Positions 1 through 64,000 of a stretch of 64,000 nt of DNA are shown piece by piece. The position numbers and the translations under genes were made by a program. Under the pieces are notes generated by a model that searched no databases, was not told the origin of the DNA, and saw only the letters and a program-made list of their open reading frames with translations. The DNA lies in NCBI RefSeq assembly GCF_018977255.1, contig NW_024704754.1, positions 18,786,001 to 18,850,000 on the forward strand, given 5' to 3'. Origin of the DNA: Callorhinchus milii (lineage: Eukaryota). Position 1 is the first letter of the stretch. Each line of letters starts with the position of its first letter.

Positions 1-469
1 CAGTATACACAATATACTGTAAAGTGAATTGATTGTGTATTTCATGGGCGAAACGCGGCAGCGAACTGCGCACAGCAGCATCCCACAGACAGTCGTGGAC
101 TGAGTAACCCAATCATTATTAATTAATAATATTATTATGTATTTTATGTATTAATTAAATTAATGCATAAAAATATACATCAAACATCATAAAATCCAAA
201 TTTTCGCCACAAAGTTGACGTGACACTTGGCTGGAAGTTCCCCCAAACCCCAAAGAGTGTGAACCCTTTCCCTCTGCCCCGGGGGCTGTGAGGACCCCCA
301 TACCCCAATCTGTGGGGAAGGAGTCAGAGCCGCCTCACTGGGGAGGAAAGGCACCCGAGCAATGGGGCGCGACCCCGGGAGGGAGTTACTATCATCCAAT
401 GATCAGTACCTCCCGAGTGTTGTGTTACAATAATATTAAATACTAAAAAATGACCCCCACCTTCTCTTT

Positions 470-985
470 CCCGCCAAACCCACCACCCCCCAAACCCACC
501 AACCCCCCCAAACCCCCCACCGCCCCCACCCCCAAACCCACCAACCCCCCCAAACCCCCACCCCCCAAACCCACCACCCCCCCCAAACCCACCACCCCCC
601 AAACCCACCACCCCCAACCCCAAACACACACCCCCCAGACCCACCACCCCCCCCAAACCCACCACCCCCCAAACCCACCACCCCCCAAACCCACCACCCC
701 CCAAACCCACCAAACCCACCACCCCCCAACCCACCACCCCCAAACCCACCAAACCCCCCACCCCCACCAATCCAACCCCCCCAAACCCCCACCCCCAAAC
801 CCCCCACCCCCAAACCCCCCACCCCCCCTCCAAACCCTCCACCCCCCAAACCCACCACCCCACCCCCCAACCCACCACCTCCCCAAACCCACCACCCCCC
901 AAATCCCCCAACCCCCAAACCCACCCCCAACCCACCACCCCCAAACACCCTCCCCCCTCCCCCCCAAACCCTAACCCCCCCTCAC
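470..985. repeat. C/A-rich low-complexity tandem repeat (CCCAAACCCACCACC-like)
   Basis: Directly visible. Confidence 0.9.
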
Positions 986-1007
986 CCCCAACACACTCAC
1001 TCTTACC

Positions 1008-1620
1008 TTGAACCCAGAGGCTCCGCTGTAACCCCGGGGGGAGGGATGGGATCTTCGGCCAAACAGCGGACGGCAAATTTCCGAAATGTGCTGTTTCTCA
1101 ACCGCTCTCCTTCCCCTCTCTCTCTCTCTCTCTGAGCCTCTCTGACCCCTTTCCTCTCAGTCTCTCTCTCTATCTCTCCCTCTGCCCTTCTCTCTATCTC
1201 AGACCCAGTCTCTCCCCCTCTCTGAGCCTCTCCCCCTCTCTCTCTGAGCCTTTCCCCCTATCCCTCTGAGCCTCTCTCTCTCTGAACCTCTCTCCCCCTC
1301 TCTCTGAGCCCCTCTCCCCCTCTCTCTGAGTCTCCCCCTCTCTCTGAGCCCCTCTCCCTCTCTCCCCCTCTATCTGAGCCCCTCTCCCTCTCTCCCCCTC
1401 CCTTTGAGCCTCTCTCTGAGCCTCTCTCTCTCTCTCTCTCTGAGCCTCTCTCCCCCTCTCTCTGAGCCTCTCTCCCCCTCTCTCTGAGCCCCTCTCCCTC
1501 TCTCTGACCCTCTCTCTCTCTGAGCCTCTCTCCCCCTCTCTCTGAGCCTCTCTCTGTCTCTCCTCTCAGCCCATCTCCACGCAGGCGCGGTCTGTCCTGT
1601 AGGCGTCACGTTGCTGTGGG
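1008..1620 (-). other. Possible first exon/promoter of an unidentified minus-strand transcript leaving the window to the left
   Basis: Strong donor AAG|GTAAGA at 1008/1007. CpG-rich GC/CRE-like motifs at ~1580-1612, followed by a G-rich (sense) tandem tract. No recognisable protein. Confidence 0.3.
1112..1570. repeat. CT-rich minisatellite (CTCTCTGAGCC-like)
   Basis: Directly visible. Confidence 0.9.
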
Positions 1621-4600
1621 TGGTCTCTGTGCCCCGGACCTGCCCATCAGTGGGGTCAGACCCCACTCTGCCCTGTCCATCCCCTTCCCCCCCCCCCCCC
1701 CCCCCACCACCTTGACCAGCCGGGTCCGCGGGCAGAGCGAGTTCCTGCATTTGAAGTTGCACCTCAATGTTAATTATTATTATTATTATTATTATTAACG
1801 TTAATAATAATCCTGACATTTGACTTCAGGGCCGTATCATGTCTTCGAGACGTCTCGGATATTTTTTTGTGCATTTTGTGGGCGAACCGCAGCAGAACAA
1901 AATCCCCGTCGTCGTTTCAACATTGTCAGGTCATCAAAAGCAATAATTTTATTGCAAAGAATCTGTGATCGAGATTCCCGAAGTACTATTAACGTGTTAC
2001 TTAATATCTTCCGCGACGTAAGACGCTCAACTGAGGCGGATTGTAGAATTGAGACAGGTGAATAAACCTGTTGCATCTTTTGGTTGATGAGGTAACAAAA
2101 GTATACATGTAACATGAGCACAGAGTATCCAAATCCGAAATCTCCGGTAACTGTTACTGGTGTTTGCTCTGTGGCTCTGTGGTTGGTTCACTCTGTACAA
2201 TTCGGGCATCCAAGACCGGGAAAGGTGTCAGAGACAGTTACAGGCAAAATTATGAGCAATCCTGGCCAATAATCTCACAGTAAACTGCCCAATTCACAAT
2301 AAAGCCCATTCTCTACACTCTCCCCAAACTCTCGGGTTTACAGACCTGCAATTTCCAACCTAAAAAGGAGATAAGAACCATTTGCCGCACGAAAGAGGAC
2401 CAAGGTCCAACCGTTTCGCCTTCCGCCATCCTGCCAGTCGCTTGCATATGTCGTGTCCAAAACTATTTACAGTATCCCGAGATATTATGTCCTAACAGAA
2501 ATCTATCTAATTTTTCCTTGAAAGGATTGACACTTCCTGCTTCCACCTTCTCCATAGGGAGCCTTGTTACTTGTTATTTTATTTGCTGAGGTTAACAAAA
2601 ATGAAAGGGACTTCCCTTCTCTTTGATGTCTACGTGTGAAAGAGACAATCCAAGGCTTGGAGACGGTCTGTCTGGGGATCTGCTGTTTAAGGGCATTTAT
2701 AAATTTACACTTTTGTCCTGTGAGGTTTGGAATTCACACGGATTAACAAGCATTCGGGGTTCAGGGTTTTGATGTCATTGCGCAATCTAAGAACGCTTGG
2801 GATATTCAACACGAAAATACATTCTTTGATGACTTGAGTCCCCAAATTTCTTGGTTTTAAGACTGTGCACATTTGTGGAAGATTCTTCAATTCAGTTGTC
2901 ACGCGGATGCCATTTTTCCACAGCTCTTGAAATGCCTTCCAAACAATATTAGTCCTTCCATTTGACATAGTGCCTGATCAGGTTATTGTAAAATTGTTTG
3001 ACTGTGCATTTGTGGGCGAAACACGGCAGCCAATTGCGCACAAACAGTTGTGGAGTGAGTGACCACATTTTTGTTTGGAGGGATTATTACCCCCAGAACC
3101 TGATCAAACCTGAACGAGCAAAATATTCAGTAGGAATTGAAACCAGGCAAGAATTTTTTTAAAAAAAACATACGTTTACACATTTAGAAACACCGAACCC
3201 CAACGTGTCTCCAGATTTGGTTCATCAACATTCACAAGGTTCACAAATCTGGATTCGCTTAGTGAACAGCCTCTCAATACCCCTAACAAACGATGCCTGT
3301 GTCAGTCACTTTCTCTGCAGAGAGAGATGGCCAAGACTCTGACTATGATTACACGTGTGCAGTGATTGACATCTGGAATACAGAGAGAGCACTCTTTAAC
3401 AGCACAGCGAGTGACTTTCAATGAAATAACCCAAGCTAGGCACTCTGCTTCAACACTGCTTCTGTTAAAAATTACTGAAGCCTTCATTTGTTTCAGAGAT
3501 GAAATTATCCATCAATGATTCAATATGTGCATTTTTTTATATTCCCCCTCCTCATCTCCTGAATACATTTTAATCCTATGTTTCCTTCTCCATGTTGCCT
3601 CTCCACAGGCATTTTGGGCATGATAGATCATTCAATTCATGATGGTTTGTGGGGACACTGCTGTGTGCAATTGGATGCCGTGTTTCGCCCACAAAATATA
3701 GTCAACACCGTTTACAGTACATTCTGTGCAGTATTTTGAGACTTCTCAACAACTAATAAGGTGCTATATCAAATGCAAGGATTATTATATTGTTTAATGG
3801 TAATCAGAAGCAGAATTCCATCCCGCTTTAATACATGTTTGGCTCTGGAACCCTGGTTGATTTTCTCTCCCATAACCAGGGTCATGGAGGCCACTTGAAT
3901 CCCCAAGTGCTGCTCCCAATTGAGATCAGCCTGAGCACAGACCAGGATTAAACTCAGGACCCTCCGAGCTTGTGGTACTTGGTTTTAGATATTTCTATAT
4001 TAAATGTTGGAATTCCGGAAGCTAATACTTTCCGGAATGAGGCAAACAGGATGTGTCCCTCCAGGGAGAGAGCGGTGCATTCCATTCCATTCCAAAATCT
4101 ACCTCTGGAATTCCAATGTCTCGGTGGGATGTACGGTATTCTCAGTTTGGTTCGGAGACTCTTGAAGCACGGTGACGGGGTATCTGCACGTGTCCGACAC
4201 CTGGCTGACCCCAACAAATGATGTCGGAAATCTTTCATCTGGAAGAGCACAAGCTACAGAAAGGGAGAGACGTTAGACAGACCAACAGCAGTGTGATGTA
4301 ATCTCATCCTTGCTAACTGGACATTCTCGCAGTCGCTCCGCTCAGTCTCCACTTACACCCACGGCCCAGGGCCTGACAGCGAAAACAAACACACATGCAG
4401 GCAGCAGTCTCTCTCTCCAGCACAAACCAGCTTTCTGCACTGTGCTCCTTTTTTTGATGCCACAGAAAATCTGGCCCATTCCACAGGCTGCTGAAGAAAG
4501 CTGTCAAAGAAAACAGAGAAAGCAAACAAACAGCCGAACTCCTCTCACAGACACTGACTACAGATCAGGTGAAATATCCCTCACGTTGGATACAGTGCTT

Positions 4601-5629
4601 ACAACATCGAAACGTCTCAGAGCCCCGCACGTGTACTTGGTGTATTTTGGTCTGCTCAGGTGAATAATGATAATAATCCTTGTATTCGGTAATAGCGCTT
4701 AATCACATGGTTGAGACATCTCAAAACGCTTTGCAGGATATACTGTGACTGTATTTTGTGGGCCAAGTGGTAAAGGTCCCACAGCACGATTGAAACAGAG
4801 CGGTTACTCCAGGTGTCCGGTTCAATAATCCTCCCACAAAGGATGTCTATGAAACGGGATCATTAATCTCCATCTGAATAATCAGACTATTTTCTTATCA
4901 TCAACAACAATAAACTACAGCTGTAGTATGCAAGCGTCTGAGCCTGTGTGATAAAGAAGGAAGGGATCTGCTCTCTGTCTGAGGAGATTTGTCTGTTTGC
5001 TCTTATTCAGGTCACCTGTCTGGAGGTCAGGGCTGTGCACATAGAACAAGAACGACTTGCATTTGTGCGATTCATTCAAAACGCGGAGACAACTGATTGA
5101 GCGTGTGCACAAACACCAACCAACATACAGTATGTGACGATTTTATCTCAGCCTATTGGAACTCCCGCGATACACCTCAATAGCCACACTGATGTGCAAC
5201 AAGCTTGGCAACTTGCTGGACTTCATTCAAAAGTGGGCTCCAAGCTTTGAGGCCCCCTTGGAGAGGAGAGGCTGAAGGCTCATGTTACACATGTTACTTG
5301 AACCCTGGAGGTCTGGCTAACATGCTCCTGGTTCGAATCGTGCTGGGAAAAGATTTCCAAACAGTCTGCTTTTAATTAGCCTCGTGTTCTCTGCTCGCAA
5401 GAGAGTGAGAAGTTCAGACTATTTTCTAATCAGCATCAACAATAAAGTACGACTGTAGCACTCCCCTGGGGGGAAGGGGAGAGGAGGGGGGGCATTTCAC
5501 ACTGGCAGTCTTTCCGCCCACCCCCCCCACCTTGCAATTCACTGCATTGCTGCCAAAGCAAATGGAATACCGTGTTACATTGCCAAATCAATTGAGCTCA
5601 GATCCCAGAAAATGGTCTTAAAGGTAAAA

Positions 5630-5840
5630 ATACTCAAGCTGCACCTGGAATACTGCGTACACTACAATTCTGTTTCCAACGCAAGGGACTTCCCAGAACC
5701 GAGACAGCGTAGAGGAGAGCACAGAGGCTGATCCTCATGATGGGTGAGCTCTGAGGATGGACTATTATCAGCTAAAGCTTTTCAGCCTTGAAAAGAGATG
5801 ATTCACAGAGGGAATCTAATAGAGGTGTGTAAAGTTCACA
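5630..5840 (+). mobile_element. CR1-clade LINE fragment
   Basis: Degenerate HLEYCV...LFSLEKR...GNLIEVCK, typical of the CR1 ORF2 C-terminus. Confidence 0.65.
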
Positions 5841-7379
5841 ATTTACATTTGTATAGCTCCTTTCACGTCAGGAGGACGTCCCAAGCCACATTAGCAATAG
5901 GCCACTGTCCCAAGCAATAGGATTGAGAAAGTAAATCCACAACAAAGCAGCAAGACGAGAGGTTCAGGCGTGAGAGAGGACATCAGCTTTGGAAAGACAG
6001 ATTGTTTCACCCACAAAAAACAATCAATTCACTATGCAGTGTATCCTGTGCAGCACTTTTGGGAGACGTCTCGAAGACGTGATGAGCCTCTATATCAAAT
6101 GCAAGGTTTATTATCTCTGCTTGGCCAATGGGGCAGCGATTCCGGAAATAACTTACTGTACGTGGAAACAAGTTTCTTATAGGACCATCTGAGTTTTCCA
6201 GACATAATTATTGAGCAATACGAAGATTGCTAACCAGCTGTGACTCAATCATTAAGACTCTTGAGCTGAGCTAATGAGGTCAGATCACAGCCAGAGCTTG
6301 ACACAGATGCCTGTTAAATGTCATTCTTACAGCCAGCTCTCAGCTGCTCCTCCCTCTTCCAACCCTTTGGTCCATAAACCAGTCCCAGATGTTAGCTTTC
6401 CTGTTGAATCATGCTTTACTGGGTGGGTTCTTGGCAACTCAATCCCAATGGGGGAGAGGGAAGGGAAGGAGTTCCAAGACTCTGGATAAATACTCCGATC
6501 ATTACAAATGAAGGCATGAATGTCTCATAGGGTGATTTTCCCCAGTTCCACTCTTGCAGCGAGGCTGGCCAGGCACCTCCACCACTGTTACAGCTACTGT
6601 TAACTGCCATTCCGTTTGTCAGTAAATAATGAACAGTATTTTGTTGGTGGGCAAACTGCTTGTGGTTCTGTTCCTGTCAGTGATTGGTCTGTATTCGAAT
6701 CTCCAGCTGTAACAACGAGCTGCTTTATATTTCATATTAAATCCCAGACTTGGATTGATAATTATTCAGCAGGGGGTTAAGTCGATAAATCATTGAAATC
6801 AACAGTACAGGAAACTATCCACCTCAGCCCAGTTTTTGTCTTGGTTCTTGCTCCCCCACTGGAGTTCTTTAATCCCATTCCTCTAGGATTAGCAGAGAGG
6901 TTGTTGAAGGTGGGGTGGGAGAGAGAATAAAATGGAGAGAAGGGGGAATGAAAACCACTCAAGCCAAGTTTATACAGAGAAAAACACATCAAACCCATTT
7001 AACCAGAGATTTTGTCTTTACTGCATTTACAGAATAGTACAAAGAGAACACAAATGGTAAAAGGGCTAATTCTACACTGAAAATCAATTTAGAGAATATT
7101 TTAAAAAAGTATTTGCTTCAAACTGCAGATACTCAGCGCTTCTGAGGCTCCCGGTAACGTGTGGGTTTGTTTTTTTGTTTTCTTCCCGGTTCAAGACTCG
7201 AATCCTCAGAAAGGCTGGAATTGAACCTTCCGAGGGTTAAGCGCTCCCAAGTCCCAGTCCGCTGTGCATTCCCAGAGAGGAGCGGGAGAGAAGTCAGAGA
7301 TGGTGTTAAACGCAGGTGACGTGGATGAGGATCAGGATGCAGGAACGTGACACACCAGGTGGCAAACACGGCCCGGCTC

Positions 7380-10300
7380 TCAGTACTTGGGCCTCTTCAC
7401 CTCCACACTATCAAACAAACAACAACTTGCGTTTATACAGCACTGTTCATGCGGGGTAGTGTCCCACAGCGCATAATCCGACACAAAGCACATGATCCCG
7501 GCTACTGCATCGATTTCAGCACACAGGCTGCCCTTCCAAAGTCACTGCCATTGTATCACTCATGTCACTGCCCAGGCAAGTGGGTGCTGGCCATCAAGAC
7601 ACCAGTTACAGATCACACAAAACTACACTGGAGAGTTTAGCTAAACTGATTCTCCCACTGATAATTCCAACCCGCAGACAGTCAATGGGTCAGGAGCTCA
7701 CAGTCACACACTTTGCCCATTGATTGAAAAAGTCAAACATGTTCAGGACAGCAGAAAATCCAACAAGGAAAAAAATATTTAGGAAGATGCTCTTCACTCA
7801 CCCTTCAGCCTCCATCTTCTTTCTCTTTTCAATGATCTGCACGAAAACAACAGGAGAACATAACATTAACAGATAACAATCAGATCTGTCTGTCACATTT
7901 CCATGTGTGGGTGTGTGTTGTATATAATCTATAACTGAATGTTAGGGTGTAATGTATTGAAAAGTGATTGCTTTGGGTGCGCGAAGGAGGTGAAGAGAAG
8001 AAGAGGGGAAGAAAACTTTGAACAATCTTTACTAAAGGAAAAGGCACTTTGTCAATTCAACAAAACTTATCTCCTGTTTGAATGAGACAATGATCTCCTC
8101 AGAATGAAACCACAAGAGATAAACATCACCCAAATCCAGGTACAATTGTCTTCCAATGAATGCTTTGTTGACCAAAAGTTTTAACATAATGGGGTCTGAT
8201 TTTGGGCCCATTCACCAACACCCCACCCCCACCCCAAGATTTTGAGACCATGACCGCTTGTGTGGGCCCTGTGGATCATATTGAACAAAGTACGAGAGTC
8301 TAAATATTGGTGTAAACTCTGCAATCAGAGGGTTACCATGAGTGCTGTCAATGGGGACAGTCAGTGGCAGGGAATGTGAGGGTCAGTGTTATTGGGTATC
8401 GTGAGGTTTAGGGATGGTACTCACCGCACTGATTTTCTTCCACTGTCGATCAAGCTCCGCTTTCTCGTTTGTTTCCTTAAACCTCCGGGTCTTACGTCCC
8501 TCAGACATTTTGATGCCGTACTGGAAAGCAGCTCTGGGGGAACAATAATCCACATGTTCATGTACTCAACATTCATCTCTCACGGGGAGAGGGGGCGGGT
8601 TTCACGGGGCGAGGGGACGGGTCTCACGGGGCGAGGGGTTGGATCTTATGGGATGAGTNGGGGGCGGGGTCTAGCGGGGTAAGGTCTCGTGGGCTGAGGA
8701 GTGGGGTCTCACTTGGGCAACGCCTCCTTGTTGTTCATGTATTCACTGTATTCCTCCTGAGTGTCAAAGTCCCAGCGTCCTAGTGGCCCTTTCTTATTGC
8801 CCTGCAGGACAGTAAAGACAAGGAGTTTGTTTCCCTGCAGATTCCACACAAATCACAGAAATATTCCTACCCGTCCCTCGCATAGGGCTGTCACTGCGCA
8901 TTTTCTTCCATTTGTTTAAAGTTAAAACCATCGCATTATCTCACTACAGCAGAGAACAATGCGCCGATTGTTTGCTTGCAGAGAAACTTGACCTACTCAA
9001 AGACACATCAGTTCGTCAGATGGAGAAGTTCTGTGAATCGTACCTGATCCATTTTACTGTAGTCCACCTCCTCGTCACTGTCCACTGCCATGTCGTCCAG
9101 CCTGCGAGGACAGGAAGGAGACAGTGTCACACTGGGTGCAACGAGCGAACTCCAGCACTGACCTTACACAGGCTTCTCTAAATTAATGCCACACTTGTCC
9201 AGTGCGGCACCAATACTTACGTGGCAGGGTAGCATTCCGCATAACTGTCCGATGTCCCAAAGAAATCTCCCAGGCGCTTCTTGTCATCCGGTCTCTTCAC
9301 CTTAAGACCAGAGTTAAGGAAAGTCGCTCCCAGAAAATTCGGCACCACATCAATACAACAGCAGCATCAACTCGCAAACATACAGCAAACACTGCAATCA
9401 CACTTTTTCCTCTCCTGAGGGCAAACATCTAGAAGTATATAAAGCTATAAGTAAGGACACCGAGCAGGAAAAAGGGTTGATTTTTGGGTGTTGACCAAAT
9501 GCTAAGACGACAAAATATGTTTTTAAAGTGATTTTCAAAGGCAAGAAGAAACAAGGCAACATGGATCTGGGAAGAGATGCAGAGTGTAGTGGCTGAAAGC
9601 TCAGTCCCTGAGGATTGTATGGATGTTGCGGTAACAACTTGCATTTATACAGTGTCCTTCAATCGGGGTAGCGTCTGGGAGTGCTTGACAGTGGTGGAGC
9701 CTGACGCCAGGGGGAGGGAGAAGTGGTGTGTGGTAGTGTACTGGCTGGTGAGTGAGGACACACAGACGGTGTATTATAGGAAGGATATGATTCGGCTCCC
9801 TGCCACCCTGCCGTTCCCGCAAATTTCTCGTTGATGGATTTGATCAGATCTTTGGCTGTTCCGGGACCTGAATAAAGATAAGAACATCAGCAAGTGACAC
9901 TGTGCTTATTGGGCAGCACACACACAAAATAACAGCACACCACTCCAACACGCAATACTTGGGCAAAAATGAAGAAGGGATTGTTTATCAGGCGTCTTTC
10001 CTCAAACCATGTTGAGAGGTTTCAATCGCTGACCTGGCTTCTCACCCTCAGACACCAACAAGAGCCACAAACTGACTGATCAGAGGAAGAAAGCCCTTCA
10101 ACCCATTTCAATTCATTCCAGAATCCTCTTACTGTTTTCTAGTCTCTTGGCCTCAATCACCCTGTCCTTTCTGTGTAAAGAACAACCCCAATGATCAAGA
10201 GAGAGTTAACAGAAAGCACTGATCCAGTGAATGTACTTACCGCTCTCTAATTCCAATGGCTGTTAGAAGAAACAGNAAAAAAACACAGGTTACGGTGTGA

Positions 10301-13300
10301 AGTGTGGACAGAATAAGTACAGATCAAACAAGAACAACAAGATTACATTTGTATAGCGCCTTTCACGTCGGGAGGACGTTCCAAGCCGCTGGCTCTGAAG
10401 AGAGCAGAAACTGCAGTGTTCAATGAACATACCTCAAAATCCCCCCCTTCTGCACCATCCCCCCACCCCAAACCCCAGAAGAGGTTCAAGGTTTATTAAG
10501 TAAAACACAGATTTTTCAACGGCTGAATCTAAAATCTCTTCAGATTTTTTATGTTAAGACAGGACAATATCCCCCAGATGCCTCTTCTCCTATTAACAAA
10601 TGATCTGGAATTCCATTAGGGTTGTCGTCCCATCGCTCAGTGTTTCCTAACCACTCACATTGAGTCACTGAACGAGACACAAGTCCTCCTATTGTTCTCA
10701 TCCGAGTCATCATTATGTACATACCTCATCGTCCACTCTTGGCTTCTCAAAATAGTTGTGTCTAGACTTTTTCTCCTCGTCCCTCTCCCTCTCTCGCTCC
10801 CTCTCACGCTCTCTCTCTCTCTCCCGCTCTCGTTCACGCTCTCTCTCCCGTTCCTTCTCCCGGTATTTCTCCCGCTCCTTCTCTCGGACGACTTTGGCTG
10901 TGGTCGGCACGTAATCCCCAATGTCGTCGAAGATGCTGAACAAAGGCATACGAAAGGTAAACTCGCAGCAATGCCCAGGGCAGTATAATAAGTTTGATTC
11001 CGCAAAGTGTCTCAACACATCGCAAACGACAACGACAAATTACATTTATACAGCAACTTTCACGCAGGAGTACATCTCAAGGCGCTGGACAGTCAAGGAT
11101 TTGCACTCAAGCTGAGGGTTGCGATCACCGGTTACTTTCAAATGGCAGACAATAAACAACTTGCATTTATATATTGCTGTTCAAGCAGGGCAGCGTTTCG
11201 GAGTGCTTGAACACCACAGAGCAGAGCTGTATATGTGCTCATGACATACACCTGACATCGAGGGGTTATCTTCACAGTAACTTGTATTGTTGGAGGCTTT
11301 TTTGACACAAATGCTATACCTTATATCAGCCTCTGGAGGCCTCTTCTCATCGGCTCCCAGTTTACCTGAAAAAGAGCAGAGATGAATGTCACCACAGAAA
11401 TGTGGATCACCTTAATGTCCTTGTTTTGGCTCTAAGAAAACTTCAATGCAATTTGGCTGTCACAAAGACAACGGACGACACACACAGACTGTGATATGCA
11501 AGTAACACAGATCTATCAAAGATCTGTCTCGATCTAGTGAAACAGCAACACAGGATCGAGGGGCTTCTCCTGTCGTTAGGACTTGCCCTGACTCTTTACT
11601 GATGGAGGTTACCTTGTGACTGTCCCTAACACACACCTTCACTGGCCGCTCGAGCTCAGTGACACCCCCTCCTCACCTTTATCCTTCTTCTTCAGCTTCT
11701 TGTTGCGGGTCCCCTGTCGCAGGTAGGACAGGATCTGCGTCAGTTTGTTGATCACGATGTCGTTTGTGGTCAGCGTGGTCTGCGCCTGTGAGGACACAAG
11801 CACACGTCACACAACTTGCCAGCAGGACGTGAGGGCGGCCATGTTTAAACTATGAAAAACAGTCACTAGACCAAACATAGTGCCTTCCTGGGCCATCATC
11901 ACGACAACTCTACAGCAGCACCTTGTGGCAAATAGGAGTACTTCAACAGCACAGCAAAAACATGAGGTTCTCGCCCTGAGCTGATAACAACAATAATCTT
12001 TGCATCTGATATCGCGCCTTATCAAGTCATCGATACGTCTCAGAGCGTTTCACAGGATAGAGTGTAAAGTGGATTGACTGTGTATTTTATGGGTGAAACC
12101 CGGGACCCAATTGCACACACCAGCCGAGGCGTGAAGGCCCCAAAGGTTTCCTCTTGTGCTGTAATTGTTGCGGTGCTGCAAAGATGTGAACGAGCACCGT
12201 GAGCCTGCGGGTTGACGATGCTCCGAGCTGTGCGCTGAGGGCCGTGTGCGTACCTCCATGGTGGGGCAGTCGGCTTTGCTCCTGATCAGGGTGGTCGGCA
12301 CGTCAGTGTCTGCGTATTCATCGTCCAGGTCCACCACGTAGGCCATGCGCCCGGGCAGGAACAACTCATTGCGCTCGTGAGATTTGATCCTGAACAGGAT
12401 ACGGTATACATTTCGGCCTTCGGAGACAGAGAGCGGAAACAGCCTGAGAGACGACTCGCTAGGGCCCCATCCACAACAACAAATCCCATTTGTTCAGAGC
12501 TTTTCCCGTTGGGAGGACATCCTAAACCCTCCCCCCCCCACCCCAGGGCTTGGCGAGTTTATCCAGAAATCCACTGATGAAAGTGCACATTTGTAGGTTA
12601 TGGGACAACAAGGTTCGGCTCAACTGTTAATAATAATAATAACCCTTGCATTTGATACAGCGCCTTATCATGTCTTCGAGACGCTGTGGCTCTGGTGAAA
12701 CAGGTTTCTTACCTAAACGCGTCTTAAATTCAATCTTGTTTTCAGGATCTTCATCTTTTCTGGGCGGGGGAGTGAAAGAGGGAAACAAAAGTTAATGTTC
12801 TGATTAAATCTTTCTGCGGTTTCATTTCTCTGCAGGACTGTCACCAGATTCCACGTAATTAACGTAAACAACATTTGTAAAGTGCGTTAATAATAATATT
12901 CCTTGCATTTGAAGTAGCACGTCTTTAAGACGTCTCGAAGCGCTTCACAGAATATACTGTGAAGTGAATTGATTGTATTTTGTGTGTAAACCTCAGCAGC
13001 CAATTGCGCACGTCAGGAGGTCATCCCAAGTCGCTGGATTTTAAAATCCTCAGTTTCTCTGGAGTCTGGCCACATCTATAGCCCCAGATAGCCAGAATAT
13101 GCACAGCCGTAGTGTCAAGATCTCTCTGTCTTAAATTGGAACATTGAGCAGATTTTCACCAACCACCCGGATCAACCCTCCACCCACAAGCACTGGGACA
13201 TCCACAGCTCACTTACTTGACTTCCTTCTGCACCTTCTCAATCAGATCCTCTTCCTCTCTCTCTTTGCTGGTGATTTCCGCACGGACCTAAAGTGGGGGG

Positions 13301-15811
13301 GGGGGGGGAGAATGTGAATTGGGAAGGTTAGGAGGCAGAATGTTTCCGGTATGTCGGCTGCCATTTTGAAACAAGCCTCTGCGAGAGGGAAATCAGAGCC
13401 TGAAATTCCCCCAGGTCTCAGGCTGTCAGATCTTAAGCCTGTTTTAAGAGTTTAAGCAGTTCCTAACCTTTTGCAACAGAGCGAAATCCAAGCCTTTCAC
13501 CAAGTGAGTGTGCTCCATGTCACCACCCAAAAACTTGGACTCCTGGATCAGCTGTCGGCGTTTCTCAGCCGCGGATTTATCCCTGCATCAAAAAAAAATC
13601 ATTAAAGACAAATGTTTCCGAGGTTTCCAAGCAGCACGTGGCAATTATCATAACCAACCCGGTTTAGGCAAATCATAATTCCCCTCTGCTCTATATACAA
13701 AGTGGGAGTGGAACCCATGCCCGAGTGTCCATTCATCTACTCACGCTTCCGCTGTGGGTCCCACCGCTCTGTAGTTTGCTGTTGTGCTGATAAGTTCCGT
13801 CTCCTCGTAATCTTTGTTGACGCCGTCTCTTCTCTCCCGTGCTCGGTCCCGGTATTTCTCCGCCAGCTCCCTCTCTCGCTCCAGCTCCTGCTGCCGCAGC
13901 TTTGCGTAGTAGCTGAAAGTCAAGAGACGCTGTGTGAGAGGAGACATCCTCACTGGTACACACACATACCTACACATACACACACACACATCTGCTCATT
14001 CACATTTTTCTTTAAATCGTTAGCTAAGATCCTGCTCCTTCGTTAGCTTCAATGAAAGTAAATCCATTGTCATATTGCTGGACGGCACAGACTGATCACG
14101 ACTTTAGTTACTGATCACCCGACTGTTTGGTACCTTTTCTTTTTCCTCCTTCGGGCGGCGGGATCATCCTCCTCGTTGTATTCCCGTGGCATCCTGCAAT
14201 AAGACACTTGGTTAAAGGAATGTGGAGGAACAAATCTAACGCTGAGGGCCATGTCACGTAAAACAAGGCAAGATTCCAATCTTCAAGCAATATAATTGAG
14301 GTTCATTTTAATGCCCGTTATTTTTGACCCTATAACCAAGCACCACCCCACCTCCCAGTCCTGCCCAGCCCCGCACTCACTCATGTTGCCGTGTTTTCGA
14401 AGGTGGAGCAGATGATGGCGTTGACCGTGGGGTCATCAACAACTTTCGGAAGTCCTCATTGGTCAGTTTGGACCTGTGTGGGGGTGGGGGGGGGGAAGAG
14501 AGGGCGAGAAAAAAAAATGTAATTCAACCAGGAAAGGCAACCAACGAACAAGCTGAAAGCACCCGCAGTGTGACAGCACCCAGGTGCATTAGAAAGCACT
14601 AGCAGCAGTCATTTAGGCTATTCAGTCACTTGGGTTGCATTCTTTATCAACGTTCATGGCGCAGGATGTTTGCTGAGAACATTCTGAGGTGACAAGTCCG
14701 CGCCCCAACCGTCCGCCGACGATTCTCTTGCAGACGTCCGCGAGTGGGTGATACTCACTGGTTCAACGACCGAGGATCTTCCACCTCGTGTGAGTCCGGT
14801 GCCAGGGGGTTGGAAAACGGTTCATCTGTGGAGAGACGAGGCCGGAGAAACCGAGTTACAACCAAAATCCTCTCCGGACTAAACAGAACCTGCATCCGCA
14901 CCCTGAGAGCCCAGACGAGGCTCCCCTCCAAACCCCACAACATCCAAACGTCAGGGACGGACGGGACACCCACAACTGTGCTCGAAACTTACAAACTCAC
15001 ACATGGAATGGTCTTTAGGCCCCAACGCTGCGGATGTTCCCCCCACTCTCTCCTTAATAATAATCCCTGCATTCGCTACAGTGGCGTTTGGAAGGACGTC
15101 TCAAAAGCGCTTCGCGGGATTTACGTGGGAAGCGGAGTGACCGAGTACGCGGACGAGGCGGCAACGCAACGGCGCACAGCAACGCCCCCGCGAACAGCAA
15201 CTCGCGTCCACACACACTGGGGGGGGCAGTGCCTCGGACCACTCGGTAACAAGTCCTCGCGGTACCGCGCGGCGCCTTATCAGGACAGAGGTCGTTGAGA
15301 GGCGTCTCGAAGCGCTTCACAGGATCTCCGGTCAAGTGGAGTGACTGCGTTTTGTGGGCAAAACAACAGAAGGGGATCGACAGATTGTACAGATAAACAG
15401 AGAGAGTGAGAGAGAGAGATTAGTGTTGTTAGGCAGAGCCTGAGGCCTCGCGGTGTGGTTCCTGTGGCGGGGGGGAGGGGGAGGGGGTGTGGGGGGGTGT
15501 GGGGGTGTTGGGGTGTGTGTGTGGGGGTGTGGGGGGGTGTGGAGGGGGTGTGGGGGGAGGGGGGGGGTGTGGGGGTGTGGGGGGGAGGGGGGTGTGGGGG
15601 GGAGGGGGGTGTGGGGGTGTGGGGGGGTGTGGGGGGGGTGTGGGGGGTGTGGGGTGTGGGGGGGGGGGGGGTGTGGGGGGGAGGGGGGGTGTGGGGGGGG
15701 GGTGTGGAGGGGGTGTAGGGGGGGGGGGGGGGGTGTGGGGGGAGGGGGGGGTGTGGGGGGGCAGCGCACCGGGTCAGTCTCGGTGAGATACTCACTGTCC
15801 CTTTCCGGCAT
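7380..15811 (-). CDS. IK: Protein RED / IK (spliceosomal B-complex protein), 20 coding exons
   Basis: Exons (minus): 15796-15811, 14759-14825, 14381-14473, 14134-14193, 13745-13912, 13468-13582, 13217-13287, 12713-12759, 12254-12417, 11677-11785, 11320-11365, 10725-10935, 10241-10259, 9789-9867, 9221-9301, 9044-9101, 8713-8801, 8425-8533, 7802-7836, 7380-7407. They splice in frame: MPERDNEPFSNPLAP...SKLTNEDFRKLLMTPR...FLGGDMEHTHLVKGLDFALLQK...RE repeat...GNKKGPLGRWDFDTQEEYSEYMNNKEALPK...VEVKRPKY*, matching vertebrate RED. Confidence 0.97.
9302..9788 (-). other. U12-type (minor spliceosome) intron of IK with apparent AT-AA termini
   Basis: Minus-strand donor ATATCCTT (9788-9781), branch site TCCTTAAC (9320-9313). 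Keeping the frame requires the intron to end ...CTTAA at 9302. Confidence 0.85.
15470..15762. repeat. G-rich tandem repeat in IK intron 1
   Basis: (GGGGGTGT)n-like. Confidence 0.9.
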
Positions 15812-16280
15812 GTTGGCCCCTGTGGTCTCGAGCTCAGGCCGCGAGTATCTGACGTGAAGTGTACCCGCCTCCCCGGACCTCTCCGCCTCCCCGGACCTCT
15901 CCGCCTCCCCGGACCTCTCCCGCCGCTCTGGGCCTCTCCGCCGCTCTGGGCCTTTCCCGCCGCCGAGTGTCAACAACCGCCGCACATCCACCGACTGCTC
16001 CGGTGTCGACTGGTCACGGCTGGGCGAGAACCCCGCCCACGTCCTTCAACCCCATTGGCTGACGGACATGCCAATCACCCTCCCCTCTGCTGCGATTCGT
16101 TACCCGTGAGTGACGTCGGCAGCGATCAATCAGAGCCCCGCCTGCATTCCCCACCGCCATTGGCTGCTGGAGCCGCTGCCTATTGGCTGACAGTCACGAG
16201 TGACGTTTCTAGGGACCAATTAGCGTGACGCAGTACTGCGGGACCTGGAGCTGATTGGTCGGTGGGGCTCAGGTAACAAC
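15812..16280. promoter_or_regulatory. Bidirectional IK/NDUFA2 promoter (CpG-rich, several CCAAT boxes and CRE-like sites)
   Basis: Divergent ATGs at 15811 and 16281. CCAAT/ATTGG near 16054, 16071, 16159, 16182, 16216 and 16254; TGACG motifs near 15850, 16111, 16201 and 16226. Confidence 0.8.
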
Positions 16281-16810
16281 ATGGCGGCCGCCGTGGTCAG
16301 AGGCATCGGCTCGCGGTTGAGCGGAAACCTCCGGGAGGTCAGACTGCACCTGTGCCAGAGGTCGGCGGCCAGTCAGGGGGTCAGGTGGGTAAGGCCGGGC
16401 CTGAGGCCGGGCCTCGGACACTGACACACACCGGCCGGGGGTCAGGGGAGAGGCCTGGAGGCCGGTCGGCTCCTCCTGACACCCTGTGAGGGGGCGGCGG
16501 GGGTTGAGGTGGAGGGGGTGAAGGTGGAGGGGGTGAAGGTGGTGGAGGGGGTGAAGGTGGAGGAGGTGGAGGGGGTGGAGGTGGAGGGGGTGAAGGTGGA
16601 GGGGGTGAAGGTGGAGGAGGGGGGTGAAGGTGGAGGGGGGGTGAGGAGGTGGAGGGGGTGAGGTGGAGGGGGGGGTGGGGGGTGAAGGTGGAGGGGGTGA
16701 AGGTGGAGGAGGTGGGGGGGGAGGTGGGGGGGGGGAGGTGGAGGGGGGGGGGTGGAGGTGGAGGGGGGGGGGGGGGGGGGGGGTGAGGTGGAGGGGGGTG
16801 GGAAGGTGGA

Positions 16811-16841
<31 letters not shown>

Positions 16842-16882
16842 GGGGAGGGGAGGGGGGAGGTGGAGGGGTGAGGTGGGGGGGT

Positions 16883-16923
<41 letters not shown>

Positions 16924-17875
16924 GGTGGAGGGGGTGAGTGGGGGTGAGGTGGAGGGGGGGGGGGGGGGGGTGAAGGGGGGGGTGGGTGGAGGGGGGGGGG
17001 GGGGGAGGGGGGGGGGAGGTGGAGGAGGTGGAGGAGGGGGGGGTGGAGGGGTGAAGGTGGAGGAGGGGGTGGAGGTGGAGGGGGTGGAGGAGGTGGAGAG
17101 GGTGGAGGAGGTGAAGGTGGAGGGGGTAATGTGTGAGGGAGGTACCCCATTAACAGTTTGTTTGTTGGGTACTAATATTGTGTCATACAATATTAAGTTG
17201 TATCATACTGTCCCCCCATCCCCCACCCGCCAAAAAAAATGTCACTGGTCACTCGATCCGCGCCTGTTTGTGCGGACGCCACTGTGCGAAATTGGCTGCT
17301 GCGTTTCGCCCACAAGATACACAGTCAATCCCACTTCACGGTATATTCTGTGAAGCGCTTTGAGACGTCCCAACGCCGTGACAAGCTGCCGCGTCCAATG
17401 CAACGATCATCATTCTTATCCCCAACCACTTGTCAGCATGTCAGTGGATAGTAACGTTTTCCATGATTTTTCTTCCAAAAGGGAATTCGTTGAACAGCAC
17501 TATGTGACGCTGAAGAAGGCAAATCTAGAATTTCCCATACTAATCCGGGAGTGCGCGGAAGTGCAACCTAAACTGTGGGCTCGATATGGTAAGAGATACT
17601 GACTATAAAACACTTGGAGACCATTTGAACGACTATAAGCTGCTACGGATAATCCTACATTAGAAAAATATTATGAAAGACCTGTTACTCAGTATTTTTC
17701 TGACGGAAGTGTTGGATCTGTGGGAAAAGGGGACTGAAAGATTGTACCTGGTTATTGTTTTTTCTTCTCCTGTTTAGATTTTGGGAGAGAGCAAAGCATA
17801 CCACTGGATAATTTAAACTCCGAGCAAGTGGCAAAGGCCTTGGAGACTCTCATTAACCGCAATCCTTTAAAATAA
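16281..17875 (+). CDS. NDUFA2: NADH dehydrogenase [ubiquinone] 1 alpha subcomplex subunit 2 (102 aa)
   Basis: Exons 16281-16384, 17482-17588, 17778-17875: [83 protein letters not shown]...*. AATAAA at 17978-17983. Confidence 0.97.
16500..17126. repeat. G-rich tandem repeat in NDUFA2 intron 1
   Basis: (GGTGGAGGGGGTGAA)n-like with poly-G runs. Confidence 0.9.
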
Positions 17876-18079
17876 GGACTGAATACTGAGGGATATTTAA
17901 AAAAAGGACGTGGGATATTAGCTGTTCTTCGGCTGCTTTCACAGTGGAAGGTCTTCAGTAAATTAAAATGTAACTATAATAAACATATTTAAAACACACT
18001 TGTCTTGTTTCAAATATCATTGGTCTGAAAGGGAAACTGTTAATAAAGCGCACTATAAATGAATTAAATATTTATGTGC

Positions 18080-18430
18080 CCCATTGCTCCCCACCTCTGC
18101 AACCTTCTAACCTCCTACCAACCTGCCCGCTCCCTACGCTCAGCGGGCTCTGGCCTACTTTACGTCCCCCACCTTGCCCGCCCCACCATTGGCGGGCGGA
18201 CCTTCAGCCACTCTGCCCCCACCCTCTGGAACACCTCCCTGCGACTCACCCCCTCCCTGGCCTCCTTCAAGACCCTCCTCTTCGACCGTACTTTCGGTTA
18301 CCCTCCTTCCCCCGCCCGCCATCCACCCTCCCCAGTCCCGACCCTCAGCTTAGGTCCGAAACACTGATTGTCCAGTGCCTTGGTACGTCTTCCCGACATT
18401 AAAGAAATGTAATTTTGTTGTTGTAGTCTT
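18080..18430 (+). mobile_element. L2-clade LINE 3' fragment
   Basis: Translation YQPARSLRSAGSGLLYVP...IGGRTFSHSAPTLWN...SFKTLLFDRTF is typical of the L2 ORF2 C-terminus. A 3' UTR ending in (TTG)n follows. Similar fragments at ~30210-30455, 31390-31720, 53415-53670 and 59700-59950(-). Confidence 0.8.
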
Positions 18431-19063
18431 ACAAATGGCCACTGTTTATAGAGCTGAGATTGCCCCACATTCCTTTCACTTGGATTCCTTTAACTCCATT
18501 ATTCCTTTCACTTCCAGCTGTCTGAAATGGATACAAGCCCAGTGTCCCATACACATGCACACATTTGCCAATTAATTATAACAAGGCAGAGCTACAATAA
18601 AAGTCTTCTGAAACTTTACACTAATTGTAACAAGACAGCACACCCATTTGTTCATTTCAAATAATTTAATTTCAGTAAAAAATAGTTTCAAACAAAAAAA
18701 TGTGATCGTATTAGGTGTTTAATAAGACCATGGTTCCTTTACTCATCGTGGGTTGTACATAATCTGTTGTCAGTAAACACAAAACTATTTTAATTCAGCA
18801 ACAAGATGTTTAATAAATTGCAGATCTTTTGGTCCACAGGATTGAAAGATCATTGCAATATCCTCTCAGGTGTTGGCAACAGCACATCCATTTGACACAT
18901 ACAGTACCTGGCGTCCTCCAGTGCAGTGATTCCGTGACCCATCTATTACCGCTTCATGTTCAGTTAAGCACAGCTGCTGAAAGTGAGGCTCAGAACTCTT
19001 GTTCTGCCCGAAGTGTACTCGAACTGTCCATTAGCCACATGCGGAAGATTCCCAGACTTCAAA

Positions 19064-22000
19064 CTATGAGCCCTGAAGACAGAAAGAAAATAAACTGATA
19101 AACACATGGCAACGCAGATAGCTCCGGTCAAATACACTGGAGGCCAAAGACAGCTCATCTCAGAAGGGCTCATAGCTTCTTCCCATCTGCTAGGCTTAGG
19201 GCGATCAGCTTTTGCACCAGGCTATCGTGTGTGGGTCATCTTAAAACTATGTGCGACGTGTGGCCACTCAAGCAAGGTGTCGGGAGGAAATTAATTAAGC
19301 TGTTCCTTGATACTCTTCAGGCCAATTAAAAGATTTAACGGAGGAGACTCCAGGCAAAGAGTCTTTTCTACACAACAACAAAATTACATTTGTATAGTGA
19401 CTTTCATGTCGGGAGGACGTCCAAAGCAAATCGTATCAAAGTGACCCAACGAGGCTAACTCTGCATTCGTTGCTTACCTCGCTCTGCTGCGTGAAGTATT
19501 TGTCCATCAGGAAGTGGGCACGGACTCGAATCTCCTCGTTTGCATTGTACTGAATGGCCTCCACGGCCTGGACCCCATCTTGCTTCACAAACTCTACATA
19601 GGCCTGTGAGAAGCAATGGGAGCATTAGACAGGGGGAGGTGGGGGGTCAGGCCTATCAGGCAGAGCTCCGTACAACACAGCGCACCATCTGTGAACAATA
19701 ATCCTCGCATTTGATACAGCGCCTTATCACGTCTTTGAGACATCTCAAAGAATATGCTGCAGAGTGAATTGACTATATTTCTATATTTTCTGGGTGAAAT
19801 GCGGGAGATAATTGCGCACAGAAGTGTCCCACAAACAGTCGCGGATTGAGTAACTAAATTATTATTATTTATCCTTTATTTTTTTTCAGTCAATATGTTA
19901 GTCTATTATGAACAAACCGAGCAGTTGCTTTGTGAGTGTGACAGCCTCACCTCTGGGCAGTGTAAGAAGATCATGTTCAGCACTTCCAGTGCCAGACGCA
20001 CCACTTCCACATCAGCCATCCGGAGAGCGCAGCACAAAGCAGGCGTGACGTCCGCCTGGTACAGTCGCTGGCAGGTCTCTGGGCCCAGCTCAGCTACATT
20101 GCCCAGCACCAGCAGTGCCTGTCAGCACACATCATAGGGGAGCATGCTGCATATTTATCAGGGTGAGAACTCGCTGCAATATTAACAACTGCTGTTTCAC
20201 TTGGACCGGACTAGTGATCTGTGCACCTCGTTCAGTATCAAGCACAGATATTTCAAACTAGCTAACCAAACACTATCACTGTAACACAGTGCGCACCGAC
20301 CCACCCACCCACACACAAGACCAGATTCCCCGCCAGGCGCCCACTTACCTGAGTGTTTATTCCCCCTGAGAATGGGATCAGGCGGAGAAACATGGGGACC
20401 AGATTCAGACCCAGCACAGCCGAGCAAAACAGAGCGTCACCAGCTGCAGGGAGGGATGGGAAGTGGGAAAGAGGTGAATATGATTCATCAATGGCCTGGA
20501 TTTCCGCAGTTTGTTCAGTGAAATGAAATGCTCACAACAACAACTTGCATTAAATAGCACCCCGCACTCTGGGTAGTGTCCCAGAGCGCTTAATCCTCAC
20601 CTGTGAGGTTGTTGAAGAGCCAGAGACACTCCCGTGCCACAAAGGGCTGAGTGTGTAAGAAGCTTGTGATGAAGAGACCGAGGGTTGGCAGGAGGTCGCT
20701 TTGTTGGATCTGAGCTTTGCACTGATTTGTCTCCTCGCCGGCGATGAGATTTCCCAAACAGCGCACCACAGGGATGATCAGCTGAAGCCACAGTGGGGGT
20801 CGGTGGGGGTGGGGGGGGAGAGAAGCAAGGTTCAGACATGTTATTTTGCCCTCAGTGTTTGAACCAGCTCTGTATTGGGCATCAAGTGACACATTAGCAC
20901 AGAGTGTCTGGTGTAAGTAATAATAATAATAATAATCCTTGCATTTGTTATAGCGCCTTATCACGGCGTTGAGACGTCTCAAAGCGCTGCAATGGATATA
21001 CTGTAAAGTGGATTGATTGTATATTTTGTAGACAAAATAATAATACTGTACATCCTAGGAACAGCTTCTCGAGTGTCTTAAACTCACACCTCAATTGCCA
21101 ACTACTGTATCCATCATCTCCCCACACCCATCTGTCAATGAGCACACTGATGCCGATCTGTCTATGAAGCACTTTAAGACGAGTGCTGTGGTGACTGGTA
21201 TCACAGCCCACGAGAGGAGATGACAAGTCTCGGCTCCTGTACTTACCAAATGTACAGTGTCCGGAGGTGTCGCTGACCCAGGTTTGCCCAGAGCGATCAG
21301 GAGTGTCACTGCTCGACTCACAATGTCCTGAGAGACCAGATGTTCACTGATGGCACCACTGCAGGGAGAAGAGACAACGGTTTATTCAGTGCTCCTGGCT
21401 GGAGAGTATGTAAGTGGACACAATGTAATGGAGAACAGGACGACTGTTGGCACTCAGACACACGCACACAGGACAGACAGTTACCTGCTGATAATGTAGT
21501 GCAGACACCAGGCACTCTCCACAGCTGCCCACACCCCACACTGGGAGTCCGCAACCAACAGCTGGAGTAGCAGAGGAATCACCTTAGCCACCAGCTCAGC
21601 GCTGCAGAGTAACAGAGAAAACCTTATTCCTCCCGAATTGGATTTCAGTTACAGATCAGTCATGATCGTATCGATTGGTGGAACAGGCTCGAGGGGCTGA
21701 ATGGCCTCCTCCTGTTTCTATCGCAGCAGCGTTAAACAGGAGAAGACCTTTCATTCCATTGAGCCCACTCACTATTCCCTTCCTCCCACAATCCACAGGT
21801 TCTCTGACACTGTCTATAACAGACAGCTCGTCCGAAATCATAGTGAGGGCCAACAGACAGCGTTACAATAATAATAATCCTTGCATTTGACACAGCGCCT
21901 TATCACTCGTTGAAACGTCTCAAAGCGCTTCACGGGGTATACTGTAAAGTGGAGTGACTGTGTATTTTGTGGGCGAAACAAAATCCCATTGTGTCTGAAG

Positions 22001-24648
22001 GGCAAGAGACAATGTGATTGGGTTGGATGAACCCGCTCCGGAGTCTGATGGCCAGATTGACCGTGAGTTTGTTCTGCGCTCAGCCACAAACCCCCGCCCA
22101 CCCCCACCGGGTTACGGGCGTCAGAAGCCACTTACGGTACAATGTTGTGGGCTGACTCCTTGCCCTGCAGGAGCTGTGAGAGTGAATAGGCCGCAGCCTC
22201 CACCACGGCTCCCTCAGATGACTGTAACACAGACAGGATTGTCAACCGTATGTGTGCGATACCAGATGATGTCTTGGTAACAAGCAATAGCACCGAACTG
22301 CAGAGGGTGGTGATAATGTGAACATTTCTGCCACAAACCACAGTTCAAAGAAAATAATAACAGCCCAGACAAATGGCCTGTTTCTGTGCTGTAACAATGA
22401 CGATATTCAGGGCTGCACGTTCACAATGCTGTGTGTGGGGCGTGACTCACCTGTAGACAGGTAGCAAGCGCGTGAATCACACCCTGTGCCATGAGCTGCC
22501 TCCTGACCGCTGCATTCTCTGCTGCCAGGTTCCCCAGAATGTACAGACACAGCTCCTGCAACACAGTGACGCAAGCCCAGCTTGTATCCGAGAGAACTTC
22601 ACGCAGCACGGCGCGGTTGTGGTCTCGCTGGCGCGTGGGCGAAACCCTTACCGTGAATCTCACGCTCCGGCCCGACAGGTAAGTCAGGAGATAGGGAGTC
22701 GCAGGCAAACAGAGCAGAGAGATACTGGGGTCGTCTGAGTGAGAGAGCTCCAGCAAACAACCTGCTGCTTCCAGCTGTACCGAGGCAAGGTTACTGGTGA
22801 ACAGACCCACCAGGACATGCAGACTGCTGTCCAGGCTGCAAAAGAGCAGAACGTTAAGCTACTGACTGCCCGGACATTGTTACTGGTTCCAATGTGTCTC
22901 ATTTACAAATCTGAATCATACAAGTACAGAATGTTATAGTACAGACCCATCTGTCAGCCTTAATAATAATAATCCTTGCAATTGATATAGCACCGTGTCA
23001 CATCACTGAGATGTCTCAAAGTGCTTCACAGGGTATTGTAAAGTGTTTTTGTGAGCAAAACGCAGCAGCCAATTGCGCACAGCAGTGTCCCACGAACGGT
23101 CGTGGATTGAATGACCAAATTTGTTAATTTTTTTAAGGAAATTTTACCACCAGAAAGCGATCCACCAATGAACTAACACCAGGCTCCTACTAGTTGATGC
23201 GAGGTAAACAGACACGTGTGGAGTAAGGAAACTTGCCTAAGGTTACGCACCAATGTGCTTTTCTCTGGTACCCAACCGGGCTGAGAACCCAGGAGCCCAG
23301 GACGTCAGGAGTACCTGAGAAACGTCTGCTGTACCTCCTTCTGCTGGAGTGCCCGGCGCAGGCACCGCAAAGCCACGAGTCTGTCTTCAGTTCCCAGTTG
23401 GATCCTCTGGTGTAGCTGCAAAACCTGAAGCGATGAGAGACGAGAGGGTATTACAGCAGGGACTCCGACCGGAGTACGGATGAGGATTGATTACAGCGCA
23501 GGTAGTTTCAGGCAATGGTGTCTGACCTCCTCTCGGGTCAGTGGGCTTTCTGCGGTTTCCATCCTATCTCCATCCTCCCACACGTCCCTCAGCAATCTCT
23601 TGCTGACCAGCTGCTTCTCCTTGCGGGCCTTCCTGAGAGCTGCGCTCGAAACAGAGGGCAGGGATGAGAGCCGCGTCCGACTACGGCATCGCGCGGAATC
23701 TCACACCGCAACACACGGCGCAGGTCCCGGGAGGGCCATCGGGGCTTTGGCCCTCCGGGGCTGAGGGTGAGACTGGACCACGAGGGTTATCAACTGCAAT
23801 CGCAACCATCGGGTCATCGTAATAATAATAATCGCTTCACTCGACACACAGCGCCTTCTCACGGCGATGAGACGCCTCAAAGCGCTTTCCGGGGGTAACG
23901 GTCCCCCCCCCCCACCCCCCACCCCCAAACATTACGATTTGCCCACTCAACCCCACGGCTGTTTGTGGGGACGTCGCCGGGGACGCAATTGGCCGCCGCG
24001 TTTTGCCCACAAAGCGCACAGTCACTACACGACACAAAGTCACTGCACTGTACACGGTGTCCCGTGAAGAGTCGTCGCGAAGACGGGAGGAGGCGCCGGG
24101 TCAACCGCCGCCATTATTATAGTGTGTGGACCCCCCCCGACCCCCCCACCCGGGGGTCAGACACCCCCCCACCCCCCCACCCGGGGTCAGACACCCCCCA
24201 CCCCCCACCCGGGTCAGACACCCCCCACCCCCCACCCGGTCAGACACCCCCCCCCCCACCCGGGGTCAGACACCCCCCACCCCCCACCCGGGGGTCAGAC
24301 ACCCCCCCACCCCCCCACCCGGGGGTCAGACACCCCCACCCCCCCCGGGGGTCAGACACCCCCCCACCCCCCCACCCGGGGTCAGACACCCCCACCCCCC
24401 ACCCGGGGGTCAGACACCCCCCACCCCCCCACCCGGGGTCAGACACCCCCACCCCCCACCCGGGGGTCAGACACCCCCCCACCCCCCACCCGGGGGTCAG
24501 ACCCCTCCCGGGGTTTGGGGCCTAGTGACAGACTGAAGCCTGGGGCTGGAGTTGGGGACCGGGGCCGCTCACTCTGCTCCTGCTCCCGCCTGCGGCACTT
24601 GAACGCCTCTATGCTGTGCGCTCGGTAACGACCTCTTCCTCGCAGCAT
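19064..24648 (-). CDS. TMCO6: Transmembrane and coiled-coil domain protein 6 (importin-alpha-like ARM repeats), ~493 aa
   Basis: Exons (minus): 24573-24648, 23527-23639, 23315-23424, 22652-22835, 22451-22555, 22136-22221, 21485-21601, 21247-21358, 20601-20781, 20349-20443, 19951-20118, 19478-19603, and putative 19064-19072. IBB-like RRREQEQTLRKARKEKQLVSKRLL and ARM motifs (ELCLYILGNL, ECLWLFNNLT). Tail-to-tail with NDUFA2 as in human. The start codon and last exon are less certain. Confidence 0.9.
24130..24505. repeat. ~29-bp minisatellite in TMCO6 intron 1
   Basis: Repeats of CCCCCACCCGGGGTCAGACACCCC. Confidence 0.9.
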
Positions 24649-25032
24649 AGCCGGGCCTGGGGGGGGGCCGGGCCTGGGGGGGGTCTGAGCCTCGGCCTCT
24701 GCTGTCCGCTGAGCCCGGGCTGGAGGCTGAGAGACCCGGCGTCACCCGCCACCAATGTCGCGCTGCAGCGGCTCCCCGTGGCCACCGCGAGGTACTGCAG
24801 CGCCACAGCTCCGCACTGCCGCCCTCAGGCTGAGGGGGGAACGACAGGGCTCAGGGCCACGTCGTGCGAGACCAGCGATGGCCCAAAGCGCTGCACAGGG
24901 ACTGGTGTCTGTGTGTCTGTCGGTCCGCAGTGTGTGGTCGGTGGACATTACACGACCAATGTCCTGATCAAAGGAGAGTCAAAGCTGTTTCAATAGTTCT
25001 GGCAACAGCTGCAGCTCAGTGGGTGGAGCCGT

Positions 25033-25275
25033 GACCCGGGGGGCGAGCGGACCCGGGGGCGCGAGCGGACCCGGGGGGCGAGCGGACCCGGGGGGCGAGC
25101 GGACCCGGGGGCGAGCGGACCCGGGGGGCGAGCGGACCCGGGGGCGAGCGGACCCGGGGGGCGAGCGGACCCGGGGGGCGAGCGGACCCGGGGGGCGAGC
25201 GGACCCGGGGGGCGAGCGGACCCGGGGGGCGAGCGGACCCGGGGGGCGAGCGGACCCGGGGGGCGAGCGGACCCG
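25033..25275. repeat. ~19-bp CpG-rich minisatellite between TMCO6 and the kinesin-like gene
   Basis: Repeats of GACCCGGGGGGCGAGCG. Confidence 0.92.
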
Positions 25276-26059
25276 TGTCCGCTGGCCGGACAGTTTCCCT
25301 GCTCTCCCCGCGCCCCCCCGTTTCCCGAGTGGTAACCGGGAACCCGGTTGTCCGGCGGTTGGCGGATTGCTTTTCCGGGGCTAATAATCCCTTCAAAAAA
25401 AAAGGAAAAGTAACGATAATTCGGTCACCCGTTCCACGACTGTCTGTGGGACGCGGCTGCGCGCCTTTCGCTGCCGCATTTCGTCCGCAAAGTGTAGTCG
25501 ATTCGCTCTGCGGTGTATTCCGTGAAGCGCTTTGAGATGCCTCAAAGATGTGCAAAGGCGCTATATCAACTGCAAGGATTAGTATTAACAACAACTCGTA
25601 TTATATAACACCTTTCACACGGGATAGTGTCTCGGAGTGAACTTGTGTGTATGGCTCTTAAATAGAGCTCGAGACGAGAGGGGGAGACAGAGTTCGGGGC
25701 TTCTGAGCAATGCAAACAGACAAAACAGAGGCCTTGAATAAAAGTGAAACAGGTTATTAATAATTTACAGTTAATTCCTTCGATTGTAAAACAACGCCGT
25801 TCACCTGATAAAAAATTGACAAGAGATTTGCAGACGAGGAGCTGTGTGTGCACTTGCCGTCTTTTAATTATTGAAGCGCATTTTACAGGATCCCTGATCG
25901 GGGAGTCAGTGTAACCGGCCGCTGCTCCGCTGTAAGCACGATCAGGAATATACGAAGAGGGAAAGCGCACCGACAGGTGAGGATCATCTTCAAAATAGCC
26001 CAACTGGATACCATTCCACTGGGTGCTCGACCTCGGAATGAAAAATAACACAATTGTCC

Positions 26060-26200
26060 TGTTGTCACGGCATAGCTGAAAGGATTGTCCTGGGTTTACT
26101 TTTTCAAACCCATTCGCCATCTTATATACCTCATCAAACTTATCTATCTCTCGCTGAGTTGTCTCTTTGCAAGGCTGAAGATCCCCAGCTTGGCTAGTCA
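26060..26200 (-). mobile_element. CR1-clade LINE fragment
   Basis: EVYKMANGFEKVNPGQSFQLCRDNRT resembles the CR1 ORF2 C-terminal EVYKI..G.DKV....F.L....RT segment. Confidence 0.55.
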
Positions 26201-26526
26201 TTCCTAGTTACAGTTTATCCCTCTAATATATTCTGTGAAGCGCTTTGAGACGTCTAGAAGACGTGAAAAGCGCCATATCAAATGCAAGGAATATTATTAT
26301 TATTATTAACAATGGAAATGAGGTGATTTGCTTCCCTCTGAATCCTCTCTCGGACCTTTTTGGCCGGTGCAGGTCAGGTGTGTGTATTGGGGAGGTGGGG
26401 GGTTGGTTAATGACTGGGAGCCTGATTTTCTGTGGGGCTGACACTGAAGCGCTGAATCCTGAAACCTGTTTGCGTTCCCTGGGACGTAGCGGTGCGACTC
26501 TGCCTTTGTGCTTTGTGTTTCAGACC

Positions 26527-29500
26527 ATGGAGGAGGTGCCAGTGCAGGTGGCTGTGGGGCTCCAGCAGGTTTCAGGTCAGAAAACTCCCTGTCGACAGGG
26601 CAACATTTAGGCAATTCCCTCGTTTTCGGTGTCACACGTTAAATATGAGGAAAGTTCTAAACAAAACTGTCCCCTGAGGAAAGGGGTTGAGGGTCAGAGG
26701 GTTATGTGACCTCCTGTTTACCAACACTGGAGGGCCAAACCCCTACACAGGTAGGATCACACAATGCTTAGCCCAGAGCGCTCTCCAGTGCTCACCCAGG
26801 AGAGAACAACCACCTCAACACTGGGAACACTCAGCAGGTCAGGCAGCATCTGTGGAGAAAGGAAAGTTTTTTGGGGAAAATGTACATTTATTCGTACAGT
26901 AGTTTTGGTGCAACAAACGACTCAAAATACAACATCTTTTGTTACATTTTTGCCATGTATCCCGACACAAAACATTCCACTGCATTCCCTGTATTCGGGG
27001 CCGCTCTTCTATACGGTCAGCATCCCCTGATGTCGGTCTGTGGGGCAAGGAAGACAAAGGAGAAAATGGGGCAAGGAAGATAAAACAAAGTGGGGTATTG
27101 CGACAAAATGAGCGACCAATTTTATTTGGGGGATTGTTGGCCAGGACACCCGGTGAGAGGAACTCCCTTCTCTTTTCAAATAACGCAGTGGGGTCTTTAT
27201 CTGTCCTTGATCCATCAATACTGACCCCAGTGGAGTTCCTCATCAAGGATTGCTGCAATTTAAAGCATAAAGCAAGGGAGTCGTCTTGTTAGAGATATTG
27301 GGACAGCTGCCTATCATCAGCATTCTCACTGTCGCTCTCTCTGACTTCACAGACACAGGAGATGGACACTCGGCCTTCATCGAGGCGAAAGATTCAAAAA
27401 GTCTGTCAATCGCCAGTAGAAACAGCGGAGGAGAGAAGGTGGGTAACAGCCGAGAGTTAGAGATTAACGATCAGGTTAAAAGACTGAACATACACGTGGG
27501 TTAACATTTCAGGCTTCATTGAGAGAGCGAGAGAGAAAGAGAGAGAGAAAAAGAAAAAAGAAACAAGCAAATGTACCAGGCTGTCAAAAGACAGACATCC
27601 GTGTATTCAGTGCTTGTTTATGAAGGAAGAATAGCCAACTTTAGCTCGGAACATTGACCAACTTTACAGCAACAACCATGGTAGCATCCCAGAGCCAGCC
27701 TCGATACAGATGTTAACCCTACCCTTGCTCTCTGTATTGCGTTGTGTCTCCACAGAGCCACAGCTTCACATTCGATGTTGTCTTCGACCCGGACAGTGAG
27801 CAGGTAAGACATTTCATTTCGGTTTTAAAGTCAAACAAATTCAACCTTTTTGTGTATCTCACAAATTGGCCTCCAGTGTAAAACCCCGATAACGAGGGCT
27901 GTGTTTCAGGAGAGGGTGTACCTGGAGCTGGTGAGGCCGCTGATATGTAAAGCAAGGACGGGCTACAACACATCTCTGGTTGTGTCAGGGACACACACAG
28001 GCAGTAAAGCCAGGCTGCTACTGGGAGACGAGCTTCAAACAGGGATCATGCACAAGGTAAGACTTTCTCCTGTGTGAGGGGACTGGATAACCGGTCACAC
28101 TCCTACTGATCATCAGGGACACATAATAATAATGGTAATAATAATCCTTGAAACAACGCCTTATCACATTGTCGAGACGTCTCAGAACGCTTCACAGAGT
28201 ATACTGCAAAGTGTAGTGACTGTGTATTTTGTGGGCGAAGCACGACAGCCAATTGTGCACAGCAACAAAAAGTCAAGGATCACATTTATCCTTCACGTTC
28301 GGGAGTACTGACCTTTATTAGAATAATACTCGATTTGTTAACTGGAAGTAAATGCACCGTGGGCTTCTTTCAGTTGTTGAAGGATTTGTTTGAAGATCTG
28401 GAACTAAACGAAGAACAGAAAACACTCGCCACAGTTTCACACATTCAGGTAAGTTTCGTGCATTGAGAGCTCGGAACATTGACCAATGAGGTCCATGGGG
28501 AGTGGGTGGACAACCCTGGGAGGGAGGCAGGTGGTGCAGGCGGATTGTGTCAGCCAATTCAAATGGGGAATCGGTGAAGAAATGATGAAGACATTGAGAG
28601 ATAGAGTGCAGGACTCTTGCTGTTTATTTTCTCACTGGTCGGATGGAGTGCGAGTGCTGGTCCTTTCCTGTTCCCGGTGTTGTAGGAACATAGGAACAGG
28701 ATTAGAGAGTTCCAGATTTCCACTACTCTTTGAGAGGGAGAAAAAATGTCTCATTTCACTCCTAAATGGCCTTAGCTCTGATTTTAAGGTGACGGCCCCT
28801 TGTTCTGGTGCATGTTGGTGACTGTGATAAACGATTGTCTCTCTGTTTCCTGCACCGCCTGCCATCACAGCTACACACGGACGGTTCTGCTCTCGATCTA
28901 CTGAACCCACACGACAGAACAATGCGATGTGTCCAACACCCAGTGCTGGGTCTGTAAGTGCAGCCTGTGTTTTACCCTCTCACTGTCTGGGCGCTGTGGG
29001 TGGAGGCTGGTTAGTGGGTGTGTTAGGTGTAGATACAGTGTTCAGGATAAGGTGGGATCTCACAAGAGCTGATGGTTTTTGCCTCGTTTGATTTCAGAGT
29101 TGTGGAGGAGCTGAGCGAGTTTGTGGTGGGCAGTTGTGAGGAGGCGTGGAGCCTGTACCGACAAGGCAGAGAGGCTGAAAGGCTGGCAGGAGACCTCGCA
29201 GACAGGTAGGGGGTTTGGTTTGGGGTTTGGGAGCACAGTGTTCCGTCCGACCTTTATAAACCACAGGAACAAAATGCCAGAGCCTTCAGGACTACACAAT
29301 GCACTCCCTTTCTCTCTCCCTCCTGTGGTTTCAGCCACTACACCCCCGAAGCTTTGGAATTCTCACCCCCATCCCTCCACCTTGTCCCCTCCTTCCCCTC
29401 TTTCAGATCACGACTAAAGACCTTCCTCTTCGACCGTAGTTACAATCTCCTCCTCCCTCCCTGTGACTCTGGGTCAGGCTCCGCCACTGTTAAGCGCTCC

Positions 29501-32500
29501 GAGACACTGCCCCTAGTGAAGTCCGCTGTATAAATGTAAGTTTTTGTGGTGGTTTCAGGTGCAGTTCATTGTTCACAGTCACTCTGGAGCAGCGGGAGGT
29601 CAGTGCTGGCGTGAGTGTGTGTCGTTCCTCTGTCCGGGTCTATGAGCTGCCGGGCAGCGCTGGGAATGGGTAAGTGTCCTCTCTCAGCAATGGTTCCTTC
29701 TAGAATGCAGCTCTTGAAGAGCCGGATAACAACTCAAGGTGGAACGTAAGCGTTTCCCAAAGTTACAAAGAAGTGCTGTTGTTTTTGTTTTGCAGTGAAT
29801 CTACCTGCGCTCTCTCTCTCTCTCTTATCTCCATGGGACGTCCTCCTGACGTGAAAGGCACTTTATAAATGGAATCTTGTTGTTGTTGTTGTTCCATGGA
29901 GTGTGTCCTTTAATGTGTGTGTCTCTCTCTCTCTGCAGTGTGTCTCCTCTGAAGCGCGCTGTGGATGAAGCGAAGATTCACACAGAGCCAGGGCTCGGCT
30001 GTACAGATGCCCTTCTGAGTCAGGCTCTGGGAGGGAACAGGTGCTCTGTGCTGATATCCTTTCTACACCTGCCAGGTGCGTCTCCGTTCAGACTGAAACA
30101 CAAGTAAACTCTAACACCCCGATACCCCCACGAGCCATCGTTGTGAACACACATACTACAGTCGCGTTATTACGGATTGTGCTTTAATCACATTGGTTTA
30201 ACAATGCATCAGGATAACCCTCTGTGTTCCCTCCGCCTTCGCCTCACTCCCTTTCTCGCCTCCTTCAAGGCCTGTCTCAAGACCCTTCTCTTCCACCGCG
30301 CTTTCTGTCACCCTCCTAACCCCTCCCTCCCTACTCTGCACCCCTCCTGATCCCCAACCCCAGCTCGAGTGAAAATCCCTGACTGTCCAGTGCCTTGGGA
30401 CGTCCTCCCGACGTGAAAGGCTCCGTGTAAATGTCATGTGTCGTCGTTGTTGTTGTGTAAAACCTTCTCCTCTCTGACCGTGTGTCTTTTGGTGGATGAT
30501 GTGAAGTTGAGAGGCTTGTACCTGTGTGCGCTGACAGAGTCCTGGCCTGGCGAGGCTGCCCTGGCTCTGTCCCTGGCTCGAAGCGCTGCTCTCCTCACCA
30601 ACCAGGTCCGGCAGAACCGCTGGGATCCCCCAGAGCTGACGCAGAAGCTCCGACTCCACATCCGCCAGGCCCGGGAGCAGCTCGGCTCCGGGAAGGACGT
30701 GTCGCAGCAGGAGGCGGAGCACTTGGCACAGCTCGTACACGAACTGCAGGCGAGTAACTCCTCGGTCACCCCCCCGCCCATTCCCACCTTCCCAAACCTC
30801 GCTGCCCTTCACTATAAGTCTCTAACGGATACATATTTATATTATCTGGACAGGTGGTGAAGAAGCAGCGGTGGGAGAAGAAGAGATTCCAGTCCCAACA
30901 CTGCCGGGCAGAGAGGAAGCAGCACCTCATTGCTAAGGTTGGTTTCTGCTGTTTGGTAAGAGAGTCCTCCACTCTGTGCCTACAGCCCTGTTCATTCACA
31001 CTCCACCCTGCACCCTCTCCTCCTCGCACCCCTGCTCTCCCACACGCACACCCCCTCTCCGCTCCCCACAGCTGCTGCAATGTTTTTCTGTGGGCAGGGG
31101 TTCCTGGAGTTGGCCTTGAAGCTGACGTGCAGCGAGCAGCAGCGAGTGCAGTTGGCAGAGGAGCTCAGACAGACACAACAGCAGATCAGAGAGGTTAAGG
31201 AGCGTCTCAAGAACGAGGTTGGGGCGTATTTGAAAGGTGGGTCAGCGCCGCCGGCCCGAGACTTCATTTGAAACCTATTGGGAGCAGCACAGTCAATAAC
31301 ACTGACCATTCCCCCACACCCCCCACAACTCCCTCCACCCCAACCCCAGCCAAGCTCTCCACTGTCTCGCTCCTCCCTGCCTCTGCGACCTATTGAAACT
31401 TCACCAACCTGTTCGCTCCGTCCACTCAGCAGGCACTGGCCTGATGCACGTCCCCCGCTCTGCCCACCCCACCATCGGCGGTCAAGCTGTCAACCTTTCT
31501 GCCCCCACCCTCTGGAGCTCCATCCCAGGGCGCCTCTGCCTCCTGTTTTGCCTCCTTCAAGACCCATCTCAAGACCTTTCTTTTCGACTGTGCCTCCGGT
31601 CACTCTTCCCTCCTCCACCTCTCTCTGATCCCAATCCCCAGCTCGGGTGCAAACCCCTCAATGTCCAGCAGCTCGGGATGTCCTCCCGATGTGAAAGGCG
31701 ATGTGTAAAAGCAATTTGTTGGAAAAGGGGAAATATTTTCTCAAATAAGTGACAAAACTTGCCTGAATGTTTTGTCCGGATTTCTGCTGCGAAGCTGAAC
31801 ACGGGGACGAGAGTGAACTGGAAGTCATCATCGGGAACATCCAGCAGCTGCAGACGAGGCTGAAGCAGAGTGAGAGCAACCTGAAGGGGCTCAGACACAA
31901 ACAGGACCAACTGCACAGTGCGACCAGAGCCGGCTACGAGGTGGGGGGGGTCGTCCTGGCTGTAAACTCTCTCTCTGTCCTGGGATTCTCCCTTTATATC
32001 TGACCCGTTGTCCAGTTACAGGAACAGGAGGAGGCCATTCAGCCCCCTCGAGCCTGCTCAGGAGTTCCAGATTTCAACAACCCTTTGTGTGTAAACGTTC
32101 TTCCTGATTTCACTCCTAGCTCTAATTTTAAGATGATGTCCCCTTGTTCTGGGTTCCCACCAACCACCAGAGGATGTTATTTCTCTGTATCTACACCCCA
32201 TCGAATCCCTATATTATTTTAAACACCTGAATTAGATCCGCCCTCAATCTTCTAAACGCGAGAGAATACAGACAGAGTTTATGGAACCTGAATTCAGGAG
32301 GGAGGGAGAGAAAGGAGTTTCTCCCGACCTCCTTGACAGTAATCCTGGAGACTGTTTGGTGATTGGCCTCATGGCTGTTGGCGGGTTGAGGGTGCTATGC
32401 AATGTTCGAGGCGTGAAGGTGAAGCTCTACAATGGAAGTTCTTGCTTTGCTCCCCAAAGGGCAGTCCATCGGCTGAGTCTGAAATCGACCTCCTGTATGC

Positions 32501-33818
32501 AACGGGGCTGGAGAAGAGGAAGTGCTTAGAGGAGGAAAACATGGCTCTGATCGAGAGAGAGTTGTCCAAAATGGATGAGCATAGAGCAGAGAAGGTAAAG
32601 CTGATACAGAGAGACAGAGAGACAGAGAGAGATCTCTGCAAATACACGCAAAATACATCCTGTTTGTTTCCACTTGTTAAACTACTTCTCGGTTGGAATC
32701 CCGACCACTCTTTATGGACGATGTTAACAATCCCGCGATACTATTCGAAAAGAGACAGGAGTTTGGCTGCAAATAGTAATACAGTAATCCTTGCATTTGA
32801 TGTAGTTTCCTATCGTGGCTTCCAGACGTCTCAAAGCGCTTCACTTGACAGCAAATGCCTGTGAAATACATTGAGACGTTACGGGCAAGACATGAAATGT
32901 AAGGGCTATTGTCGTCACAAGGATCCCTCTGTCAGGCAGGGGGGAGCGAGGCTGCGGGTGGGCCACAGGGGAGCACAGGGCTGCGGAGGGAGCAGGAGCT
33001 GCTGGTCCTGTACCTGGTGACCCTGCGCAGGGAGAAAGCCGAGGCCGAGAGGGACCTGCGGGCGCTGTACCAGCAATGCAGACTGGAGCTGGAGAGACAG
33101 AGGTGCCAAAGTCTCGAGGTCAGTCTGTCCCAGTTTTTTTTCCTTCCCTTGTTCATTTTTTTTCCCCGCTTTCTACGGGAGAAAATCAGAGCTGGGGGGA
33201 ATCTCAGCCCCAACCGCCCGTAACAGAGTATGTCAAAAGTAAAACTGTGTCATGGGGACGTCCTCCTGACGTGAAGAGCGCTATGTAAACGCACGTTGCT
33301 GTTGTGTAAGAAGTCTGGGGGTTTGCAGGCTGGGCCAGCAGAAGCCTCCTGACACACCTCTTCCCGTCTCGTCCCAAAAGATGCTCCGTATGTTCCGCGA
33401 GGTGTCCGAGAATCAGCGGGAAGCTCAGGACAAACGTTACCGCAAGCTGCTGGAGGAGGCCATACAGGACACCCTGTACCTCGCTGCCCAAACACAGCAC
33501 CTGGAGCTGGAGAATAGACAGCTGAAAGACGGTAAGGGTTCGGGGTGCGAGAGATTCTGATCGGAATGTTACTGCGTTGGCGGCCAGCAAAGATCTTCCT
33601 CACGAAAATCTGGGGAGCGTTTCCGACACGCCGATGTCGTCAAATTCGAGGGGCGTGATGCACTATTTAAGATGACGGGAGATGTGGGCAGGTTGTGGGT
33701 TAAATCTCTCTCCCAAGTCCATCACCCGGTGTGGTTTTGCTTTCCAGCAGCGATGAAGCAGCGAGAGCAGCAGGCTGTCCACCTGCAGCCAGACAGCGGA
33801 GAGTTCTCACCAACATAA
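26527..33818 (+). CDS. Uncharacterised kinesin-like protein with degenerate motor domain and coiled-coil tail (~654 aa, 17 coding exons)
   Basis: Exons 26527-26575, 27353-27438, 27756-27803, 27910-28056, 28374-28448, 28871-28953, 29098-29205, 29559-29669, 29939-30075, 30538-30749 (GC donor), 30854-30937, 31098-31236, 31795-31940, 32460-32594, 32936-33118, 33381-33531, 33748-33818. They total 1965 nt, with all phases compatible and no internal stop. Kinesin landmarks: MEEVPVQVAV, SFTFDVVFD, GYNTSLVV, DLLNP, VEELSEFVVGSCEEA, LFTVTLEQ, LLSQALGGN. AATAAA at 34110-34115. Confidence 0.88.
32015..32280 (-). mobile_element. CR1-clade LINE 3' fragment
   Basis: CAGAACAAGGGACATCATCTTAAAATTAGAGCTAGGAGTGAAATCAGGAAGAACGTTTACACACAAAGGGTTGTTGAAATCTGGAACTC on the minus strand, plus the CR1 3' tail motif (GGCTCGAGGGGCTGAATGGCCTCCTCCTGTTCC). 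Confidence 0.65.
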
Positions 33819-36684
33819 CCCACTCGTGGGCCAAAAAAAACAGGTCTTCCCCAGTGGCCGAATACCCACTACGCTCCACCGTCCTGACTCGCCCACCAAT
33901 AATGGCCACTTGGGAGAGGACCAGTTTTCATTACACTGTGGACGACCTTTTAATCTCATTTCGCCAACCCTTTGCCATAGCCCATTATACACTTACACCC
34001 CACATTTGTGTCTGACTCTCTTTTAAACTGTCAACTGACGTGGTATCTATGGTCTCTAGGCTGGGCAGTGTGAGTTGTTTTTGTCCTGTGTTCTTGTATT
34101 TTATGTTGAAATAAAGCTATCGCAGTGTCTAAGTAACAGTATCCAGATGTTCTTTTAACACCAGATGAAGAGAGAGAGAGAGGAACAGTCAGCCCAGGAG
34201 AGCAGAGATTTCCCTCGAGGACAGGTTAACAACACGACCTGGAGGCAAAGAGTTCAGTGGTTTAACGAATGATTCTGTCTGATCAATTCACACTAACCGG
34301 TTCAGCGTGTGTGAGCTCAGTGCATTTGCTTACACCATGGAAATGACTTCACTGGAGTCTGAAAAGGATTATAAATATCTTTATATCACTGAGCTGATCA
34401 TAGGAACCCATACATTGTGCCAGTTTTGCTTGACAAGAGAAAAGGAACACATTTCAGAACCTCATATCATAGAAACATTGAAATAAAAATATCAAAGCTA
34501 ATGCCGTTTCCGTCAGGGAGAGGATATGATGAGGAGTCTGATGGCAAACACTGGAATAAGAGCAAGAGACTGGGACTGAGATAGCAGCCATGATGCTGGT
34601 CACAGTGAGAGGAGAAAATGGTCCCTCCTTTGGCAAATTAACATTTCATGATTATCTGGTTGACAAGCGTCAGTCAGTGAGCGAGCGATCGAGCAAGCAG
34701 AGGGTTCGGTTCCAGCTGATTATTTTGGTAAAGCGAATGTTCCATCAACTACAGCACTCGATCAACAAGATAACCCGATAGACTAAACCAGCCTCTGCGA
34801 TGAGCATTGCATTATATCGTGCGGCGGGTGGGGGGGCTTGGTGGGAGGGAATCAGCCACGAGCTGAAGAAAGCCCAACTCATTGGGGTTGCATCAATAAA
34901 GCAAATAAATATTTCAGCTGCTAAAGTTACTGGAGAGAAGTCTACGCAGCCTCATTGCCAGAACAGAAAGGACCCACAGCACCGGATCATATCAACTAAA
35001 CCAAACCATGCAAAATATCCTCACGCCCCCATGGGTTTCATCACCTGTTGCACTGACACTGCAGCACAGACGGGGGAATGTGTGGCGGGGGTGGGGTGGG
35101 GGGGTTGGAGTGTATATGTGTGGAGGGGTGGGGGGGAAACCAGGAGGAGGCTTAAAGTACATATTTATCAATAAACTGAAATGCGTTGACTTTTTAAGTC
35201 CGTATTAAAAAAAACCCTCCGGTTTCTGCTTGGAATCACAAACTTTCCATTCGGAAACGAGAGGCAAAACACCAGTTTGGTAACCGGGTGTGAAAGCTAC
35301 TTCAGTCTATAAAGAGTTTAAGTGGATTTAATAATACTAATAATAACAATCCTTGCATTTGATATAGCGCTTTTCACGTCTTCCAGACATCTCAAAGCGC
35401 TTCATAGAATATACCGTAAAGTGAGTTGACTGGAAAGAGCGCCTTGGGATGTCCCGACCCCCCCCGACGTGAAAGGCACTATACAAATGGAATTTTGTAT
35501 TGCTTATTTTGTGGGCGAAACGCGGCAGCCAATTGCGCACGGCAGTGTCCCACAAACAGTCCTGCACACCCTCCCTGCCCCGGCCTCCAAGCACTCTACA
35601 AACATTGGACACAGGAGCCAAACAGTTTAAAAAAAGCAAACTGCGAATTACACACTCTATTGGTTCGCGGTTATTTTGCTGCCGTGAAAACGGCATTGGC
35701 AGGTTAAAGAAAATCGGAATAAAGACGTCTGTAAAAAGACGTTGATCTTTTTACATGGCAGTAGAGGGGATGGCAGTGGCAACGGCACCGGGGGTCCTAT
35801 ACTGTGTCCCTGTAACACGTCCCCCGGAGACCTCAAATCATAACATGAGCCTAAGATATCAGTAGGATGTTGAAACTGTCAGCTGTTGAGTATCGGGGCT
35901 TGCTATCCTGGGAGTAACAGCTGTGCAGAGTAACACACTGAACACCAGTGTAACACACAGGACAACACCTCCTGATACTGACAGGGGCGTCTGCCCCATT
36001 GCAGACGATGGCAATGAACCAGCCTCACTCCTTCTTTGCACCGCGCCAACCCCCACACACCCCAACACCACACAGCTTTCACTCAGCAATTCAGATGTAT
36101 TGCTTAAATTAGAATCAGAATGACAGCTAAATGGAGAGTGCTGCACAGAAACATCGGCGCGTCACAGAGCACCACGAACAGCAGAGTGTAAACCCGAGGC
36201 AGCTCAGGCTGCAGATACAGTAAACACGGCACTAAAACACTGTCCAAAGTCACTGCGACAGACGGCGTAAATGAGACACGGAATCTTTTTTTTTCTTTTT
36301 AAAGATAAACTTATAACCTGCACCTGAGGCTGACATTCAGACGCTTTCTAAGCGAGGTTTTTTTTTAATATGTAAAAGTGCAGTGATTAAGTCACGGGTA
36401 TAAGACTTATTAAGTGGTAAACCTACCGAATAAGATCCTTGCAATGGTACAGACGAGAAATTCCAGCCCACATTAAGCGTTGCTGGTGTAACCCGAGTAA
36501 ATCAAACGCCTTCAAGTTTCTCCTGGTCAGGTTAAGGCAGATAATTGTCACCCAGTGACCCAGGCCATCAGCCAGTCTCCGTAAGGTAAAAACCACATAG
36601 CCGCACCGTGAATAACTGCACGTTCCCTTATTCATCAGAATTGGCAGTAAAATGGGCAAAGCTTTTCGGCGCGAGCATAATCAA

Positions 36685-37085
36685 TAACAACAACAATCCT
36701 TGCATTCGTTGAGACGTCCCAAAGCGCTTCACAGGATATATTGTAAAGTGGAGTGACTGTGTATTTTGTGGGCGAAACGCGGCAGCCGATTGCGCACAGC
36801 AGCGTCCCCACAAACAGCCATGGAGTGAGAGATCAATTTTGTTTTATTTTGCGGACTGTTGGCCAGGACACCGGGAGAGAGAGAGGAACTCCCTTCTCTT
36901 TTCGAATAGCACTGCGGGATCTTCCAACGTCCACCTGAATAGGCAGACGGGGAGTGAGGTTTAACATCTCTTCCAAAGTACGGCACCTCCGATGATGCAA
37001 CACATGCCCAGAGTGGCGTTAAGACTATGCGGCTTGAACTCACAACCTCCTGACTCAGAGGTGAGAGCTACCACAGCACCAGCCT
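36685..37085 (-). mobile_element. Near full-length Deu-domain SINE (SacSINE1/AmnSINE-like)
   Basis: Minus strand reads a tRNA-like head (CTCTGAGTCAGGAGGTTGTGAGTTCAAG), a Deu-like core (GATGTTAAAC...CAGGTGGACGT...GATCCC...GGGAGTTCCTCT...CCGGTGTCCTGGCCAA) and the shared tail (GCTGTGCGCAATCGGCTGCCGCGTTTC...GAAGCGCTTTGGGACGTC). Partial Deu copies lie at ~27120-27210 and ~42725-42970. Confidence 0.75.
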
Positions 37086-37318
37086 AACCAGGGCGGTGGT
37101 TTCACTCAAGCAGCGCAAGTTGGAAAGATCTTATCCAGGTCAGTACATGGACAGAGAGAGAGGCAGACACACAGAGACAGTTAGAGAGAGAACGAGAGAC
37201 GCAGCACTCGAGACCTGATATCCGCATTGTTTTCGTATTCACAATGAGCCGCCAGGCTTTCAGCCTCTGTCTGAGAGAATGTTTGCCTTCCCACCACCAC
37301 CACCTCCCCTTCTCACCG

Positions 37319-38302
37319 CTACTTAACCCGATAGTACAGGTGAATGGCCAGAGACACCAGCAGCACAGCCACGAGAAAGTGCGGTGTGAGCTGTAACGAG
37401 AAGAAGCAGACGGAGAGAGTGGTGTTGACCAACATGGAGCAGGAGATGACGAAGAGACGAGTGATGTTGGTGTCGTACTTCATGACCACGGACATGAGCA
37501 GGCCGTTGAGGGCCTGAGTGCTGATTATCAGGCCCACCCACACCGAGTACCCCTGAAAGAAGCCTCCGTCCGGAGAGCTGGCCAGGTGAACCCCCAGATT
37601 AATCAGCAACCCAAACAGGTACAGGAACAGGTTCTGCAGGTTGAGCGGCAGCTGCTGGGATTTCAGGATGCGTTCGGTGAAGACGGCAGAGAGGCCGGAT
37701 ATGGTGCAATACACCAGCATCATGGCCAGCCCCTGCATGGTGATGTACAGGTGCGTTTCCGTCCACGGCTCCTGCCGACTGCTGAAGCCGCTGTAGGTTT
37801 GGCAAGCGCCGGCGGCCATGAGCAAGAACAGTGCCAGCCACTTGAGGAGAGACAAGGGCTTGTGCAGCAGGATGGTGTACAGCACAGCTGTGCTGGCGAT
37901 CTTGAGGTTACTGAGCACCTGGAAGGTGCTGGGGTCCATGTGGCGCTGCATGTGCACCACCAGGTTATTGTTGAGGGCGTAGAGGAGAGCGGGGATGGCC
38001 AGGGGGCACACACCACGGGCAGAGAGCGTAACGCCCGCCTTGCCACCGCGGTCCTGGGCTGTCCACAGCGCGATTGACACGAGGAGCTTAGCCAGCTCGA
38101 TGAGGACGACGACTGAAGACGAACTGAAGGGAATCTGCCCGTCGATCTTACACCAGCTGATGAGGGGGGCATGCGAGCCGTACACCAGCACAGACACTAG
38201 CAGCAGGAAACCCCATCGCACCCGGCTCCGGGCCCGGCCCTTGCCAGGCGGGGGCGAGCCGAGCGGACTCCCCGGCTCCTTCAGTCCGGTCATCTTCACC
38301 AT
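37319..38302 (-). CDS. SLC35A4: Probable UDP-sugar transporter SLC35A4 (327 aa, single coding exon)
   Basis: Multi-TM ORF with YGSHAPL, FSSSSVVVLIELAKL, AIPALLYALNNNL, HMDPSTFQVLSNLKIASTA, QALNGLLMSVVMKY. Syntenic position and uORF match SLC35A4. Confidence 0.96.
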   Translation of the reverse strand: MVKMTGLKEPGSPLGSPPPGKGRARSRVRWGFLLLVSVLVYGSHAPLISWCKIDGQIPFSSSSVVVLIELAKLLVSIALWTAQDRGGKAGVTLSARGVCPLAIPALLYALNNNLVVHMQRHMDPSTFQVLSNLKIASTAVLYTILLHKPLSLLKWLALFLLMAAGACQTYSGFSSRQEPWTETHLYITMQGLAMMLVYCTISGLSAVFTERILKSQQLPLNLQNLFLYLFGLLINLGVHLASSPDGGFFQGYSVWVGLIISTQALNGLLMSVVMKYDTNITRLFVISCSMLVNTTLSVCFFSLQLTPHFLVAVLLVSLAIHLYYRVK

Positions 38303-38431
38303 CGCAGTTTAAATATCGCTAAAAGAACGTTTGTATTCACTTGTAAACTCAGTTCGTCCAACGCGCAGATTGAAACAGGAGCGGCTCTGCTTGGGTTGGG
38401 TCGACCTGTGAGGTTTAAGGCAGCAAAAAAA

Positions 38432-38463
<32 letters not shown>

Positions 38464-38704
38464 CAAATTGGTTTCAGAGGCTGCTCTTTCAGCTCAGCTC
38501 ATTGAAAGTTCCCAAGTGCCTTCCCAAGCAGTACATTCACCAGGCGCAGAGCAAGAGAGCGACTGACTTTCTGTTGATTCTCCAAAGGGTGGGGGGGGGC
38601 AGGAAAGATCTCGCGATTGAACCTCTCTCCCTCTCCCCCCCGCCCTCCCCAACCCCGGCCCCCATCCCTCGCCTCCACCGCAGACGTCCAGTGTACCCCA
38701 GCAG

Positions 38705-40183
38705 TCAGTTTGGCCTCTTCTTCATGGATTCCAAGTAATCCTTCACGGTCTTCTCGATGTTGGGGATGTTGAGGTTCTGGGCGGCGTAGATGCCTGTGCA
38801 GGTGCCGATGGCCACCCCCAGCACGGCCGAGGAACGAAGTTTGGCCACCACGTATCCCGCCAGGAAACCCTTCACGAACGGAGAGGCCAGCACCGTGCCG
38901 CCCTAAAACCACAGCAAAGTCACCGGGTCACAGACACGGGCTGGCAAACACTCACACTCACTGCTGCTTAAACAATGTGCTGCACAATAATGATCATCAT
39001 CATCATCTTTGTATTTGATACGGCGCCTTATCACGTCTTCGACTCAACGCGCTTCACTCAATGTACAGCGAAGTGGAGTGACTGCGTATTTTATGGGCGA
39101 AAAGAGGGAGCCGATTGCGCACCGCAATGTCCCACAAACAGTCGTGGACTGAGTCACCCAATTATTTTTTTGAGGGGTTGTTATCCCCGGAAGGTGATGC
39201 GCCAATCGACTAACAGCCGGGTTCCCAGTTATTGCCAGATCAACATGGGCGGTGTAGTGAGGAAATTTACCTATGGGTTGCGCCCCTCCCCGGGGGAATC
39301 AAACCGCGGGGCGAGGGCTAAGCAGTACGTTACGGGGCGCAGGGGAATGGAGGGTTCATTGTGACTCACGGATGGCAGTCCCGCTTGCACCTCCTCCTCC
39401 ACCCGCCGCTGGATGTCCTCCAGTTGGCCCTTCAGCTGCGCCAAGTCTTTCAGTTTGCCGAGCGAGTCCTGAACAGATAAAGATGGACTGAATATAACCA
39501 CATCAGTGACCCTCAGTCACTCCACTCCACTCCACTCACTCTGTCTGTCTGTCTGTCACCGCCATCCAATTACCATTCAGGTCCCAAACTCTCCCCCTCC
39601 CTCCCTCCCCCCCCCCCAGGGCCCCTCTCTCCCCCTCCCCCAGGGCCCCTCTCCCCCTCCCTCCCTCCCCCCCCCCACCAGGGCCCCTCTCCCCGTCCCC
39701 TCTGCCCCCCCCCCCCCCTCCCCCCCCCCCCCCTCCCTTTCTCCCCCCCCCCCCAGGCCCTCTCCCCCTCCCCCCCACCAGGGCCCCCTCTCCCCCTCCC
39801 CCCCCCCCACCAGGGCCCCTCTCTCCCCCTCCCTCCCTCCCCCCCCCCCCAGGGCCCCTCTCTCCCCCTCCGCCCCCCCCCCACTAGGGCCCCTCTCTCC
39901 CCTCTCTCCCCCCTCCCCAGGGCCCCTCTCCCCCTCCCTCCCTCCCCCCCCCACCAGGGCCCCTCTCCCCGTCCCCTCTGCCACCCCCCTCCCCCCCCCC
40001 CTCCCCCCCCCCCTCCCCTCTCCCCCCCCTCCCTCCTCCCCCCCCCCCCCCAGGCCCTCTCCCCCTCCCTCTCCCCTCCCCCAGGGCCCCTCCCTAGGAC
40101 CCCTCTCCCCTCCCCTCTCCCCCCCCCCCCCCCCCGGGCCCCCCCCCCCCCGCCTCACTGCCGCTGACCTTGTCGTCCGCCAT
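38705..40183 (-). CDS. SLC35A4 upstream-ORF microprotein (SLC35A4-MP / AltSLC35A4), 103 aa
   Basis: Exons 40169-40183 (MADDK), 39370-39468 (DSLGKLKDLAQLKGQLEDIQRRVEEEVQAGLPS) and 38705-38902 (GGTVLASPFVKGFLAGYVVAKLRSSAVLGVAIGTCTGIYAAQNLNIPNIEKTVKDYLESMKKRPN*). GT-AG introns, phase 0. Confidence 0.95.
39590..40152. repeat. C-rich tandem repeat in SLC35A4 intron 1
   Basis: (CCAGGGCCCCTCTCCCCC)n-like. Confidence 0.9.
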
Positions 40184-40262
40184 CTTAACCGCCCGCACAT
40201 GCGCAGCGCGGCCTCTCCCCCCCACACCGCCAGAGGGCGCTCTCACTGACCGCCATCTGTTT
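40176..40262. promoter_or_regulatory. SLC35A4 proximal promoter (probably shared with divergent APBB3)
   Basis: NRF1-like CGCACATGCGCA at 40194-40205, CTCF-like CCGCCAGAGGGCGC at 40227-40240, YY1-like CGCCATCT over the ATG and near 40251. Confidence 0.55.
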
Positions 40263-40388
40263 CCCTTTAAATCAACAACAACAACAACAACGGGTTCTTT
40301 TCTGAGTTTAAAAAAAAGGGCTAAAGTGTTGTGTGAGAGTGTGGGGCTCTGATGTGCAATGCGGTAAACAGACCCCAGAGGATACATT

Positions 40389-40423
<35 letters not shown>

Positions 40424-43400
40424 TCTGGCATTTGATATCGCGTCCGATCGCGTCTCCGCGACGTCTCAAAGCGCTTCGCAGGACACACTGTAAAGCGTAG
40501 TGACTGTGCGTTGTGTGGGTGAAACGCGGCAGCACGTTGCCCCCCCCCCCCCAGGCATCATGTGTGTATATATTTATATAACAACAAATTGCATTCACGC
40601 AATGCCTTTCACGTCGCGAGGACGTCCCAAAGCGCTGCACAGTCAGGGATTTGGATATATATATATATATATGTAGTTACATATATTTTTAAATAAACAA
40701 GTTCTTTTCTAAATAAAATGGGGGTAAAGTGGGGTATGAGGGGAGTGTATATATATATACACACACATGTAGTTACATATATAACCTATGTATCGCTCTC
40801 TGATCCGAACCCGCAGCTCGGCTGCACAACCATCATTGTCCAGCGCCTCGGGACATCCTCCCGATGTGAAAGGCTCTGTGTAAAAGCAAAGTGTTGTTGT
40901 GGGGATGGGGGCGTAAGGTGTGGGGGGAGGGAGTGAGGTTGGGTTGTGGTTGCCGTGAAGCAATCAGAAGAGTGCTATCAGGAATGCTGTGTGTGATCTG
41001 GATTCTGACCAGCAGTGCAGAGTAATGACAGTGTCCGCACATCCACTCAGCTCGGATCAGCTCATTCTTGTTACCGAGACCTTCTGAGTATCAGGAATCC
41101 AGCCTCACACACTCCCCTGATGGTTCTGTTGGCCAGTGTTCAATTGCCCTTTGCCATAGGTAGCACTACAGTAAATTAAACCCAGCTTCAGAACACGCGC
41201 CAAAGTAATAACATCAGATGGCGACAGAATGGATTCTCTTTGAAGATGGATCTTTTACTCCAATATTCAGAATCCCGGCCATTGTCGACAGAGATTTTGC
41301 TGAGCGCAGTCTTCCATTTACTTTAGCTGATCTTTCATTCCCTCTGCGCTTGTGTGAGTGTAAATACTTGGATTCAGTTCTGCTCGCTAAGCCCTGGCTC
41401 CAGTCCAGAGGAGAGCAAAAGATAATAATAATAATAATGATAATCCTTACATTTGACATAGCACTTTATCACATTGTTAAGATGTTTCAAAGTGCTTTCA
41501 GAATATACCGTAGAGTGAAACTCTGGAACTCTATCCCTTTATCCCTCCACCGTGGTCCCTCCTTCCCTACCTTCAGGTTGCACCTGAAGACCTTCCTCTT
41601 CAATCGAGCCTTCGGTCACCTCCCCCTCCCCCCGGCTCGGTTGTGGCTCTGCCACTGCGGAGCTTTGGGACACCACGCTGCCTGAGGGGAACTGTGTACA
41701 TGCAAGTTTTTGTTTTTGTTGTTGAATTGGTGTAGAGTCTTGGATGGATACTGCTCTTCACTGAGTTCCTCATGAGGAATTGATCATTTGAGGTTGGAGT
41801 CGAGCTGACTGTGGATCTCACTGATGTGCAAAGGTGTTCAGTGAGCAGAGAGCATTGCCTGGGAGCAGTGGCTGGGCCCTGTCTCGAGCCAGGTTGCTAT
41901 TGATCGTTCCTGTCTGGAGCCAACGCAAAGTATAGTTACTGACCTTCCCACCATCACAAGATCACATGAGAGGTTTGGGGTGAAGAAGATCCAGCGGCCA
42001 TTCAATCTCACACTCCCAGAATCCCTGCCCGACTGTCCTCCTGTTACAGCATCGAGCTGTTTCCTAACCAAGTCCCAGTGTCCCGGCTGCTATTCTTCCT
42101 GGTAATCCCCAGACATTAATCCCTGAATGTCGGTTCATACAACAACAACAGTTTGCATTTATACAGCGCCCCTCACGTAGGGTAGTGTCCCAGAGTGCTT
42201 GAACACGAACACCCAATGACAGGCAAGTCTAGGGGGCGCGCTCTGTGTGTTCAGAGACGATGGGTGGGGGGGAAGAGTTGGGACCTTCGTGAGGGCACAG
42301 GAACTGACTATGACGTGAAGTTAGTGTGACCTCTGTACCGACTCGGTTGATTTTGATGTAGAATATTTAAGAACATGTGGCCCACCAAAACATCTGGCCC
42401 ATTGTAACTGTCGCAAAGGGAGGTGTGGGGAGGAGGGAGCAGGTAAACAGACAGAGAGAACTTTCCTGTTGCTGGGTTTCAGAGTTAAATAAAGTTGTAT
42501 GTTTGCGGATTTGGATTCCTGGAGAACGCAGGGTGGAATGGTAATAAATATCATAAACATTTTGTCCTCTCGGCTAATTTTATCAGCGGATCGATCAGGG
42601 TTCTATAGATACCGCTGGCGCCCAGGGCAGCCAGAGCCTAGTTTATTGAGAGTGATGAGAGCAGAAAGCTGCTGCTCAGTCGCTGAAGTGCCCTCCGGAG
42701 GGTGTCGTACATCATAATAACAATAATAATCCTTGCATTTGATATTACCCCTTATCACGTCATTGAGATGTCTCGAAGCGCTTCACACGATGTGCTGTAA
42801 AGTACAGGGGCCCTGTAAATTGTGGGTGAAACACGGCAGCCAGTTTGCACACAGCAAAGTCCCACGAACAGTCGTGGATTGAGTGACCAATCTGATTTGG
42901 GGGATTGTCAGCCAGGAGATCGAGAGAGAGAAACTCCCTTCTCGCTTCGAATAGCGCCACAGGATCTAATCCCATTCCCTGCTCTCTCCCCATCGTGTCT
43001 GTGCTGGGGCTCGCTCCCCACTGGAGCTCTCTACTCTTAATCCCACTCCCTACTCCCCTACTCTCTCTCACTGTAAGACCCACTGCAGAGTTATTGTTTC
43101 TGTTGAAACAACATTAATGGCTAATGAATTAATGATGATTTTCAATTCCCAGATTGAAATTAAGGCATTGAGAGATGACATTGATTTACGTTACACAAGG
43201 CGTTTAGTTTACGCGTTTCGTGTTAATCGGTTACACCTCGAACAGAATAGTATAGATCTATTTCCCATCTCCCCGCTCTTCCCCTCTCTTTTTCTTTCTT
43301 CCTCTATCACTCTATTTTGCTTTCTCTCTGTCTCACTCTCTCTGTCTCTCTCCCTTTGTTCCTCGCTTGCTCTTTCTCCCACAGAGTAGAGAGTCAATTC

Positions 43401-43866
43401 ACCTTACAGTATATAGTGTGAAGTGCTTTGAGACGTCTCGAAGACGTGATGAGGCGCTATTCAAATGCAAGGATTATTATCATTATTTCTCTGTCTTGCT
43501 CTCTCTTCGTTACACGCACTCCCTCCCTCTTTCTCTCCCTTTCTCTCTCTCTCTCTCTCTCTGTTTTCTCAGAGCCAAAAATAGCACAAGCCAGAAGATC
43601 GTAAGCCGGCTGTTGCCATGGGGATGGATGTTGAAGGGATGCTGAGGGCAGCTGTTGCCGGGTACCAGCTGATGTGCAGTGAGGAGGCCATTGCAGAGAG
43701 TGACTTTGAGAGCGAGCGTTGCGCGGGAGGGCTGTGTGCAGGTCGGAGCTCTCAGGACAGCCTGCGGAGAAAGAGAGAGAGAGAGAGAGAGAGCAAGAGA
43801 GAAGAGAGAGAAAGAGAGAAGTCCCACATCCTATGGCAACAACACGGAGCTGCTCTGGGACAGGCC

Positions 43867-46800
43867 ATGCTGGGGAAAGACTACATGTTGGCGATTATTA
43901 TTGTCAACTATGATGGTGAGAGTGTTGTTAATCACTTGGCTGTAAACCTCATGCTTGTCTCTCTGCCCAGCTCACAGACACCCCGCTCAGCTTGATCGGT
44001 TAGTCGCAGCTATGTTACCGAAGGCTAAACGTCACATTTGAGCGGGAGCATCGCAGGTTGCACCGGACACTAATGCAGCACAGAGCGAAGGCAAACCGCA
44101 GCTCCCATTCGCAGCATGATTTGTTGTTGCTGTTGTTGTTGTTGTTTCGCTGTGCTAAAGGGAATCTGTGAGTTAATTTCTCCAGCCAGGCTGCAGCAGG
44201 CTGTAGTGAATGTAATGGCAAGCCTGGCTGGGGGCTGTGCGTGTGCGTGTGCGTGTCTCCCTCTCTCTCCCTCTCACCCGCAATCGCTTGTGTTTGTTTT
44301 GACGGGAATTCTCTGATTGTATTGGAGGTGTGAGAGCAGCCAGAGAGAGAGAGGGGGAAAAATACCTGTCAGTGGCAGAGTGTGTGGGAATGAGTTGGGA
44401 GATTACACCCGCCCCCCCCCCACCCATACACACACACACACACACCAAATCGTGTGTGCCAGAGGTATAAATGCAGCAACAATGATTTAAATCTGCACAG
44501 CTCCTTTTATGATGGGAAGATGTTTCAGAGTGGTTTAACAGCTGAGCATGACTGGGGGAGAGTGGGGGGTGGGGGGGGGGAGGGAAAGTGGCTAAAAGCA
44601 CAGTCGAAAAGATAGATATTAATGCTGATTTTGAAGGCGGAGAGGGGGTCGATGACAGTGTTTAATGGGAAGTTCTTGCCTGTTGTTAAGCTTCAATAAC
44701 GTAAACAGCAGCAGTCTGCCGCAGAGCTGCGGTCTAATGCTGAATGGTTTTACTGCTAAAATGGGATTAGAGGTGAGAGCTCCAGTGGGGGCACGAGCAC
44801 CGGCACAGACTGAGTGCCCTCCTCCTGTGATTCTATTAAATCTGAAAGCAGAGAATGAAGCAAAGCACCGAGGACAAAGGTTAATTCCAGTGACGTTGTA
44901 CCCATCCCCGTGGGCTGTGAGCTGAGACCCAGACAGTGTGTGAGGACACAGAGAGAGAGAGAGAGAGAGCTGCTACAGCTCCTGGTGTGTGCTCACTCTG
45001 TAATCCCTGTGTGTGTTCCCGTTTCCCTGAATAAACCACCTCGTGTGATGCCCTCAGGCTGTGTGGGTACCAACGTGCTCGATCCCATTCATAACAAGTG
45101 TTGTCAGTCTAACGGCATAAGGGAATTAGCTGGAAGTATCTGTCTCGAACCCGTGTTGTTACTCAGGAACTGTGCTCTCTAGTAACGCTCATAGTGGAAA
45201 AACCTCAATTGCTCCCCGAGGCCTTGATGTGTATTTGCAGCACTGGCTTAGCCTCGGTGGGTGAATGCATTACTGTCCCGGTGTGAAAATGCAATGTTGC
45301 TTCAGACTACACATGCATTGCTTGCGATTGAAGGGAGTAAACTCAAAACAAATCTGCGCAAAGACTAGTTCAGTGAGCGAGCAGTACATGTGTGGAACAG
45401 GCTGCCTTGGGAGACAGATGGTGGAAGTAGCAAGTGTTCATTCTTTCAAAAGCAGGTTAGTTAGATTTTTTTGGGGGAGGGGGGGATGGGGGGGATTAGT
45501 ATCATGGGATACAGTCTATAGTTTGGGACATTTACATGTGCAAGCGACTGCCAGAACGGTGGAAGGTGAACTGGATGGGCCTTGGTCTTCTTTCATCTGG
45601 TAAATTCTTATGTTCTTATGTGTGAAGATGCATTGCTGTTGGGTCCAGCCAATGTTTCCCACACTTAAGGTCAGAAATTCCTCCCAATTAAGACTGATTT
45701 TGAGGACTGTCTGAAACCCTACACAGTCTAACACTGGCGAAGCAAACGGTGTCAGGGCTAAGAGTGTAATCCCTCAAACATGGCTCCATTCATATCATTA
45801 ACCATCTCCTAATTGATTGCCATTGACCATTGACTGGTTTGTTTACCAGACAACCTGTGGAATGACCAGGCCTTAGAGACGGACCCTCACCTCCCCCCCG
45901 GCTGGCGGACCATCAGGGACACAAGTGGGACGTACTACTGGCACGTGCCAACTGGCACCACCCAATGGCAGCACCCAGGGAGCTCCTCAGAGGACCCCCA
46001 GGACTCAGATAAAATGGTGTGCGCAATGTCTCCATCCCTGGACCCCAAGGTAATGGTTACACACCCCCTCCACACACACACTCCCGATCTTGTCATCTCA
46101 AGGCTATCCTTCTCCAGCACTGACCTCACCAATCTACCGACCTCCAGAGGCTTCAACTCACCCCAAAACTTTATACCTCCCCCCTATCCATCAGTCACCA
46201 CACCATTGGCATCTGTGTCTCTCTCCGAAATCTCTGCCTCATTCCGCACAGACACGCAGATAGTCACTCACACATACTCCTAACAGCATCTGTTTTCCAC
46301 CTGCATTTGGTCAACGTTAAAGACGCAATATCAACCGAAAGGGATTATTATTGTTATTAATATTATTATAATCTCTCAGCTGCTAATTAACCCAGTAATT
46401 ATCACCCTTTGTGTCCCAGGCTGGAGGCCCCGTGGGCAGCCATGTCTGTAGAGAAGGGAAACACAGGAGCTCAATGCCATCCTCTACATCAATAGACCTC
46501 AGGTAAGGACTTGAGCTTCACCTGTTTACAAACCGTTGTCAGCCGCAAACTGGTGGAGAGAGGCCCACGGTGGAGTAAGCTGAGTGGCCCCACGGTGGAG
46601 GACCTCTGGGTGGCCCACGGTGGAATAGCTCTGGGTGGCCCACCGTGGAGGACCTCTGGGTGGCCCACGATGGAAGAGCTCTGGGTGGCCCACTGTGGAG
46701 GACCTCTGGGTGGCCCACTGTGGAGGAGCTCTGAGGAGACCACAGAGGAGCGAGTTCAGAACAGCACATCTCTAGTAATAAGGTTCTGACTATTGCTCCT

Positions 46801-49800
46801 TCACTTACATTCAATTTGACACAAAGCACTGAAGGTGATCCCAATCAATCTGCCCCGAGGCAATGGCATGTGAAGTATTACAGACTAATATTAAATCAGC
46901 CCAAACCACTTCAGGGTAAGTATGTTTAACCCTCACAGTGCTGGAGCCTCGGTGATACAGGGCTCCAATAAAACACTCCTAAAGCCAGAAATTCCACCCA
47001 GTTTTACTCTGTGAGTCCGCTTTCTGTCCATGTCAATTAGTGCAGAACTGTGGAAATCTTGTTGTCCTGAGCTGACTGTGCTGATGTGTTACAGAGAGCC
47101 ATTGCCCTGGCAGCACGGCAGCCCGCACAGCAGCAACCACCCCGACTCCAAGGTGCCGCGTGTGTGTGTGTGCGAGAGACTACCTGTCTGTGACTCTGTG
47201 TGTGTATGTGTTTTTATGTGTGTATCTATGTGTGTGAGTGTTTGTATATATATATCTGNNNNNNNNNNNNNNNNNNNNNNNNNNNNNNNNNNNNNNNNNN
47301 NNNNNNNNNNNNNNNNNNNNNNNNNNNNNNNNNNNNNNNNNNNNNNNNNNNNNNNNNNNNNNNNNNNNNNNNNNNNNNNNNNNNNNNNNNNNNNNNNNNN
47401 NNNNNNNNNNNNNNNNNNNNNNNNNNNNNNNNNNNNNNNNNNNNNNNNNNNNNNNNNNNNNNNNNNNNNNNNNNNNNNNNNNNNNNNNNNNNNNNNNNNN
47501 NNNNNNNNNNNNNNNNNNNNNNNNNNNNNNNNNNNNNNNNNNNNNNNNNNNNNNNNNNNNNNNNNNNNNNNNNNNNNNNNNNNNNNNNNNNNNNNNNNNN
47601 NNNNNNNNNNNNNNNNNNNTATTACTATCTGTGTGTGAGTGAGTGTGTGTGTGAGTGAGTGTGTGTGTGAATGAGTGCGTGTGAGNNNNNNNNNNNNNNN
47701 NNNNNNNNNNNNNNNNNNNNNNNNNNNNNNNNNNNNNNNNNNNNNNNNNNNNNNNNNNNNNNNNNNNNNNNNNNNNNNNNNNNNNNNNNNNNNNNNNNNN
47801 NNNNNNNNNNNNNNNNNNNNNNNNNNNNNNNNNNNNNNNNNNNNNNNNNNNNNNNNNNNNNNNNNNNNNNNNNNNNNNNNNNNNNNATCTGTGTGTGAGT
47901 GAGTGTGTGAGTGAGTGAGTGTGTGTGAGAGTGTATTACTATCTGTGTGTGTGTGAGAGTGAGTGTGTGGGTGTGTGTGAGTGAGNNNNNNNNNNNNNNN
48001 NNNNNNNNNNNNNNNNNNNNNNNNNNNNNNNNNNNNNNNNNNNNNNNNNNNNNNNNNNNNNNNNNNNNNNNNNNNNNNNNNNNNNNNNNNNNNNNNNNNN
48101 NNNNNNNNNNNNNNNNNNNNNNNNNNNNNNNNNNNNNNNNNNNNNNNNNNNNNNNNNNNNNNNNNNNNNNNNNNNNNNNNNNNNNNNNNNNNNNNNNNNN
48201 NNNNNNNNNNNNNNNNNNNNNNNNNNNNNNNNNNNNNNNNNNNNNNNNNNNNNNNNNNNNNNNNNNNNNNNNNNNNNNNNNNNNNNNNNNNNNNNNNNNN
48301 NNNNNNNNNNNNNNNNNNNNNNNNNNNNNNNNNNNNNNNNNNNNNNNNNNNNNNNNNNNNNNNNNNNNNNNNNNNNNNNNNNNNNNNNNNNNNNNNNNNN
48401 NNNNNNNNNNNNNNNNNNNNNNNNNNNNNNNNNNNNNNNNNNNNNNNNNNNNNNNNNNNNNNNNNNNNNNNNNNNNNNNNNNNNNNNNNNNNNNNNNNNN
48501 NNNNNNNNNNNNNNNNNNNNNNNNNNNNNNNNNNNNNNNNNNNNNNNNNNNNNNNNNNNNNNNNNNNNNNNNNNNNNNNNNNNNNNNNNNNNNNNNNNNN
48601 NNNNNNNNNNNNNNNNNNNNNNNNNNNNNNNNNNNNNNNNNNNNNNNNNNNNNNNNNNNNNNNNNNNNNNNNNNNNNNNNNNNNNNNNNNNNNNNNNNNN
48701 NNNNNNNNNNNNNNNNNNNNNNNNNNNNNNNNNNNNNNNNNNNNNNNNNNNNNNNNNNNNNNNNNNNNNNNNNNNNNNNNNNNNNNNNNNNNNNNNNNNN
48801 NNNNNNNNNNNNNNNNNNNNNNNNNNNNNNNNNNNNNNNNNNNNNNNNNNNNNNNNNNNNNNNNNNNNNNNNNNNNNNNNNNNNNNNNNNNNNNNNNNNN
48901 NNTCCCCCCGCAGTGCTTCGCGGTGCGCTCTCTGGGTTGGGTGGAGATACCGGAGGAGGACCTGACCCCCGGGAAGAGCAGCATTGCGGTGAACAACTGC
49001 ATACAACAGCTTTCGTACAGCAAATACCCCAACAGGGACCCCGGGGCCGCCTGGGGAGAGGTACGTCGCAAAGACACACCGGAACCCCCCGATTTCACCC
49101 AAATAAACATCTCCCACACACTCCTCACACAGTGCAATGGGTCGGAAATGAAGCGCAGAGGAGAAACCGCTTCAGGGAAATAACAGGGAGAGGGGGAGAG
49201 GGGGGGGAGACGGGGGAGAGGGGAAGGGGGGAGAGGGGAAGGTGGGGAGGGGGGGGGGGAGGTGGAGAAGGGGGGGAGGGGAAGGTGGAGGGGAGGTGGG
49301 GAAAGGGGGGGGGAAGGTGGGGGGGAGGGGAAGGTGGGGAAAGGGGGGGGGGGGAGAGGGGAAGGTGGGGAAAGGGGAGGAGAGGGGAAGGTGGGGAAAG
49401 GGGGGGAGGGGGGAGAGGGGAAGGTGGGGAGAGGGGAAGGTGGGAAAGGGGGGAGAGGGGGGGGGAAAGGGGGGAGAGGGAAGGTGGGAAAAGGGGGGGA
49501 GAGGGGAAGGTGGGGAAGGGGGGAGAGGGAAGGGGGAAAGGGGGGAGTGAAGGGGGGAGGGGAAGGTGGGGGAGAGAAAGGGGGGAGAGCAGGGGGGAGA
49601 GGGAAGAGGGGGGAGAGGGGAAGGTGGGGAAAGGGAGGGGTAGAGGGGAAGAGGGGGGAGAGGGGAAAGGGGGGGAGAGGGGAAGGGGGGGGGTCAAGGA
49701 AATGGTGGGGGAGATAATGGTCCAAGAGGAGAGGGAGGGTTGGGTGGAGGGGGTTCGTTCGGGAGCGAGTTTCCGAGAGCGGGAGAGGAACGGCTGAAAT

Positions 49801-52800
49801 GCACTTGTTTCAGGGACAGGACATGGTGATGGTCCTGAGGAAGGACACCCTGAGTCTCCTCAACCCCGTGGATCACAGCCTTCTGCACTCACAGCCCATC
49901 ATCAACATCCGAGTGTGGGGTGTGGGCTGTAACAACGGCAGGTCAGTGCCGCCCCCCCCCCCCCACCCCCGGTTAGGGTTAGACTCCATCCCCGACCGAT
50001 TTGTCTCTCACCGCTGCTGGTGACACACGAGGTGCCACACAGGAGACATCCTCACAAACACACAGCAGACCCCCCCCCCCAACCCCGGTCACAAACACTC
50101 TCTGTCCAGGGCAAGGCAGGGCAGGGCAAGGGCAAGGCGAGGGCAAGGCGAGGCAAGGGCAGGGCAAGGCGAGGCAAGGGCAGGGCAGGGCAAGGCGAGG
50201 CAAGGCGAGGCAGGGCAGGGCAAGGCAAAGGCAAGGCAAGACAGGGCAAGGCAAGGCAAGCCGATAACAGCTTTCAAAAAGAAAACAAGTTGAGTACGGG
50301 GTGGGGGGGGGGGGGGTGATATTGATTTCCGTTGGGGGAAAAGAGCAGAAAATGGGGTTAGAGTAGAGAGCTCCAGTGGGGGAGCGAGCCCCAGCACAGA
50401 CACCATGGGGAGAGAGAGAGAAGGGAATGGGGGTAGAGAGCTCCAGTGGGGGCGCGAGCCCAGCACAGACACCATGGGAGAGAGAGAGAGAAGGAATGAG
50501 GTAGAGAGCTCCAGTGGGGAGCGAGCCCCAGCACAGACACCATGGGGAGAGAGAGAGAAGGGAATGGGGGTAGAGAGCTCCAGTGGGGGCGCGAGCCCCA
50601 GCACAGACACCATGGGGAGAGAGAGAGAGAAGGGAATGGGGGAGCGAGCCCCAGCACTCTGAGATGTCCTGTTATTGGGAGACCACCTTACCCATCGCCA
50701 GATTGTCAGAACATTTCATCACTGATTCTCAGAGCGCGATCCCAATGTAAGAGATATCTGTCTGAACCCCGTTTGCTCGGTTCCTGTTTGTTGCTGATGT
50801 GTTAGCATCATAACTGCTCGATGTGCCAACTCTTGCTGCATTTTTGCTTGATTAACGGATTGATTTCCTTCTTGCTCTCGTGGAGACAGAGACAGGTAGA
50901 GTTCCATTTTACTTACTTTACTTACACTGTGGAGCTATCTCCAGCTTTTTTAGAATCCGATCTGTCTGCTGCCTTACTCTTCTCCTCGTCCTGTCACTGT
51001 AATCACTGTGGAATCCAGTAGCTCAGTGGATAGAGCACTACCCTCACAAGCGAAATGACCTGCCTTCGATTCCTAGTGTGGGGCGAAACATTGGGCAAGT
51101 TTTCTCACTCCAAACGCCTCTGTTTACCTCGCAGTAAGTAGGAACCTGGTTGTTCGATTGGCGGATCATTTTCCGGGGATAATAATCGCTTCCCAAAATA
51201 ATAATAATTTGGTCCATTGTTCCATGACTTGTGGGACACTGCTGTGTGTAATTGGCTGACATGTTTCGTCCGCAAAATATACAATCAATTCACTTATATT
51301 CTGTGAAGCGCTTTGAGTCATCTCGAAGACACGATAAGCTGTTATGTCAAATGTAAGGATTATTATATAAGTCAAGGGAGAATTGGATGGATGGATAGAT
51401 GGATGGTGGGGAGGGGGTGGTGAGTGTGGAGTTGGAATGATAAATGCCACAGAAATGTCTCCCAGAGTCACTGTAGCTATGTTGCAAGTGGAAGCGTTCA
51501 CTTCTGAATATTCTTGAATCTTCCTTTCCCTCTTGCTAGAGACTTTGCCTACGTAGCGAGCGATAAGGACACGTGCATGCTCAAATGTCACGTCTTCCAC
51601 TGCGACACCCCTGCAAAGGCCATTGCCACCGCCCTGCACCAGATGTGCTCCAAGGCAAGTCCATCCATTGGAAACGTCTGTGAATCTGACTCACTGTCTG
51701 TGAGTCTGATACTGTTACTTGTGGCCCCCGCTCCACCATTGGTGGCTGCGCTTTCAGCCACTACACCCTGAAACTCTGGAACTCTATCCCTCTGCCTTGT
51801 CCCCTCCTTCCCCATCTTCAGGTCGTGCCTAAATACCTTCCTCTTTGACCGTGCCTATGGTTACTCCCCCAACCCCCCAATCCCTGCCCCCCTGCATGAG
51901 GGGCACTGTGTAAATGTTGTTGTTACACTGTGAGTCTGACACTGTTGCACTGACTGCAGATTATGGCGGAGCGAGCAGTGATGAACCTGTCGCCCAGAAG
52001 CTCCGAGACCCAGGATGACATTTCCCCTGAGGACTTACAAGGTATGAGTAACGCCAGGGATTTTTTTTCACTCAGCCGGGTGTCTGACACATGTGGAAAC
52101 CCATCATCAGGCTTAAGAGTCTCCAAACCAAACTGAGAATTCCACACATCCCAACAGACATTCGGTCTCCCCAGACACCCACCACAGCACCGACCCCTGG
52201 GGCAGTCCACACTTTGCATCTCTCCTCAAGTCACATGATTTGGGGTTCAATTTGTGCTGCCATTTTGGGTGTCTCTAGCCCTCTTGTACCCTCCTAACCC
52301 CACCCTCCCTGCCCTCCACTCCTCCTGATCGCAACCCCCAGCTCTGGTCCAAATCCCTGACTGTCCAGCACCTTGGGACATCCTCCCATCGTGAAAGGCA
52401 CCAGGTAAATGTCATTTGTTATTGTTTTTGTTGGTACGTGACTGAGTGACGGGTCTCCCTGTGTGAGGCTGACAGAGGGGGTGTCAGGGCCACTCACTTG
52501 CTGTTCTTTTGCAGTTGATGTTTTGGAGGCTATCAGACAGTCGGTGCAGACATTCCACACGTTGTACGTGGGACATATCCCAGTCTCCAAACCAAGGGGT
52601 GAGTGAAACCCTCTCCCTGATGTTTTTCCTCCTGGGTGATTGTTTTTATTATATGTGTATGTGTGTTTTTGTTAATATCTGCTGGATTGTGATGGGTTTC
52701 CCCAGGAATGGAGCTGGTAAATGACGTGATAAGCAGTCTACTGGACTCAGTGGAGAGACAAGAATGGGAGCCTGTTGTGATGAACGTGACAGACACTACA

Positions 52801-53906
52801 CTGACTGTGTGTAAGGGGAAGGTGAGCACAGTCATTCACAGTCACTACACTGAAGGCTTGGGTTGAGATCAGCCGTGATCTAATAGAATGGCAGATCAGG
52901 CTCGAAGGGCTGAATGGCCTCCTTCTGCTCCTATGTTCCTGAAGCAAGTCTGGGACCTTTCATCACGACGCCCTTGTGTTAATTAGCACAAGCATCGCCA
53001 TTCCTGCAAACTTAAACCCTGATTTGTTCCATATTGCTTTGGGAAATGGTTTTAGAATCAGTTTTTGCCCAAATCAATAAATAAATAAGCAAACACTGTT
53101 CATCCCTCAATGAAGCCAAACCACCAAGGAATAATTTATTGAATGGATTACACATGATCTACCCTGAAATGCCGGTCATAACTCCTCATTGACTGTACCC
53201 TGACTCACTGAGCAACCTGCATTAATGCATTCCTGTATGGATCGGACACTGAAAGTAGAATTGGTCACTCAATCCATGACTGTTTGTGCAACACTGTGGT
53301 GCGCAATTGGCTGCCGTGTTTTGCCCACAAAATACACAGTCAAATCACTTTCTAGTATATCCTGTGATAAGGCACTATATCAAAAGCAAGGATTATTATT
53401 ACAGATATATTTCCAAGTCCCCCACCCAGCCCACCCCACCATTGGTGATCAGCCCTCCAGTCTCTCCCCCACCCTCTGGAACTCCATCCAACAGTCCTTT
53501 CGCCTTGTCTCCTCCCTTGCCTCTTCTTACCGCCCCTTCGGTCACCCTCCTACGCCCACCCTCCCTGATCCCAACCCCCACTTCGGGTCCAAATCCGATT
53601 GCCAAAACCTTGGGACATCCTCCCAATGTGAAAGGCAATGTGTAAATGTAATGGAGTCTCTGTTGTGACGTGTTGGCAGGAATGCTGTGTGAGGCTGATA
53701 TTCCGTTTGTCCTCCAGGGGCAGGAGAGGGGGGTGCAGCCCTGGTGGGAGTGCCGTGTCCGGTACCTGACCTTCCTGGGGGTGGGGAAGGACCCGCATGC
53801 CTTGGCCCTGATCGAGGACACCGGGCACCAGCGTTTCCAATGCCACGTCTTCTGGTGTGAACCGGATGCTGGCTACATGTCTGAGGCCGTGCAGGCAGCC
53901 TGCATG
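43867..53906 (+). CDS. APBB3: Amyloid-beta precursor protein-binding family B member 3 (Fe65L2; WW + 2 PTB), terminal exon absent from window
   Basis: Exons 43867-43915 ([16 protein letters not shown]), 45850-46049 (WW: [29 protein letters not shown]), 46420-46502, 47095-47152, 48914-49060 ([17 protein letters not shown]), 49814-49941, 50890-50895 (microexon), 51540-51654 (GC donor), 51960-52041, 52515-52598, 52706-52821, 53718-53906 (...SEAVQAACM). The expected final exon (VQYQKC...) was not found. Confidence 0.95.
46563..46735. repeat. ~25-bp minisatellite in APBB3 intron
   Basis: Repeats of CCACGGTGGAGGACCTCTGGGTGGC. Confidence 0.85.
47259..48902. other. Assembly gaps flanked by (GT/GAGT)n satellite
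   Basis: N runs at 47259-47619, 47686-47886 and 47986-48902. Confidence 0.99.
49185..49692. repeat. Polypurine (GA-rich) tandem repeat
   Basis: (GAGAGGGGAAGGTGGGGAAAGGGG)n-like. Confidence 0.9.
50107..50260. repeat. (GGCAA/GGCAG)n microsatellite
   Basis: Directly visible. Confidence 0.9.
50352..50658. repeat. ~70-bp unit tandem array (about 4-5 copies)
   Basis: Repeats of GTAGAGAGCTCCAGTGGGGG(A)GCGAGCCCCAGCACAGACACCATGGGGAGAGAGAGAAGGGAATGGGG. Confidence 0.88.
50890..50895 (+). other. 6-nt APBB3 microexon AGACAG in PTB1
   Basis: Context cttgctctcgtggagacag|AGACAG|gtagag. Inclusion gives NNGRDRDFAY, matching GRDRDFAF of human APBB3. Confidence 0.8.
51018..51368 (+). mobile_element. tRNA-derived SINE, full-length copy of the dominant interspersed repeat
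   Basis: A-box-like GTAGCTCAGTGG (51018), B-box-like TTCGATTCC (51065), central GGGCAAGTTTTCTCACTCCAAACGCCTCTGTTTACCTCGCAGTAAGTAGGAACC, and a 3' tail ending AAGGATTATTAT. Many 3'-tail fragments occur across the window. Confidence 0.8.
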
Positions 53907-54259
53907 GTGAGTGTCCGCAGATTGGGGGCCATGGGAGGAGGGGTGTGGGGTTTGATTGGGGAAGGGGTAGGGGCCGAGGTGGACAGTGGGAGTGGGGGAA
54001 GAGCGTTCAACGTGTGACTGGACCTGAGATATTCTTTCAGTCTGGCTCAGTCATTCTTACCTCCAGGTGTGTTTGAGCCCGACACTGCTCAGAACTAATA
54101 TTCCAGCAGTGAGGGAGAGGGTGGGGGGAGCGTGGATTGAAGTGACCAATTTATTATTTTTTCGGAAGGAACTATTACCCCCCGGAAAAGCGATCAGCCA
54201 ATCGGCTTCCAGTCGCTAACCACGACGGGATCTCTGATCGCTGAGGCACAGCACATTAC

Positions 54260-57200
54260 CCAAGATGGTCTTCAGGTCGTGAACGTAGATGATGGCGTTG
54301 TTGGAGGCCGAGGCGAGGAGGAAGGCCAGGTCCCGCCGCGAGCCGTGAGGGTGGTGCCAGCGCACGGCGTTGATCAGCTTGTGGTGCTGCTGCACGGTGC
54401 ACAGTAACCGCAGACTCGGGGCCTGGAGAATCTCCACAGACCTGCCCACACAACACAACACAAACCCTCAGTCCACTGTTCTCTCCCTCCCTCATCAGGG
54501 CCTGAAATAAGCCACAGGTCACTGCAACCCCGGGCGCACGTCTATGTCGCTTTGTTACCCTCTTCCCCAACACCATCTCCCCCACTCCACCAGCCAAACC
54601 CAGTGTCTCTCACCCGTCCTCGTTGCCCACCGCCATCACTTTGCCGTCCGGTTTCCAGCTGATCTCACTGTGACTCGGGAGCTTGTGCTGAGGGTAAACC
54701 ATCAAAAGAGACGTCAACCGGCTCGAGGGGCTGAGTGGCCACCTCCTGCCCCTGGTTTCTGGTATTTGGGGGGGGGGGTAAACTCGGGACACAAGACAAC
54801 CCCCAGCCCCCACATCACCCCCCCTCCCCCCACGCAAATACCCCCCCACACAGATGTATACACATACGCGTACACCCTCCTACCTCACATACGTGCACCC
54901 AAAAGCACGCACCCCCCCCCCGCCCCCAAACACACACCCGCTGAAGGAGAGTGTGAGAGGGATGAGGGCAGTGGTCCGGAGCGAGGACCCACCTTGATGC
55001 CGTTGGTTTCCCGGATCAGCCGGTTGATATCATGGGCGTCAGATCCGAGTTTCCCGGGAACGTGCTGCAGGATCGTGCCCTCCCCCGCGCAGCTGTACAG
55101 GGTCACAGCGGGCAGCTCCACACCGCCTCCTGCAGAGGAAAACAGCAAGTTACAGGACCTGCCCCGCCCCCGGCCACTCAGCCCGGCCCCTCGGCCACTC
55201 GGCCCCTCCGCCCCGTCCCTCGGCCACTCCGCCCCGTCCCTCGGCCACTCCGCCCCGTCCCTCGGCCACTCCGCCCCTCGGCCACTCCGCCCCTCGGCCA
55301 CTCCGCCCCTCGGCCACTCCGCCCCGGCCCTCGGCCACTCCGCCCCGCCCCTCGGCCACTCAGCCCTGCCTCCTGCAGAGAAAAAACAGCCAATTAGAGT
55401 CTACCCCGCCCCTGCCAACTCAGCCCCTTGTCCACTAGGTCCCACCCACTGCCCACTCGGCCCCGCCCTATCTACTCAGCTCTACCCACCCTGTCCCACC
55501 CCCTGCCCGAAAAAACAGCCATTACAGGCTCGATCCCACTCCCTGCCTGACCCACCCACAAGTCACTGACGAACAGGCAGACACACATGTTAACGAGACG
55601 CAGAGTCAGCCCCAGAGACTCACCAGAGGCCACGGGGGGCAGAGGGGGTCCCCAGACCAGGGCGTAAACCGTCTTTCTGTGGTAGGAGCTGGAGATCTGC
55701 GGAGGCCTGGCCGAGAGAGAGACAGCGAGAGAGACACAAAATCCGTCAGAGAACCCCAGCAAAGACGAAGCACAACTCTTCTCCTTTCTGAAAGGATTTC
55801 TGACAACGCATCTGCTATCAAATACACATTCACTACACTCGACGGCAAGCCCTGTGAAGCACGCTGAGATACGAATGTTACCAGTGCTGTGTGGAAGACC
55901 GTGAATATAATAATAATCTCTGCATGGGATACTGCGTCGTATCATATCTTCGAGACGTCTCAAAGCGCTTCGAATATACTGTAAAGTGCAGTGACTGTAT
56001 TTTGAGGGCAAAACACGGCAGCCAATTGCACACAGCAACTTTCTTTGAGGGATTATTGCCAGCGGAAAGCGATCCGCCAACCGCGACTAACAACCGGGAA
56101 AGTTCCCACTTACTGCTGGTTAAACAGAGGCGGGCGTGGAATTAGAAAATATGCCAAACATTTTACCCTGCCCGGGAATCAAACCCGGGTCCTCTGGCTA
56201 GAGAGGCGAGTGCTCTCACCACAGCACATTCACTTACTTATTGGAATAAACGTCATAAATGCCCACTTTGCCGTCGTCAGTGCCGAAGGCCAGGCAGCCC
56301 TCCTTGGTTGGATGCCAACACAACTGCCAAAACAACACAACACAGCACACATTACACCCCAAGCCACGCTACACTGCCACCTCAGGGGACCGAAGGGGAG
56401 AGAGAGCAACAGCTTTCGTAACATCCAAGCTCCACTACGCCAGCTCCCTGCTTGCTGGTCTTCCCAACTCTTCCCGCCACAAGATGCAGATTGTTCAGAA
56501 TTCCGCAGCTCGTGTCCTCTCCCGCACTGAGCTCTGTGAGCCGATCACCACCCCCCACCCTCACCCTCACCCGGCTTCACTGGCTCCCCATCCCCCAGTG
56601 TCAAGACCTTCCTCTTCAACTTGCGTTTCGGTCACCTTCCCACCGCCAACCCCTCGCCCTCCACCCGCCCCTGCTGACCCCAGCCCGCAGCTCAGGTGCA
56701 AACGCTCGACTGTCCACACAGCGATTTGGGACGTCCTCCCGATGTGAAAGGAACCGCGTAAACGGAGTTTGTTGCTGTTGGCGCGAGTGGTGAGAGTGAG
56801 TGAAGAGCAAGTGAGAGCGGTGAGAGCGAGGGAAGAATGTGAGTGAGGAGCGTGAGCACTGACCGAGGTGACTTTGGACTTGATGCCCTGCCAAAGGGTC
56901 TTGACGTCGTAGTTGTTCTTCAGGGATACGGTGTTCCAGACGCGGATCATCCCGTCCCCCACCCCCACGGCCAGGCAGCCCGTGCTGACCGGGGAGAAAG
57001 ACAGACAGTACACAAAGCCCCCCAGGGTGGGCTGTGTCCACAGGCAGTCCAGAGTTTCCAGATCCCAGCACTTCACCTGGACAGGAAAAGCAATGTCAGC
57101 TCCCAGCACCACCCACACCCACAGGGGATTCGCAAACAAGCAAAAGAGAGAGAGAATTTGCATTTTAATAATAATAATCCTTGCATTTGATTTAGTGCCT

Positions 57201-60200
57201 TATCACATCAGCCCTTTGGGACGTCCTCCTGAGGTGAAAGGCAGTATACAAGTATAACTCGTTGTTGTTCCGCCTCCTACCCGCCACCTTCCCTGCCCTC
57301 CACCCCCTCCTATCCCAACCCTCAGCTTGGGTCCAATTCCCTGACTGTCCAGCGCCTTCCGACGTCCTCCCGAAGTGAAAGGCGCCGTGTAAATGTCATG
57401 TGTTGTTATTGTTGAGACGTCTCAAAGCCCCTTCACAGAATACACTGTAAATTGAACTGACCGTGAATTGTGAGGGTGAAACGCGGCAGCCGACTGCGCA
57501 CAGCAGCGACCCCAAACAGTCGTGGACTGAAGTGACCAAAATGATTATTATTTATTTGAATGCGATTGTTACTCCTGGAGAGCAATCCGCCAATCGACTA
57601 AGTGCAGCAATCGCACGGATTCAGGAACGACTGAGCGAGATGGCTCGGAGCTGACTGACCTCACGGTCCATGGAGATGGAGAAGAGCAGGTCCTGACCCC
57701 CCGCCAGCCGGGCCGAGCTCAGGTTGAACACGATGCGACTGTGGTTCTGAGCTTCCGACGTTGGGCCCAGCAACGTCCACCTTTGCTTCCCCGGCTTTGT
57801 CAGATCCCAGAGCAGCAGCTCCCCACTGCAACCAAGGAGAGAGGGGGGAGAGAGAGAGAGAAGGGGGGGGGGATCATTCCTTAACTGTAGAGAGAGATAC
57901 CACACAAGCACGGATGCACGCGCAAAAAGTCTGCGTATCGATCGTAGAGCGAGTAACTAAGCTGTGACTGGCCAGCGTTCTCTCTCACCCGAAGCTACTG
58001 GACACGAGCTGTGTGGGGCGGGCGGGCGGCCAGTGTACAGCCACCCAGATCCTCTCCTTCACACCAGCCTCACTGCCCCCCCGACGTTTCAGGCACGGCA
58101 GCTTCAGTGTCATCACCACTGAGAGAAAGAGAGAGAGAGAGAGCGAAGGTGAGCATGTGTGTAAGCGCGAGTGTGCATGAAAGTGGGGGAGAGGGAAACA
58201 CACACACACATAGTGAGTGCACAAGAGAGAGACACACAGACACAGACAGGAGACCATGTGTGTAAGCGCGAGTGTATGTGAGAGGGGGGGAAAGGGAGAC
58301 ACACACACACAGACAGGAGAGCGTGTGAACGCACGAGTGTGTGAGAGTGAGAGAGAGTGTGTGAGATTGTGAGTGAGAGAGAGAGGGAGAGAGTGTGGGA
58401 GAGGGGAGAGAGCAGTACTGGGCAAACCAGTGACCAGCCAGCGAGGGTTACCTTTGCCTCTGGTGAAGCTCCACACACGGACAGTCTGGTCGCGGCTGCC
58501 GGAGGCGAGGAGGCTGCCTCCCTCGCGGGGCTCCCCGGCTGGATCCTCCTCCTCCTCCTCGCCCCCTTTCCCGGCCAGGACAAGCACAGTGTTAGCACTC
58601 GGACAATCTGGAAATCACAGGAGCTTCCCAACACGCACTGCCCCAATCCTGCCCCCGCGCCCCCAACCCCGTGACTGTCCCCCAGGCTCTTCCCTCACCC
58701 TGTGACACTCTTCCCCCCCCCAATTAATTAATTAATCATTTTTATTACTAAATTGGAGTTGAGGTACAGATTAGCCATGATCTAATAGAATAGCAGAACA
58801 GGTTTGAGGGGACTGAATGGCCTACACCTGTCCCTACATTTCCCGCCCCTCCCCACTCCATGCCTGGCCAACAAATCCCCCCCAAATAAAAATAGGTCAC
58901 TCATCCCACGACTGTTAGCGGGACACCGCTGTGTGTAAATTGGCTGTCACGTAATATTATTATTATTACCTGCACCATCCTCCCCCCGGCCCTGCAAAGC
59001 CCCCTCCCCGGGCTCAGGACACCAGACGATGCTGTGAATCTCTCCGTCGTGACCCCGGAGTCTACGAATCACCTCTCCTTTCATGCTTATATCCATCACA
59101 ATGATCATCCCATCCTTGTACCTGTGGGGGGGGGGGGGGAAGGGAGAGAGGTGAGGGCAGACTAAAGGCCTCCTGTACCCCAACCAAACACACTGTCCCC
59201 ATTACCCGCCTGGTAAGCGGTTCAGCAAATACCCACTGACATCAATACTTTCTACGTCCTGAGCAACAGATACTAACATACAAGGCGTCTGTGCAAAGGG
59301 GGGCTGTTTGGTCCATCGTGTCCGTGCCATGGCTCTAGTTTCTTCCATATCGTCCCGTTTTCTTTTTTTATTTACTCTGCTCACCACAGCCACAACACAC
59401 ACGCACTTCCATTATGTATTTAATGCCCTAAACTCGCTATCCTCAGGGGAGGGGAGGCCTGTCCCTTACCCCAATGCCACGTGCTCGGCGCGGTGAGGGG
59501 AGCAGGTCAGGCAGAAGGCGTGCCGGGACTCGGGGAAAAAGTGCCGCATGTCATTCCTGCTGTACCACCAGCAAATCACCACCCCCTTCTCGTCAGCTGA
59601 CACCACCAACTCCTTGTCCAGAGGGGACCAGTGTAGGGCTGTGATGATGGCCTGTAACACAGTGAGAGGGGAAAGTCACACACACACACACACCCAACCA
59701 CAACACGTTCTATTTCACGGCGCCTTTCACGTCAGGAAGACGTCCCAAGGTGCTGGACAGTCAGGGATTTGGACGGAGCTGTGAGTTTGATCAAGAGGGA
59801 TGGAAGGCAGACACGGGGTGGGGGAGGAGAGTGACCAACGGCACAGTTGAAGCGATTGGTTTTGAGACATACCTTGAAGGTGAGGACGAGGATTGTGAAC
59901 TCTGGGGGATGAGGAGCCAGGCGAGGGTGGGAGTGCGATACACACAGCGCTTGGGGGGTGGGGGTCTGACTTACCTGATGTGCCGTGTGCTCTTTGAGCA
60001 CAGCCCGGGTCTCCGTGTCCCAGACCTTGACGGTCCCGTCATCCGAGCTGCTGGCACAGAGGGTTTCCAGGCCCGCGTGGGGGCAGAAGGTGAAGCCAGA
60101 GACCCGCTCTGTGTGTCCTGAGAGTTCCCCTGAGCGAGAGAGAGAGGGGGGAGGGGTGGGGGGGGGGGAGAGAGAGGAAAATATTCAGCTCAAACTGTGC

Positions 60201-61350
60201 GTCCACATTCCATTCCGACAGTCTCTCTCCCGGATTTCCACGCGAGAGATGGAAGGCATTCCTAATTGGGTTTGGGTACCCTTAACACTGTGGGACGCTC
60301 ACTCCTTGGGCGCAATTGGCTGCCGCGTTTCGGCCACAAAATATTACAGTCACTACACTTTGCAGTGTATCCTGTGAAGCGCTTTTTGAGACGTCTCAAC
60401 AACAAGGCCACAAAGGCCCTGTGTCAAATGCTCGGACTATTGTTATTATTATTATTATTAAGCATGGTGATGGGTTTCTGCATTTTCACTCTCTGATGCC
60501 CCTCTCACTCAATTGCCCCTCTCACTCTCAATTGCCCCTCTCACCCTCTCTATTGCCTCTCTATCAACCTCTCTCTATTGCCCCCCTCCCTCTCTATATT
60601 GCCCCCTCTCTATTGCCCCTCTCACTCTCTCTGTTGCCCCCCCCTCTCTCTCTGTTGCCCCTCTCTCTCTATGTATTGCCCCTCTCACCCTCTCTATTGC
60701 CTCTCTATCAACCTCTCTCTATCGCCCCCCTCCTCTCTATATTGCCCCTCTCTATTGCCCCTCTCACTCTCTCTGTTGCCCCCCCCCTCTCTCTCTGTTG
60801 CCCCCCCCTCTCTCTGTTGCCCCCCTCTCTCTCTATGTATTGCCCTTCTCACCCTCTCTATTGCCTCTCTATCAACCTCTCTCTATCGCCCCCTTCCCTC
60901 TCTATATTGCCCCCTCTCTATTGCCCCTCTCACTCTCTCTGTTGCCCCCCTCTCTCTCTATGTATTGCCCCTCTCACTCTCTCTCTGTTGCCCCCCTCTC
61001 TCTCTATGTATTGCCCCCTCACCCTCTCCATTGCCCCTCCCACCCCCTCTCTCTCTATTGCCCTTTTCTCGTGCCCCTCTCACTCTCAATTGCCCCCCTC
61101 TCTCTGTCTCTGGCATGTGTGGGGCAGCCTGGCTGAGCAGACAGGTCCAGGGTGAGAGCCAGAGACACAGTGAGGCTCCGGGGAGGGAGGCCCGGGAGCT
61201 GGTGTGAGAGAGAGAGAGAGAGAGAGGGAGGCCTCGGCCTGGGGTGGGGGTGAGTGATGGGGGGGTACCTGTGATGGGGGCTCCGGGCTGCCTGATGTCC
61301 AGGAGGAAGACGCTGTTCTTGGCCGCGAAGCCCAGACTGGCGGCCCGGGC
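54260..61350 (-). CDS. GEMIN5: Gem-associated protein 5, WD40 N-terminal portion only (exons 1-13; start codon in gap, 3' half absent)
   Basis: Exons (minus): 61269-61350 (partial), 59975-60129, 59470-59651, 58970-59121, 58452-58565, 57989-58118, 57660-57825, 56864-57076, 56238-56323, 55624-55706, 54993-55129, 54614-54687, 54260-54441. In frame: [67 protein letters not shown]. Head-to-head with MRPL22 as in human. Confidence 0.94.
55160..55365. repeat. GC-rich minisatellite in GEMIN5 intron
   Basis: Repeats of CCTCGGCCACTCCGCCCC. Confidence 0.88.
55905..56225 (-). mobile_element. tRNA-derived SINE copy (GEMIN5 intron)
   Basis: Same head (GTGGTGAGAGCACTCGCCTCT...GGGTTTGATTCCC), core and tail as the 51018 element. 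Confidence 0.72.
56405..56780 (+). mobile_element. L2-clade LINE ORF2 C-terminal fragment
   Basis: [18 protein letters not shown]...[12 protein letters not shown]...LHWLP plus the L2 3' tail. Confidence 0.8.
60495..61105. repeat. CT-rich minisatellite in GEMIN5 intron 1
   Basis: Repeats of CTCTCTATTGCCCC. Confidence 0.9.
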
Positions 61351-61375
61351 NNNNNNNNNNNNNNNNNNNNNNNNN
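61351..61375. other. Assembly gap hiding the GEMIN5 start, the shared promoter and the MRPL22 5' exons
   Basis: 25 Ns that cut GEMIN5 exon 1. Confidence 0.95.
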
Positions 61376-61705
61376 GATAAGGCGCTGTGTCAAATGCAGG
61401 GATTATTATTGTTATTGAGCCCAACCAATACCGTCACTGCTTCACTGTGCTTTCCCGGTAACGCTGTCCCCATGTTTCTGTGAAAATAAAATAATCCGCT
61501 TAAATTCCCCTTTTACTCCTGAATGCCAAATAAAATAAAATTGATCACTCACTCTATGGCTGTTTGCAGGGATGTTGCTGTGCGCAAATTGGCCCACAAA
61601 ACACACACAGTCCCTACACTTCACGTTATGTCCTGTGAAGTGTGTTGGGACGTCGTCCTGATGGAGACCGGAGTTGACACTGTAACTGTCTCTTTCCCCC
61701 CTCAG

Positions 61706-63593
61706 CTTCCTGATAGGATGCAATGTTCTCCCTGTCTCGAGCTTCCACTTGGGTTCTGTGTTGCAGAGGAAGAGCTGGGAACGGAAAAACCATATCGTTT
61801 ACCCACCTCAGCTCCCCCATGAGCCACTTAGACCTGTGGTAAGCTCCAGTTCTTTCATTATACACATAATTCTCTCAACAACAACAAATCACATTTATGT
61901 AAGTGCCTTTTAGGTTGGAAGAAAGTCCCAAGACACTGGGCAGTGAAGGATTTGCACCTGAGGATAGAGTTCCAGAGGGTTAGGGAAAACCTTCTGAAGG
62001 TGATGGTGGGAGCAGTCAGGTTGGTAACGGTTTAGGAAGTCGCAGATATTGGGCTAGACCGTGAGGGGCTTTGAAGGTGAAGATGACGATCAAGGATCTC
62101 TGGGTGATGTTTAGTTTTTTTTCAATCGTCATTCTCCTTTCTCCCCACTCCGGTGATTTCTGATCCTCTGTGCTAATGGCTGACATGTGCTCGGGGTCTC
62201 TGTGTCGTTAACAGGAGGTCCACCACTGCAGGAGGCAGATCAAGTACAGCAAAGACAAAATGTGGTACCTGGCGAAAGTGGTGAGTCCAACTCTCACTCT
62301 GTTTCTTCAGCTTCACATAATAATAATAATAATAATAATAATCCTGACATTTAATATAGCTCCTTATCACCTCTTTGAGACGTCTCAAAGCGCTTCACAG
62401 AATATACTATAAAATGAATTGACTGTATATTTTGTAGGCAAAACAGTTGGGGATTGAGTGACCACATTTTGGGGGAGGGATTATTACCCCCATAAAGCGG
62501 GTTCCTACTGACAGAGGCGTGTAGAGTAAGGAAACTTGCCTAAGATCTCGCTCTGCCTGGGAATCGAACCCGGGTCTTCTCGCTTGCGAGGCAAGTGCTC
62601 TAACCACTACGCTTCAGGACTCCACAACTGGGGATTAGAGTGCAGCGCTCCGGAGGGGGAGTGACAATAACAAGACAACAACAACTTACATTTATCTAGC
62701 GCCCCACATGCAGGGTAGAGTCCCAGCACAGACGCGATGGGAGGGGGAAACCTACTTCTGTGCTTGTGTTTCAGATCCGGGGGATGACCATCGATCAGGC
62801 TGTGGCCCAGATGGAATTTCACGACAAAAAGGGAGCCAAAGTTATAAAAGAGGTGAGAAAAGGACCAGCCAGTGCCACTTAGAGGTGCCCTGGTGAACTA
62901 TCTGTTTAACGGCTAACTGGCTCTGTGGCTGGTGCCTGGTGTCTCTCGCTCTCTATGTCAATTCTCTCCCGTTTGGTTTGTGTTCACTCCAGGTTCTGTT
63001 GGAGGCTCAGGAGATGGCAGTGAGGAACCACAACCTGGAGTTCAGGTCTAACCTGTATGTAGGTAAATATCCTCCCCACACACAGCAGTCAGTCGCTTTG
63101 GTTCTCACACTGTGGCTCTGTGCCACCATCGCACTGGTCTGGGGGCTTGAGATATAGGATCATCATCATCATAATAATAATCTTTGCGTTTGATAGAATG
63201 CCTTATCAGGTCGTTGAGACGCCTCAAAGCGCTTTGCAGAATACATGATGGGAGATGGTGGAAGGTGGGGTCTTTGGTTTTTGGGGATGGGGTTGGTGGG
63301 GGGGGATGAGAGGCTGTGATTCAATCTGAAGGGTTGCTTCCCACGTGCCAGGGGTTGACACACTTGTCTCTCTCTGACCCACAGCCAGGTCTTTCTCTGG
63401 GAAGGGTCAGTACCTGAAGAGGATCCGCTATCACGGGCGGGGGATGTGTGGGGTGATGGACAAGGTTTACTGCCATTACTTTGTGCAGCTGGTGGAGGGC
63501 AAACCCCCTCCTGAGGCCCAGAGAACCGGCTTCGACCAGGCCAAAGAGTACGTGCAGGGGCTTCGAAACCGCACCATCATCCACGCTCTGTAG
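61706..63593 (+). CDS. MRPL22: Mitochondrial ribosomal protein L22 (uL22m), 5' exons missing (gap)
   Basis: Exons 61706-61838, 62215-62280, 62775-62852, 62993-63062, 63385-63593: [14 protein letters not shown]...[28 protein letters not shown]...[26 protein letters not shown]...[15 protein letters not shown] at 63942-63947. Confidence 0.96.
62320..62612 (-). mobile_element. tRNA-derived SINE copy (MRPL22 intron)
   Basis: Minus strand CGTAGTGGTTAGAGCAC...GGGTTCGATTCCC...GGCAAGTTTCCTTACTC with a (TTA)n tail. Confidence 0.78.
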
Positions 63594-64000
63594 CCACGGT
63601 TCCTCCCCGCCTCGGGCCCCACCCTCCTGAGTGTGGCCCCACCCATTTGTGGTCAGAAACCCGCCCCCTCGTGAACACAGACACACCCCCTCAGGAGTCT
63701 GGTCCCACGCTCTTGAGAGTGTGGCTCCACCCCCTCGTGACTGCGGCCCCACTCCCTTGCAAGCCACGCACCGCACCCTTGTTAGAGAGCTCCGCCTCCT
63801 CATGGGTATGGCCCCACCCCCTTGCAATCATAGCCCCACCCCTTGCAATCAGCCCCACCCCTTGCAATCATGGCCCCGCCCCTCCATGCACAGTGCTGGT
63901 TGGGAGGACGGCACCACCTGTGTTGAACCTTAGGAGTTTGTAATAAAATCTTTTCTTGTCAGCAATGTTGTGGATTGAGCCTTTGTATTTCTCCGAATCA

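What the first reader, a model, noticed from the sequence alone, without database searches (positions are those of the whole stretch)
26527..33818. Intact gene for a 'pseudo-kinesin': kinesin fold with all nucleotide-binding motifs degenerate
Seen: 17 phase-compatible exons give a stop-free ~654-aa ORF with a good Kozak (ACCATGG) and a polyA signal, so it does not look like a decaying pseudogene. Structural kinesin landmarks are kept in order (VPVQVAV, FTFDVVFD, GYN, DLLNP, HPVLG, V..L...V.S.EEA, LFTVTLEQ, LL.QALGGN). Every catalytic motif is altered against the established consensus: RxRP->GLQQ, P-loop GQTGSGKT->GTHTGSKA, switch I NxxSSRSH->DLADRCSS, switch II DLAGSE->ELPGSA. The L11/alpha4 (INKSL) and HIPYRxSKLT microtubule-binding segments are shortened or lost. 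The C-terminal half is coiled coil and ends in a conserved-looking block (FREVSENQREAQDKRYRKLLEEAIQDTLYL). Inference: an ATPase-dead kinesin acting as a scaffold or heterodimer partner, conceptually like yeast Vik1/Cik1 or KIF26A. I do not recognise it as any named human KIF.
Basis: partly seen in the sequence, partly recalled or inferred. Interest (0 to 1): 0.88.

Follow-up and report, generated by a model that had tools for sequence, protein, structure and literature searches.

The report
Conserved ATPase-dead kinesin-like gene family
This elephant-shark gene is real, spliced and expressed, and encodes a protein shaped like a kinesin motor but lacking the parts that burn ATP and grip microtubules; it belongs to an unstudied gene family found from sharks to mammals.

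Summary
Confirmed. At 26527-33818 (+), 17 exons (15 GT-AG introns, 1 GC-AG) give 654 codons. Every exon piece matches, in order and letter for letter, the public Callorhinchus milii model XP_007900146.1, which is automatically named 'KIF4A'. Contigs from four RNA-like runs in two studies carry spliced forms.

The full-length database protein hits Pfam Kinesin (82 bits) and 114 PDB sequences (the 60 listed are kinesins). Its AlphaFold model superposes on kinesin motors at Z 30-36. RxRP, P-loop, switch I and switch II are all broken. About 25 residues of L11/alpha4 are missing, and the microtubule face is not basic.

It is not KIF4. It is the chimaera member of an unnamed family found here in sharks, a ray, turtles, crocodilians, squamates, birds and placental mammals (mouse-genus name: RIKEN cDNA E230025N22). 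In birds and mammals Pfam no longer sees the kinesin domain; for a seal the fold is still predicted. Only 3 of 43 aligned members keep a Walker A, and 5 keep DxxG.

Six papers name the mouse gene; the three I opened only list or flag it. Function is inferred: a non-motor helical scaffold, with heterodimer partner as a rival. Six synonymous against four non-synonymous RNA variants hint at constraint.

The parts
26524..26530 (+). ACCATGG start context; an AG acceptor sits 3 nt upstream of the ATG, so a 5' non-coding exon upstream is likely
26527..26575 (+). Exon 1 (49 nt): beta1-like start; GLQQ sits where kinesins have RxRP
   Evidence: exact match to P0013 residues 1-16; not in the range laid with reads
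27353..27438 (+). Exon 2 (86 nt)
27756..27803 (+). Exon 3 (48 nt): FTFDVVFD
27910..28056 (+). Exon 4 (147 nt): GYN and the broken P-loop GTHTGSKA
   Evidence: Contig pieces at 27907-28056 in X2, X3 and X4. This exon alone against PDB gave 10 of 10 hits to kinesins, aligned on the P-loop, E 0.15-0.95
28374..28448 (+). Exon 5 (75 nt)
   Evidence: One search lists only contigs that run on into the flanking introns here
28871..28953 (+). Exon 6 (83 nt): DLLNP, HPVLG
29098..29205 (+). Exon 7 (108 nt): alpha3-like helix and first half of the broken switch I
   Evidence: X4 record 21
29559..29669 (+). Exon 8 (111 nt): rest of switch I (RCSS), LFTVTLEQ, broken switch II ELPGSA
   Evidence: X2 record 10 and X4 record 21
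29939..30075 (+). Exon 9 (137 nt): shortened alpha4/L12/alpha5 equivalent, LGGN, beta8
30538..30749 (+). Exon 10 (212 nt): alpha6, neck with near-invariant Trp310, first tail helix; followed by a GC donor
30854..30937 (+). Exon 11 (84 nt)
   Evidence: an 85-letter unlisted gap in X2 record 11 and X3 record 15 fits it
31098..31236 (+). Exon 12 (139 nt)
31795..31940 (+). Exon 13 (146 nt)
   Evidence: joint 31233>31792 in 4 of 4 runs
32460..32594 (+). Exon 14 (135 nt)
32936..33118 (+). Exon 15 (183 nt)
   Evidence: X3 record 16
33381..33531 (+). Exon 16 (151 nt): conserved C-terminal block (YRKLL..IQD..L)
33748..33818 (+). Exon 17 (71 nt with TAA). It has a tandem AG acceptor: 33748 gives 654 aa and 33751 gives 653 aa
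34110..34115 (+). AATAAA; one RNA contig (X2 record 13) ends about 15 nt downstream if it is colinear

Best explanation
This is the Callorhinchus milii member of an unnamed gnathostome gene family. Its mouse-genus name is RIKEN cDNA E230025N22. Databases auto-name it KIF4A, KIF3A, KIF17, klp-20, golgin or plectin.

What is shown:
- Residues 1-310 keep the kinesin motor fold.
- The adenine-binding RxRP, the P-loop, switch I and switch II are all lost.
- About 25 residues of L11/alpha4 are missing, and the tubulin-facing segment is not basic.
- A kinesin-like neck with a near-invariant Trp follows, then about 330 residues predicted helical.
- After the head, the last long helix with its conserved C-terminal block is the best-kept part. 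The middle stalk is the least conserved.

What is inferred: the protein cannot hydrolyse ATP and does not walk on or dock to microtubules in the canonical way. The folded head would act as a protein-binding module. The helical tail and C-terminal block would mediate self-association or partner binding, making this a non-motor scaffold or adaptor.

Confidence by step: about 0.9 that it is a real, expressed, conserved pseudo-kinesin; about 0.85 that it has no ATPase; about 0.6 that it lacks canonical microtubule binding; about 0.4 for the scaffold role.
For: Gene and transcripts:
- The exon model is phase-compatible and identical to P0013.
- Spliced contigs occur in 4 of 4 runs from 2 studies.

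Kinesin homology:
- Pfam PF00225 scores E 4.7e-23, 82.1 bits against a cut-off of 29.3, on P0001.
- P0013 hits 114 PDB sequences at E<=1e-3. The 60 shown are all kinesins, the best at 5.1e-17.
- The family profile gives 120 hits, the best being KIF4 at 2e-24 across the whole motor.
- The AF2 model has pLDDT 85.5. Foldseek gives 353 hits at E<=1e-3.
- VIA gives Z 36.0 (rmsd 3.3, 370 aligned) to autoinhibited KIF13B. The other 49 rows listed score Z 30-34 (rmsd 2.4-3.0 for the motor-only superpositions, larger where neck or stalk is included); all are kinesin motors except two axoneme central-apparatus entries whose chains the tool does not name.

Broken motifs:
- HMMER aligns the query's sgthtgska to a kinesin P-loop, ladrcss to switch I and elpgsa to switch II.
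- Across 43 family members, none has RxRP or SSRSH, 3 keep GxxxxGK[ST] and 5 keep DxxG.

Microtubule face:
- KIF4 has 25 extra residues after switch II.
- In the family, this segment has net charge of zero or below in 12 of 13 members. KIF4's segment as printed has 11 K/R against 7 D/E.

Constraint:
- Open full-length orthologues occur in sharks, turtles, crocodilians, squamates, birds and many placental orders.
- Identity of the elephant-shark protein to sharks is 54% in the head, 39% in the stalk and 61% in the C-terminal block.
- RNA-contig variants are 6 synonymous and 4 non-synonymous over 415 and 1346 sites, giving pN/pS about 0.21 and binomial P 0.015.
Against: - Nothing biochemical was tested. 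The fold rests on a predicted model.
- Three sharks keep a canonical Walker A and five elasmobranchs keep DxxG. Nucleotide binding may therefore survive in part of the family, and the losses are not ancestral to all of it.
- The Pfam match covers only profile positions 24-236 of 327.
- Exon by exon, Pfam found no kinesin in 0 of 15 pieces, and exon 9 alone found nothing in PDB.
- The heptad test was inconclusive, so dimerisation is an assumption.
- The family evolves fast. Seal to gerbil identity is 56-73% by region. One paper reports dN/dS above 1 in hares (PMC6065068, passages read). Mammalian models vary from 424 to 692 aa, so some lineages may be losing it.
- The variant test rests on 10 variants from contigs.
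- The runs are labelled RNA only by guess, and unspliced contigs exist.
Confidence: 0.7

Rival explanations
1. Obligate heterodimer partner of a catalytic kinesin. The dead head pairs, through the helical stalk, with a live motor and tunes its stepping or targeting, as Vik1/Cik1 do for Kar3.
For: The layout is a head plus a long helical tail. The neck is conserved, with a near-invariant Trp310. There is a precedent for non-catalytic motor domains (PMC4338441, search listing and start of abstract only).
Against: No partner was identified. The stalk is the least conserved region (39% to sharks, about 20% to tetrapods), which is unusual for a specific heterodimer interface. By recall, Vik1/Cik1 heads bind microtubules, whereas this head lacks a basic alpha4/L12 face. 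The head is N-terminal rather than C-terminal.
Confidence: 0.13
2. Rigor-like microtubule binder without motility (KIF26/KIF7-like). It would still dock on microtubules and scaffold signalling there.
For: The kinesin fold is kept. Pfam PF16796 'Microtub_bd' matches at E 1.4e-7. KIF7 and KIF26 show that non-motile kinesins can act as scaffolds (PMC12919046 and 10.64898/2026.05.20.726728, starts of abstracts only).
Against: The PF16796 match covers only the N-terminal half of the head (residues 26-146), not the tubulin face. About 25 residues of L11/alpha4 are absent. The YRDSK-type basic residues are replaced, and net charge is zero or below in 12 of 13 members.
Confidence: 0.1
3. An atypical but still active nucleotide switch or motor.
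For: Three sharks keep GxxxxGKS and five elasmobranchs keep DxxG.
Against: In the elephant shark the Walker A Gly and Ser/Thr are both replaced and the Lys is out of register (GTHTGSKA). The switch II Asp is Glu. Switch I lacks both Ser and the His, and RxRP is gone. In mammals the P-loop is deleted.
Confidence: 0.04
4. Decaying pseudogene or annotation artefact.
For: The catalytic motifs are degenerate, evolution is fast, and unspliced contigs exist.
Against: The 654-codon ORF stays open across 17 exons. Spliced contigs come from 2 studies. Full-length open orthologues occur from chimaera to mammals. There is an excess of synonymous variants.
Confidence: 0.03

Closest known systems
RIKEN cDNA E230025N22 gene and the 'uncharacterized protein LOC...' set of mammals, birds and reptiles
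   Same: Same family. Similarity is full-length: turtles at E 1e-70 and 32% over 95% of the query, grey seal at E 1.7e-17 and 27% over 92%. The head, helical tail and C-terminal block are shared. A kinesin fold is also predicted for the seal protein.
   Different: In the mammals and chicken tested, Pfam finds no kinesin domain and PDB phmmer finds nothing. The P-loop is deleted there. The chimaera and shark proteins are the members in which the kinesin origin is still readable. No functional study was found: 6 papers name the gene. In the three I opened it is a table row in two and a one-line dN/dS flag in one; the other three I saw only in the search listing, none with the term in title or abstract.
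KIF4A (the name the database gives this gene)
   Same: Kinesin-fold head. KIF4 is the best PDB match of the family profile (2e-24).
   Different: Identity to the KIF4 motor is only 24%. All ATPase motifs are broken and 25 residues are missing after switch II. The protein is 654 aa. Other members of the same cluster or family are auto-named KIF3A, klp-20, KIF17, golgin and plectin, so the name is an artefact of best-hit naming.
KIF26A/KIF26B and KIF7/Costal2 (non-motile kinesins used as scaffolds)
   Same: A kinesin head that does not drive transport and is thought to scaffold signalling (starts of abstracts).
   Different: By recall, these are much longer proteins that still bind microtubules. 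Here the tubulin face is truncated and not basic. No automatic name or PDB match points to them.
Vik1/Cik1 of budding yeast
   Same: A non-catalytic motor-like domain on a helical stalk (PMC4338441, listing and start of abstract).
   Different: By recall, theirs is C-terminal, undetectable by sequence, binds microtubules and pairs with Kar3. This one is N-terminal, detectable by Pfam, and has no known partner.
Autoinhibited kinesin-3 (KIF13B 6a20, KLP-6 7wrg) and the central-apparatus chains 9ijj_c/d and 7n61_0X
   Same: These are the best structural matches when neck and first helices are included. 6a20 scores Z 36.0 with 370 aligned, model residues 2-381. 7wrg_A scores Z 33.8 with 366 aligned, model residues 4-470. 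9ijj_d is the top Foldseek hit at 1.6e-25.
   Different: No FHA domain and no K-loop. Identity is 17-21%. The fold-back of the first tail helices is a feature of a monomer prediction only. The tool does not name the 9ijj or 7n61 chains; I recall them as KIF9/KLP1 and did not check.

Membership tests
Kinesin superfamily (motor-domain fold, Pfam PF00225) | Sequence match to PF00225 above the gathering score | tested here: met
   82.1 bits against 29.3 on P0001, which equals the exon pieces. Taken exon by exon, 0 of 15 pieces matched.
Kinesin superfamily (motor-domain fold, Pfam PF00225) | Three-dimensional motor fold | tested here: met
   AF2 model with pLDDT 85.5. Z 30-36 for the 50 rows listed (rmsd 2.4-3.3 for the motor-domain superpositions, larger where neck or stalk is included); 348 of 983 chains score Z>=8.
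Catalytically competent kinesin | N1 motif RxRP | tested here: not met
   GLQQ in its place; absent in all 43 aligned members.
Catalytically competent kinesin | P-loop GxxxxGK[ST] | tested here: not met
   GTHTGSKA, aligned to a kinesin P-loop. Kept in only 3 of 43 members, all sharks.
Catalytically competent kinesin | Switch I SSRSH | tested here: not met
   DRCSS here; no member has it.
Catalytically competent kinesin | Switch II DxxGxE | tested here: not met
   ELPGSA here. DxxG is kept in 5 of 43 members, all elasmobranchs.
Catalytically competent kinesin | L11-alpha4-L12-alpha5 microtubule face with basic residues | tested here: not met
   There is a 25-residue gap relative to KIF4 after switch II. 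Predicted helices 237-249 and 257-266 remain. Net charge is zero or below in 12 of 13 members. Actual binding is not testable here.
Catalytically competent kinesin | ATPase activity and motility | not testable with these tools
   Needs biochemistry.
KIF4 (database name) | Orthology to KIF4: high identity, active motifs, long tail | tested here: not met
   24% identity to the KIF4 motor, broken motifs, 654 aa. Cluster mates carry conflicting automatic names.
Unnamed E230025N22-like family | Full-length similarity to members across classes | tested here: met
   alignments A1-A3.
Unnamed E230025N22-like family | Conserved C-terminal block (YR.LL...LQD.I.L..QNQ.L) | tested here: met
   Present in the 42 aligned members that reach the C-terminus (the 43rd, the ray model P0005, stops at residue 362), with substitutions at single positions in some. 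Identity of the elephant-shark protein is 61% to sharks and 31% to mammals.
Unnamed E230025N22-like family | Shared gene neighbourhood | tested here: inconclusive
   In the window the gene lies between an IK exon (RED_N) and a nucleotide-sugar-transporter ORF, with a WW exon beyond. The mouse and human map is recalled only.
Vik1/Cik1-type motor-homology partner | C-terminal motor-like domain after the coiled coil, paired with a kinesin-14 | tested here: not met
   The head is N-terminal, residues 1-310. A partner was not tested.

The most novel reading that the evidence does not exclude
Jawed vertebrates, mammals included, carry an unrecognised extra kinesin-fold gene that has been caught at different stages of losing its motor. 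Sharks still have a Walker A and the switch II Asp-Gly and may bind nucleotide. Chimaeras, sauropsids and mammals lost these separately. In mammals the domain is invisible to sequence profiles. The head, locked against its own neck helices much as in autoinhibited kinesin-3, would serve as a permanent 'off-state' interaction module of a fast-evolving scaffold.
Probability: 0.3. Interest if true: 0.75.

Novelty: new variant of a known kind. Interest (0 to 1): 0.6.

Why it matters
By recall, the mammalian kinesin superfamily is usually counted as 45 KIF genes. This locus shows a further kinesin-fold family that runs from chimaeras to placental mammals, has no name and has no functional study in the library searched.

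The chimaera and shark copies are where the kinesin origin can still be read by sequence. They therefore annotate the mammalian 'uncharacterized LOC' and RIKEN genes.

The graded loss of motifs across lineages offers a natural series for asking how a motor ATPase becomes a pseudoenzyme, and what a kinesin fold does once it can neither hydrolyse ATP nor hold a microtubule.

It also flags a systematic mis-naming in public annotation: KIF4A, KIF3A, KIF17, klp-20, golgin and plectin are all used for one family.

Tried and rejected
Searches that found nothing:
- Pfam exon by exon on 15 of the 17 exon pieces. Exons 1 and 3 are 16 aa, below the tool's 20-aa minimum. At that time exon 10 was taken as 30516-30749. 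No kinesin hit at E<=10; only weak sub-threshold coiled-coil noise on exons 12 and 13.
- ESM Atlas on exon 4 alone: no usable hit.
- Exon 9 alone against PDB: 0 hits.

First exon 10 acceptor (30512-13) rejected. RNA contigs start at about 30535 in 3 runs, and the database protein reads ..LPESWPG...

Two of the 5 hits of the representative search were dropped. P0002 and P0004 are tandem-repeat proteins that match only part of the exon 10 query (residues 7-31 and 4-35) and show no kinesin-like sequence on reading.

The crude heptad a/d test was inconclusive. Scores were 0.4-0.6 only for residues about 361-460, and no higher than the head elsewhere. I therefore call the tail 'predicted helical', not 'coiled coil'.

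A 10-variant pN/pS from RNA contigs stands in, and it is weak.

- Placement in the kinesin superfamily tree.
- Presence in teleosts, amphibians, marsupials, lampreys or invertebrates. None appeared, but the searches score only the 8000 candidates sharing most words, so this shows nothing.

Human orthologue: not looked for, and no contig was taken for human.

Literature:
- 'pseudokinesin' found 1 unrelated paper.
- E230025N22Rik found 6 papers. I read passages of three and saw the other three only in the search listing.
- 'kinesin' with 'pseudoenzyme' found 18 papers, none on this family by title or start of abstract among the 15 listed.
- 'kinesin-like' with 'degenerate P-loop' found 0.
- Six phrases for inactive kinesins found 1 unrelated paper.
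- The supplements of PMC6065068, which hold the dN/dS values, were closed and not seen.

Identities of the neighbouring genes as TMCO6, SLC35A4 and APBB3, and the mammalian map order, are recalled. Only the domains were tested (RED_N, Nuc_sug_transp, WW, WD40). The TMCO6-like pieces gave no Pfam hit.

Full report
Reading the + strand and tabulating splice sites and phases gives 17 exons from the ATG at 26527 to the TAA ending at 33818. They total 1965 nt, which is 654 codons plus stop. All 16 introns end in AG. Fifteen begin with GT and one (intron 10, at 30750) with GC. The start sits in ACCATGG, and AATAAA lies at 34110.

Exon by exon, Pfam saw no kinesin in any of the 15 pieces long enough to submit. 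Exon 4 alone against PDB sequences gave 10 hits. All were kinesin motors aligned on the P-loop, but none was significant alone (E 0.15-0.95). Exon 9 alone gave nothing.

The 70-residue exon 10 piece, searched against 1.84 billion representatives, returned a 653-aa protein at 100% identity. Its cluster holds Callorhinchus milii XP_007900146.1 (P0013, 654 aa), automatically named 'chromosome-associated kinesin KIF4A isoform X1'.

All 17 exon pieces are exact substrings of P0013, in order. They cover 647 of 654 residues, and the other 7 are split codons. From then on I used that public protein as the full-length stand-in. The 653-aa form differs only through a tandem AG acceptor at exon 17.

**Transcripts.** Eleven of the 13 runs listed hold part of the stretch. 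Seven, from two studies, hold 0.07-0.26 of its sampled words. The upper figures are roughly the exonic share.

Four of these runs were laid on 27900-33899:
- All four carry the joint 31233>31792 (GT..AG).
- One 1260-nt contig has pieces on exons 10, 12, 13 and 14, with an 85-letter stretch that fits exon 11.
- Three runs join exons 16-17.
- One contig has pieces on exons 7 and 9, with 113 unlisted letters between them that fit exon 8.
- Three runs start the exon 10 piece at about 30535, which corrected my first acceptor.

Against this: the runs are labelled RNA only by guess. Exons 1-3 were outside the range laid. No listed row shows the spliced junctions 4-5, 5-6 or 6-7. Contigs that retain intron 5 or run into introns 6 and 9 were also listed.

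**It is a kinesin fold.**
- P0001 matches Pfam Kinesin at E 4.7e-23, 82 bits against a cut-off of 29.3, over profile positions 24-236 of 327.
- P0013 matches 114 PDB sequences. The 60 shown are all kinesins, the best at 5.1e-17.
- A profile of 43 family members matches 120, the best being KIF4 at 2e-24 across the whole motor.
- An AlphaFold2 model built on that alignment has mean pLDDT 85.5.
- Foldseek finds 353 PDB matches at E<=1e-3.
- VIA-align gives Z 36.0 (rmsd 3.3, 370 aligned) to autoinhibited KIF13B. The other 49 rows listed score Z 30-34, with rmsd 2.4-3.0 for the motor-only superpositions and larger values where neck or stalk is included. All 50 are kinesin motors except two axoneme central-apparatus entries whose chains the tool does not name.

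**The catalytic machinery is broken.** HMMER places GTHTGSKA on the P-loop, DRCSS on switch I and ELPGSA on switch II of a kinesin-8. GLQQ replaces RxRP. Relative to KIF4, the family lacks 25 residues directly after switch II (L11 and the start of alpha4) and 13 after the P-loop.

The model keeps two short helices there, 237-249 and 257-266. However, the segment has net charge of zero or below in 12 of 13 members checked. KIF4's counterpart as printed has 11 K/R against 7 D/E. Loss of ATPase is therefore well supported. Loss of canonical microtubule binding is a reasonable inference but was not tested.

**It is not KIF4; it belongs to an unnamed family.**
- Word-based searches with P0001 found sharks (Heterodontus, Stegostoma, Cetorhinus, Scyliorhinus, 45-49% identity), a stingray fragment, two turtles (31-32%) and a grey seal protein (27% over 92% of the query, E 1.7e-17).
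- The seal protein as query found 193 relatives. The 120 listed are from placental mammals (two carry no name). All but one carry 'uncharacterized', 'hypothetical', 'unnamed' or no name as first name (the exception is 'plectin' in rabbit); UniRef adds 'Kinesin motor domain-containing protein' for two whales, and one is called 'Riken cDNA E230025N22 gene'.
- A turtle protein as query found 43 relatives in turtles, crocodilians, squamates and birds.
- The Atlas independently groups P0013 next to a 'Riken cDNA E230025N22 gene' cluster.

The automatic names contradict each other: KIF4A, KIF4B, KIF3A, klp-20, kinesin-II, KIF17, golgin and plectin.

The Pfam Kinesin score fades along the tree. It is 97.8 bits in Heterodontus, 82 in Callorhinchus and 43 in a tortoise. 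There is no hit in chicken, seal or the mouse-genus protein, and the last finds nothing in PDB by sequence. Yet a model of the seal protein (pLDDT 74.7, built with the same family alignment) still matches kinesin motors at E 1e-14 to 1e-17.

**Motif history (43 members).**
- No member has RxRP or SSRSH.
- GxxxxGK[ST] survives in 3 sharks.
- DxxG survives in 5 elasmobranchs.
- Callorhinchus, sauropsids and mammals each have different broken versions, and mammals have the loop deleted.

The simplest reading is that N1 and switch I were lost before the split of cartilaginous and bony vertebrates. The rest would then have been lost at least twice afterwards.

**Constraint.** The head and the last long helix are the best conserved parts, and the middle stalk the least. 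Identity of Callorhinchus to sharks is 54%, 50% and 39% respectively. The 48-residue C-terminal block is 61% identical to sharks and 31% to mammals. Trp310 in the neck is near-invariant.

RNA-contig variants inside the CDS are 6 synonymous and 4 non-synonymous over 415 and 1346 sites. That gives pN/pS about 0.21 and P 0.015. It drops to 5 against 4 (P 0.04), or 5 against 3 (P 0.02), if the two changes in one codon are merged in different ways.

On the other side, the family evolves fast. One paper reports dN/dS above 1 for this gene in hares (PMC6065068, passages read; its supplements were closed).

**Function.** None is known. Six papers name the mouse gene. I read the passages in three of them. 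Two are rows in expression tables and one is the hare dN/dS remark. The other three I saw only in the listing. Four further searches for inactive or pseudo-kinesins found nothing on this family.

My best reading is a non-motor scaffold. Its folded head would be a binding module, and its helical tail and C-terminal block would mediate association. The rivals are a heterodimer partner of a live kinesin and a rigor-type microtubule binder.

The top structural match to autoinhibited kinesin-3, which includes the neck and first tail helices, is a lead for a closed conformation. It comes from a monomer prediction only.

**Surroundings.** An IK exon (RED_N domain) lies at 12053-12493 on the minus strand. 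A single-exon nucleotide-sugar-transporter ORF lies at 37322-38308 on the minus strand. A WW-domain exon lies at 45834-46280 on the plus strand, and WD40 exons at 56570-60184 on the minus strand. By recall this resembles the mammalian IK-TMCO6-CD14-SLC35A4-APBB3 neighbourhood, which I could not test.

Noticed in passing
window 30750-30853: Intron 10 of the gene has a GC donor (CAG|gcgagt) with a normal AG acceptor. RNA contigs end their exon 10 piece at 30746 and continue into the later exons.
   Followed up: partly
window 33746-33751: Tandem AG acceptor (cagcag) at the last exon. The public models use both, giving 654 and 653 aa. The contigs of three runs fit the upstream one.
   Followed up: partly
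window 28419-28897, 28979-29097, 30076-30131: Some contigs of the RNA-like runs are colinear with introns 5, 6 and 9. This could be retained introns, pre-mRNA or DNA carry-over.
   Followed up: no
window 28100-28299, 29700-29899, 30300-30499, 31500-31699, 32700-32899: Intronic repeats, with the recurring ...gacgtcctcc.gacgtgaaagg... core, draw word depths in the thousands to tens of thousands and many false joints between copies. They look like an abundant transcribed SINE-type element.
   Followed up: no
window 37322-38308 (-): Single-exon 329-codon ORF with Pfam Nuc_sug_transp at E 4.1e-45. By recall it is SLC35A4-like.
   Followed up: partly
window 45834-46280 (+): Exon with a WW domain (Pfam E 1.1e-7). 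By recall it is FE65/APBB-like.
   Followed up: partly
window 56570-57199 and 59735-60184 (-): Open pieces with WD40 and beta-propeller matches, indicating a WD-repeat gene on the minus strand.
   Followed up: partly
window 20593-22858 (-): Open pieces that look like armadillo-type repeats (by recall TMCO6-like), but Pfam found nothing at E<=0.01.
   Followed up: partly
window 400-1100, 15300-17200, 24000-25500, 39500-40250, 49100-49900: G+C-rich, strongly strand-skewed low-complexity arrays that read as Pro- or Gly-rich ORFs in several frames on both strands.
   Followed up: no
proteins P0144 (Mauremys) and P0176 (Manacus): Some reptile and bird gene models fuse this family to leucine-rich-repeat domains (PF00560, PF12799, PF13855). 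This may be read-through into a neighbouring LRR gene.
   Followed up: no
proteins P0006, P0003, P0007 (sharks): The shark orthologues keep a canonical Walker A (GTYASGKS or GTNAAGKS) and DLTG/DLSG, although RxRP and SSRSH are gone. They may still bind nucleotide.
   Followed up: partly
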